The notes below the pieces were generated by a model. That model searched no databases. It worked only from the letters and a program-made list of their open reading frames with translations, and was not told the origin of the DNA. A stretch of 64,000 bases of DNA from Marsupella aquatica (taxonomy: Eukaryota; Plantae; Marchantiophyta), in the NCBI GenBank assembly GCA_973895155.1, contig OZ316892.1, positions 25,319,233 to 25,383,232 on the forward strand, in the 5' to 3' direction. A program made the position numbers and the translations under genes. Every line of letters starts with the position of its first letter. Within the stretch, counting starts at the first letter, position 1. Below are positions 1 to 64,000 of this stretch, piece by piece.

Positions 1-338
1 GAAAGAAACCAAGAGCTTCTTTTAGTTAACTCTAGAAACGCCCTGCGGGCACACTGCCCTCAGGAACACACAGTGAAACCCATAATATAGAAAACGCTGA
101 ACCCTCCACATCAAGATAGGGCATTAAGCGCACTAAGAACGGCAACCGGAGAAACACCCACAACAGGGGGAGTTTCTTTAACCAACATCCACAATATAAC
201 TCCCAACGGACCTTTAGAGGACGTGGGGGAGGCGAAGGTCGTGGAGGACGAGAAGGACATGGAGGACGCGGAGGTGGAAGAGAAGGACGCGGAGGTGGAT
301 GAGAAGGACGCGGAGGACGCAGAGGACGAGGAGGTCGT

Positions 339-3300
339 TGTGACACGGGTAACGTGTCACTTGACCGAACCCAGGTTGTAGATTAGGACTTATACGGTCA
401 TTAGGACCGTAGCCATAGCGTAGAATAGCACGTACAGCCGTCAAGTTGCCATTATGATTAGATTAGGAGTAGGTTAAGATAACCGAATAATTACGAGTTC
501 AGGAAAGGGATTATTACGCATGACCGAGGTACGGTGGCGGCAGCGGAGTAAAAATCAGTTAGAAGAATCACGCTTGGACCGAGATGCCGACTTCAGCTCA
601 TTATCAATGACCAAACGGCCTGACCTTCTCACGCTCGGGCTCGTCCGGGCACCTCCATAAGAGAGGAGCCGATGGCACTGCGGGCCATTCGCTCACGTTT
701 ACCTTTTTGGAATTCACGGACGCTGCCATCCGCTCGCCTTTTCGATTGAATCCAGTCGACCTTTACGAGGAAATTATCGAGGGAGAAGAGCGGAATGTGG
801 CGAGATTTAGTCAGGACGAGCGAGGCCTCCGCGAAAAAGGACCAGCCAGGTGGGAACGTGGATGCAACGAACCAGACTACGAGGTTAGTATGACCCTCAC
901 AGCCTTGGGATTTTGGACCTTGTTTGGCGAGGTAGGTGCTAAGTTCTCTGAGACTTACTGGTACTCTTGCCCCGAGAAAGCCGCTTACGAACGAAGGTAC
1001 GCGAAGCTGGTAACCAAGGTAGCACTGGTTAATTGCGAAAGGACAGCCATCACCAGGGATTCTAGCTATAACGAGCTGCGAGACTACATCACCGAACTAT
1101 ATCTCAGCGAGGAAGGGCTTAGATCGGTAGCAGAGGCGATTCTTGAGGTTCCAGCTAAGTTCTTTAAGCTGAAGGGCAACCAGCGGCTTACTCAAGTGGA
1201 GTTCGACAAGATTCCAGGGTACCTAGACCCCGAAGAAACCCCCCGGCCAACCAGACCCGACGGCCCCCGGATAACCCGAAGTCCAACTTATTACAGGTAA
1301 TCCGCGTCCCCGAGGTAGTCTGGATCGCGATCAAGAAACTCAAACATGCGGACTATCTCAAGGAGCATCAGTTGGAGTGGTTCGCCCACTTACTATGGAG
1401 GCCGTGCACCGCCGGGCCGAAGGAGATTTGTGAGTTCATCTCCAATTTCGACACTGATGCGTCAACCACCAAGGTTTCGGGGCAGACCTTATCACTCACG
1501 GAGCATCGGTTAACGCAAATTTTCGGCCTACCAACCGGGCCGGTGCCGGTGGAAATCCAAATTCGGAATAAGGAGTATACGCCGTGGCACTTCAAACCCG
1601 AGGGTAAGACGGACAACGGATACAAGCAGGGGGCGTGCACCAACTTAACCTGTATGGAGCGGCTTAACTTCATACGGACTACCCTACACATGATTGAGCC
1701 ACGATCCGAGATTTCCCTCTGCACGATAGTGCAGGTGGAACAGTACAAACGACGAAACTGGGCCCAATTCTTCTACCAAAGATTCTCGGGGGAGCTGAAG
1801 CGGGCTCAGGGTGGTATTGCTATTGGAGGGAAGACTTACTTGGGGAGTCATATCGCCATTATCCTCGCCTGGTACAAGGCACGGCGGGAGGCCAGAGGAA
1901 AGAATACGGCCACCTCAGCCCCGGGTAATGACACCCCCGCCCCAGAGAAGGCAACCCCAACTACGCGGACTACTGTCCCTCGGACAAACCCCGAGCCGGT
2001 AGCCCCGACTAATACTCCGCAACCGCACCCTGCGGAAATTCCACCGCCTCCTTCCGTTGAGCCTCCGCTACCTGCAGTACAACCACCCCCAATCCCTCCA
2101 CCACCTGAAGAAACCTTCCCCTCCCCAGCGCTGACTACGGAGGAGCTCATTGCCCCTGCCGAGGAACCACCGGTACCCGAGAGGATGGAGGACTACCAAG
2201 TAGCCCCGGGGACCATGGTCTACGACCTGGTCCAGAAGTTTAGCCAGACTATGTCTGGGGAGTTGGCGACATACATCGGACAACAAGTCTCGGCGTACTT
2301 TCAGCCAACCTTCTTCATGTTAGAGCACCAACCACGGATCGTCAGCCGCTTGGAAGAAGAACTCATGGCGAAGGGGAATGAGATCGGGCGTCTCCAGATG
2401 CTGGTAGAGCACCTCGAGGAGGAGGCAACGACCCGCCGCGAGGATTTAGTCCGCACTGTCGAACAGAGGGACGGACTAACCCAGGAGTTAAGCGGAGCGC
2501 AGGCCGAACTCAAGAAGCTGGACGACACCGTGCTTCAATTACGCTCAGAATCTTCGGCTCGGGTTACCAGCCTGACCGACCTCAACAAACAATTCCTGTA
2601 GGCAGCACAGCAGGTGGCTAGTCTCTCCGCCGAACGAGATAAATTGCTAGCGCAGGACCAGGTCCATCGCGACGCCATCGACCAGCTCAACTTGGAGGTG
2701 GCGCGGCTCCAGACTGAAGCCGACGAAGCCGCAAATGAGGCGGAGGAAGCATTACGGGACAACAAGGCTTTGCAAGACCGCGTCACCCTGCTCGTCCTCC
2801 AGTGGGGAAAACCTGGGCCCACCTCTGATCAAGGCGGCTCGAGGTCTCGCCCCGACAAGGGGACCAGCCCTGGTCCAACCACTGCACACACGTAAGGGGT
2901 AGTTAGCGAAGGGTAGAAGCAGGCGCCGCACGAGGCGGTTAAGTCAGCGGCATCTTTTAGTTAGGCGTAACGACAGAATGACTGTCATTAGGCGCCGATT
3001 AGCGGCAGTAGGAAGAATTAGGGCCGGTCAGTTAGGATCAGCCAACGTAGGATTGAGTCCATCAATGGACTAGAGGTTGTCAGTAGGCTTGGCCGCCGCC
3101 ATTCCGGTTGGCACACTCATAGTCGACGGTCAATCGGTCAGTACAGCGCGACTGGTAGTCAGTAGTTAGTTAGTCAGTAGGTAGTACCCGGAAGGTAGTA
3201 TCCTCCGGTTCTCTCCGCTATGGTAGTATTTAGGCTTCCCCTTCCGCGATGGGAAGGGGGAGAAGGCTTAGTTATCTCAGCAGAAGAAAGGCGAGGCACG

Positions 3301-3876
3301 GGGAGTCCCGGCCTGAGTAGGGTCAGAGCGTACCAAGGAGTGAGAGCCAGAGTCGAGCTTGCTGGGCAAGTGCGAGGCAGGGCTTCGTAGAGACTGGGCA
3401 TCGACTGCCGTTGGGCCTGCTGACCCCCTTTGAAGTCGAGTCAACCATGTAAACTGATGCTTCGCTGAGTAAATGTAGTCTTTTTCCCTTAATGTTTCTG
3501 AGAGTAACTGGTGTTGTGTGTATGCTTTGTCCGGGCAAAGGCGCCATTTTAAGGGACGTACCGGGTGCGGACTAATGGTAGGGATTGCCACTCATTGCAT
3601 GTCACAAGGTCCTGTCACGTCGATGGCTTGAAAAGCCCCAAGTCGGGAGTTAGTCCGCATCACTAACTGAGGGAAAATTCCAGCGGTGGAAAATAAATAT
3701 ACCTATGACAAGTACGAATTATGCGAGTGTTATACCAGTAAGTATAGCGGGTTAGCCCGACTTAGGGCTATTGAAGGTCACTACACACCTCCTTGCCCGA
3801 ACCCTCACCCCTACTGGTGGTCGAGGTCGCACCATGACACTAACCCGGATTTAAGGCCCAGGGTAGGGGTGCGACA
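339..3876 (+). mobile_element. 3538-bp nested insertion, solo-LTR-like (Ty3/gypsy-type ends)
   Basis: Begins TGTGACAC and ends GTGCGACA (imperfect TIR). Perfect 5-bp TSD GTCGT at 334-338 and 3877-3881. Removing it restores the host gag frame (gga ggt cgt ggc gga cat = GGRGGH). No internal LTR pair, PBS or pol seen. Confidence 0.88.
890..2895 (+). pseudogene. Disrupted ORF inside the insert: plant-transposon-protein-like domain, Pro-rich linker, coiled coil
   Basis: ORFs 707-1300, 1372-2601 (frame open from 1147) and 2614-2895 join through one frameshift (probably the C-run ~1239-1244) and one in-frame TAG (2599-2601). First ATG at 890. EICEFISNF...VSGQTLSLTEHRLTQIFGLP resembles the putative plant transposon protein (Transposase_32-type) motif; heptad-rich C-terminus. 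Confidence 0.65.
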
Positions 3877-6800
3877 GTCGTGGCGGACATGGTGGACGCG
3901 GAGGACGCGGCGGTGGAAGAACATATAACAACAACCGCAGAAATGATTGGTCACAATCCCGACAACAACGAGAACGACCAAAATGCCATGAATGTGGCAT
4001 GACAAACCACCTAGCGAGAAACTGTAGAATCCCGCAACACCTTAGAGAACTATATCAACGGTCCCTCCAGGATGGACAAACCTCTAGGGCAACACCCCGT
4101 GAAACCCACGGGGCGTTTGTAGAGTCCAGTGACCCATTCCAAGACTTGTCAGACCTACCTGCCCAACCTGAGACACACTTAGTGGCAAGTAGCTCCACAA
4201 TACCAGATTTAAATAGCCCAAGCATATGCATTATCGATAGTGCGACCACGCATACTATCCTCAGGGATAGACACCTTTTTTACAAGATCACACCCTCACG
4301 TAGATCCCTGACCGCTATAAATGGCCCTAGCCAAATAGAAGAAGGGTTCGGCCCAGCTTCCATTAGACTACCGCAGGGTACAGCGATTCACATAGAATCT
4401 GCCATTTTTGCCCCGAACGCAACCCGTAATCTCCTCAGTTTTAGAGATATACGAGCAAATGGACTACATGTCCAGACGGGCGATACAAGAGACCAGGAAG
4501 TGATACACTTGGTTGAAAATACCCTACGGGGAAAATCATTAAAGAAACCCTTTTCTCGTACCCCTACGGATTTTATGTAACTCACATTGAATGCCTGCAT
4601 AACAATGCTCAAACAAGTGAATTGCCTGCGCTTTGGCATGCACGCCTCGGCCACCCTGGCCAATCAATGCTTAACAAAATAATTAAGAATTCAAGAGGCA
4701 TTCCAATCAATACACGCCACATTCCAGCTAGCACCCCATGCACTGCATGCTCACGCGGCAAATTAATAACAAGGCCCACGGCATCAAAATTGCCAACCAA
4801 AATACCCAAATTCTTGGAAATAATACATGTAGACGTTTGCGGGCCAATTAACCCACCAAGCGGACCATTCCGCTACTTTATGGTATTAATCGATGCATCC
4901 ACTAAATGGTCAAATGTGACCCTGCTTTCAACGAGGGACATGGTGATGCCTCGCATCTTGGCGCAAATCCTGCGCGTAAAGGCACAATTCCCAGATCACC
5001 CCATTAAGACACTAAGGGTGGACAACGCAGGGGAATTTACATCTAAAATATTTGACAATTTTTGTACATCACTTGGCATCGACGTACAATATCCTGTACC
5101 CCACGTGCATTTCCAGAATGGATTAGCTGAAGCTGTCATTAAACACCTTCAGCTCATTGCACGCCCACTACTAATGCAGTCGAAACTCCCCGTCTCAGCA
5201 TGGAGACATGCCATATTACAGGCTAATGCATTAATCCAATACCGCCCATCGGCTTTTAATACCTATAGCCCATACCAAATTGCTAACGGTATTAAACCTG
5301 ACCTATCCCACCTTCGTTCATTTGGATGTCAAGTAATGGTCCCCATTACTCCACCCAAACGAACCAAGATGGGACCCCAACAACAGTTGGGGATATACAT
5401 CGGATTCGACTCTACGTCCATAATCCAATATATGGAGCCAACAACTGGCAACGTTTTTAAATCCAGATTTCTAGATTGCCATTTTGATGAACACATTTAC
5501 CCACCATTAATAACCCCTGAACACCCACAACCACCTTTGGAGTGGGAAAGACACTCGCCATTTTGGCAAGACCTTAGAACCAATCAAGGGGAGAAAGAAG
5601 TTCAACAAATTTTGCAACTCCACAAGATTATGTAAGAACTTCCCGACGCTTTTGTCGATACATCACAAGTTAGCCGTTCACATATTCCAGTTGCGAGAGC
5701 ATCTGCTCGCATCGAATTATCAAGTGAGCCAGCAAGTACATCCCAACCTCGTACCAAACGTGGCAGACCCTTAGGATCAAAGGATAAACAACCAAGAAGG
5801 CATGGTTCATCTATACCCCCTTCACCTGATGTCGATCATACTGAATCTACAACTCATGAAGAGATCTCTATCCACTACGCACACACCGGTGCGATGTGGG
5901 ATAGAAATACTACTTCAATAGATGATGCTTTTGCATTAATGGTGGCAACACATATCACTGATGATACACCCGAACCAATATCCATTTTAGAATGCCAAAA
6001 CAGACCAGATTGGCCTGAATGGCAAAAAGCTATAAATGGAGAATTAGATTCCCTACTAAGCAGACACACTTTTGGCCCAGTTGAGCCAACACCGCAAGAC
6101 GTACACCCCATTGGCTACAAGTGGACATTCGTTCGCAAAAGAAATGATAAAGGCCAAGTTATACGCTACAAAGCACGTCTGGTAGGGAAAGGATTTACTC
6201 AACAATCGGGAATTCATTACGATGAAACTTACTCACCGGTTATGGATAGCACAACATTCCGATACCTTATTGGATTTGCCATTTTCCATAAACTACAGAT
6301 GCGACAACTGGATGTTGCAACCGCATATCTATATGGAACTTTAGACACTTGTCTATACATGCGATCACCTCCAGAGTTGGAGCAACGTCGCCGAGCTTTA
6401 GCTTAAGGCGCTAAATCGCATATCCCATATTTACATAAGATTATAAAACAATTATCTCAAGTTACACCTCATGTGTCATCTACACATGTAACTCATAACA
6501 ATGACACCACTGTGTCAACCATATGGAATACTCGTCGTGGACTAGCTATCCGCGTGTTGAAGGCATTATATGGCCTGAAATAAAGTGGCAGAGTATGGTA
6601 TCAAAGATTTACTGATGAAATGATTGCCATGGGTTTTTCCCATGATGCCATTACCCCATGTTTATTTATTAAACATGTGGATGACGAATATGTCATCGTT
6701 TCTATATATGTTGATGACTTAAATATATTTGGGACACCCCAAATTACAGAAGATACTATTACTAGTCTTAAATCAACATTTGAGATGAAAGACCTTGGAC

Positions 6801-8057
6801 ATACAAACTTTTGCTTAGGCTTACAACTAGAGATCCTACCCATTGGCATAATGCTCCATCAGACAACACAAACCGAAAAGATCCTAAAACAGTTCAATAT
6901 GAACCTAGCACACCCATTGACGTCACCAATGGTTGTACGTTCATTAGAAAACAATACTGATGTTTTTCGCAAGCGCGAAGAACATGAACCACTATTAGGA
7001 CCAGAAACCCCATACCTTTCTGCGATAGGAGCATTAATATATTTAGTAAATCAGATCCAACCAGACATTGCATTTGCAGTTAACTTACTAGCTAGACACA
7101 GTGCAACTCCCACAGCCAGACACTAGAACGGAGTTAAGCACGTATTTAGGTACCTACGTGGCACCACCGATACCGGGTTATTTTACCCATTTGGTGCAAA
7201 CCACGAACTCATAGGATATGCGGATGCCGGATACCTTTCCGACACTGACACCACAAAATCCCAAACCGGATATGTTTTTACTATTGGGGGTACCGCCTTT
7301 TCTTGGAAAAGCGTGAAACAGACCCTAACAGCAACCTCATCGAATCACTCAGAAATCTTAGCTCTACATGAGGCTAGTCGTGAAGCCGTTTGGTTACGAT
7401 CCTTTATAAATCACATCAACACCAAATGCGGCCTACCACCACTAACGAAGCCTACTAACATTTTTGAGGATAACGCAGCATGTGTACAGCAGATCACAAA
7501 AGGATTCATCAAAGGCGATCGCGTGAAGCATATAGCTCTGAAGTTTTTCTACACCCACGAGTTACATGGAAAAGAGATCAACATTTTGCAGATTTCAAGT
7601 GCAGACAACTGTGCGGATCTCTTCACCAAATCACTATCACCATCAGTTCACCACCGACACTGCCAGGCGATTGGACTGCGGAGCGTGCGATGCATGATGA
7701 CCGTGGAGGCTGTTGCTCCACATGATGCTTGATGACGCTGACGACATGATGCTGATGACATGATGTTGACGACCTACTGTTGAGACATATGTTCAAGCTA
7801 GATTTACTATAGCATCTAACTTTACTTAACATTGACATTTATTAAGACAAGGATTGTTAGGCTGCACTCTTTTTCCTTTAGCACTCATATTTTTTCTCTG
7901 CTACACTGGTAGAGTTTTTACTAAGCTAGAGTTGATAAAGGTTTTTAACGAGGCAGTCTACCTCGCTTGTACTTATATCATGTATTTCCTATGAACATGA
8001 TATAATAGGTATAGTCTATGTTGTCTATATAGTTGTCACTATATATCCAAAGGGGAG

Positions 8058-8160
8058 TGTTAGACTCTACCTCCTCTGACCGGACGACCGGACCAGTCGG
8101 TCATCCGACCCCACTATATGTACATACATTCTTGACTATACAGACATTCATTCCATGACA
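8058..8160 (+). repeat. Short 3' LTR (~103 bp) of the Bianca-like copia
   Basis: PPT AAAGGGGAG (8049-8057) is followed directly by TGTTAG...ATGACA; composition turns abruptly AT-rich after 8160. The 5' LTR is not in the window for confirmation. Confidence 0.6.
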
Positions 8161-10400
8161 AAATTAAAACTTTTTCTAATAATGAAATTTTACTTTACTA
8201 TTATTTAATATGATATCAATGCTAGGTCAAAGAGGTTCATTAGTAAAACCATGTGATTTGGTAATTTTTAGATGATGTGAGCATGTTATCGTATCTGACT
8301 AGCTAGCTGAATTCTATTTATAACTTAATGTGATAAAGATAAGTCTAGGTTTTTTTAATGTTTTAAATGGTTTTAGAAAGGAATAAAGTAAAACAATGAT
8401 ATTTTCAACTAGTTTATTTAAGAGTTAATTTAGTAGGGAGTTTATGTCACTTGTGTGATGAGATTAAGGAAGATTAAGGTGACTTGCAAGTCTATATAAA
8501 TTAGGTGATCAATTAGTTGTGGGCATGTTATGGGCATCATTAATTTTTTATTGTTGTGCAATTGAAAGCACTTTTAGTAAAAGGACACATTCAATCATTA
8601 TAGATATTTGAGGAAGTTGTGTGCAATGATAAGTTGTGCATTTGTTATACAATCTATTGTGTTAGAACATAATGAATAATTAACAAGTTTATTATAAATT
8701 TTGTGTATTTCATAGTTTGAAATTAAATTTATACTAAATCAAAGCCAACCATATTTTTTTATCTCCAAAAGGTGTGGTTATCTATGTGTTGTCACACATA
8801 GGTCAATAATCAAGATGATTGCATTGATTGATTTTATCTATGTGTACTTAGATTGAGCATCTTAGAGAATAATCAAGTTTTGAGAACCAATGTTATTATA
8901 AGCTATTTAACTTTCAAAGAAAGCTTATAGCTAAATGTTATTGACAATCTCTATTTACTTGGAGAATCTAGTATCTATCCAAAAATTTATTCATCATATT
9001 TAAGTGTAAAGAATAATATCCTACTATAACATAAGGAACCTGGTCATATAAGAAACAATTAGTCATGTCAGTCTACCAAGGATACAAGAGCAACAAGAAA
9101 AATAATGACAAAAATCTATTAGAATACTTCGCAATTCATGAAGCAGATCATGGTCCAGATCCTATCAAGCGACAATCAAAAATAGAATTAACCGGTAGAA
9201 TTTTCAATAAACAACAGTCTAGATTTCAAGCATAGGAAGCCCATCGGATTGAAGAGAACCCAAATTTTAAATGCTACAAGTAAGGAGGATTCAAGGTCTG
9301 GAGATTCATTTCAGCTAGACTTGATGAAGAGTCTGATGGGGGAAACTTCAGCTCTAGTGACAACCAAAACTGTCAAAAAGTTTCAATGCATCATCACGGT
9401 CGAGGAAATAAATAATCAAGTTTCCATAGAGTTATGGCAGAGATTTGGACCAAACCATATCTGAAAGGGTCCAAAATGTTGCACAATAAGTTAAAAGTAA
9501 ATACTCAACAACCAGACAAACTTGCCAATTACATCGCGCAAGTAGTGGATTCTTTGAGACTTGCACACAATGTTGACAAAGATTGTTTCTGTAGTTGGAT
9601 ACTTTTGCAATCTTCAAATACATAAGTAAACAAAACCCTGTCCAATGGTGCAAATTAGTAAGGCATACATTTTAGAATCAAGTTTTTATTTATAACTTTG
9701 TCTTAACAAAAACTTGTTTACTTATCCAACAGTTTGTTGAGACTTATTACTAGCTACATGTAGGTAAGAAGTTGAAGGAATAATATTGGAATATTCATCA
9801 AGAAATGTGTTAACGCATTGACAATCTGAATAAGTTGAAGGAGTAATTGACGTAATAATATTATTGCACCAAGTGAGGCAAGTAGATTTTATGCTCTTGT
9901 TTTTTCTATTCTCTTTGGAACTTCTCTTGATCCTTTGCCTTCACACTAGAAGAACGACATGATATCACAATTAATAAAACACCTCTTGAACCACAAGTAG
10001 GCCTTAGCATTTGACAAGTTCAATGACTATAAAAGTTTGTAGGGCAACAAACTCAAAGAAAGAACAAATACATGATAAGAAAAGTAACACTGATAGTTGG
10101 TCTGATAGTGTTGACAAATATGCATTCATATATGCATATATGACAAATATATATGCTGCATTCATTGTGCTCCAAGTTGGGAAAGCTGAACATCAACTCA
10201 CTTCTCCCCATACTCAACAAAACAAGATAGCAGAAAAGAAGAATAAAACCTTAGTAGATGTTATTGATATGATAAAACTATGTTGGGGTCTAAAGGCTTT
10301 GTACACAAAAAAACTTTACAAAAGCGGAGAACAATATGTACAATTTGATACGATCTGGGTTGGTAAAAGAATCTAATACATGCATAGTGAAGAAATCGAT
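8161..10400 (+). mobile_element. Highly decayed second copia relic (LTR-like AT-rich region plus integrase remnant)
   Basis: GKAEHQLTSPHTQQNKIAEKKNKTLVD (~10180-10260) matches the copia integrase motif HQLTxPYTPQQNGVAERKNRTL. TATA-like CTATATAAAT ~8492. Boundaries uncertain. Confidence 0.5.
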
Positions 10401-10502
10401 ATGGAAAATACTCCAATAGCAGTTGATTAATTTAATTGTTACAAAGAAACAACATGACAATTATATCACCACAATATTATCACAATGATCAGATGATTTT
10501 TG

Positions 10503-11031
10503 AAGAATGTTTGTGATACTAAGGCGCGGCCGCGGCCAGGGCTCCCAGGAGCTCAAATTGATCAAGCACCTAGATCGCAACTTTGCTGGCTGCGTAGGGG
10601 GCATTGATTGATTCCGTTGGGTGGGGGAGCTAGAAGGCACGGCCGTGGCCAGGGCTCGGGCCAGGGCTCCCAGCGGGAGCTCACATTGTAGTCCATGGCG
10701 GGGGGGGGGGGGGAACGATGGTCCTTCGGAGGGTGCACAGTCAAGCAGAGCACACAAGGAAAACCGTGGGGGCAGCCAACCCACCCCTGTGTAAGTGGAC
10801 CCGAGGGTGGTCGTTATGAAGACGAGGGCACGAGCAGCCATTTGATCTGGCCATAGGGAGTTCTTACAGCCGTTAGATCCCTAATACTTAACTTGAGTTA
10901 CTTTTGTAAACCCACAATCAAAATCAGTGGCAAAGTGCTAGATAGGAAAAAAACGATGGCAATGTGAGTATTATGTCATAAAATTTTGGCAATGTAGTAA
11001 AATTTGCTTTGGTAGTATCACAAACATTCTT
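10503..11031. mobile_element. MITE-like element with 19-bp perfect terminal inverted repeats
   Basis: AAGAATGTTTGTGATACTA (10503-10521) and TAGTATCACAAACATTCTT (11013-11031) are exact reverse complements. GC-rich core with GGCCAGGGCTC x3. No TSD found. Confidence 0.6.
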
Positions 11032-12949
11032 GCTTATCCATAGACAAGCTAGACAAATTAGGTCAAGAGGATTGTTGATGGACCAAGGTGGGGCACACAA
11101 GAATGCAATGGGGACCCATTTTGGGGACATTCTCTTCTCTGGTGAGGGGAGAAATTCTTGCATTCGTCTTCCTTGTAAAGGATGTTGTAGCTGCTTCTCT
11201 TACGTTCATTTTTTCAATCAAGTCAACCATGCATATTAAGTGCATTCCATGGTTAATTACATGGAAGTCTGCCATGTAGTTTTGTAACATTACAACGATT
11301 TCCATAATTTGCAAATGCAAAAAATGGTCCTGGTTGCTGGCTCCTCTGGTAATAAAAAATTATATCTGATTCATCATCCTTCTCTCATGAACCGATCCCG
11401 AGGCATACAAATTGCGGCTGGACCCTAGCTCATCTTGGTGGGTTCCTCACAATGATAGGCCTCCTCACTCGGCCCTCACTATGTCAGTGGCTTTCGAGTC
11501 CTTTCACTCATTACAGACCCCCATTAGGGGTCCTTTCCAAAATTCCTGGCACCACAGCGCGCCACATCATCTTGGCACGTTGCAAAAAGGAAGAGGCTTG
11601 TTTTTGGATAAAATGAACTTTTGCATTCGTGTTTGTGGCAACTTTGCTGTAAAAATTGGGACGCCATACCATAAAAAGGAATGTAAACAAATTTGACATG
11701 CAATCAAAAGACAAAAAGATTGGGGTTAAATTGCTCCCAGTAATGGTTTTATTTACATTTTGATTTTATTCAAAACATAAAATTTTCCCGACAACAATTT
11801 TTTATCTGACATTGCTGAGTCAAATCATAATGAAAACTCACATATAATATGGCGTTGGAAAAATCTTGAAGAGACGGTCCTGATGAGCTCAACATTGTCA
11901 CCATTTGGTAAGAATTGAGTAAGTATTTTGAAATATATATTTTACCTGTGATTTCATAATCTCTAACGTGAATATAATTTTTTGTTGTATAACCCCTGAA
12001 ATGTTGATTCCTTCCATGAGAATGAACCTAAATTGACATATTTTATTGAGTACTAAGGAGATTATAAATTTTAGAATTTCTTTAGCTTTTTAATGAACTT
12101 AACATTGATAGATTTAGTTGAATTCTGAGGAGATTGTAAGGTTCCAATGTTCTCTAGCTTTCCAATGAGTGTACCATTGAGAGATTTTATCAAGTACTAA
12201 AGTGGTCATGAGTTTCTAAATTTCTATAGCTTTCGATCGATTCTGAATTCTACAATTGGAGATTTGTTTTCATGAAACTTTTTATCTCAAACAATTCTGC
12301 GAAGTTACTTAGTGATTTGATGACACTGACAACTTCTCTCTCTTTGTCTATCTATGTGTAGGAATTGAATTTAAGTGATTACTTTTGATGCAACTTGAGT
12401 GAATCCAACATCCCTTTGATATCGTGGAGGAAACCGTCAAGCACCGTTTGTTGAAGTGGGCAATTAAGCTACCCACACATTAAACAGTAGTTCACATTAG
12501 AGCCGGTTTTGTGATTGATGTTAATTATGGTTGCCTTGGTAAGTTTGGCAACTGTTTCAAGTGGTAAACATTGACTTGTCCATTTTTGAATTTTTTTCTT
12601 TACATTTGGAGGTCCATCTAGGCTTCAGTTTCTAGATAATTGACTCTAAAATAACATGGGGGTCCACGGATTAATTATATTTCATTTTCATGCTCTGGCC
12701 CAATTATGGCTTTCTGTTATGGACTCCTCTTGGGATTGTCCTCCATGGTGCACTGGATAGTATTGTGGGTAGTTACCATTATGCACAAACAATTTGATCA
12801 AGGTGGCTAGTCGGGAATCATTCTCCTCATCCGCACCAAGTTTCTGCATACACAAATTTTGCTCCCTCGGTGGTGACCTAGATAAATATCCATTGGGCAT
12901 GGTTGTTCACCTATTGACGTATGGGCTTGACTATTATGATGAGAGACTA

Positions 12950-13410
12950 CACTTTTCTGGCATACTCTGGATTCGGATTGGCGATTGGGGTTTATGAGTT
13001 AAGAATGTATTGTTGGCGTGTCGCTTCTCTGGTGATGGATGGGTTCTTTTTCGAGTGGTAGCCAGTGGCGGGCGGAGTTCGGCTTTTTCCCTGTGGTGCT
13101 TTCGCGGGTGCTTTGGCTGGTCTTCCGGCTCTAGTTGCTGTTTGGTAGTTCTCAGGGATAGGTTTGCTTTTAGTTTGGTTATTGGGGCTCCTCCTTCCTC
13201 TCCTGATCGTCCTCCTTCCAATAGGTGATCTGGTTGGCGGATGCCCATCCTCTTTTCTATGGGTGTGCTCCCTCATTCAACCCCCTTATTTTTCCTTGTG
13301 TTGGCCTGCCTCCTCCTCCCAGGCAGGTTCCTTTTGTCCCTTGGGTCAAGGGTTTGCAATAAAGTTGTTGATTTCACCGTAAAAAAATTAAAAAAAATTA
13401 AAAAATAAAA
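12950..13410 (+). mobile_element. Probable 3' end of a non-LTR retroelement (5'-truncated LINE)
   Basis: T/G-rich 3'UTR-like tract, AATAAA (~13359), A-rich tail 13381-13410; same style as the ends of the zf-RVT LINEs in this window. Confidence 0.4.
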
Positions 13411-14234
13411 TTGGTGCAGATCAACTATCACTAAACAACATAATACCAGTGCTAAAGGGTAAATACATAAGTGCAGATTTTTGGTAAGTTTACACATGCA
13501 TTCATCAGTTATTGCAATGCATACATAAGAAACATTATGTGTGAATTGACAACACATATGGGGAAGTCCCCGGGGAAGTGCATAAGGGTTGTCTTGTATG
13601 TGCAAACTACTCAAAAAAGTAGTCCTTACCAACCCACAAATGTTGGTAAAAAATGCTGCCACAAACTGCACACATTAGCACCGGCATGCATGCAAATAAA
13701 ACATGCATCTCAAACTGCACATTAATTTAGCACAAGCGCCTGTAATTAAAGATTGTTTTCATTGTTTTATGTGAGATTCAAAGCTTGGGATTGGAAGGGC
13801 TGCAAATGTTGTGGCCCTTGCCCTTGAACCTCCCAAAGTTTTGCCGTGAGGACTGGCTGAAGCAATGGGTAAGGCACAAAAGTTTCCTGCACTAAAAAGT
13901 TGCCCAAAGTTCACTTTAAGGGCCAATCTTTTGGAGACCACCACATGCAAGATGACCCTTAGTGATTTCCCATGCACTTGTTAGTTAGTGCAAAAGAGAG
14001 CACAAACCTTGCAAAATATAGAGAAGTGATATCCCATGCACCTATAACATGGTGCATTCAGTGCATAAGTGCTACGTGTTGGTGTCCCCAGATTTTGCAC
14101 TTATCCACGGTTGACTGTACTACAGGTGTAGCTATGGAATTAGTTGACCGTTTTACGAGAAAGTCATCGTCTATTCGATGAGTCCGCCACATACTCGGAA
14201 AAGCTTTCCTGAGTCATCGTCTATTCCATGAGTA

Positions 14235-14346
14235 CGTAACTCTTAATTGATAGATGATTCTCACTCCAATATGTCCGTAACTCTTCATTGAGAGATGCTT
14301 CTCACTCCAGTATGTCCGTAGCTCTTGATTGATAGATGATTCTCAC
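14235..14346. repeat. Tandem repeat, 41-bp unit x2.7
   Basis: Unit CGTAACTCTTAATTGATAGATGATTCTCACTCCAATATGTC starts at 14235, 14276 and 14317. Confidence 0.9.
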
Positions 14347-14489
14347 GATTCGGAGCCCTGAGAATCTCTGGAATTGCTCTTTGATGTGAGTCCAAACTAT
14401 CCCGAATGTTAACAATTCCGTTTCTGTCAGCTCTACGGAGAAATCAAGAGGCAAGCCCCAATTCGTCTTACGGTGAACTTGTCCTAAAC

Positions 14490-14729
14490 TCTCGTCTCCT
14501 GACTTGTCTGGCCGCCAGCCAAAAAAGAGACATTGATCTCTACAACGAGAGTATAAAGTAGAGAGATTACTCGCTCCAGATTTGTCTGGCCGCCAGTCAG
14601 AACGAGCCATTGATTTCTACAACGGGGACTGGACAGTAAAGAGATTACTCGCTCCTGACTTGTCTGGCAGCCAGCCAAAACGAGACATCGATTTCTACAA
14701 CGAGACTTAAACAAGTGAAGAGATTACTG
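14490..14729. repeat. Tandem repeat, ~79-bp unit x3
   Basis: Recurring CTCG(T)CTCCWGAYTTGTCTGGC..CCAG...GAT(T/C)TCTACAACG...AGAGATTACT. Confidence 0.9.
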
Positions 14730-16250
14730 TAAATTAGATCAAGCAGCTTCTAGGAAATTCCTTGGTCTCGGTCACAAGGTGTAAAATTCCTTGCGGCGCT
14801 TTAGAGTAAGGTCTAAAACGCATCGATGACCGTCCCTTTCAAGCGACTCCACAATTCTGCACGAGTTGCACGAGGGAAATATGGAGTTAGTATCCCGGCC
14901 AGTTCACACGTATCGAGGTGAAGGTATCACAGGCCATCGGGTTGACATGGAAAAATCCCAATTGGTACCTCTCCTCCCCAATCGTCCACCTCACAGCGAC
15001 GTGATTCGGTGTGGGTGTCCGTGTTGGTGCGCTTCACCAAATCCGTAGCGCGTGGGAGTCTATGCTCATGTTATTTAGCTTGTCGTGGCACACAACACGG
15101 AAGAGCAGAGACGCCAGTTTTCGACCACGACTTCGTCCATCACGAACCTGGCCAATTGAAATTCAATCATAGTTACACAATTGTTGCCTTCAGGAGAAAG
15201 AATGGAATCACCAGTGCTTTGGACAAAGTCCTGCAGGATGGCCAAGATGTCTGCCGCATTGGTCCCGTTGAGTCCGATGAAGGCCGCCGAGCGCTTTCGG
15301 AAAAGTTGCTGCTGCATTGGACTTGGCGAAAACGAAGAGCAGATCACACACTACCAACGCAACCGTGATGTTTCCTACATGGGGCTTGTTCGGTGCAGCT
15401 ATACTCGCCAGTGTCATTAAATTACCAACCGTTCATATTGAATAAAGCACACTGTCCACTTTACATGGTCAAAGTTCAGCGATAAGATCCTGACAGTTCA
15501 GGAATCGGCTGTGTGGATTGGATAGTTACCCGCGTTTTGATTCGTCGCGAGATCTTAGAGACGATACTATATACGTGACCTCAAAGGTCGGTGGTGATAC
15601 TGTGAGTTCCCCTCCTTGATCGGATGTATATATATATATTCATGTTTGGGTCTATCTTCTAGAGATCCAAGCGAAGACGATAGCGCATTCAACCTTGAAG
15701 GCGGGTGGTCAGATGTCAGACAGCAGCATATAAAATCTTTCGCTCCTACTTTCCTGCATTCCACTATGTATATGGCCCTCGTCCAAATCTGAAAGAAGGT
15801 CTAGGTTGGAATTGTCACGAGTTTGAAGTGAAGGCCGAATTTCTGTTTTTGTGCACTGATCGAGAAAATAGTACAAACGAACATGTACCTTGGGACATTG
15901 GATGCTCATTGCCAGTCGCAGGCTACCGTCAATTTACCTTCGAGATGCTCTGACTGACCAACTCATTGCCGGCGAGTAACCAGCTGATCAAAGTGTATCG
16001 TCTTCTTATAAGAAGCTTGAGTGGGATCACATCGACAGTTGAATGCCTATTGGAAGTCCGCAATTGTAGTGATTTCACGGATTCGGGTCCATTGAAGAGT
16101 TTTGGGGACGAAGGCAATTCTTACGATCTCGGAGGTCCGTCTAGTGAAGTATTGGGAACAACGGAAGATTCACAGAGCGGGGAGAAGAGGAATCTTACCA
16201 GTGCTGTGAAACCTCTACTGGGGCAGAACGAAGATCGCAGATCAGCAAAA

Positions 16251-18848
16251 ATGGGACTCGACGATTTCTTCGTGTTTCCTCCCGAGAACAGACCGAACAT
16301 CCCCCACGACAAATTCGATTTGGAGATTCCTGTCATTGATATGTCCCCTGTGCTCGAATTAGAGAAGCTGAAGAAGGAATTGGCGGACTTGGAGGAACAA
16401 GGGAAGATGGGGAGTTCCGGTCTCGTAGAACAGATAAGGGCCTGTGAAGTAGCCAAAATTAATGTGCAGAGGGAGATTGGAGATGCTTGTGCGGAGTATG
16501 GTTTCTTCCAGATTGTCAATCACGGTGTTCCCTCTCAACTTTTGAAGCAGCTTGTGAAAAGTTGTCAAAGCGTATTTGCCCTACCAGTCGAGGTACTTTC
16601 AAAACATACATACAGAGCCCATCAAGTGAAGTTGTTCAAATTAAAGAATAATTTTTTTTGAGCCATCCCTGTTTTTCGCAACTTCATATTCTGGAAGAAC
16701 TCAATGAGTAGGCTTTCTCCTACCAATCATCGTTGCTTGTGTTATGTGGGCTTGGAGTTAAGGCTTGTTCCCCTTAATTGGGTGTCTTTGGTCTTGTTGG
16801 CTCTTGGGGCTCAGCAGGTTATTTTAACCTTTTCAATGGTTTATACGTAGGACATAACTAGCAATGATCATGCGAAAGTACTCACTGCGTGAATTTAGTG
16901 AGTTTCCAATCCAAGAGCTTTTCATGATATAATTGTGAGCTTATCCAGTTATCTGATTCAGAAGCGTTTGAATTAATGTCCAGAAAAAGATGAAAGCTGA
17001 GGGAGCGTTTACACCTACTCTAAAGAGTGGATACGGACCCATGACTCGTGTTACTAAATTCTCCATGATCGGGAAATCTCATATTTGGAACGAGGGATTC
17101 GATTTGGAAAGTCCAGAACTCTCACACCCGGGTAGAATGGACGAGGTCGCACGCATTCTGTGGCCGGACGAGCCTGAACAAACTATGCTTGGTCTTCCGT
17201 TAACGTGAGTTACAGGATCAAATTCAAGTATTCATGAATTGTCCCTGTTTTAATCTTACTACCATTCAATGATTTAATTTCTAAGCATGCATGCCCTTTT
17301 GTGTCCCTCTGTTTCTTCTTGATCTCTACCTTTCCAGCTTAATGTTTCTAAGGTTTTAATAAGGTTCTTACTCCGTGCTTTGAGGTTGAGGTACTTTTAT
17401 TCTTCCAATCATTATTATCAAAAATCAGAGCTCAAACTCTTTAATTAGTGGCACTTTAAGGTCCTTCTGAAGGAAGAAATTTGGCAGGCCGGCAGTGAAT
17501 GACAATCTTTTCTGGTGATTACTGCCCATTTGTGAACAGATCTACATCTGAGCAGTGCGGGAAGGAACTGAGCAACGTGACAATATCCGTGCTGAATTTG
17601 ATGGCTAGTAGTCTGGGGCTTCCTGAAGAATCCTTAGAAGAATTACTGGGTCCTGATTTTCAGAATAAGCAGGTTTATGCCCGGGTCCGAATTAACCATT
17701 ATCCACAATGTGTAGAAGCTGAAAAGACCTGGGGATTTCCTGGCCACACGGACTCGAGTTTTATTACTGTTCTACACCAGGATGCTGTGGGGGGCCTTCA
17801 GGTCCGTTTCAAAGATGGGTCCTGGCATGGAGTTCGACCTATAGATGGGGCCTTGGTGATCAATGTCGGCAATTTTCTTCAGGTACTGTCCTTGTCCTGT
17901 CATGAGTTGTGATACTTCACCACATGTGCTGTAAAATTGTCTAAGAATGGTACCCAGTAAAGTCATGCATATGGGTCCTGCACACATCAAGTACCCGTTT
18001 AATCTGTTTCGCGAAGACATTGACATTTCGTGATTTGTATTCTGGACTAGAGATATAGGTCTAAATGGTCAGGAAATATATCTGTGCCTGCTTTCAATCA
18101 GGTGTATACTTTTCTTCGCGTTTCCTGAGTGGACTGTTCATACCATTTAAAGAGATAGGTCTTCCATGCATTATGTTGCTTTCACACTTCAGAGAAATCT
18201 CTCATATTAGCTCCTTAGATTCACAAGCAGTCACATCAGGCTCTTCAAAGCTGGATCGCACTCCTGGCCATGGACAGAGCTACTTGCACCTTATTCCTAA
18301 ACTGGAGCAGTCCCCACTAGATATAATTGTTGTTGAACTTGGGCCTATACTGGTTTCATTTCTGAATTGGCGTTTTTGTGTTGTCAATTCATTTCTTGAC
18401 CATCCATGCTCCATTGAGACGCTGAAAATTCGTACATCTGTGGTACATTCTAGCTAATCTCTGTCAGTGAGATTGATTTTGAGCGTGGTCAATTCGTTGA
18501 CCTTAATTACACTCCTGAAGATCGGAATGTCACAGATTATCTCATTGACAGCTTCCACGTTCATGGCATTTGGTGCAGGTGTGGACCAATCGAAGGTTTC
18601 TCAGTGCAGAGCATCGGGTAGTTACAAACGGCAAAAGTTCTCGTATCTCGGTTGCATATTTTGCACATCGACTAGACAACTTTGTTATTGGCCCATGCCT
18701 ACAGCTAGTGGATGCTGAGCATCCTCCTCGTTACAGGTCATTCACGAAACAGGAGTACTTTGCAAAACTTTTTGCCGACGGTATGGGTAAAGATAGAGAT
18801 GAGTTGCTGGACACGGCTTTTGGAGCCGGTGCACAAACCCTAAGCTGA
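16251..18848 (+). CDS. 2-oxoglutarate/Fe(II)-dependent dioxygenase (DOXC class), 4 exons
   Basis: Exons 16251-16592, 16984-17204, 17540-17882, 18579-18848 with phase-consistent GT-AG introns. Motifs IPVIDM, ACAEYGFFQIVNHGV, NHYPQC, HTD...H (GHTDSS / SAEHRV), RxS (RISVAYF). Confidence 0.93.
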
Positions 18849-19740
18849 GGGGTACAACATGTAACATATGAAAATTGTAACGGAAGCACACAAATTCTGA
18901 GCTGCACTGGATAACATGTAACAAATGACAATTGTAAAGGGCTTGTAGCTTGGCCACTCACAAGCAGATGCTTGAATTTGTACATTTTCGGTAGATCAGA
19001 AACAAGGATTTGCGACGTTAGGAAAGTTTCATGTGACAGTATTGAAGAAAAAACAGAGCATACATTTTCGTGTCCTGAGCTTGCAATGGGCATGGTCCCA
19101 GGCAAAGTCCAAACCTCCTATTCCTGGCACCTCTGCAGTAGAGGTGAACTCTGTTTGGAAATTAGTTCTCTCTATCATCTCCCCGACTTTCTTCATATTA
19201 TTCTCATTCGATATGAGGCAACGACATCGTGTGTTTGGGTCAAGTTCTAGTACCTTTCAGTTGCAAGTCTTCAGACACTGCTTTCAAAGAGGCCCCGTGC
19301 TGCAGAGGTTACCGATTTTGTCCTTCCAAAATGCGAATGGCGTTCTGTACTTTGCAATTGCCTTGATGCAAATCTCAGCTGCCTCTGCTATGCGTTTGCG
19401 TTTGATGCTGAACCGTAACGAAGGCAAACAGTGATATTTTTCCTTTAATAAAATGTTTTCAAATCAATTGTTCCTCAAAGCCATCCTCTTAAACCCGAGG
19501 TAGGGACCTGGCACAGCAACAGCGCGGCGCGCTGTCAGCTCAGGTGGTGAGGAATGACTAGTGACCAGTAGTTCTCAAGTTTAATCCTGAACAAACAGTT
19601 ATAGTCATGCACGTAACATGGGTTCTGTTCCAAGCGGTGTCGTGTGGATTGAATGTATTAAGCGCACAAAGCGCCAAAGTACTTGCAGCAAATATTACAG
19701 GTTTTTTTAATGTAACGTGTTACTAATGTAATAGTTCAAG

Positions 19741-20000
19741 TTTTTGTTTTTTTTGTTTTTTTGCCTTGAAAAAACAATTTGAAATTCATCCAAAAAATCA
19801 GCATACAAAAGGGGTGGCTCACAAAAGGGGGTCGGCACCCGGGGGGACCAAAGGTCGAGCTGCCCATGAGACCGGAGAAGCCGGCACCAGGAGAGAAGCA
19901 GGCCCAGCACAAAGGGAGCCAAACAAGAAATTTAACTACTACAGAAGGAGTGGCACACCCCAAAGACCGGCCAGTGAGGAGTGCCGGCATTTAGGGTTTA
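19741..20000 (-). mobile_element. Probable LINE/SINE 3' end
   Basis: Poly-T tract 19741-19762 (poly-A on the minus strand) next to a GC/T-rich 3'UTR-like tract. Confidence 0.4.
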
Positions 20001-20046
20001 AGTACAAGTTTTTTAGGACCTGCAGGCAAGTTGCCTGGCCTGCTAA

Positions 20047-20611
20047 GGGGTGGCTTTACAATACTTTGGGGGCACTTTGAGTGTTTTTTTACCAAAGCTA
20101 ATCTATGGGCCATTTAACATCCTAAATATAGTGTATCTGGCTAAAGGAGAATCTGGAATCATTTTAGGGCCCCCAATGTCTTGTGAAGCCAAGTGCAACA
20201 ATGGTGGAAGAATAATTTGCTAGGAGACAAGTAGGGGACCCACTTCACCTAAAAGTCACATAGTTATTTGTCTAGGCCTCTCCTTGTTCTTATGACAAGA
20301 GAAGATCTGATGAGGGGCACGTGGGTCCACTTTTAATTTAAAAGTCTCAAAAATAGGAATGGACCAAGGGACCACATGAAGAGACCTCCAAGAGAGGTGG
20401 TCTAAAATTTGGGACAAAAGCGTGCTCCACATGAGCACATTTTGGCCCCACTTCATTCCATGTAGGATCGGCAACAGGTTAGGGTGAAAGTGCCCCCAAT
20501 GTTCTACAAAGTGAACAGCTGCAGGAGTCTCTCAACAAAATGTATGGCCCTGATCACATCTTGGAGACCAGAAAAAAGCTCAAATTGCCCCAATGTCTTG
20601 TAAAGCCACCA
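20047..20611. mobile_element. Tourist-like (PIF/Harbinger) MITE
   Basis: ~33-bp imperfect TIR GGTGGCTTTACAATACTTTGGGGGCACTTTGAG / CTCAAATTGCCCCAATGTCTTGTAAAGCCACC. TAA on both flanks (20044-46, 20612-14). Internal partial TIR copies ~20168 and ~20488. Confidence 0.65.
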
Positions 20612-20633
20612 TAATAGGCAGGTTTTCCTTAGT

Positions 20634-21084
20634 TGTCACACCATTATAAGTGTAGGATAGTACATCGCGCTACCTAGGTTTGGGCTTTTGTACAAGTGCT
20701 GTCTAGGTATTTAGGGTTTGCATTTGGGGGACAATTATCCCTTTGTGGTGGCTCCACCGGCCATCTTTCAATGTAGAACCTTTCAAGCAAAGCTCTGGTG
20801 CATATGGTGTGGCTGGCCGGGTTGTGGATGTGTATGGAATGTAGAGTCCTTGGAGCGCAAGGTGCATTTGGCCTATATATGTGTGTGATTGTCTTGGGTT
20901 GGATTGGTTATGCATTGAGTTGGCATTTCAGTTGTTGAAGATTATAACATTGTGGTTTTGGGCATGTATGGACATGAATTCCACTTGTATTTCAACTCTT
21001 ATGTTTGTGATCTTGTGTTGTGCCCATGCTTTGTAATGTGTGACAAACAATGTATGTTGTGTAACAATGTCTATCCACACCACA
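20634..21084 (+). mobile_element. Solo LTR (~450 bp) of the same family as the gypsy LTR at 61952-62721
   Basis: Starts TGTCACACCATT and ends ...GTATGTTGTGTAACAATGTCTATCCACACCACA; both ends match the reverse complement of 61952-62721. Flanks TTAGT/TCATT match only 3 of 5. Confidence 0.75.
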
Positions 21085-21479
21085 TCATTTTGAAGAAAAC
21101 AATGTGAAAGCAAAACAGTTCACCTTTTAGACAATGTGGATTGAATGATGCTAATACAATAGTTACTTGAACACCTCTAAGCTGTCTCAAGTAAGAACCA
21201 GGTAAGTAGCATTTGATGTGAATGAAAGTCCACAACCACCTTTCTTGACTCCACCTTGGCCTGTAGTTCCTTTTAAGCCAGTTTCGAGTATTAATACTCT
21301 TGAGATTCTAAGTTCTGGGAGATCTCTTTAGGGTTACTCTTATTATTCTACATTGTAGACGAGCGCAAAGGTGGTCAAATATTATAAACTAACGGCCAAC
21401 AAACACCTGAAAAGAAAGGATCACCAACTCTAGAAAGAAAGGATGGACTAAGAAGAGCACGCATCTGAAATTCAACTTT

Positions 21480-22868
21480 GGTACTAGTAAGCTTCCTGCC
21501 TCCCTAACCACTGAACAGATGGTTATCCTTTATTCTCGGAACACAAAAGTCTCTGAAACGAAGCAGACTGAGGCATTACGTCTGTATTTGGCTGCCAAAC
21601 GGACCAAACAACTGACTGATTTGTGGACTCCTATTGGACGGGCCTTGGCTGAATGCATCCACTCCAGGATTAGAAACAATAGACCTGGGCTAAAAAAAAT
21701 AGACCTGGGCTAGAAACAATAGACCGAGTGGGCATGCAGAGTTCACCAGGTTCTATTCCAGGCTGAGAAGCAGCCCGGGTTTGAGCGATCAACGATTAAC
21801 CGACTGCACTGCCTAGCAGTGGTTGTGGGCTGGAAAAAACAGGGGATGAAAGTTCCCAAATGGGATGTGGGTGAATTGTACGATCACTACGACACAGGAC
21901 ATCGCTAAACTGAAACAGAGATGGGGCCAACTAGGCACACAAGGGAGTTGACAAGCAAAGTGGAAGCAACTCTGGAAGAGGCATTGGTCCCTCCCCAAGG
22001 TCCAATTTTTTATTTGGCAATTACTGAACCATGGATTCTTCACAAACGGCAGGGGTAGCCATTGGAAGGTAAGTAAGGGAATTTGCTCCAGTTTCAACAT
22101 GAGTATTGAGCACACTGAACATCTTTTCTTTTGTTGCAACAAGGTGATTGCTAGACGGCGGGAGATGTACGCCCTGGTCCAACAGTCCACCACACGGTTC
22201 CATATCACTTCCCTGTTCGAGGCCATTAGCAGTGCCATTCACATTCATAAGCGCAAACCAGGCCGACTGATTCTCATTATGGAATTCTGCAACAACATTT
22301 GGAAGGAACGGAATGCCGCCACATACTCTCAGTTTCTCAGAAGACTCTCAGGATGGATGATCCTCTGCAACACGGCTCAACACCTAAAGGTTATGCTGGA
22401 CATTTGCACCTCAAAGAGAAAGCAAATTAGAACCGCCATTGATCAATTAGCTAGTGTTCTCCAACCTTGGGAGACTAACAACCCCATCTCCCTTAGCTCG
22501 AACGTGAATGACGAAGAAGATGAATGAGATTTGGGTTCATGGTCCTTGGATTGCCAGGGCTCACCAGGGTCAAAGTAGAAAGAATCTGAGGGAGTCTTCT
22601 CCCAACCTCTTTGGGACGATTGAGTGGAGAGTGGGGTGGAGAGAAAGGAATCAGAGAGATAGGAATGGTATTCATAGATTTAGTGGTGGGGTCGATTTGT
22701 GGGCTTACATGACCTCGAGTTTGATGTGGTGGCCTTTCAAGGCCCCTTGGCCTGACTAGTTGTTTTGGTTTGTGGCCTTGTTTGCCATTGGCCGCAATCC
22801 GCTCTTGCCCGGGGGGCTTTTGTTGCCGGGAGGGGCAGGTTGGGGCTTTCGCCCTCGTTAAAAGAAAA
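21480..22868 (+). mobile_element. L1-type LINE, 5'-truncated ORF2 C-terminus (zf-RVT), decayed
   Basis: WKQLWKRHWSLPKVQFFIWQLLNHG...C..IEHTEHLFFCC...IWKERNAA is a zf-RVT signature, with upstream stops and an A-rich end ~22860. Confidence 0.8.
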
Positions 22869-23717
22869 CTAAGAACAAATGGCCAACGGATGCTTCACTT
22901 TTGTGAAGAGCGCCTTGAGTACTTGGGCATGAGCACCAAAGTACCAATTTGGGAAAATGATGCTTCACTTTTGTGAAGGACTCTCAAAGTGCTTTGCACA
23001 AGCCCTGACTTATCACTTTGCATATCAATGGAAATTAGCTGCAAACGGTCAGGAGACTTTATAAATCACATATTAGTCAAAACTGTAAAGAGTGCTATCT
23101 GGGCAGATTTTGATGTTCTGAGTCAGTCCATCCCAACTTTGGAAAATAATCCATGGGGGCTTCACAGCAAACCCCGCAGTAGGTCCATCCAGGCTTTACT
23201 TTAGTTTACCAACAGGTTTTGTAATGTGATAAATAAATAAATAAATCACAGGAGGTTGAATTCTGGCCGTAAACCCTTAAACTTGAAACAAAAGCCTGGT
23301 GGACCAAGACATTGTCCCTGCCCATCCCTATGGACTGCGTAAAGCAATCACTGCTTTTACACCGAAAAGGAGATGCAAGTGGTTGTGGATGAGAGTTGAC
23401 GACTTTGACTACCTTGGGGAGAAAGTAGGCAAGACATCATGGTGGTCTTGAGTAATAACATGACGTCTCTCATGTTCAAGGTCATCAAGTTGTCAAGTTA
23501 CTGAGGAGACCGTTTACAGGTCACATTTTAGTCAATAATGTAAATAGTGCTAATGAGTCAGTTAAATGTTCTGAGAAAGTCCATCCAAGTTTTGCCGGTC
23601 CATCCGGGCTTAATAGACAAAGCGGAGGTCCATCCTCGCTTTAGTTTACCTAGGCTTGCACGTTTGCAGTACAGGGTCCCATTCACTACAGTAGTCAAAC
23701 CCATATTTCAGCTCAGC

Positions 23718-23953
23718 AGTGTGAACTCCAATGCTATAGAAAACATGTCTTTTTCCTTCCAGACTTGACATTGGCTTCAGTACTTCGGCACTGCTCTTCC
23801 AGACTTGACATCGGTTTGTAGCTTAAGTGTGAACTCCAATGCTATAGAAAACATGTCCCTTTCCTTCAGTACTTGGGCACCGCTCTTCTAGACTTGACAT
23901 CGGTTTCAGTACTTCGGCACTGCTCTTCCAGACTTGACATCGGTTTGTAGCTT
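23718..23953. repeat. Composite tandem repeat upstream of ORC1
   Basis: AGTGTGAACTCCAATGCTATAGAAAACATGTC x2 interleaved with TTCAGTACTTCGGCACTGCTCTTCCAGACTTGACATCGG x3-4. Confidence 0.85.
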
Positions 23954-24392
23954 GACAGCTTGAAATCTGTGGGCCTGCCTCTCAACTGGATTAAGGTGTG
24001 ACGTCTCGGAGCTTTTGCAGCTGGATGATGACTGGAAGAATGTGCCTGTGGTCCTCGAAGATTACTACAGCTTGAGGATGACTTCGACTAGCTAGATGGT
24101 TTATTTCAGTTCTGTCTAATGAGTGGAACTCGTTTGCGTTCGAGAGCTCGAAGAATGTGATTGACGCCCAGCTGGTCGAAGAATTAAGGTTCTGTCAACC
24201 GACCTGAGTTTTAGCTGAGCTGATCATTTGGGTGACGACCCACTTGTCCCAAGATGATGTGATGGGGAGGGTTTCAACTCGAAGGGAAACAGGAATATAA
24301 ACGTAGTGGAGTAGAGCTGCCACAAAACAGGAGTGCAACGGTTGAGGCACTAGTTAATCCCCAAACTGCTGAAAACAGGGAGTTGGTGACGC

Positions 24393-27300
24393 ATGGCACG
24401 AAAACTAGAGAAATCTGTGAATGTAAAGAATGACCCACAGAAACTGGACACCACTGCAGAGGCAAGGCGGAGTCGTCGAGAGCAGAAGGAGCTGGCAATC
24501 GATGGCACACAGAAGCGCAAAAGTGGCAGACTGAAGAAATTAAAAGGTGATGAACAGGGATTGGGAGAAACAGTAGCAGCTGCAGATGTAAAGGAGACCG
24601 GTCCTACCTCTGAAGAACAGTCCGGTCCTGATATGGTGAAACGCACTAGAGGTAGGCGCAAGAAATCACAGGACGATCCAGTGGAGGAACCTGAAGCAAC
24701 GGCGTATGTGCAGGAGAGCTGCCCCTCACCTCCGTAAGCCTTTTCCGTCTCTTGCGCGCTCTTTCTCCCCTGTCGGAGTTCAAAGAATTGGTCTCTCTGG
24801 TGGATTTTAAACGTATCCTCTAGCATTTGCATTTTCTTTCAGCACTGACTGCGAGATTGTATTCGTAATGGTAGCAATGCCACTTGATTGAATCCCTGTT
24901 TGGTTTGCAACCATGGTGATGGCTCTAATCTTACTTAAACCTTCTGCCAACCTCCCATTGAATGCCATTCATAGCTCTCACTCTGTGGTTTAACTCCATC
25001 GAAAGCTTTTTCCAGAGTAGAAAGGTTTCCCCGCTTTTATATTGTACAGAAAAATGAACATCATTGTATTGTGAACGTCCTCGAAGTCTAGCGTCATTTC
25101 GAGATTCGTAATGTCTCGATGAAATGGACGAAGTGGGCAAAACCCCCAAAAGTTGTCTGGGATGATAATTTACCCCTTCTACAGGCAAGAAGATGCAGAG
25201 CATATGGAGGATCACAAACGAAAACGAGGAAAACCTAAAAAATCAATAAAAACCAAGGAGGAACTCAAGGTAGCTGATGAGATGCAGAGTACACCATCTT
25301 CTGGAGAGGTGCGTGAGGGGGAAAAGCAGAAACGCCAGTCGGGTCGACTAAAGAAGGCAAAACCTGAAAATCAAGAAACGAAATCAGAGGGAAAGCACAG
25401 AGCAGCAAATGGAGGCCCAGAAGTCAATGACAGGCGTAGAAGCAGTAGAGGCAAGGCAAGTGGGAATCAGAAGCCAGCCAGCGGCACCACATCCACAATT
25501 GGTCCGAAGAAGGAAAACCCCAAATCTTCACCTTCAGCTCCGAAGAAGCCAAAAAGGCAGTATCGCACGAAGATTGAATTAGATGGCATTGAATTCCAAG
25601 TAGGGGACGATGTCTACTTAAAGAAGTCCGACGGAGATGGCTCGGAATCAGACACTGAAGTGGAAGATTGCCGCATATGTGGAAACACAAATGAGGAGAT
25701 TATGTTGGAGTGTGACGACTGCTTGGCTGGCTTCCATCTGACTTGCTTGAGTCCACCTTTGGAAAATGTCCCTGAAGGTGATTGGATTTGTCAGTATTGT
25801 GAGAAGGGGGAGACCCCTCCGGAACCAGCGAGCTCTCAGCGAAGGCATCGGTCAGCTCGTGAAAGACTCCTGGCTTGTGACCTCTGGGCAGCTCGGATTG
25901 AACGGTATGCTTTTGCCGAAACACTCTTATCCAAAATCATCCCGTATGTGATTGAAAAGAAGCAATGTACTTGATAGAAACTGATCGAGGATCATGCGCA
26001 GTGCAGGTTGTGGAGAGAAATAGATGGTACGCCCTGGTTCACAGCACATTGGTTTCTCGTGCCCGAAGAGACGGCTTTGGGACGACAGCCGCACAACGGC
26101 AAAAGAGAGCTCTTCCGTTCCAATCGGAGTGATGATAATGAGGTCAGAGTTCTTTAATTCTTTGGCTAAAGTGTCCATTAGACCATCAGTCTCTGTGAGT
26201 TCATAGGACATTCAGCAAATAAACAGAAAAGTAAAGGAATCTACCATCCACAGATCGAGGGACCAGACAGGACAAGGTAGAAAACAAGTTGCCGGACATA
26301 AGGAAAATGAAGTGAGTTGACTAGGGGTTTGCGTTTCAATGAAGGTAATAAACAATAATTCTGATTTGCACAATTGGATGGCGCAGATGGACTCGATTCT
26401 ACGACATTGCTACGTCATGAGTCCGCAAGACTACAAGAATTCCGCTGGGGAGGGGGATGATGTGTTCTTCTGTGAGTACGAGTACAGTGAACAGTGGTGC
26501 AAATTCAAGCGAATCGAATATCTAGACGATAACGTAAGCATACAGTGTTGGACATAAAAGAGATATTTCTTTCTATGGTAGTTACTGGCAATCGTCGTTT
26601 CCGATTGACAAGGTTAGGTTTCTTGTGGTCTTGAGATGAATTGGGTGAATGTCGTCAGATTTGGCACCCAAGTTGCGCTGTGCTCACTCCTGTTCTTCTA
26701 TCGGCATACGTTGCAGTTGCTTGTCGTGTGATGGGCACGTAAATCAATCAATGGCGTCTGATCGTACATTTGGGCTCATCAGGAAAATTGGAGCGAAGAT
26801 GATCAGCCCTATGATCCCCCAGATGAATCGGAGGAGGAAGGTAATGCAGAGGACTCGGGTGGCCGGATAAGGAGGCGTTCTATCCAAGGCAAAAAACTTC
26901 AACCAAGCAAGAGCATAAAAGCCGCAGTATGTCTGAAATCTTTATGTTTCGAAGAAGAACTGTGATCCTTCCCAAAGTTCATTCAAAATACGTAATTAGA
27001 CTTCAAATTGGAGGAGGAATCTGTCGTATCCACATTTCAGTTTTGTCGTAAGAACATTATTGCCATGTTTAATATGCTGACACAACGATTCAAGAATCAA
27101 ATTTATTATGTTGAATTCGTTTGGATTTTCGTCTTAGAGCCTACAAATCTCACATGGGGCAAAGGTGAGAATCTACAAGGAGAATGAGAGCCGAGGTTTG
27201 AATTGAAACTGACTGATGATCCTCATGCTTGTATTAGAATAAGCGTCATAACTATTCGAGAGGGATTGACGAGGTGGGGGCAAAAACTATACCAGACGGT

Positions 27301-30300
27301 ATCAGGAAACGACCCCAAACTGAATTTGACCGAGCCAAGGCGGCCCTTGCACTATCTGCTGTTCCCCCTTCGCTGCCTTGCAGGGACAGGTACCTACTTT
27401 CTTTCTGGCCCTTGCCATAAATTGAATGCCAACATCTCATCGATTACAGTTGAGTAATAATCAAGTTGAAATTTTACGGGTGAAATCCGTGCAGGAGGAT
27501 GTGGTTGCGTGCTTGAAGGTGTTTCTTCTGTCTTCCTAACTTTATCTTCTGAACATTTGCTGTGTGTTCTTTGCTGAAGGGAAAGAAAGGAAATAAGTAC
27601 ATTCCTCAGAGATTCAGTAGGAGCTGGGGAGCATTGTTTAGGACGATGTCTGTATATAAGTGGAGTACCAGGCACAGGAAAGGTAAGAAATATTTATTTC
27701 CCTCCATTCCGCCTAGACTCTACCAGTGTAAATGCCAACATGGAAGAAGAGTTTCTACTACGTTGGACGTAGTAATTGATGGAGAAGGGTCGAGTCCAAC
27801 GAGCGCTGGACCTTCTTTGTGTAAGTCCGGCAACGTGTTTGATTGGAAAGTAATGTGGGGCTTGTTTGTATTTGGTACTAATGTCTCTTGTGATAGAACA
27901 GACAGCCACAGTTCTGGAGGTGATAAAGGAGCTGGGTAGCAAGGTGGAGTCGGGAGAGCTTCCTCCGTATCGTTTTGTTGAGATAAATGGTCTACGCCTA
28001 CCATCTCCAGAGCATGCATACACAGTAAGAATCTCATGCTGCATTGAATAAAGGATGATGGACTTGCAGATGACTCTATTGAATTTGTTTGTTTTGGGTG
28101 GGAGGGTTCTTGTGTGTGTGTGTGTGGTGGTTGTGCCGGGGGCCGGGGGGGGGGGGGTGGTGGGGGTTGGTGACTCAGGACTTATTGGGTAAATAACTCA
28201 AGAACGGCAGAAGGTACTGAATTGTCTCTTTATATCCAGATTCTGCATGAAGCATTGACAGGGCAGCATGTAGGCTGGAAAAGAGCTCTGCAATACTTGG
28301 ATGAGCGGTTCTCAAAAGCAGAACCGGGGAAGGGAGTAGATGCCCGTCCTACCGTCCTCCTTGTAGATGAACTGGACCTTCTTGTCACCCGCAATCAATC
28401 GGTATGTTCAAACGCCGTTTGACAATACACTTTGTTTCCGAAATGAATGTGCCCTCTCCGAAGAAACTGCTCACGTCCAGTTTGTGGTTAATGTGCAGAG
28501 ATAGTTTGTCTTTGTAACTGTGTTCTGAAAGAAAGACGCGAAACCCTCCCTTCATTGATGACCTTCAAATTGCTTGTACTTCCAGGTTCTCTACAATATC
28601 TTTGACTGGCCAACGCGTCCTCTATCACGGTTAGTTATCATAGGTAATGTGGCGGGCTTATTTGTGCGTCCAAATATCAAGTGTCTTAAGGCTCGACTTC
28701 TAAATTATTTCATGGATCTACTTTGAACAACATTTTCAGCAGATGTATTGTTTGTGATCAAAGTGTCGGTCAATTTATGGTAAATGATTTTATGCCCTTT
28801 CCCAACGTATTCAGAAAATTCCTGATCCGTTGGATCTTACATGTCGGCAGGCATAGCCAACACCATGGACTTGCCAGAGCGCATGTTGCCACGGATTGCA
28901 AGTCGTATGGGCATGCACAGGATTTCTTTTAGTCCATACTCCCACAAACAGCTGCAAGAAATCATCGCGGCCCGTTTGGAAGGAGTACAAGTCTTCGACA
29001 AGCAGGCTGCCGAGTTTGCTTCTCGCAAGGTCATTTCATTTCCACAAACGGCATTGCCTCATTCATATTTTTGTTTGAGTGGATATGATATGAAGTGAAA
29101 TCTTAGTACACAAAGCTTGTCCTTCAAGTTACATTAATTCAAGTGCACTATGTGGGTTTGCGAAATTTCGTTGCTAGAAGGTCAGTTATCAGCTTTTCTT
29201 CTGGGTGGAAAGGTTAATCTACCTTGCATTCAATTTCTCGTAGGCCTGTTTTAAAACAAGTTATTTTCCAACTTGAGAAAAAACTACACGAATTGTTTCA
29301 TCGAGGTGCTCACTCATACAAAAAATTGAATAGTTATAACTGGTCGTTGTAAGCTCTCATAGGTAGCGGCTGTATCAGGGGACATTCGCCGTGCCCTGGA
29401 ACTTTGTCGACGAGCTGTTGAAGTGGCAGAAGCTCGCTTGAAACTTCGGTCCTTGCCTATAAGTTCTCCTGTGTCCCATGATACTTCGTCAAATGATGCA
29501 ACAGCCATGACACTGGAAGCTGATCAAGGTATTTCCCAAATCTTCTCCCGAGTTTTAAGCAGCTCTTTCAGACCTCGACGCAAAGGACCTGTCACTCATA
29601 TCTAGTGTTCATTTATGCAGCTCACAATTTTATCTGTGAAGTGAAATCGAACCATGTGACAAGCTTTTGTATAACAGGTCTGCAAGGAAATGGCGGTTCA
29701 ATAATTTTGTCTGACGTGGATGCGGCAATCAGTGAAATGTTCGAAGCCCCACAAATTCAGGCAAGCCCCTTCCCAGATTTCTCGAGTGTTCCCCACACTT
29801 AGAAATTTTTTTTTGAATCCCTCCAGACTCTTATATTGATTGCACTGACAGTAACAGTGCTACGTAGTTGATGCTCTTTATAGAGGTGGCGGCCAGCATC
29901 ACGTGTGTTGTTTACTTCTGCCTGCATTGACACATCCAAAGCAACAAATTTTGAATGCTCAAACAGCTCTGAGATACGATCCCAAGTCGCCATTTCCAAG
30001 TTTCTCCTGAAGTTTTTGGGAGCAGGTTTAATCTTGTTTACGGGAATTTTATGTAGATGATGAAAAGGTCTGCCAAATTAGCGAAAATATTCCTGGTGGC
30101 CATGGTTTATGAGCAGAGACGGAGTTCAATGGCTGAAACTACCTTCGAGAAGGTTCGTTGGATATGAGAAGGTGTTGCATACTTGTCATACACGGTCATT
30201 CTTGGATCAATTTTATAGATAAGTTTCTAAATAAAATCCGATTGGATGTTTTGTAGTGCGGCATTGTGTAGATGGTAAAAGTAATTTTCCGCAGAGATAC

Positions 30301-31177
30301 TGAATTATTACTAGGACGAGTATGTGAGTTCTCTACCTGCAGTGTTCCATTCAATTTCTCCGCTATATCTTGTGATCTTGTGACAGAACGTGTTACAATA
30401 TCAATATTTGCCTACTGGCAATTATCTGGCATGGTGAAGTCCACACGTGACATTTGAGTGGTTTGATGTTCCTTGTGGTGTACGTACCTTATCAGATAGC
30501 GGCCACATGCTCAGAGTTGTGCACAAATAATGGTGAGGAGAGACCAGATTGGGACACACTTCTTGCTATTGGGTATCGACTTCTTACCATTAGTCAGTTT
30601 GCTTTTCTCCCTTGAATGGGAAGTAAAATCCTTTGTGTATATGACGATTGGAATGGGAGAATGAACATCCCCTGTTGTCTGTGTTCGACAACAATTATAT
30701 TTCATAGTCTGACCTCGTTGTGGGAGGTCCTCTGCCTCGGTTAGACAGCCATTGGTGGATTCATTTTGACTCAGGGACTATTATATCTAACGTCCGATTC
30801 CCATCGTCTGAACAGATGCAAACTTGGTGCAAGTCGATTATTGCTATGTGAGCCTGGAGCCCACCATCGCTTGCAAAAGCTGCAGCTCAATTTTCCTTGG
30901 TGAGTTCTTACCTGCTGGTTTTTCACAAATTGGGTTTTTCGCTCTATGAACAGTACAATGCTGGAGGGTCACCTCGGCAGATTCGTAAAGATGTTCCGTA
31001 TCCACTAGCTCTATATCATGTGTTCAACATTCTTTTGACCATTCTGACGCTCTAGTAATCGAGGATGCTCAGCCTCTCAACATACCTTAACAGGAGATTG
31101 TTGGTTGCTACAGCGATGATGTCAGCTTTGCATTGAAAAACGATGAACAATCTCCATGGTTGGCGAAGTACCTCTAA
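24393..31177 (+). CDS. ORC1: Origin recognition complex subunit 1 (BAH with inserted PHD, AAA+, winged helix), 17 exons
   Basis: Exons 24393-24733, 25185-25904, 26007-26142, 26387-26533, 26783-26926, 27238-27389, 27580-27682, 27902-28024, 28240-28401, 28586-28643, 28851-29029, 29363-29528, 29678-29760, 30057-30152, 30496-30572, 30816-30899, 31114-31177. PHD CRICG...CDDC...HLTC...WICQYC; BAH PEETALGRQPHN; Walker A YISGVPGTGKT; Walker B LLVDELD; GDIRRALELCRRA; C-terminus DDVSFALK...PWLAKYL*. Start exon is less certain. Confidence 0.96.
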
Positions 31178-33441
31178 ATGGTCCTCCAGTAGTACTTGGC
31201 AACTATGGTTTCGGTTCCCCTTCACAGAGACCACCTACACCATTTGTACAATAATAAATCACCGACGACCAGATCAGCGTAATTTTTCTCGCCTAAAGCA
31301 TTTTTCCCATCCTACATTCTATTGGGATGTTCTTTCCATCAATTTTGTTATATTTCCTTCATTTGAGTGATTGGAACGAACGTGGAATCCATCAATTTTG
31401 CTCACTCGCCAGTTGTTATTTTCTAGGTTGTTATCCAACGAGCTGGTTTTGTAGTGGCTGGTAAAACCTGAGTGTGTGGTTTCCACAGGTCTACCAAGGT
31501 GATGTAGACAGACTAAGAAGTTGTGCAGAATAATCTCTAGTGCTTAGTGAAGTGGCTTTACTTACGGAAAAGCAAGCAAGTAGAATTAGAACCTGGTATA
31601 GGCAATTCCTCCCGTCTCAAGTCTTGAGCAATGATAGAAAGTTTTGGTGTTGGGAGAGTACTTGTAATTAAGCTCGGGAAGGGTAGTTCTTTGTGCAGGT
31701 GGACTCTATCAGAACTGTTTCTTAGGGGATTGCAAATAGTCCTCACGATCTGGTAGGATTGGAAAAGTTTTATCTAATCCATTCAAGTCTCCATCATTCC
31801 AATTGTGAAGTTCTAAAGGGAATCATGTTTATGAATTCTACATACGAGACCGACTTCTTTCTGTGACTTCTTTCTGTGACTTCTTTCTGTCTATGAATGT
31901 GGAGATCATAAATATTTACAGTCAAAGGGACAAGTTACGAGCTGGTTGTTCTTTAGAAACCTGAATAAGTAACGGAAAATTTACCTTTTCACGGATTTCC
32001 AGTCTTCTTAAATTTAATATGCCGGTACTTATTGGAGAGACATAAACTTACAATATGCGTTTGAAGAGCCTTGAATTGAAAATAATCATTAGAGATGCAC
32101 AAGTTACAACACGGAAAGTAAATCTCTATTCTCGTAATAATACAAACAATCCACATCTAGTCACTTGCCCATGGTACTCATACAGAATGGTAAAAGGAGG
32201 GTTGGACATTCCGTTGTCCGTCTTATCTTGGGTTTTTTTAGCTGCATGATTTGTCCTCTCAGGGTGGAAAAGGACTCCCTTGAGCACCGGGTATGCATGA
32301 ATGCCGGGTGTGTGAGAAGGGGAAGGGGCGCTGATTGCAATTGAGGAAAAGTATAAAATGTTGTGGTTAGAAACTCCCATCTTATAATATTTTCTAGTTG
32401 GGGAAAGGATGGGAGGAAAAATCTGCCAAACGTCGGTGCAGTGTCCTTGAATGTCATGGGAGGCAAAATCTATCACACTTTCTAAATAGAAATTCCAAAC
32501 CAAAACGCCTCCAAAGCAAAAATTCTGAAAATGCACTTGCCAAAGCAATCAACTGAAACCCAAGGGCGACAGGCTTCACCCAGGTACCCAAACTAATGGG
32601 CCGGAGTCGAGAGAAGTCAAGGTCAAAACCAAGAACAAATGTATCCGTACATTCAAAGAGAAAAAACCATTATCTGATCCAACGACACTGTTAAAACTAT
32701 AAGAAATAAGACCTGTCATGGACTCCCAATGATTTACCGGAAATGTTAAACCATATCCTTTGCAAGGCGGGGAAAAAACATATTGGATGGTCACACATAG
32801 TTGGACATCTACTATGGAGATTGGCTGGATGGAGAGATAATTAACATAACCCAATCTCCGAGTAAAACAACATATTGGATGGCGTCTAATAGTAAGACAT
32901 AGATCAACGATAAAGGAAGTCATTAAGTGTGTAAATGATGGGAAAACGCGATGGGAAAAAGCTAAGACTCAAACTATTTATGATAACTGTCAAAATTGGC
33001 TAGTTTGCTCGATGTGTAAACTGGTCTACCTACCATCACTATAAATGCTGGAGCTCGAAATGGTGCCTGATGCAGAGACTCCTGGTCTGCTCATTCAACC
33101 AGGAAAGCGAATTCAATCTTATGTTCCAAACTTACCAGGCTAAGTTTTGTGGACGAAATGCAATTGTGATCAGCACACAACTGGCTGTAACTACAGATTA
33201 CCCGGGATATCCTATGAAATCCAGATTACAGGTCAATTTTTATCCAGGTATTTTTTAGCGTTTCTGCACGATCCATGGGGCGGCAGTCCATAGAAGCATA
33301 ATGGCATAGGAGAAGTCCATTGAGCTTCTTTCTCACAAACAAGAAACGAAGAAGAGTTTTTCTCAGTAAACCTACGATGCCCGGTCATTGAAGAAAACTA
33401 TGACCCCGGCAATTACAGACTCGTACAACTAATTCCGAAAT

Positions 33442-36213
33442 TTATTGAACTCTAGACCTTTCTTTTGATTGGGCTTCAATTGCATGTTGGGGGTGTTTGT
33501 TGGTCTTCCTACGCTGTTTTAATTTTTCCTCCCACGCTTCTTCAGACAGTCGATAAAGCCTGAGAGCCGCCCTTGCATCTTCAACCTGAAAACACATGAT
33601 TGATTTGGACGAACATCACTCCATAATACTCAAAAGAAGTAGAAAGCCAGAGTATCTAACAAGGCGTCACAAGAAGAACCGGACTAGCGGCATTATCTAA
33701 GAAACCAAATAAATATTGAGTTTGAGATACACAAAATCAATCAATGTGCTTTGTCATTTTTTGTGAGTTATGTTGCTGTACTGAGTCATGTTCTCTTTGC
33801 TGGATTTTGGCCCCAAGGTGTAAGGCAGCAAGATGCTTGAGAGCTTGTGGCCGACCTTTGTCACTGCGATACAATCACCACCTTCTTACTAAATAGCCAT
33901 TATTAACTTGCAATACGTCGAGATAACCGCAACACTAAAAACGTCAAGAACTCTGCACAGTTTAGCAGTAGACCAGCTCTATCGAAGTACTAGATAACGT
34001 CGAAGTACTAGATAACGTCAAGGACATGAAGGTATAGTGGATCCAGTTCACAAACCTTCGGAATGGACCATACTGCTGTGTGTCCCGAATGTTTTTTCGA
34101 GGATGACTCAAAAGCAGTACCTATTATGATCACCCAATTACCTCATTTAAATGACTAGAAAAGCGCTGGCTTCTAAAATGGTTGAAGAGAAACCGCAAAA
34201 CAATTAACAAGGATTGAGACTAAATTCACTCTGCGGAGGAACTTTACAACATTGTCCGCTATAGTCCTCCTTTTGAAAGTGTTGCGAAATCAATATGCGG
34301 AGCCAGTGAAACAAACTTCAGAAGGATTGGCAAACCTTAAGGTCATTGTGCAAGGCATGACCAACCAAGACACGAGTGTGCAGGATATCAGCGACCTGCT
34401 TTTGAACTGTGGAAAAATCTTCAGCTGCAAGGACGAGGCATAAGAGAAATAAAGTATCCGTAAAGAGGAAGGTGAAGTTAACAGCTCACTAACAGAGCTT
34501 GCAAGGCAGGTTTTAAAACTTGAAAGTTTGAAACCCAACTACTTCGAATGTGGAAAGCTAGAAGAGAGGGCTCATAAGGGTCCGAACTCTAGTGCCATCT
34601 CTGTAGTACTCACCTAGTGCAATCGTAATACATTTTTGTTACTGACTGTATGAAAGTAAGGTTTCTATGAAAATTATTACAAGAAAACAGGCTGGATATC
34701 TTCATTAACCACTCAAACGGTTAGCTTTTCAACTCCAATCATAACTTACCTTTCCTCAAGTCACCAGCTCGCACCCCACTGACTTGTGTCCGAAAATCTG
34801 TGACCCACTCAGGTGGACGGACGTGCTTGTCATACACAACGTTTCCCCACATATTTACCTATTAAGCAGACAACAGCTCATTATGCATAAAATATCCTAG
34901 ACTTTCAACAAGAAACCAAAAAGGAGTAATAAGTTTAGAGAGATCGACAACTCTTGAGCTTAAAGTACAGGATTCCCGTCACTAGGCAGTAAACCATGCA
35001 AGCAAAGCATGCACAAGAGTGAGGGGGGATGCGTTTCATGATGATTTCTTACGATGGAGACCCGCGCTAAAGCATTTCTCTTTCCCTCCGGCCCAACTCC
35101 CACCATTTCACAATCCAATGCCAGAACTCGTGTGACACTGACCAACAACAAATACTGGTGAGTACGCATATTTATCGGGCAAAGCAATCACAGAATCAGA
35201 TGCAGAGAAATATGAGGTATGATTGATACCTGTGGTCCGCGTTAGTAGGGAGAAGACTGCATGGAGAGCCATCCAATTTATCAGCAGCGGTGCCTGTACT
35301 CCACAGGTTAGGAGTACTACAAAAAAAATACCAATTCTGCAAAAGTATGATTCACAACCAAACGAATTTATCATCACCTGTAGCTCCAGTTGTCTCTGTC
35401 TTGATCCTCTTTCTCGCACTTGGTCCCTTCTTCGTGTTACCCAATGTCTACGAGTACAAACACACAATAGACAGATGAGATTACTGAAACGACCTTGACT
35501 GTAGCAGTCGTAGTCTCAGAGAGTTTCCATGTCATTCTAATAAATGGAATGACGTTGCTGCGAGAGAATGCGGATTACTAGATTATTTTGAGGATAGAGA
35601 GGGAAAATAATTAATCGAAGTGAAATTGATTCGATTACATAGTGTCCTGGGTAAAACAGCTTAAATGCAGCGAGAGAAAGACCAAACAAATGACGTTCAA
35701 GAGTGAATTGGCTTGTTATCGTCTTGATCTTTAGGGCTTCCAAAAATAACTGAAGCGGAAATTGAATTTGTTTCCCACCATTCTCAGCTTGAAGGCTCCG
35801 CAAGCGACTGAATTTGATCTATGGATGAATTCACTAACGCATTTGAAAATAAAACTGAAAGCAATTGAATTCAGTCATCAAGTTGTACAGAATGACTTTG
35901 AATTAAAAGACTGTACGCCGTCCTTCTCTGGGAGAAACCGGTAGAACGAAAAATCGTCTAACTTCCGATTTGAGAAGGTCAGTCGAAAAGTGGCGGATAG
36001 TGCATACAACACAGCCCAACAACTGAAACATGGGAAAGCCATATTGGCACTGGTTGTCATATCCGAAAACCCTGGAAGGTAAACCACACTTACCGTTTGC
36101 AGCTTGAGCCAGTTGCTGTTGAGGACAGGAGGAGCGGCTGGTTCCTTTCTAGTCACTTCAGTGCCACTGGAAAGACCGCGCTCCTTTCCTCCTAAGCGCT
36201 TGCGCTTCGTCAT
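33442..36213 (-). CDS. REX4: RNA exonuclease 4-like DEDDh 3'-5' exonuclease, ~9 exons
   Basis: Spliced motifs [21 protein letters not shown]...[56 protein letters not shown]...[19 protein letters not shown]. Stop TAA at 33442-33444, ATG at 36213. Confidence 0.92.
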
Positions 36214-36474
36214 CCTCCGCCTCACCCTTCTTCACCGCATCATTGACACTCTGCGCACATTAGAAGATGTTACCGTCTCCATCTTCTTCAGTGACCGATT
36301 GTGTAGAATCCCTTTCTTACGTTGTTCGGCAAATTACTCATCCATAGCCGTTGCCGTTGTCTGCATCGGTGCACTGGGAGTTTTCATTGCAGCCCATCGT
36401 TGGGAACTTTGATCGATGCGAGAAAAACCCAAACAAGAGTTGTGGCATTTGGTCAGAGGGTTTCTGTCATTGGA

Positions 36475-36489
36475 AAACCCTAAACCCTA
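36475..36489. promoter_or_regulatory. Tandem telo-box (AAACCCTA x2) upstream of REX4
   Basis: AAACCCTAAACCCTA ~260 bp upstream of the REX4 ATG; telo-boxes are common in plant ribosome-biogenesis gene promoters. Confidence 0.6.
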
Positions 36490-36530
36490 GAAAGGCTTCT
36501 GACCATATTCATTTATTTTTAAGGTTTCTC

Positions 36531-36672
36531 TCGATATTCCTTTCTCACTTATTTCAAGGTTGACATCAATATTCCTTTCTCACTTTTTCAAGGTTTGACA
36601 TCGATATTCCTGTCCTACTTTTTGCAAGGTTTGACATCGATATTCCTCTCTTCACTTTTTTCAAGCTTTGAC
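36531..36672. repeat. Tandem repeat, ~36-bp unit x4, in the REX4 promoter
   Basis: Unit GATATTCCTTTCTCACTTTTTCAAGGTTTGACATC. Confidence 0.88.
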
Positions 36673-38389
36673 CAAAGAGTTAGATGGACCAACCTTGTTT
36701 TTGGTGGGAAATGACATAGGGTGTTGGATTTAGGGACTCTAGACAAATTCCCCTTGGTCATCCTCCTATGTTGTTCCTCTGGAACATTACTAGGCTTTTT
36801 ACTTTGTTGCCAGTAGGGTTTGGAAACTCTGGGGCTAAGATGGCTCTTTTGGTCTATTGTGGTTTTTTTTTCCCATGTTTTCTCCCCTTCATTTGGTCTC
36901 CAATCTTGGGGATAGTGTCTCCTGGCTTGGTGCATTTGTTCCTTGGCAGTGTGATATGGTGTTGGGGGGGGGGGCGGCATGGCAAGGACCCAATGAATTC
37001 ATGAAAGAGGGCAGAAATCTTGAGAACAAATGAACCCTCTCTTAAGAAGGAATAGGCAAAGAGGACCAAGTATTTTTTTAATCTAAACACACGCAAAGAA
37101 GAAATTTATACAAAATCAATGGTGTAACTGGGGCGACAAGCTCCAGAGTAGTCTGTGTGACTTACAACGGCCCATTTAAGTATCTTGGCAAAAACTGGGT
37201 TGTGGGAGTTTCAATTTCAATTACATTAGTTAACGAGGCTTCGAACCCAACTCCAAGCAAGAAAGCAAGAAGCAAGAAATACAAATACCCTTGTATTGCA
37301 GAGAAGGGAAATATGATCTCAGGGCAAATGTGGCACCAGTTTGACGACTGAGGTTTCTTTGCATTTCCTGACAACCTTATCACTCCAAAGCAAACAAAGG
37401 CCAAAAGAGCCCGCAAGAGAGTAGATAATGAATCACATACTTGCTCATTCATATGCATTGCACAAACAAATGCCGTGATGAAACTATTGTCATTGCAAAA
37501 GTCCAGTTGTCCCTGAAAGTGTGGCAGTGTGGAGATGTTGCCCAATGCGGAAGATGGTCAGCGTGGAAGACCCAAGCACAATCTTTTGCAGGCTGGGAGA
37601 GTTAGAGCGGGTAGTGAGGGTTAGGTTAAAAGTTGGGCATAAAACGAATTGCCCAACCCTCCATTTCCCCTATCTACTGCCCGCCCCGCTGCCCATTCAA
37701 ACCTCAGTTTCAGAAATTCAGCCTTTTTTTAGATGACAACTTTTTCAGGAAACGGATTTTGGTAGATCTGAAGGTCAGCGACATACTTTTGGTGCATCTG
37801 ATGAATGACATTGGCTCCTGCCCTTTATGAAATTCATATACTGATCATCACATTTACAGAAGTCACATTTAGAGAGTACTTAGTTTAATAGATATTATAT
37901 TGGTTTAGATAGATATCATACATACACGTGATAGAGGCATGTCCAGAACCTACTTAGAGCATGCCCATTTGGCTCCAATGATAGGCCCAGGATACTGCAA
38001 ATAACAACAACAGAACATTAGGTACTCAATGGTATGTTGTAGCATCATGTTATGAATTTTGCAAAGCCAGGACTGTGGACATTATGGGCAACGTCAAGCT
38101 GCAGAAATGCTTTTAGGAAGAAGGCCTGCTAAGACATCCAGATATCCCTTTCACATATCTAGCATTTTCATAGATTGACATGCTTTAGGTAATGTCATAC
38201 TAACTCAATGCCTGTGCAGTATTGTCGACAATAAATGATGTCAAGCAAAAAAGTTGTCGATTGTCACGAGTGAGATAGCCACGCAGTCTGACACTGAGGG
38301 GAGTTGGGCCTGATATTAATTCAGCTTGCTCTTGGCTCTTCTGCGACCAAACTCTATTTGGACACTGGCCCAATATGTTTATTCAGCTC

Positions 38390-38810
38390 AACTTGGCAAT
38401 GATCTTGGGGAGATGTTACCTGACTTCAACAGTTCCAATTAAAAAGGCACCCCAAACCAATCGTGCATGTTAAGTAAGCTCGAATCAAACACGTACTCTT
38501 TGGTCACCAACCTCGTATAAGTCAGCACACTTCGACAGGTCCGGTTAGGGACTCAAAATCAACAGTGCATATCAAGGAGGCTTAAAATCAACAGTGCATA
38601 TCAAGTAGGCTCAAACCAAAAGCTCTTTCATCATCTCAAATTGGTAATGATATCGTGGACATGTTATACGACTTCAACAGTGTAGATTAAGTAGGCTCGA
38701 ACCAAATGCTCTTTGGTCACAGACTTGGCAATTTGACCATGATGTTGGGAGGATGTTACCTGACTTCAGGCAGTTCGCACCACCTCGGAACCCAAAATCA
38801 ACAGTGCTTA
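38390..38810. repeat. Degenerate composite repeat array
   Basis: Recurring modules GATGTTACCTGACTTCA, AAAATCAACAGTGC and AAGTAGGCTCGAACCAAA..CTCTTTGGTCA, each 3-4 times. Confidence 0.7.
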
Positions 38811-41468
38811 GTGAAAGTACTGTCACCTGGGAGAAAACGTATCTCAATTGGATCGAAGGAATGAAATAACCTACTTGTGCACATGGTGCCAGGAGAGGGT
38901 ATGAGGTAGTGCTTACTTGAATCCAAGGAATCCAACAAGACGTGAATGACCACTCGTCATCGAGAGGGGGTTTTCGCTGGAAAGGGGTCCCATGTCAAAG
39001 AATCTGACGTTTGTATTCGATTGATTGTCTCGCCGCAGTCAACAAACGGTGTCAAAAGGCATCGTACGTGTATGAGAGACAAAATTAATTAGGCTCATGA
39101 GCTCATCCCAATGATCCCATCATAATTGGAAACTCTATAACCACGTGTGCTGCCGTGGACTTGCAACAGACATGCGCGTGCGGTGCCACTGTTTGCGTCC
39201 TTTGGGATCTCTTCCTTTCCAGTAGTTCCTTTTAATTTGTTCTTTTCTCTCCAAGTCTCTCCTCGAGTCCGCTTGCTCCATAGCTTCCTACATGGTAAAA
39301 TTCGTAGACGGGACTGTAGATTTTTGGGTGGAATGATAGATTTACGGTGATCACGCGTACCTCACTTCAACGAAATTGGGCCGCCTTGAGCTGAATTCTT
39401 CCGGTTGTAGACGAGTCTTCTCTCCCTCTATGGATATAGCATAGAAATGGAGATTACCAGACTAGAATACGATACTGACTCGCTTTCTGGACTCTACGGT
39501 TTCGTGTAGTAACAGGTTGCTTTGGGTATCTTGAGCTAATTTCTAAGAGCATCTCGACTTGCTTTTTGTAATTTAGGTTTTAATTACTTTGTCACACTAA
39601 AGATGTTTTAATTCATAATATTGTTTGTTATTTTATTTATTTATAAATGTTATTATTTTGTATACTGATAACAAGTTTACCAAGGTAATAGGGAAACTAT
39701 ATATGGAAACCGTGATATTTTTGTAAATTAAAAAAACAATGATAATATTGTAAATTCAGACATCTTTAGTTGCAATGTAGTTAAAAGTTGTTTGTAAGTA
39801 TATAAATATGTTATGTTTTAAATAGAGTTGTGTCCTTGTGTTGCACAACACATAGCGCTAAATGAACATCTAGTTGGAGCTCCCTAGTCTTCTTGGGGTC
39901 TAATACCCTGTCTATTTTGAATTGCAATGTATCCTGCCTGCCCTTCTAGAAGTAGATTGTTGGTCTAGCAGCGTGATATGGCACATGTCCCTGATGGTGG
40001 ACGGACCAAAAGAATCCCAGTGTCTCAAGGTAGGGGATACACACTTAAGAGCCTTCCAAAAATGAACATAAGCCACCACTGTTGACTAATTGAATCATAC
40101 TGACAGTGCCTAAGGACACCAAGCATCTAGAACACAAACCTGGGCTCGAAGGAAATCAGTGAAGCAGTGTGACACAGACCCTAGTTCCCGACCCTGATGA
40201 TGCAATCATCATAAAAGTGGATGCCAGAAGGAAATTTTGCGGATGTTAAAGGTGTTGTTGATGTGGGTGTTGATGCAAACAGTGTTATCAACACCAGGAG
40301 CAAAGCATTGTTTGATTAACCCCAAATGATTAACCTCCCATTGTTTTTTATTTGCTCCACATGCACCCTTTTTGCCTTTAGCCTCACCTCTTTGTCTCTC
40401 CTCTTGCGGAAATAAAATATTGAAAATTGGGTGCATTCAATGTGTTGTCAATGTGCAACGACTCTGTCGGTGAACACAAAAGATTGTGTGCAAAAAAGTG
40501 TCAGGTGTGTGTTGAAAAGAGAAATATTATCTTCCAAGAAAATCTATCAAATAAGAAAAGACAAGTTTAACCAAATCGTGGAATATGCAAGGTAATTCAA
40601 AGAAAATAAAATGAGAAAGGATGCTTAAAGTTAGAATGGGGGGTCAAAAAGAAGAAACGTGGAAGGTTGCCCAAATCACCCAGTTGCACCAATTTCCCCC
40701 CACCTTCAAGAGAGCAGACAAGGTAGGAGGAGGGCTATGCACAGATTCTCCGTGGTCCCATGAATTGGCCCCCACCCCGAAAAGAAAAAAGAAAACAAAA
40801 AGCGCCCCTTCTAACATGAAAAGAGCAGAGAAAGCACGGAAAAAAAACATGTTATTTAACAAAAGCGAATCAAAATCCTTCTCGTCCATAGCAAAGACAT
40901 CCAGAAATCGCTCATGCTTCCCCTGTACCGAAGTAAAGTACAATTAGGTACATGGGTACGAGAAAGTACCTCTATTTATTGGCATAGTACAGCCAACACA
41001 ATTACTTTGTACCCTAGAAGCCAACATATCCCCTTGGGCACTTTCATTTCAGTCAATTCAAGATCGTAACAAAACCGTGGTGGAACTCAATTGACTGCGA
41101 AGTCTTGTTCACTTTTCCAAATGGACTAGTTTTGCCCGAACCCTTACTATAAATATAATTATATCTATGGACAGTATTTTTGGCCTGGCAGTATGTACTG
41201 ATCCAACTTGTCTGTCACAGCACATAGCCGTAATCTCTGTTGCTCTTTCAAATTGTTTAATGACTATAGAGCCCTAATCTCACTTGCTCCTCAAACTGTT
41301 CAGGGCCTACTAGTGCTATGTGCCAACTACAAAAAGTCTAACTATTTAATTGCAATCATAAAATACTCTTCTGGCCAAGTCTAATGTGAAGTCTCTTGGT
41401 TCTCATAGAGTGTATGAATTGGGGGTGCAAGTGGAAAATGTGTATTGGACTCTGTATTGTGACTATAG

Positions 41469-41857
41469 TGTTGAAAATGAATAACACTCAAAATGATGAT
41501 CAATGGATGCAGGCATGATGAAATTATAGCTCAGTGATAGAGCACTATGATGTACACGGGAAATCCTAGATTCAATTCCTAGCCGGTCCATAGTGTTGAA
41601 AGTTGCAACATGATACCAGAGCCAAAGACAGAAATTTCCCTGAAAACAAGTGGCTCAAGGGCGGGTGTTGGAAATGAACCAATTTCCCTTAAGCGAGAGT
41701 GCCTCAATGGAGGGTGTTGGAAATGGACCACACTTGAAGTGATTATGGATGTACATAGGCATGATGGACTTGTAGCTTACCAGCATTAGGATTCTACGTT
41801 GGTACAGCACTACATTCTAGGGTCAATTCCTAGTCCATGTTGTTGGAAGTTCCAACA
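41469..41857 (+). mobile_element. TRIM-like non-autonomous LTR element with tRNA-derived LTRs
   Basis: LTR1 41469-41610 and LTR2 41715-41857 are both TGTTG...CAACA and ~142 bp. PBS-like TGATACCAGAGCCA (2 mismatches to the tRNAiMet PBS TGGTATCAGAGCCA) directly after LTR1; purine tract GGAGGG before LTR2. No intact TSD. Confidence 0.72.
41520..41590 (+). pseudogene. tRNA-like sequence inside LTR1, probably not a functional tRNA
   Basis: A-box TAGCTCAGTGATAGAGC, T-arm/B-box CTAGATTCAATTCCTAG, 3' end CCGGTCCA. Acceptor and anticodon stems are mismatched; loop TGTACAC hints at Val(TAC). Confidence 0.65.
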
Positions 41858-43643
41858 ATCATGTTTCTATCAGTTCAAAGAACATGCGCTCATGCCAGTG
41901 AGGATTAGTTCTGATAGAAAGATTTAATGTGGGGCAGGGTAGTGAATGATTAGTTACCATATAAATATTTCATGTGGGGCAGGTCAACAGATCAATGTAA
42001 GGTCTGACAGTCACCTTAGATGTTTCTGCTTTACCAATTTTGTTCGTGAGGAGGTGATGGAGTGTCTGACATATCCATCCTTCGTAAGTCAAATTACCGG
42101 GCACTTTGCTGTCTGCTGCAGGAGACAGTCTTAGTCACGGCCTCTGATCGATTCCAAGACAATCAACATACGCGAGAAGGAAACGTGACGACTGGTTGAT
42201 TGAGCAGATGACGGTGTCGGACGAGACATCCAAACAAACGGGCATCCAAATTTTGTAAGCTGATTGACGACCGAGTCAATTGATTAGCTCTGCACACCAT
42301 TGAAGGCATTGATGGTCTTCGGTACAAGACTCTGCCCAGGACTGGAGTGTCGAATGTCGACATCACACACAACTTGTGAATGATGATGAATCATTCCCTT
42401 TCACAGTTTCGTGGTACAATTTTAGCGTTCCTGCAACAGATTGATGTACTCAGTACTTACTTCCTATCGTGACCTTGAAATGTGACCACCCCAATGTCTG
42501 ATGAGATCACTCAGTACACATTGTCTATTTCGTCGCCTTCGAGGGAACTATTCGCTGCCATCTTTCGTCGAGTGCTGATTCAGTCTCTTTTGGTGAGTGC
42601 GTAGTCACTGTGAACAAAGTTCTGGCGATGATCAGAGTCCCCGTAGCATGTGGTCGATTCATCTGAGTCTGCAGCAAATTTATGCCGCTGGCGCGCACAA
42701 CTTCTATTAAACCGGTAATTATGTACAAAGGCTCAGCAGCGCATACTTTCCGAAAGTAATTTCATCTGTCAGTAATATTCAAGTTGAGAGCTATTCTATG
42801 TTCCCCGCAGAGAAATTTGGGAAATTTGGGACAAGAATTGATCACAAAATTGTCGATCATTTTCTGACTGCTGAGCAAAGAAAGTGACATAAGTGCATAA
42901 TTAGAAAGGTGCATGATGAATTGCTCGAGTACCAGGACGAGATTACGCTGGTAAGATCGATGCACCGGAGACTGATGAGTGAGCTTGATCGATTGATCGA
43001 CTTACGTGCCGTTTATTTACATCTTTATACAACATTAATTTACAAGACTGACAACTGGACCCAAATATATGTTGTACAAGCTCCCCGTCTGAAAGACGGT
43101 TGTTTCAGCCTAATGAATAGAATTAGAAAACGTTAAAACTACATGGTCCAACGTTATCCGTACTTCTAATTTGTGAGGACCAGACGATAGCTGATCCTTA
43201 CCTCCCTCACTACCTTTTCGACTTGTCGTCATCTACATTTTGTACCACGAAGGATTTGACGTGGGTAACAGACATCCACGGTACATTACTTGAACGATCG
43301 TACCTTTTATCTCATGAGCCGCTCTCGAATTCTCGATCGATCAGCTGTGATCCTTATACAGATTAATCTTCTGCCGTACCTCGCTATTTACACATCTAAG
43401 AATTTCAGCCAGTCAGACATGATGGGTCTCGAACCAATTCCCTTTCTGAGCTAATCTCAGGCTTTGAATGGCTTCGAACGTTGTGGCTGGCCGATTGCAC
43501 AGTCGAACCGCTACGCGCATAGTTCTCTGGTTATCAGGCGTCACTCCGGCGACTATGTGCCATTCGGCGAGCACTTTTGTGGCACTGAGAGGGAGGAGTT
43601 TCTTCTATAGGAATTATCTTGTAGTCGACAGATCATGATATGG

Positions 43644-45412
43644 CTAACTGCTAGCTTGGTCAGCAATTATTGGCTGAGCCCCGGGAATCTTGACAAAATC
43701 CAGAGCGAGCTTGTCTCGGATTCGGTGTCGGTTAGCGCGCAAATTTGCAATAAAATCGGGCCACGTGAAAGGACGATATCTCCGAGGGTGTTGAGCATCC
43801 ACGAGCTCGTCGGGGCTGGAAATGTAGATGTGTCTATTCGGATTCAGAGCGTATATCATTGAAAGACGCCACACCTTTTTCTCCGTGAGAAGAACTTGAT
43901 GTACTGCGCTCTGGTATCTGCCATTGCTCCAAGCCTGGACAAAAGGTAACGTATGGGGAACACGTCAGATTTATTCCCACAAATATCACATACCAATCAA
44001 CTTTTTTGATTCTGGACATTGACACCCTAAAGGTAGCAATGCTCGCACTCGGTAGAAATCTTCTCAACCCACATGAGAATTCCTAAGAAGGATTTCTCAT
44101 GAGAAGAACAGGGAGAGCTCTGCCCCCAGCGAAAAATGGGATTGGAGACACTGTGCACACGAATCTGAGCAGAGGATAGTTTTCAGGCTGATACCGAGTC
44201 CAATCAGGTCTTAGGTGATGACCCACCTCTAAGCAGTCACCAACGTTGACAATAATCGCTCCAGGGGTGGGATTGACGCTGTACCAAACACCATTTTTGC
44301 GCACTTGCAAGCCTCCCACTTCGTCCTGCTGCAACAGCACCAAGACACTCGGGTCTGAATGCGGCCCCACACCAAAGGTCACCGCTTGGGGAGGGCAAGG
44401 TGGGTAGCGGTTGAATCGCCAGGAGCTCTCGAAAGAGGTTTGGTCGTCGAAAGGTTTGGTGAATAACTCTCCCGGAAGGCCTAAGTGCCGAGCAAGCAAA
44501 TCCAGAAGCTGCAGTGATAACTTCTGCATTGCGAGGCTATAATTCGTGACGGAACTTCTGCGAGAAACAGTGCGTCAACGAGTAGAGGTTAGAAAATCAC
44601 CATCCAATGAAGCAAGGGGCATGACAGGGTTTAAAGTCTATGTCAATGAATTAATCAACCTTTTCACGGTCAACCGAAACAAAGCAAAAGCCATTGTACC
44701 TATGCTAATCTCGGGACAACTAAAAATTCGGGCAGCGGTGCAGAGACGCGAGTAAGAGATTTGAGAGACAAGTCAGGGTTGTGCAAACTTCAAGTAAAGC
44801 TTGCAGAGTTCAATGCGCATCTGCACAGTTTGCAAATGAGAAGGGTTATGTGACGTGCACTCACGAGAAAGTTTGCCCCACGGCGTCTCCATCCAGTGGC
44901 CAAATCTTTCTTCGTAAGGTCTCAGCTTCACATGTAGGTGTGTGGTTTCCAGCCAAGTATTCCATCCAAGGTACTCGACTACTCAACCTTTCGTACCTCC
45001 CCCCATACCCAAAATACCTTCCACAGGGATCCGTGGCTCTTTCCTTCAGCTCTACCGGCATGTCTAAGAAGTTCATCCCCACTTGTCGATGAGAGTCTGT
45101 TACCTCTACAGGTACGCCATGATTCAATATCTGGAAAAAACCCCACTCTTCACATGCTTTTCCTACTTCCTTTGCAAGTCTCTCGAGCACGACCGGATCA
45201 CCAGACTCGAGACCCGAGAGATTGATCAGTGGGACTGTGAGCGATTCATCCTTCGCTGGAGTCCACAAGTCGATTCTCTCGTAGTCAGGCCACATGTAGC
45301 GCTCTGGAAGGCGGTCCCGAGGATCTTTCAGCAGACGAGAGACAGTTTGGTGCACATTGTCGGGCCGCATCATGGCAACTTGGACCCCGCCATCTCCCAC
45401 AGCAGGAGGCAT
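43644..45412 (-). CDS. 2-oxoglutarate/Fe(II)-dependent dioxygenase, GA20-oxidase-like, 3 exons
   Basis: Exons 45412-44865, 44557-44227, 43934-43644, phase-consistent. Motifs LPERYMWP, ACEEWGFFQILNHGV, LSSRVPWME (compare GA20ox FSSKLPWKE), NRYPPCP, GPHSDP, WSNGRYQSAVHQV, RLS. Confidence 0.93.
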
Positions 45413-45881
45413 GGCTGATCGTCTTCGACAACTGCGAGGGCCAGAAAACAGAGCCTGAAGCTACAACAGACCCGGCAAAGACGCCCGACTCTGGACAGCT
45501 CGAAAACTCGGACCGGAAGTCGAATGTGGTCAGAGCTCTATGAGTAGAGCATAAATGCAAATTTAAGCACACTCCGCGCTATTGAGAGAGGTGAGAGAGC
45601 AGGCGGAGTCAATGTCCAAGTGGCCACACATTTGAAGTGAGTTTCCAGAAGCGAATTCGTTTGCACAGGTTTGGAGAATTCTCTACAGGGGGATTCTCAT
45701 AACTGCCGAGAGAGAGGCCTACACCATACCAGAGCTTATGCAGAAGGGCACTGAAGGAACAAAACTGAACTCTGGGGACTAAAGCTATGCATTCAAGTAT
45801 TTGTATTCGACGTTGAAAACCCGTGGAGCAGCGGAACTATATATACTGAATTCCCGAGTGACCAGCGGCTTTGTTCAAACC

Positions 45882-45965
45882 TTCAACTCCTCGAGGTTAC
45901 AGAGTATACTACAGCAGACCGTGTTCAACTCCTCGAGGTTACAGAGTATACTACAGCAGACCGTG
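45882..45965. repeat. Perfect 42-bp tandem duplication upstream of the GA20ox-like gene
   Basis: TTCAACTCCTCGAGGTTACAGAGTATACTACAGCAGACCGTG at 45882 and 45924. Confidence 0.95.
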
Positions 45966-48900
45966 ACATGCGAAGCAAGATGACAGAGTAACCCTGAGCG
46001 AGAAAACCGAATTGAGAAGAGGGGGAAAGAAGAAGCGGGAGGACATAATTTGCTAGCAAGCTATGTAATATAATTTTAGAGGTAGTGCTGGTAATGGCTA
46101 TGGAGTAGCACAGGAGGAGTATAGAATCAGTCAGATTTTCCCCCAAAAAGTACTCTCCGTCCATTAGCTAGCTTGTGCACGCAGCTTGTGGACTTGAAAC
46201 CCGGACCCTCCAAATCATAAAAGTTGTGTTCCCAACTCGGCACGCATTCGGCTCTTGAAGTCTCTCTGGTTCGGTGGTTCCGTCAGTCTATAGTACACTC
46301 CAGGCCTACTCTTACTGCACATCCCAGCAGGCAGCAGAACTGAAGGCCGAGCTCAGGTCAACTGTCAAGGCGGGGCCTGGGTTGCCAGCCAGCTGACGGC
46401 TACGGTTGAGAGCTAGACTGTCGTCTCCTGGCCCCTCTCCGTTTCTCACCTAGTACAGTATGCACAAACGGTGAGACTTAATTAATCAAGTGGAGCTCGC
46501 TCTATGCGCCTATGATCCGCAGATTTCTGCTGAACAGTGCTGCATGTGATCGGAAAATTAGTTATTTAATCAGTGCTACCGGTAGCTCGCTTTAGCATTC
46601 GCAGACATGTTGAGTGCCCAAACACATGCTTCACCTTGCGTAAGCTATGTTCCAGGGACAGTATTATTTTACTCCTGAAGAGCTCGCTCTATCCCACGCC
46701 CTATATCCGTTTGTGCATGCTTTGAGGTAAAAGATATGCATGTATGCGAATGTCAACCTCCAGAGCACCTGACCGTAGGCGATTCAAGGAAGATTAAGTG
46801 CTCCACCTCATGCTTCATTTTATTATAATCAATCGATCTTATTTTGCAAATGTCCACAAGCCTTTGATATACTTTTCTTTGGTGACAGGTCCGTCCAGGA
46901 TCCAGGCGTAGCTCCCTACTGGGAGGGCTGGTGACGGAACTATTGGTAAACAACGCTTTCCAGTTTCCACACTTTGGCAGTCACACCGCATTACTATTAA
47001 ATGTTCGTGTAACATGTCTGATCTAAAGGGCAGAGGGGCAGGAGCTTGATAAAGGCTGTAAGGACCCGCCAGGCCGCCATCAGCTAAGGTCGCTACAGGA
47101 CAGTCGCTTTTCCTGACACCCACGCCAGATGAAACAGGGGGGTTACTTTGACCGGTCCCCAAATTCCGCTACAAGAGAATAGCGGCAATGGGGAATTGGA
47201 TACGGAGAATGAAAGAGTTAACTGTGGCCTGCCAGTCATCGCAAATGAGTGAAATGACTTACCGATCGCATTTAGTACAGTAGAGATAGATCGAGTGTCG
47301 TCGGAGGCTGGTCAAACTCATTATTTCTGTTCTTTGAGATGACCAATACAATCATGCAGAATAGGACTTTGATAAACGAGACAGATCCAGAATAGGAGCA
47401 ACCAAAGCTCGCCAAGTAGAGGGGCGTAGGGGTTTGTATTCTCGTGGTGACGGAAGCGTTGTTGTGACAGCGGTACAGAATGGGCAGATGATCGTCATTA
47501 GGAAGGGGGACGCAGCAGCACCAGGAAGTCAATAAAAGGTCTTCCAATCCGGATTTGTCCAAAGTAAGTGGCTCCCGCAGAAGAATGCCGAGTATTAGCC
47601 GCAGTCATTGAATCATAACCAAAAACAGGCATGATTGTACAACCTGCTTGGTATTTTATTTAGTCCCATCCCAGGTAAACTGGGAGGCTGCAGCCAACTG
47701 GACCATGGAGACAAGCCCGCTGCCAATCTTAGCTAGCAGGCCATTCGTTTGCGCGCCAGGACTTCAGCAGAGACCACACGTCTTGCTTGGCCCCGGTGAT
47801 ATAGACAAAATTGCAATTTCTGCGTCCGTCCAACCAACAACTGCGGAGCATGCATGCAGAGAAAAGATCTTTCCGTAACTCCTTACACAGCAAGCACAGC
47901 CATAGCTCTAGCTTGCCTTACGCAGCAGCTGTGCATTGTGTCCGCGGCACCAGGACAACACCCTACCACCACCGTGGGATGTACAGTGTGTAGCGAGTGT
48001 GTAGACTAGTTTATTAAGCGCACTTTAATAAACAAGGACAGTTATGAGGGCAGCTCTTTGCGGTACTCTATTACGGAAGTCGAGAGTCATGACGTTGGTT
48101 TAGCTTCGATTTGCGGCTTTCCTCACCGCCGCTAACTCAGGACCGATCGGTACGCTGCTGCTGCTGCTGGGTACAGTCTTTTGCAGAATTCAATATTTCG
48201 AGTCTTCTTTCTTTGGTACTAATGGAGAACATCTTTTGGTACTAGTGGCGACATCTTTTCTGCAACTTTCTATTTTCCTTGAAAACATAAAGCACGCCCA
48301 TCCAGCAGATGACAGACTCAGGAGCATGCTATTTTATGTGAGGTAGTCACAAGAGGACCATACCTAGAGATCCAACAGGGACCTGACCAGGAGGGAGAGA
48401 GTTGAACGAGGGCTGCAAATAGGACCCAGACCAGGAGGGAGAGAAAGTTGAACCACTGCCCCAAACAGGACTAGTCATGGATGAGGAGAAACCAATGCAC
48501 CCCACCCACAGATACACAAATACTCTCCCACCCCTTGCATGTGAGGGGGGGTTGAACCTAGGACACATCAGATCTTATTTAGTTCAGTAGATCACAAAAA
48601 GAAAGAAATCAAGAAATAAGATCTTATGTGTCCTCGGAATAGATTGAGGAAATCAGTTCGAAACATTTCCTGAAGACCATTATTTTGCATTTTTGCTGGA
48701 TGGTCAAGTCTGTTTCGTAGATGCCACACAGGATGGATCACATCCTAAACGTGTGAGACGAGACAAGAATGTGGTCTCTCACATGGGAACATTCCTTTCC
48801 TCGGCAGCATCATAGCCTTGTAATGCACACTCACCAAATAACTCAAAATATATCGTCAAAGAATATAATGGTGAAGGATTCTCCTCCCACAATAAAGTCT

Positions 48901-51900
48901 TGGACCCATGGGAATACAATGACGAGTGACCCCAAGACGTTGACACATTTAAACACAACCAAAATGTGGGACTCGGTCCTACCATTGCTTAACGACCGAA
49001 AACTCACGACTGTATTATTTTGTTATAGTTTCTTAAAAGCATGGTTGGTTGTCTACCAGGAGTAAGAAGCCAGTGTTTCTTCTCACGCAAACAGTGGACT
49101 CGGTCAGCAAAACTTGTATTCTTCTACATGCAATAGTGCCTACTGGGTCAACTTTGAATTGTGCCAATTTAGCTTGGGGGTTTCTTCTCATGCGTGTTTC
49201 TAGTGGCTATATTAGCCTTCCTAATTTTAAAGAAAAAGGCACATGATGCCCAAAATCAAAACCCTCTAAAGTGACAAATGACCCAAGTCCGTGCATCGAC
49301 AGAGGATAAACCATAATCAAGTGTAGAAGTCACGCAAACATACCCGAGTGCAATCAAATTGACGACAACATTCATTTAAGAAATTATGAGTATGCACAAA
49401 GTAGCTACTGTACTGTACAGAAAAATCCCAAACACCATGAATAAGTGTCATAGTTAGTTGATTTGCCTTTTTGCAGTAACCTCTAAAGTATGGAGGCAAT
49501 GCGAGTTGTAACAGGTGAGAGATGTAATCCCAAGAGCATCTACTACCCAGGCTATTACCAAGTTACTCCCTTGATTTCAGCCCAAAATTTAGTTCGAAGA
49601 AACCACCTTATGGAGCTATGTCGCCATTGCATTCAACAAAAAACAAGCATTTTCTTTTGGGGGGGAAGAGGGTCAATGTGAGGAAAACAAGCTTGAAACC
49701 AAACCCCACGTACCCATTGAGGTCTTCAGAGCCCATAGTTCTGCCTAGCAAAACCTCAGTTGAAAACTCAAATGAGATGGGAATGCAAGCCAGGAAGTCC
49801 CAGGCAGGATTGTTTTAGTGGGGAAGGTTTTGCCAAATTCCACCTCACTTAGAAGCTTAAGCTACATAGGAGTAAAATCTGCCAGGCATGTTGGCTTGAA
49901 TTAGCCAGTTTCGCACCTATCCACAAACCCCAAGAGCCACAATCTTATGGTTATCCTTAAATCCTAAATCTAAAGATATTTACGGGAAAAAAAATAGTCC
50001 AGTAAATTTTGATCAAGAACATTCTTTGCATCTTCTTTTCATACAAGACGGCGTTAGCCATCAGGCCAAAAAGGAAAAATCCTTGAAAATCATCCTGGTC
50101 CCAGGGGATGGACAAGAGAGGGATATAGGGGCTAGAGATCCAAAGTATCTCCACGGCCCTCTATTGTGGGGTCCAAATGTGACCACTCTCCAGTTGCGGT
50201 CAGGTGGTTCAATGCCAAATTGGTGTCCCCACCCGTAGTACTAAGAAAAAGCTAGTCCTCCACTGGTGTTTTCCCCCAAGATAGTCCAATTTCCAGTAGT
50301 TGTGTCCCCACGATAGAGATCGTCTTCCAATGGCATCCGTCCCAACTTCCCACAATCGAGATTGTCTTCCACAGGTGTCTCCACTTTAAAGCACTCCCTG
50401 TTGTGGGGGTCCCCCTAGTCCCAATAAAGGTCACTCTTAAAAGTAAACATCTAGTTCGTTCGCTCTACCAAAGAGTGGGGTCCCTCTAGCACTCTCCAAT
50501 TTGTACACGTCCAGGTCCATACCATACCCCTATTACCACCACCCACGAATGACTTTCAGTATAATTTCAAGACGGGTATATCAGCCACCCGACCCATCAC
50601 TAGTAGGGTATGGGTAAACGGGCTAAGTGTATACCACAACTAATCTACCATGCAAGTCATTCCCAAAGTATATTCAAAACCATAAATTAAACAAAAGACC
50701 AAACAAAGTACAATAAAGGGAAAGGAAAAGAAGTCCTAAGAGGACAAAACACTAAACAATAGCCAAATGTAACCCCACAAACAAGGAAAAAGAAAACAAA
50801 CAACAAAAAATGAGCTACCATTCCAAGAGTGTCATGAGCTAGTGGTCCACATCTATTACAAGTGTCACAAGCTAATGGTCCACATCAGCATTGTAATTAA
50901 ATCTGCAAGTGGGACATGGATGTCCTCTAAGAGGACAAGCATAGGCGGAGACACACTAGCACTCAAGGTAAGAGATCAACATTAGATGGCATACTCCGGG
51001 CCTTGCTCTTACATGTGGTTTGCACTACATGAGCAACACACATGGTCAGATTTTGCACTTTTATATAAGAAACACGATGATTCATCTTGTTGCTAAAGTG
51101 CCTCCACCTTCAGTCCTTCATTTTCCCTCTGTTCCTTGTCATATCCAAGAAGTTGTCATCTAGTGTTCAAATATGAATTGTGTGCGTTCCTTACTCCATA
51201 GGTTGTACTTCCCTCGGAATGTTCATCCCTACAATATACCTTTATGGACTGTCTCATAACTGTGACACTAACTATCCATAAAGAAAGAATGGCTGACTGT
51301 ACTTCTAGTATGTTGAGCAGACCAAGTAGAATTGAGCACCAGTGTCCAGAAGACAGCAGCAGCGGAAGCACAGTTACTGTAACGGAAGAAGAATGCAGAG
51401 CATTTAAGGAGGAGGAGCTGGCGGCGACTGCGCAGTAGGCAATGAGGCGGGGTTGGTGGTCGGTAACTAGGTGCAAATACTAGGCAACTTTGGTGTGCTT
51501 GAACCTAGGTGTTGACCATAGTTTTCCTTGCAATATATATGCTAGGCACCCACATAGGCACCAAATATATATTGGTGTGGTGTGGGGCCGTGGGGGGCCG
51601 TGGGGGGCCCTTGAGGGACGCAAAAGCAAGGTCGAGGTCGGGCCAACCCGGCTCCACTGATTAGTATGAGGACCCACAGGGGTAGCACAGCAGCCATGGC
51701 AGGCTATGCTACAAAAGCTAGGCTAGGCTAGACTAGGCTAGGGTAGGGCAGGGGGGCAGGGCAGGGCTCCATAGGCACATACAGGAGCTGAGTAGCGGCA
51801 AAATGAGCACCAGGGAAGCATGTGTTTGGCGAAATTCTTTCTGTCAGCGAGGCCAGGGGCTAGGGGGTCGCCAGTCGGCTTGTCCGCTACTGGCATCATA

Positions 51901-53159
51901 ACTATGCTAGGATGATGAATTAGGGGCTGAGAGCTTTTGTCGTTTCGAGGTTGTTGCAGCAGCTACGTATAGTTTATTGCGAACTTTATGGGCCTAGAGT
52001 AGGAAAAGGGAACTCCCTCCCCCCCGGAGGGAGCCCGTCTTGTTTTGCATGGAGCCACGTAGATTGTCCGTGTACAGAAAGTACAGGACTTTCTGCTTTT
52101 CTCGAATTTGTCCGAGTGTACTTTTTACTGTCCTCGAGATTACAATACGTGGTAACTGCACGTCAAAATAGGAAACAATGCTCCCATGGACCACAAGGTT
52201 GGTCTTTGAAACCCTCATGAACCACATTTATCATAATTTGAGTTAAATGTAAGAACGGGATATGTGTAAATTCAGATATTTTTAAGTTTTGAGAATGTGG
52301 TAGAGGAGTAAGTAAGGTACACTTACATCAAAGTGACTGAATTTTTGGCAATTATTGAATTATTCATCATGGAATGCAGAGCCGGAAGTTCTATTAAATT
52401 AATTCTCATTGTGTTAATATGAAATATTAGGGTTTGTATTTTCTTGTGTCTCCTTCTTCTCTAGTTGCCTTGCCGGTGAAAAATTAAAGATTATGTTAAG
52501 GATCATAATAATTAAGTTAGAAGCCCAAAACTCCTGTGGACCAGATTGTGTCCACCGTGATAGGACACAATGGACAGTGAAGCCCGGATATGACTATTGT
52601 CCGAGTGTGTTCATTTCAAGGAATTACAGGGTCCAGTAATTGCACATCAAAGTATAACATATATATGATGTACAATATCTCTACATACCATGATAAACCT
52701 CATTAAATCAATGAGTGCAAACCTTATATTAGCACATTTTGATGTGTGATTATCAACAGAAAAATTACAGGGGTCAATGTTTTGATTGTAGTCAAATGAG
52801 GTTTAGCCGTTTCCATCACTATTTTCACAATCCTCTGCCACCAAATTGGACCCAATTGTGTGAGTGAGACTTTGAACTTGTGTTTCAATGCTAGACCTGA
52901 CCAATTCCACCCAGCTCCTCTGCACTTTCACCCAGTCCCCTTTAAACCATTTTGACACACCAGCCTTTCTCAATTTTGACGCAAGAATGAGGGAGTTGTT
53001 CAATAGGAGAAGGAGAAAATGAAGGACGTACTGGATACCTGAGGGCAAAGAGCTCAGTGAGACAAGCAAGGAGCTCCTTGGGCTGAATGAACAAACTATG
53101 CTTGCAATGAGGCAACAGAACAGCACTTTCAGGTAGAAAATCTCATTCCATCTGATATG

Positions 53160-54457
53160 TCAAAGCGACAATGCATTCCTTGGATGTCAATTGGTCCGGA
53201 TCTGTGGACGGATGGGACTATGCAAGATCTCGGATCTCCGGGGGTGGGGATGCAACCCTTCTGAGTATGCACGCCAGAAGCTTAATAAGATGAGGGGCTT
53301 GGATCAGGAGGTGGGGGAACTCTGCTTATCCTTTGTGAGAAAAATTAAACGATATACTGGGGAAAAGGGGGCCGGATCTTCCGCAGCATGTTGGGTCTGG
53401 GCCGACAAGAAGGAGAGGATGAGGCACTTTTCCATACCCAATGCTAGAGTATATCAATTACTGCGCACCAAAGGTAGCGATTCTACCAGGCTCAACCGGA
53501 TCTGGTCTCTCCAACTATCGGATCTAGAGTGGAGCAAGCTCTGGAACTCACTGTGGATGTCAGATCTTTCCATGAAGTCTCGTACATTTATATGGCGTGT
53601 GATTGCACAAGGGCCCTTCACCAATGTTCGGGCACTGAAGATGGGTAAGTCGGATGGTACCTGTGGCTTGTGCCCTAACGTGCCTGAGACCATTCCTCAC
53701 ATTTTCTTTACTTGCAAGCTTGCAAGAAAAGGTTGGGCATTTGTTGCCGAAACGTTCCCTGATTTGATCACTTGGCCTGTCGGGGAGCTGAAAGGTATGA
53801 TGGAGGCCTTTGCTGGACCCAGTCTTGCTCGATCCTTGATAGTCTTCATGGTTTATCAAGTACTCTGGCATATTTGGCTTGCCAGGAATGAGAGTGTATT
53901 TAACAATGATAGAAGTAGGAAATTTGATCTGCTTCAGATCTTTTCAGAAATGATTGAAATACATGGCCTATGTGAGGACTCTGGCCCCTGCAACCGGCGC
54001 ACGCGGCTGCGGCAGACCAAGGAGGAAACTGTCATAGAACGTCTGAACTGGATTTCGAGGCCTGCGGCACGGTTCACACTATCTCTCTCGGACTAATGCC
54101 ATGAATTTACGCCTTGTTCACTCTTTGACAGGGTCACTCTCCCCTGCTTTGGTCTTTTCCCTGGTTGGGCTGCCAGGGGTCGAGCTGCTGCTCCTGTTTG
54201 CTGTTGATTTTCTAGGCTCACTGACCTGAAATGCTAATGCTAGGACTCGTCATGGGTGCCTTAGATGTATCGACAAATTTCTGCTAGGACCCTAAACAAT
54301 TGCAATAGAAGTATTGTGCTCTTTAGTGGCCTTGTAGTGTTTCTCTCGGGCTCTGGCTTGCTCTTTCTGGGTGTCTTTGTTGCCTTTTTGGCCCCCTTTC
54401 CAGTAGGGTTTTGCAGGTTTTATGTGAAAAAAAATATAGTAAAAAAAATTAAAAATT
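53160..54457 (+). mobile_element. L1-type LINE, 5'-truncated ORF2 C-terminus (zf-RVT) with A-rich tail
   Basis: ORF 53191-54096: WSKLWNSLW...KSRTFIWR...CGLCPNVPETIPHIFFTC...LWHIWLARNESVF. T-rich 3'UTR and A tail 54427-54455. Confidence 0.88.
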
Positions 54458-55049
54458 AGTCACCAATGACCTTGTGACTTTGTTACATGTTTGTTACATG
54501 AAGTCATGGGCGAGTGGACATGCTGTTCAGATGTGGAGCATTGTGGGGCTAGGGGCAAGTGTATGACATTTTCTCCCTCTATAGTCTGGATAGCAATTTT
54601 TTAACTCCGGTGTACACTGGCTGCCCATAAATATTGTGGAGGTTGTCGTTGTGATATCACTGGAAACTGGGCCTCCTTGTCAACATTCCTTACCAGGCAA
54701 GCTAAGGTTTTGAGTCCAAGTGATATGTTTCAATGCTTGCCATCCATGCATGTTAATCTGTGGGATTTGGCCAGTACACTCATTCGGTGCTTAGCTCTTG
54801 ACCTTCTGAAGAAGAGCAGCCAGCATAAATATCCAGCATCATGGAAAGCACTCCTCCCGTGAGAATTCACCTCTAAACCTTGACTTTTGAGGTTTAAGCT
54901 ACTCATCTGAATTTCTTAATGCGAGTTACATTCTAGTGCCACCAACATTGAGGGGATGGAGAACTCTTGAGTTAGGATGGCACAAGACACCCACCGCACC
55001 CAGCAGACAAAAGAAAATCTATAGCAATGCCAAAAATAACCTGATTTTG

Positions 55050-55380
55050 TTCCAACTATACAAACACTTCTGGTGTGGGGAATTAGTCTCAGGTCTCATA
55101 CCAGCAAACTTAAGTTGTTACTTCTCTAGAATGTGCTTTATCAGAATGTGTGTCATGGCCAGCCAAACAGGATCAGCTTAAACTTTGAGACAATTTGCAA
55201 GGAAAGGATTCTCAAACTGTGTCCGGTTGATTGATGGACCTTTGCTGCCTCTTGCATAGCGGCCAGCAACTGATGGGGAATATGAATATGATTGCATATG
55301 AAGCTACTAACTCCATCAACGCACAGGTAATATGTGACCACAAGAGGAAGATCCTCTTTGTCTACTCTTGTGAGTGTTCA
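55050..55380 (+). pseudogene. PIF/Harbinger DDE transposase remnant
   Basis: GFSNCVRLIDGPLLPLA*RPATDGE...SINAQVICDHKRKILFVY matches the Harbinger core (CxGxIDGT...S.N.Q..CD...I), with stops and frameshifts. Confidence 0.75.
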
Positions 55381-56579
55381 CATGTTTCAAAATGCTGCAT
55401 AGTTTGGCCAGGATATAAGTAGCTTCAAAAGATCACAACTTTGGGAAATTTGTAGAAGATAGTTATAGATAAACTAAACTGTGATGAAGCTAGTAGAGAG
55501 AAGGGGATACAGTTTCACAGCCCAGTAGCAATCATGTAATTTTGTTTAAAGTAAAAGAGGTTTTGACAATGTCAATTACAGTGAATTCCCATTTGTGTGA
55601 AGTCCTTGGTCATTCTAATAGTGACCAAATTTACACTGAGGCGCAAGTATGTGCAATCAACTATGGGATGAATGACATGTTTGCACCCAAACCAAAATCA
55701 TCATCAGTGAACATAGGCTCCACTTCAAGACCGACTACCAAAGGTGGAACTCAATTTGGACTAACTTCATCAATCTGCCAATCACTTCCTCTGATTTTTG
55801 GCTACGCAATAGCTCAATAAGTAGTGAAGTCTTCGTGGTCATATATGCCATCATCATGTGGTAAATCTGGTCAAGGTGTTGTCATTCTAGCTTTGGCTCC
55901 CGCTTGTGGCATGGAATTCCTCCATCTTCATTCTGTGCACACTCTCTTGACAGTCCTTCTAGGGTTCAACGGCCCTGGCCTGCTTGCAATCCAACAGCTC
56001 AACCTATTTCCATTTCTCTATGCTACTAATGATCTCTCTCTTGAACTTTGGTTTGGCTATGTGGCTTTCAATAGAGGCTCTTGAATGTGAATACATTCTT
56101 AAATATTGTGCTTCCCTGGTTGTCAGATTGTGGTGGCTTCTTCTTTGGCCTATTGGCTTCACCCTATTTGAATTTCTCTGACCTTGGGTGGGCCCATTTC
56201 CTTGTGCATGCGCTTCTTTTACTTTGGGGAAGGGTTGGGCATTAATTTTGGGCCAGAAGTTGAGCACACTCCTCTGACTTTTCAAACTGACAAAGTTTGT
56301 TGAGGAAGCAGTTGAGCCCAGGGTTGGGTTGGATGATCATATTCTTAGAACCACTGTCATCTACTTCAACTGGTCCATCCATCAACGAAAAGAAGCAGAT
56401 CGGTATTGTCATTCACCTACGACAACAAAATAAGTCAAGTTTTAATTGCCAGATATACAGGGGGACATACGTCTAGCAGTTCACCTGGTTCTGGTGCTTC
56501 TATTATATCACAATCTTCATCCATGTCTCTGTCTCAATTGTTTGCACCTTCAGCTTCAACCCCATCGCACAGAAAAATG

Positions 56580-57100
56580 AGCCTTGAATTGCAAAAGCCC
56601 TGAGTGGTTGAAACTACCACTACAATCCACATTGTCGGACAGCTTGATTTCCATAACTTTCCTGCTTGCAACCAAATTGTGGGCACAACTTCTCCAGCTT
56701 TCCCTGAATAGTCAAGCTAGGTTGATAGTCCTCTTCTGTCAGACCACCACCACTAAAGTTTTTCAGGACCAAAGCTTTTAGTTTAGTGAACATGTCCACA
56801 CACCTCCCAAATCTCTTGCTGAGATTTGCTACATCCATAATGGGGAAATCTTACTCATCCAGGACCACTACCATGTTTGTAAACGCTGGTTTCTTTGATT
56901 GCCATTTTCCATGAGGCCTCTTCTTCCTAAAGCTGTGTACAATCCCGTCTACAAGGCACTGAAATTCTCTGGGTTCCCACATAATCTAAATATCACATAG
57001 TGGTTGTACGTGAGTTTAGTGCCCCTATCAACTAGGGCTCTTGTAGGTTGACATCCTCCATTGCCAGCTCCACTAAAATATCTTAATTTCACCTTGTGCT
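56580..57100 (-). pseudogene. Possible Harbinger accessory (Myb/SANT-like) ORF remnant
   Basis: SGGGLTEEDYQPSLTIQGKLEKLCPQF resembles, from memory, the G.GLT..D...I..KL...CP.F segment of Harbinger-associated proteins; it converges on the transposase remnant. Confidence 0.45.
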
Positions 57101-60100
57101 GCCCCACCAATCTGGGCACTTGGACAAGCCATTGGTACACCTTGCCCAGAAACTCCTGTGGTGGTAGTACAACGTGGAGCCAGAAATGGAGATCTTGCTA
57201 ATCCTGTGATATTATTGGCAGCCATGAGAGCACTGATCTGTGAGGTCTCCTCGTGCCTGTGAGAAGTTGATTGCAGCACATCTGCTGGCAACTTTTATCT
57301 GCTGTGAGAATACTTAGGGAGGAAATTGTATAAAGCATCCATGGAGACAACTTATAGTCTTTGAGGCCAAAAAGTCTGCCATGGTGTGGAGTGACTAGAA
57401 AGGTTGGAAGCATAGAGTGTGGAGTGATTGAATTGCACAAAATGTAGAGCGCAATGGAAGTTTTGACTTTGACATTTAAAATGGATATTATGGTGGGCGC
57501 TTATGCTACTTGCATTCCTTGTCATTTTAGGATCATTCAACATTATTGGAAGTCCAAACAAAGTCTGACCCAGGGCGTCTCAGACTTGCCAACCCCTGCC
57601 CAAGACAATAGGTCATTGTCCACCGCCTGACTGAACTTGGCAGAAGGTCAGTTGTTGTAAAAATTCTGATGCTCAAACATTGAGACCCCCTAGTACTTTC
57701 TAGTCGAAGCTCAAGCCAAGATGGACCTTGCCCAAAGCATGCATTTGTACTGACACCTCCCATTTTACAATCTGGAGGATAAGACGGGAAAAAAGTGTCA
57801 GACTGATTACTTAATCCCAAGAGGATATCTTGAAATGTGTCTTACTTTTGACATAACTGTCTAGCATTATCTTCCAAAATGTGATGAGATTGAGCCAAAA
57901 TAGATCAGTCCTCTTTAACAGAAATAATTTGTTTGAAAGCTTGATGCAATTTCTAATGAGTTAGGGAGGGTGTTGGGAACTTGAATGACTGCAAGAAATG
58001 CAGCCCAAAATGTTCATCTGCAATCATCAGTTAGATTTTCTTTGTAACTTCCTTTTTAATCTGGAGTGTGAAATGTGCTATCTGAGAAATTTTAAATTGT
58101 TTGGGTGTGGTCCATCCCGGTTGCAAAAGTCTATCCGAGCCTATATCAACCAACGATGGGGTCCATCCTGGCATCATCATCCTTTCTCATCTAAAGGTTT
58201 TACTAAACTCACTTTCTCATGGAAGGTGAAGCCCGGATGGACCTGGCCAATCTTACAGTCATGAGAACAGGCAAAAAAATGTCAGACTAATGCCAAAACC
58301 ATTATGAGTATTAAATATCCTCTTCTAGATTAGAGAGCCACATCACATGGTGCCAAAAGCAATGTGAGTTTAAAAACATCCTTCCCTGCATTGGAGGCTG
58401 TCTGATTTGGCACTCATAATGTTTCTAAATGGGTTTGGAATCAAGCAAAATTTGGTTTGTTGAAAAGCTCATTTGATCCTCCTGCTAAGTAGCTAAACTG
58501 GCTCTTGAGACAGTGGGTGTCAAAACATGTTCATCCATTATCACCAATTAGATTTTGGCTTACACACCCACTTACAAAATATTTCAGTTTAGAGTAAATG
58601 TGTTGTCTGACAAAAATTTAGGGTGTGGACACGATCCATGCTGGAGAGTTGAGAAAGTCCATCCAAGCATATGTGCAAATCCTGATGTCCATCCAGACAT
58701 CATTTTCCTTTCTCAAGAGATACTAACCAATTGATTGGTTTTCTCATTACAATCTTGTTACCCCGTGAATGATGGGGACCAACTAAGGGCCCATTCCAAA
58801 CTGGGTTGAACTTTACAGGCACTTTTAATTCAAGATACATATGCAATGGACACCGACACAAATAATACATGGTCTATAGAGAAGTTCACTACGCACAACC
58901 TATATATCAGCCATAGCCTGACAATTTTCTGTAGGAATACTCCTCTATCTCTCCACTAGCCTGTGTCCTGAAACTGAAACTCTCTAGTGTGCACAACAAG
59001 AAGCTCCAAGAGCTACATACTCTCAATCTTGCCCACTCTCATGTCTGTTCCAATTTACTCCAAAGTAATTCTGCTTAACTAACTCTAGTTAACTTAGCTA
59101 AGGTAACAGACAAATAACTAATTACCAATACTCGCTTACACAGTTGCACTAAGGTCATGGACCTGAAACTGAAACTGAATAAACACGGGGGAGAGCATAG
59201 AATTGACCAAGACAGCCAGATTCACAACTGGTGTCAACTCTAACAAATGTTTGAACGCTTGGGACATGAAGGCCAGGAAAGGGACACTAGCTAGGGAAGT
59301 CGGACCAGGAGACAAGAGTTCCAACCCAAAGAGGAGGCCATCATTAGTATCTTGTTCCAATTGTTTTTTTTTGTTTTTTGTTTTTTTTTTTGGGGGGGGG
59401 GGCAAAAGTAAAACGCATTACAAGCATGTATGTTAAACCGTAGACCTCTTTCATTGTTTCTTACTAATAGTAAACTATTTCTGTTGGTGCAGGGATAGTG
59501 TAAGAAGGTGATAAGCACACCTGAGATTTTGTTTCAAGAAGGATCTGGTCAAATATTTTTAAATTGTCGTCACAGGGGCCCTCAGCCCCTCACCACAAAA
59601 TAATGATACAAAATGCATCTGGTTGACCACATGCTTCTCTTGTCGGCTATCTGATAAATTTGCTTTTTAATTTATTTATAGAAAGTTGCTACAGTACAAG
59701 TCTGCATACCATGTTCAAGGTTAAAACAAAATTTGGAAAATCAAGGACACAAATCCCAACACTAAGAGTACAGACGTACGGGACATTACAAGAAGATACA
59801 TATTTAATTTGGGGCCCATTCGTATGTATATATTATTTATTTTCACATTTAGTTGTTGCCCAATTGCTATAAAGCCCTATAACATTTGATTGTTGCGTCG
59901 TTGCCCTATCGGATATAGGGAATCATATGAAAAATAGAAAATTGGTGCTTGTTAAAGGGCTGCTTGCCCTCAAGAAAACTTAAATTAAAAAAAAAACAGA
60001 TGGAATGCAGCTTTCAACAATGTTCTTTTCGACAGAAAAAGGGCAGGTAAACATGGTACAAACAGATCCTACTAGCGTGCCATTGTGAAAAGGCTTTTTG

Positions 60101-60390
60101 TTGACACATTCTGAACTTGCCTAATTATTGTGTAGAATCTTGTCACAAAGTAAATCAAAGGAACTAGTACCACCTTTTCTCATATGTTAATCGTTTATTC
60201 TTAGGTCTAGAGTTATTTAATAATGATGACAATTAATCTATAAATAATCATGTATGGGGTCATGTACTTGATTTAAGGTAGATACATCAATATACCCATT
60301 AGCTGGATTTTAGCTTGTGAGTGTAACTTAAGGTCATTGTCACAAATCCAGCAAATGGGATAGGGCTAGTTTAGTCTCTAGACACTTTAC

Positions 60391-60768
60391 TGTTAGGTTA
60401 TGTCTCTAGTAGAACTTAATTACTTCCATAGTAGTAGTTAGGCTCTAGCAGACTAGGATAACACTCATTTGAGTTCCAGGCTCCCATTTACCATGGGATA
60501 GGGTATACCCAAGGGAACCCAAGTGTGTGCTCACATTTGAGAGTTCAATCCACTTCTATGCAAAGGATGGAGGGTGAGAGAGATCAGGTCATAGTGGAGC
60601 TTGTGGAGCTAGGTTGTGGTGAATGTATTGTTATGTTCATATATATTCTACTCTCACAGCCGTGGACGTAGCCCAGACAAGGTGAATCACATACTCTCTC
60701 TGTCGGTGATGATTCATGGTTGTATGCTGGTTCCTTTGCTGTCATGCTGTCCAATTAGATCCCTATCA
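60391..60768 (+). mobile_element. Copia-type solo LTR (378 bp)
   Basis: TGTTAGG...CCTATCA termini; flanks TTTAC/TTGAC (4/5 TSD); U5-type motif CCGTGGACGTAGCC...GGTGAATCAC at ~60660-60690. Confidence 0.7.
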
Positions 60769-62050
60769 TTGACATGGTCAACAAGCCTACTGTGTAAATT
60801 TTTCTTGTATGTTCCTGTAGATGTAACCTCAAGAGACACGAATCATGTATCTTTTACGTCGACTACTTCCTTGCTAGATATTTCACATGTATAGGTTGTT
60901 TACGAGTAGCCGTTGTTTACTGAACAATGTATTAATCCTTCTAAAGCTACAAATTTGGCTCTCCATTACTTGAATGCCAGACTAGGAGCTTCAAGATGTC
61001 AATGGGGGGTTGCATCTGTCATTCCATTCGTGTTCACTTACTATGGGACTTTTTCTTATTGTTCTACCCTGACCATCAAAGTCTGGGGTGTTACATGACC
61101 AGTATGTATGAGATTGAGTGCAGGACTGAGTGGTAATTGCTAGGGAGATCCCATTGTCAATATTATTTTTTGCCATGTCTCCCCTACTTGCTATCACGGC
61201 TTTTGTGGGTTGTTTTTCTCGAATGCATGTTTTCCTCCATTGCAGATAATACCCACATTGTGCCACCAATTTCAGTTCTGGGTGATGCATCTACTTTGTA
61301 AACAGACTTGCTCTCCTAGGTTTGTCCATATATTCAATTTTAGGAGTGTGGGGTCTGGTCTCTGCAACCACTCCCTCACCCCTTGGTGTATTCCCATTTT
61401 CAACTAAGGTGGCATGATCAGGGTCAGGATCTTGGCATTTCATTTGGAGATCCAACCTTGGTGCTTGATTTTTTGCAGACTACATGGTTTAAAACATTGA
61501 CCACTTGGTGGCATTAGGGGATGTCCAGACTGTCTGCATGATATAGGTCCAATACTTTGTCTGACCAATCATATATTCTCATGAATGTGTCTCCCACTAA
61601 TATCTTTGTATCCTCGCTCTCTCCATGGACACCGTTGTGATGGAGAGAATTTGGTCACCTTTTTGGCCCGGAAGCCCTTGATGGAGGACACAGTTCTTTT
61701 GCAGCATGGCATGCATCTTTGCCCCATCAGTTGGTGGCATGGGCATTTCATTGGCCATTTCTACTAGTCTAATGCCTAGTTGGAGGGTCACTTGAGGGTT
61801 TAGGGGTGTGATCCACTGAGGGTTTACGGGTGTCAGGATCAGTGTCCAACTAAATGTTCTAAAAGGGTGAGTTTGGGGATGGTGTTCCTTAAGTAAAACC
61901 GTTTGTTGAGCACCTTTGGCTTCACTCACTATATAGGTAAGGCTTGTCTCATGTCGTGCGCATACACATCGCTACACAACATACATCGCTTGTCACATAC
62001 ATCCAAACATAGTCACACTGCCACATCACAAACACAAGAGAATGGAATAC

Positions 62051-62347
62051 CTCGGGGGTCTCACTATATGGGGACCTCCCCATCGCCTGCGACGTTTTTA
62101 GGCCTCGGACCCCCTAAAATGTAAGAAAACAAATTTATTTTTTAACCCCTATAAAGTTGGAATATTCTTGGAATATTCTAAAAATTGGATTGAAAAGACC
62201 CTAATGTTCTTATAAGTCTCAAAATTGAATTTAAAAGACCCTATTGTTCTTCTACAAAAATTCTTAAGTCTTCCCTTAGAACCAATAAAATGACCCTATC
62301 CTTCGTCGCACGTGATATGCCATTTTTGTGGAAGTGAGACCCCCAAG
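62051..62347. mobile_element. 297-bp MITE with 8-bp TSD (hAT-like) inserted in the gypsy LTR
   Basis: TIR CTCGGGGGTCTCACT / AGTGAGACCCCCAAG (14/15). TSD TGGAATAC at 62043-50 and 62348-55. The empty site is present in the duplicate LTR piece (~62814-62822). Confidence 0.92.
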
Positions 62348-63034
62348 TGGAATACAAGTGGAACTCATGTCCACACATGTCCAAAACCCACAATAATCTC
62401 AATACAATCGGCACAACGATCCCGGTCAACAATACCCCATCGATCCCGCACCGATCCAATCACATACGTATGTCAAGCCAACGCACCTTGCACTACTCAA
62501 GGAATCCACGTTACACAAGCGGAGCTCACAGCCACCATAGCCACTCAAGCTCCTCTCTCTCCAAGGCTCAACATTGAAAGATGACCTTTCAATGCCTCAC
62601 AAGTGAGAAGTACTCTCTCACACAAACCTGACGGAACCTTATCGGCTTATATAGCACACATACCAAACATACGGATCTAGATAGTACAATACACTCTAAC
62701 ACTACCTAGAATGGTGTGACAGCTGTCGTGCGCATACACATCGCTACACAACATACATCGCTTGTCACATACATCCAAACATAGTCACACTACCACATCA
62801 CAAACACAAGAGAATGGAATACAAGTGGAACTCATGTCCACACATGTCCAAAACCCACAATCGCCCCCCTAGTTGGGAGTAAGGTCCCCTAACTCTAGCT
62901 AGCCATGAGTTCTACAAGGTTGATATACACCTTTTTAGGTGTGAAGATCAGGAGACCGAGTGCAAGTGAGCCCCATCGATCACCTACCTGCAATCCATAT
63001 CTGCCAAGAGAACACAAATGATAACTAGTCGGCT

Positions 63035-63989
63035 TCACCGACACTGAGGACACAACCATGATCCACTAGAAATCACCTGCAATGGTGGTGTCAAACATGA
63101 CATGTGCCATCCTCTAGAACACTTATCACAAATCAACATAGTAGCTGCTCCCTGAGCAGATCCACACAACATACATTTCAAGCCAGCACGAACATGTGCC
63201 AAGCTTGGATCTACTATACCATCAATGTTGGGAAGGTGACATGGTGCACAATTGCGCACATGATCCTTCCAAACCATACCATCACGTCCCTCCAACATCA
63301 GGACACCAGAAGGCAACACTTCACGCACACGTGAGATTGTCCGACCTACGGTCACATCAAGTGTTGTGGGTGTTGTCTGCTGGAAATAAACATAATTACT
63401 AGGATGAAATTGTCGAATGCTTGCACGGTAACCTCCTCCACGAATAGTGGCATACCTCAAAGTATCACGATGTTGGGCAATGGCAAGGTTGTCAAACGCC
63501 ATGGGCATCACTCTCTGAAATACACGTGCTCTCTCTGAACACACCTTGACCCAAACATCAGGATCATCCAAGTTCACAACTGGTGCAACATCACGACAAA
63601 TAGCTGCTAGCAAATCTGGCTCTCTACCATAGAGCAAAAAGTAAGGTGAAAAGGATGCAAGTGATGCTTGCCGACTGAAATGGTAGCCCATAGATGACCA
63701 ACCTGCAAGCCATACTTACACAATCCTCTCTTCACAATTTGCACAACTCTCTCAGCTAATCCATCTACCTCAAGATGATCACGAGAGGTAGTACGATGAT
63801 CAATCAGAGCTTTTCACACAAACTCTCAAACTCTCCACGGAACTCAGTTCCCTGATCAGTCAACACCTCAGCTGGTGCTCCAAAATGACTGAGTACACAA
63901 TCCAAAAATGTAGCAGCAACTCCTCCACTGGATTTATCTGGCAACGCCACTAGCTCAATCCACTTGGAGAAGTGCTCCACCATGACCAA
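63035..63989 (-). pseudogene. Gypsy integrase (core, SH3-like C-terminal domain, PHD finger), disrupted
   Basis: ORFs 63804-63989 and 63035-63691 are separated by a stop and frameshifts. The terminal C4HC3 CMLC...CDKC....H..C...WLCPQC lies at 63038-63175. Confidence 0.88.
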
Positions 63990-64000
63990 AACATACCGAT

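What the first reader, a model, noticed from the sequence alone, without database searches (positions are those of the whole stretch)
41469..41857. Miniature LTR element with tRNA-derived Pol III promoter boxes in its LTRs
Seen: two ~142-bp direct repeats bounded by TGTTG/CAACA share AGGCATGATG-G.....TAGCT...CTAG..TCAATTCCTAG...GTCCAT. LTR1 has clear A and B boxes; LTR2 is more rearranged. A Met-PBS-like 14-mer follows LTR1 and a purine tract precedes LTR2, with only 104 bp inside. Established: Cassandra TRIMs carry 5S rRNA in their LTRs, and as I recall tRNA-like LTR TRIMs (Helenus) have been reported but are little studied. Inference: a SINE/LTR hybrid transcribed by Pol III and mobilised by LTR-element machinery.
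Basis: partly seen in the sequence, partly recalled or inferred. Interest (0 to 1): 0.72.

Follow-up and report, generated by a model that had tools for sequence, protein, structure and literature searches.

The report
Old Helenus mini-retrotransposon in a liverwort
This is an old, decayed copy of a small gene-less jumping element with a tRNA look-alike in each end repeat (the Helenus type described in 2024), in what is likely a leafy liverwort; its family is likely transcribed by RNA polymerase III and likely borrows the enzymes of larger retrotransposons.

Summary
Two 142/143-nt LTRs (41469-41610, 41715-41857; 101 of 147 aligned columns identical) flank a tRNA-iMet-type primer site (10/12) and a short purine tract. 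LTR1 holds the only A+B box pair in the window. Public contigs show a multi-copy family: other copies carry the canonical B-box G, end sharply at the LTR end without poly(A), and include a two-LTR copy with a 55-nt interior. The window has no target-site duplication, but a second haplotype reads TATAG right after LTR2, matching the left flank; the window's allele lost it in a 107-nt deletion with filler. The 104-nt interior is a 55-nt unit plus a 49-nt duplication. A neighbouring gene is 87% identical to a Calypogeia fissa protein, so the host is likely a leafy liverwort. This fits Helenus (Kojima 2024), whose only listed plant family is from Selaginella; my paper searches found no bryophyte report, and Repbase was not searchable. 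This copy is about 15-18 million years old at a borrowed rate, and both promoters are damaged. Pol III transcription and the helper element are inferred. This scan already noted a Helenus element on another piece of this genome. Verdict: new member of a known kind, in a new host group.

The parts
41464..41468 (+). Left target-site duplication TATAG
   Evidence: The same 5 letters follow LTR2 in the second haplotype of runs X3 and X4 (table 7).
41469..41610 (+). LTR1 (142 nt), TGTTG...CAACA
   Evidence: Family contigs end at 41610 with unlike flanks (table 7).
41520..41590 (+). tRNA-like domain in LTR1, 51 nt from the LTR start and 20 nt from its end; acceptor stem broken in this copy
   Evidence: Rfam tRNA 18.7 bits at 41527-41582. 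No stable fold, z 0.03. Bounds inferred from tRNA numbering.
41527..41537 (+). A box of LTR1, last G changed to A
   Evidence: Helenus A-box motifs TRGCY and YGG (PMC10886601).
41569..41579 (+). B box of LTR1, with A at 41570 where other copies carry G
   Evidence: G read at 91-93% of summed contig depth in 4 of 4 runs (table 3).
41611..41622 (+). Primer-binding site, tRNA-iMet 3'-end type, directly after the LTR; 2 mismatches in 12
   Evidence: Motif as printed for Cassandra and close to that of Helenus-1_SMo.
41611..41665 (+). First internal unit (55 nt), ending in a purine tract at 41657-41665; same length as the interior of a complete copy elsewhere
   Evidence: Joint 41628 to 41527 with 95 letters between (37 interior + 58 LTR start) in 3 of 4 runs (table 5).
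41666..41681 (+). Stub of an LTR start (15 of 16 letters as LTR2's start, 13 of 16 as LTR1's)
41681..41714 (+). Second, partial internal unit ending in the purine tract used by LTR2 (41706-41714)
   Evidence: D4/D18; (41633-41680 against 41681-41729: 40 of 48 identical, K2P 0.19).
41715..41857 (+). LTR2 (143 nt); A-box region and middle rearranged, B box at 41820-41830 with one change, 4-nt deletion after it
   Evidence: Family contigs cover only its first 37 nt at 80% or more (table 2).
41841..41857 (+). 17-nt near-palindrome closing LTR2: a copy of the LTR's first 8 nt, one spacer base, then their inverse (decayed twin at 41594-41610)
   Evidence: Read. Not kept in the other subfamily ends printed, table 7.
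41858..41874 (+). 17-nt filler that replaces 107 nt (including the right TSD) in the window's haplotype
   Evidence: Joint 41857 to 41875 with 107 letters between in X3 and X4. 13 nt of it are an inverted copy of 41911-41923, 92% complementary (I5).

Best explanation
This is an old, decayed insertion of a multi-copy, non-coding mini LTR retrotransposon (TRIM) of the Helenus type, with a tRNA-derived stretch in each LTR, in what is likely a leafy liverwort; intact family members are likely transcribed by RNA polymerase III from the A/B boxes and likely copied and inserted by the enzymes of an autonomous LTR retrotransposon. Shown: two LTRs, PBS, short purine tract, 5-bp TSD in a second haplotype, many other copies, and a complete two-LTR copy of about 339 nt (142+55+142) elsewhere. 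Inferred steps: (1) TFIIIC binds the boxes in the 5' LTR and Pol III starts near the tRNA-like 5' end (about 41520). (2) With no run of 4 or more T on this strand inside the element, the transcript can run through the PBS and interior into the 3' LTR, so the tRNA-like part forms the repeated R region. (3) The RNA is packaged by a helper, primed by tRNA-iMet at the PBS, reverse-transcribed with the usual two strand transfers, and integrated with a 5-bp duplication; a Copia helper is somewhat more likely than Gypsy. This copy is probably inactive: the LTRs differ by K2P 0.28-0.34, both promoters and the PBS are hit, the interior is partly duplicated, and the window's haplotype lost the right TSD in a deletion repaired with templated filler.
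For: LTR pair beyond chance. Unique A+B pair. Weak tRNA model match with D- and T-arm pairing. PBS 10/12 directly after CA. Depth over 41572-41615 is about 70-115 times that of the flanks in 4 of 4 runs (the tool warns that this is no copy number). Other copies read G at 41570 (91-93% of depth) and at 41562/41563. 5' loose ends show the same upstream LTR sequence followed by a GGG-started tRNA acceptor strand. Joint 41628 to 41527 with exactly 95 letters in 3 of 4 runs. TATAG follows LTR2 in 2 of the 4 runs laid (X3, X4, one study; X1 matches the window, X5 laid nothing; chance about 0.0015). No T4 run between 41469 and 42037. Layout, size, iMet PBS and 5-bp TSD as in Helenus-1_SMo. Host: neighbouring dioxygenase exon 87% identical to Calypogeia fissa and 67-69% to Marchantia and Riccia.
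Against: No expression data, so Pol III transcription is untested; Kojima says it is unvalidated for Helenus too. The tRNA match is below Rfam's gathering score and LTR1's domain does not fold as a tRNA. LTR2's A box is not recognisable. The LTRs are only 69% alike, far below the 85% or more of most sugar beet families, so a mosaic history cannot be excluded. The purine tract is weak. No helper was found: the window's Copia (3867-7732) shows no similarity to the element and no PBS match of its own. The TSD evidence comes from one study.
Confidence: 0.82

Rival explanations
1. It is an ordinary Pol II TRIM that once captured a tRNA or SINE fragment in its LTR; the boxes are passengers and transcription starts from the upstream part of the LTR or by read-through.
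For: No transcript evidence. Both boxes of this copy are hit. The 51 nt upstream of the tRNA-like part are shared across copies (loose ends).
Against: Other copies keep the canonical B-box G at 91-93% of depth and a GGG-started acceptor strand. The LTR region around the B box is more alike between the two LTRs (K2P 0.18 +- 0.07) than the 5' part (0.35 +- 0.10), though the errors overlap. I saw no TATA-like box in the 51 nt (by eye).
Confidence: 0.1
2. The locus is a collapsed three-LTR tandem array (L3I2) or a mosaic of two subfamilies, so the LTR difference reflects two templates, not age. This concerns the history of this copy, not its class.
For: Interior unit + LTR stub + partial interior is what a deleted L3I2 array would leave. 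L3I2 is the commonest tandem TRIM form in maize (63 of 93). The two interior units differ by 17%, more than the two haplotypes (about 4-7%, table 8), yet one X3 contig has a single interior of about 49 nt (joint 41628 to 41709, 25 letters between). LTR2's middle matches almost no other copy at 80%.
Against: One TSD brackets the whole stretch. Both LTR1 and the start of LTR2 sit at roughly 80-90% to other copies, as an old single insertion predicts. A simple 49-nt duplication needs one event, and short tandem duplications are common nearby (D3).
Confidence: 0.25
3. The tRNA-like domain works as a folded RNA: tRNA-processing nucleases cut it and so define the ends of the transposition RNA, whichever polymerase makes it.
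For: Other copies appear to keep the acceptor and T-stems (5' loose ends and B-box letters). The T-stems of this family and of Helenus-1_SMo both pair while differing at two pairs (by eye). No T4 terminator inside the element.
Against: No alignment of copies was available, so covariation is untested. The anticodon region of LTR1 is one base short and unpaired. Cutting in both LTRs would remove the terminal redundancy needed for strand transfer (inference). No ribozyme family matched 41000-42300 at E up to 10.
Confidence: 0.07
4. Two neighbouring tRNA-derived SINEs or tRNA pseudogenes that mimic an LTR pair by chance.
For: The LTRs are only 69% alike; the window shows no TSD.
Against: The tRNA-like part lies inside the repeat, not at its head. 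Copies end sharply at CAACA with no A-tail in the consensus, a two-LTR copy exists elsewhere, a PBS abuts LTR1, and a 5-bp TSD brackets both repeats.
Confidence: 0.01

Closest known systems
Helenus-1_SMo, Selaginella moellendorffii (Kojima 2024, PMC10886601; main text parts 1-5 of 6 read, supplement searched by terms)
   Same: Two short LTRs starting TGTT and ending CAACA; tRNA-like stretch inside the LTR, near its 3' end; iMet 3'-end PBS directly after the LTR; 5-bp TSD; similar size (325 nt against about 339). By eye, 23 of 31 letters from variable loop to discriminator match LTR1 (26 of 31 with the letters that other copies carry at 41562, 41563 and 41570).
   Different: Host (likely liverwort, against lycophyte). 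LTR 142 against 120 nt, interior 55 against 85 nt. No similarity seen by eye outside the tRNA-like part, PBS and termini. Helenus-1_SMo has a T4 run near the LTR end, and this element has none. Weaker purine tract here.
Fungal and animal Helenus (same paper)
   Same: tRNA-derived A/B boxes in TRIM LTRs; solo LTRs and tandem arrays occur; fungal ones make 5-bp TSDs and are linked to Copia.
   Different: Most fungal families prime on a tRNA anticodon loop. Animal ones make 4-bp TSDs and are linked to Gypsy.
Cassandra TRIM (PMC7215508, passages; Kalendar 2008 not held, known here only through Kojima's description)
   Same: Plant TRIM with a Pol III promoter in the LTR, the same iMet PBS motif, and tandem arrays.
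   Different: Cassandra carries 5S rRNA (boxes A and C), is reported from vascular plants, and has transcript evidence. No 5S match here.
Ordinary plant TRIMs and tandem-array TRIMs (Gao et al. 2016, PMC4717578; passages and section 8)
   Same: Short non-coding LTR elements with PBS, PPT and 5-bp TSD; L3I2 arrays.
   Different: No tRNA-derived LTR is described in the passages seen. That survey of 48 genomes found no TRIM in Physcomitrella, and the word Marchantia does not occur in its text.

Membership tests
Helenus (TRIMp3) | Two LTRs, non-coding, short (311-1263 nt reported) | tested here: met
   389 nt here, about 339 nt for the complete copy. No ORF of 70 aa or more overlaps it.
Helenus (TRIMp3) | tRNA-like sequence in the LTR with A box (TRGCY, YGG) and B box (GGTTC) | tested here: met
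   LTR1 has each box with one mismatch and a weak Rfam tRNA match. Other copies restore the B-box G. LTR2 keeps TAGCT and a one-mismatch B box. The family's letter at 41537 was not printed in table 3; one loose end there (X3, 41751) reads TGG at the matching place.
Helenus (TRIMp3) | PBS just inside the 5' LTR | tested here: met
   10 of 12 to the iMet PBS motif at 41611. Other contigs align through 41628 (table 8); their PBS letters were not printed.
Helenus (TRIMp3) | Polypurine tract before the 3' LTR | tested here: inconclusive
   8 of 9 purines abut both the stub and LTR2, but only 9-10 of 15 over a longer stretch.
Helenus (TRIMp3) | 5-bp TSD (plant and fungal families) | tested here: met
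   Absent from the window's haplotype, present (TATAG) in the second haplotype of X3 and X4, one study. The left TATAG is read from the window; no variant row was listed there for the second haplotype, but that table was cut.
Helenus (TRIMp3) | Dispersed multi-copy family with full-length copies and single LTR ends | tested here: met
   tables 2, 5, 7, 8. TSDs of the other copies could not be read.
Helenus (TRIMp3) | Transcription by RNA polymerase III | not testable with these tools
   Needs RNA-end mapping or ChIP; also unvalidated for the published Helenus families.
Helenus (TRIMp3) | Mobilisation in trans by an autonomous LTR retrotransposon | tested here: inconclusive
   PBS and TSD imply it. 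No shared sequence with the one Copia in the window; no genome was held to search further.
Cassandra / Ajax | 5S rRNA-derived sequence in the LTR | tested here: not met
   No 5S match in 41000-42300 at E up to 10.
tRNA-derived SINE (SINE2) | tRNA head at the 5' end, A-rich or simple-repeat tail, no LTR/PBS | tested here: not met
   The tRNA part starts 51 nt inside the repeat; ends are sharp at CAACA with unlike flanks; PBS and two-LTR copies are present.
Functional tRNA gene | Complete cloverleaf | tested here: not met
   ARAGORN 0 genes; 18.7 bits; fold z 0.03. Other copies were not tested.
LTR retrozyme | Self-cleaving ribozyme in the LTR | tested here: not met
   No ribozyme family among the 3 Rfam matches at E up to 10; a decayed copy could hide one.

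The most novel reading that the evidence does not exclude
Liverwort and Selaginella Helenus descend from one tRNA-Ala-like LTR capture in the common ancestor of bryophytes and vascular plants. That would make plant Helenus a Pol III-driven TRIM lineage older than Cassandra that has tracked iMet-primed helpers for over 400 million years, with the tRNA acceptor and T-stems kept under selection. Leads: same layout and primer type, G3-U70 and A73 in both (the alanine identity mark, recalled), paired T-stems with different letters. Against: these letters are common to many tRNAs, nothing else is alike, and Kojima favours repeated origins.
Probability: 0.2. Interest if true: 0.6.

Novelty: new member of a known kind. 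Interest (0 to 1): 0.36.

Why it matters
It extends tRNA-bearing TRIMs from one plant (Selaginella, the only Viridiplantae row in Kojima's Table S1) to what is likely a liverwort, a group where my searches found no such report. A multi-copy family of tRNA look-alikes can inflate tRNA gene counts, as Kojima showed for rust fungi, and scatters Pol III promoters near genes; this copy lies about 1.8 kb beyond the likely 3' end of a dioxygenase gene. Liverworts would be a practical place to test whether Helenus is a Pol III transcript, which is still open. The copy itself is decayed, the class is published, and this scan has already noted the class in this genome and in other hosts, so the gain is modest.

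Tried and rejected
No whole genome was held, so copies could not be collected, aligned or dated. Run search: 6 holders listed, no RNA holder listed; this says nothing on expression. A pattern scan of metagenome contigs for B box ... CA + PBS gave 2 loci; neither shows a second LTR or TGTT/CAACA ends on reading, and both look prokaryotic, so I treat them as chance. Viral contigs and genome contigs were not scanned. Rfam matches to Moco riboswitch and snoRNA sR3 (E 2.4, 1.2) are rejected as chance. The LTR2 hairpin (z -3.0, 1 of 200 shuffles) is not a cloverleaf and lies where the two haplotypes differ by indels, so I do not read function into it. G-to-A hypermutation of LTR1: 11 sites with A in LTR1 and G in LTR2 against 4 the other way; one-sided binomial about 0.06 by hand, not supported. 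The window's Copia as helper: no shared sequence, no PBS within 2 mismatches at its start. A search of earlier scan notes by sequence gave 0 look-alikes. Kalendar 2008 was not held. Passages of bioRxiv 2025.01.16.633329, PMC9985172 and PMC12513842 name no TRIM in liverworts; their supplements were not read and could hold repeat libraries. Repbase and Dfam could not be searched. The comparison with Helenus-1_SMo is by eye only.

Full report
Observation. The window holds two direct repeats, 41469-41610 (142 nt) and 41715-41857 (143 nt), each TGTTG...CAACA, with 104 nt between. Slightly longer stretches around them align at 68.9% over 148 columns (blastn E 4e-8), with a global score of 100 against a mean of -29 and a maximum of 16 in 1000 shuffles. 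At the exact bounds 101 of 147 columns are identical, with 23 transitions and 14 transversions. LTR1 has an A box (41527-41537) and a B box (41569-41579), each one letter off the pattern I used (a recalled consensus). It is the only such pair on either strand of the 64 kb; resampled windows give 0.067 pairs on average (60 rounds). Rfam's tRNA model matches 41527-41582 at 18.7 bits, under the gathering score of 29. ARAGORN calls nothing, and the stretch folds no better than shuffles. The 12 nt after LTR1 match the plant iMet PBS motif at 10 of 12 (the motif is printed in PMC7215508). The purine tract is short. The window shows no TSD.

The interior contains a 49-nt tandem duplication (40 of 48 identical): a 55-nt unit ending in a purine tract, 15-16 nt of an LTR start, then a second partial unit and LTR2. 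And the right flank is a repair scar (below).

Host. ORFs in the window include a broken Copia pol, zf-RVT (LINE-type) fragments, PHD exons and 2OG dioxygenases (17 ORFs scanned). The dioxygenase exon at 44864-45415 is 87% identical to a Calypogeia fissa protein and 67-69% to Marchantia and Riccia proteins (7 hits among 1227 candidates, longer proteins only). The host is likely a leafy liverwort. No genome was held.

Family evidence. Six public runs were listed, four holding half or more of the sampled words. Four were laid on 41000-42300 at 80%: two samples each from two studies, and X1 may be the window's source. Summed contig depth over 41572-41615 is about 70-115 times that of the flanks in all four; the tool warns that this is no copy number. 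At 41570 other copies read G in 91-93% of depth, which gives the GGTTC that Kojima reports for Helenus B boxes. Loose ends before 41527 show the same upstream LTR sequence followed by a GGG-started acceptor strand. Ten contigs in each of X1, X3 and X4 stop at 41610 and continue in unlike sequence (agreement 0.43, no A-tail in the consensus; the table was cut, 184 rows not shown). Others continue through the PBS region to 41628. One contig in each of X1, X2 and X3 runs LTR end, PBS region, 95 other letters, then the tRNA-like part again. 95 equals 37 remaining interior letters plus 58 LTR-start letters, so a complete two-LTR copy with a 55-nt interior (about 339 nt) exists elsewhere. This excludes the SINE reading.

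TSD. X3 and X4 carry a second haplotype, about 4-7% diverged (for example 14 differences in 337 nt and 10 in 208, table 8), with 107 letters in place of 41858-41874. Laying 41756-41886 showed these letters begin TATAG in both runs, the same five that precede LTR1 (chance about 0.0015). X1 matched the window and X5 laid nothing. So one 5-bp TSD brackets the whole 389 nt, on the evidence of one study. In the window's haplotype 107 nt were replaced by 17, of which 13 are an inverted copy of 41911-41923 (I5). Templated filler of this kind is typical of end-joining repair (recalled).

Age. K2P between the LTRs is 0.34 +- 0.06 overall and 0.28 +- 0.06 without the rearranged middle. At 9.4e-9 per site per year, the rate used in a bryophyte genome survey (PMC12513842, passage), that gives about 15-18 million years. 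The rate is borrowed and rearrangement inflates K. The insertion predates the haplotype split. The interior duplication is harder to place. Its units differ more (17%) than the haplotypes do, yet one X3 contig has a single interior of about 49 nt (joint 41628 to 41709; not seen in X4). Either the duplication is old and was lost in that haplotype, or one unit came from another copy or from a collapsed three-LTR array, a common TRIM form (PMC4717578, section 8). I could not decide this.

Mechanism. Shown: LTR-PBS-interior-LTR anatomy, TSD, dispersed copies. Inferred: Pol III starts near 41520 under the internal boxes. No run of 4 T lies on this strand until 42038, so the transcript could cover the PBS, the interior and the 3' LTR. 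A helper's reverse transcriptase would prime with tRNA-iMet and its integrase would make the 5-bp duplication. Kojima links 5-bp-TSD fungal Helenus to Copia; plant Gypsy elements can also use iMet and 5-bp TSDs (recalled), so the helper is open. The window's Copia shares no sequence with the element. I put the class at about 0.95 and the Pol III mechanism at about 0.8. There is no expression evidence either way.

Comparison. Kojima 2024 (PMC10886601; parts 1-5 of 6 read; supplement searched by terms) defines Helenus by exactly these features and lists one plant family, Helenus-1_SMo (LTR 120, interior 85, 5-bp TSD). Its screen started from Repbase and went to related genomes; Marchantia, Physcomitrella and Calypogeia do not occur in the supplement text. 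By eye, this element shares layout, termini, primer type and 23 of 31 letters of the 3' half of the tRNA-like part with Helenus-1_SMo, and nothing else. All testable membership features are met except the purine tract and the helper (both inconclusive). A whole-word search for Helenus and retrotransposon since 2023 gave 5 papers, 4 listed. I saw passages of PMC13570524 and PMC12859917, which only cite it, and only the listing of PMC10946416. Searches pairing liverwort with TRIM or tRNA-like LTR terms gave nothing relevant. Repbase, Dfam, subscription journals and the supplements of the liverwort genome papers were out of reach.

Novelty and verdict. A new member of a known, little-studied kind, in a plant group not reported for it in what I could search. 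An earlier, unreviewed note of this scan describes a 332-nt Helenus on another piece of the same genome; I had reached the reading before seeing it and did not test that locus. Other notes place the class in further hosts. The boldest open reading is a single origin shared with Selaginella (probability about 0.2). Interest 0.36.

Noticed in passing
window 41339-41903: One X3 contig joins 41339 to 41903, skipping 563 nt including the element (letters between not known; shorter side 33). Small depth bumps lie at 41308-41351 (X3, X4) and 41880-41923 (X1, X3, X4). The element may sit in a low-copy repeat whose other copy is empty.
   Followed up: no
window 41841-41857 and 41594-41610: Each LTR ends in a 17-nt near-palindrome made of the LTR's own first 8 nt and their inverse. 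LTR1 has the same G-to-A difference at both its start and this inner copy. Other subfamily ends printed lack the full palindrome.
   Followed up: partly
window 41000-42300: Runs X3 and X4 hold two haplotypes of this region at comparable depth, one matching the window and one about 4-7% diverged; X1 and X2 show only the window's. This fits a hybrid or polyploid plant or a mixed sample.
   Followed up: no
window 3867-8160: Broken Copia pol (Pol_BBD, gag_pre-integrase, rve, RVT_2), followed by a purine tract and a TGTTAG-started likely 3' LTR near 8058. Its 5' end seems replaced by another GC-rich element.
   Followed up: partly
window 43644-45460 (-) and 15954-16661 (+): Two 2OG-Fe(II) dioxygenase genes or fragments. 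The first is closest to Calypogeia fissa and to MpDOXC22 of Marchantia.
   Followed up: partly
window 25123-25974 (+) and 63035-63715 (-): Two PHD-finger ORFs. The first looks like the BAH-PHD start of plant ORC1 (likeness recalled, not tested).
   Followed up: no
window 14491-14728, 23718-23953, 36516-36672, 41903-41983: Several short, diverged tandem duplications (units of about 45-108 nt), so such duplications are common in this region.
   Followed up: no
window 20949-21085, 61951-62050, 62348-62394, 62724-62861: A dispersed repeat with copies on both strands, two of them 99% alike over 99 nt.
   Followed up: no
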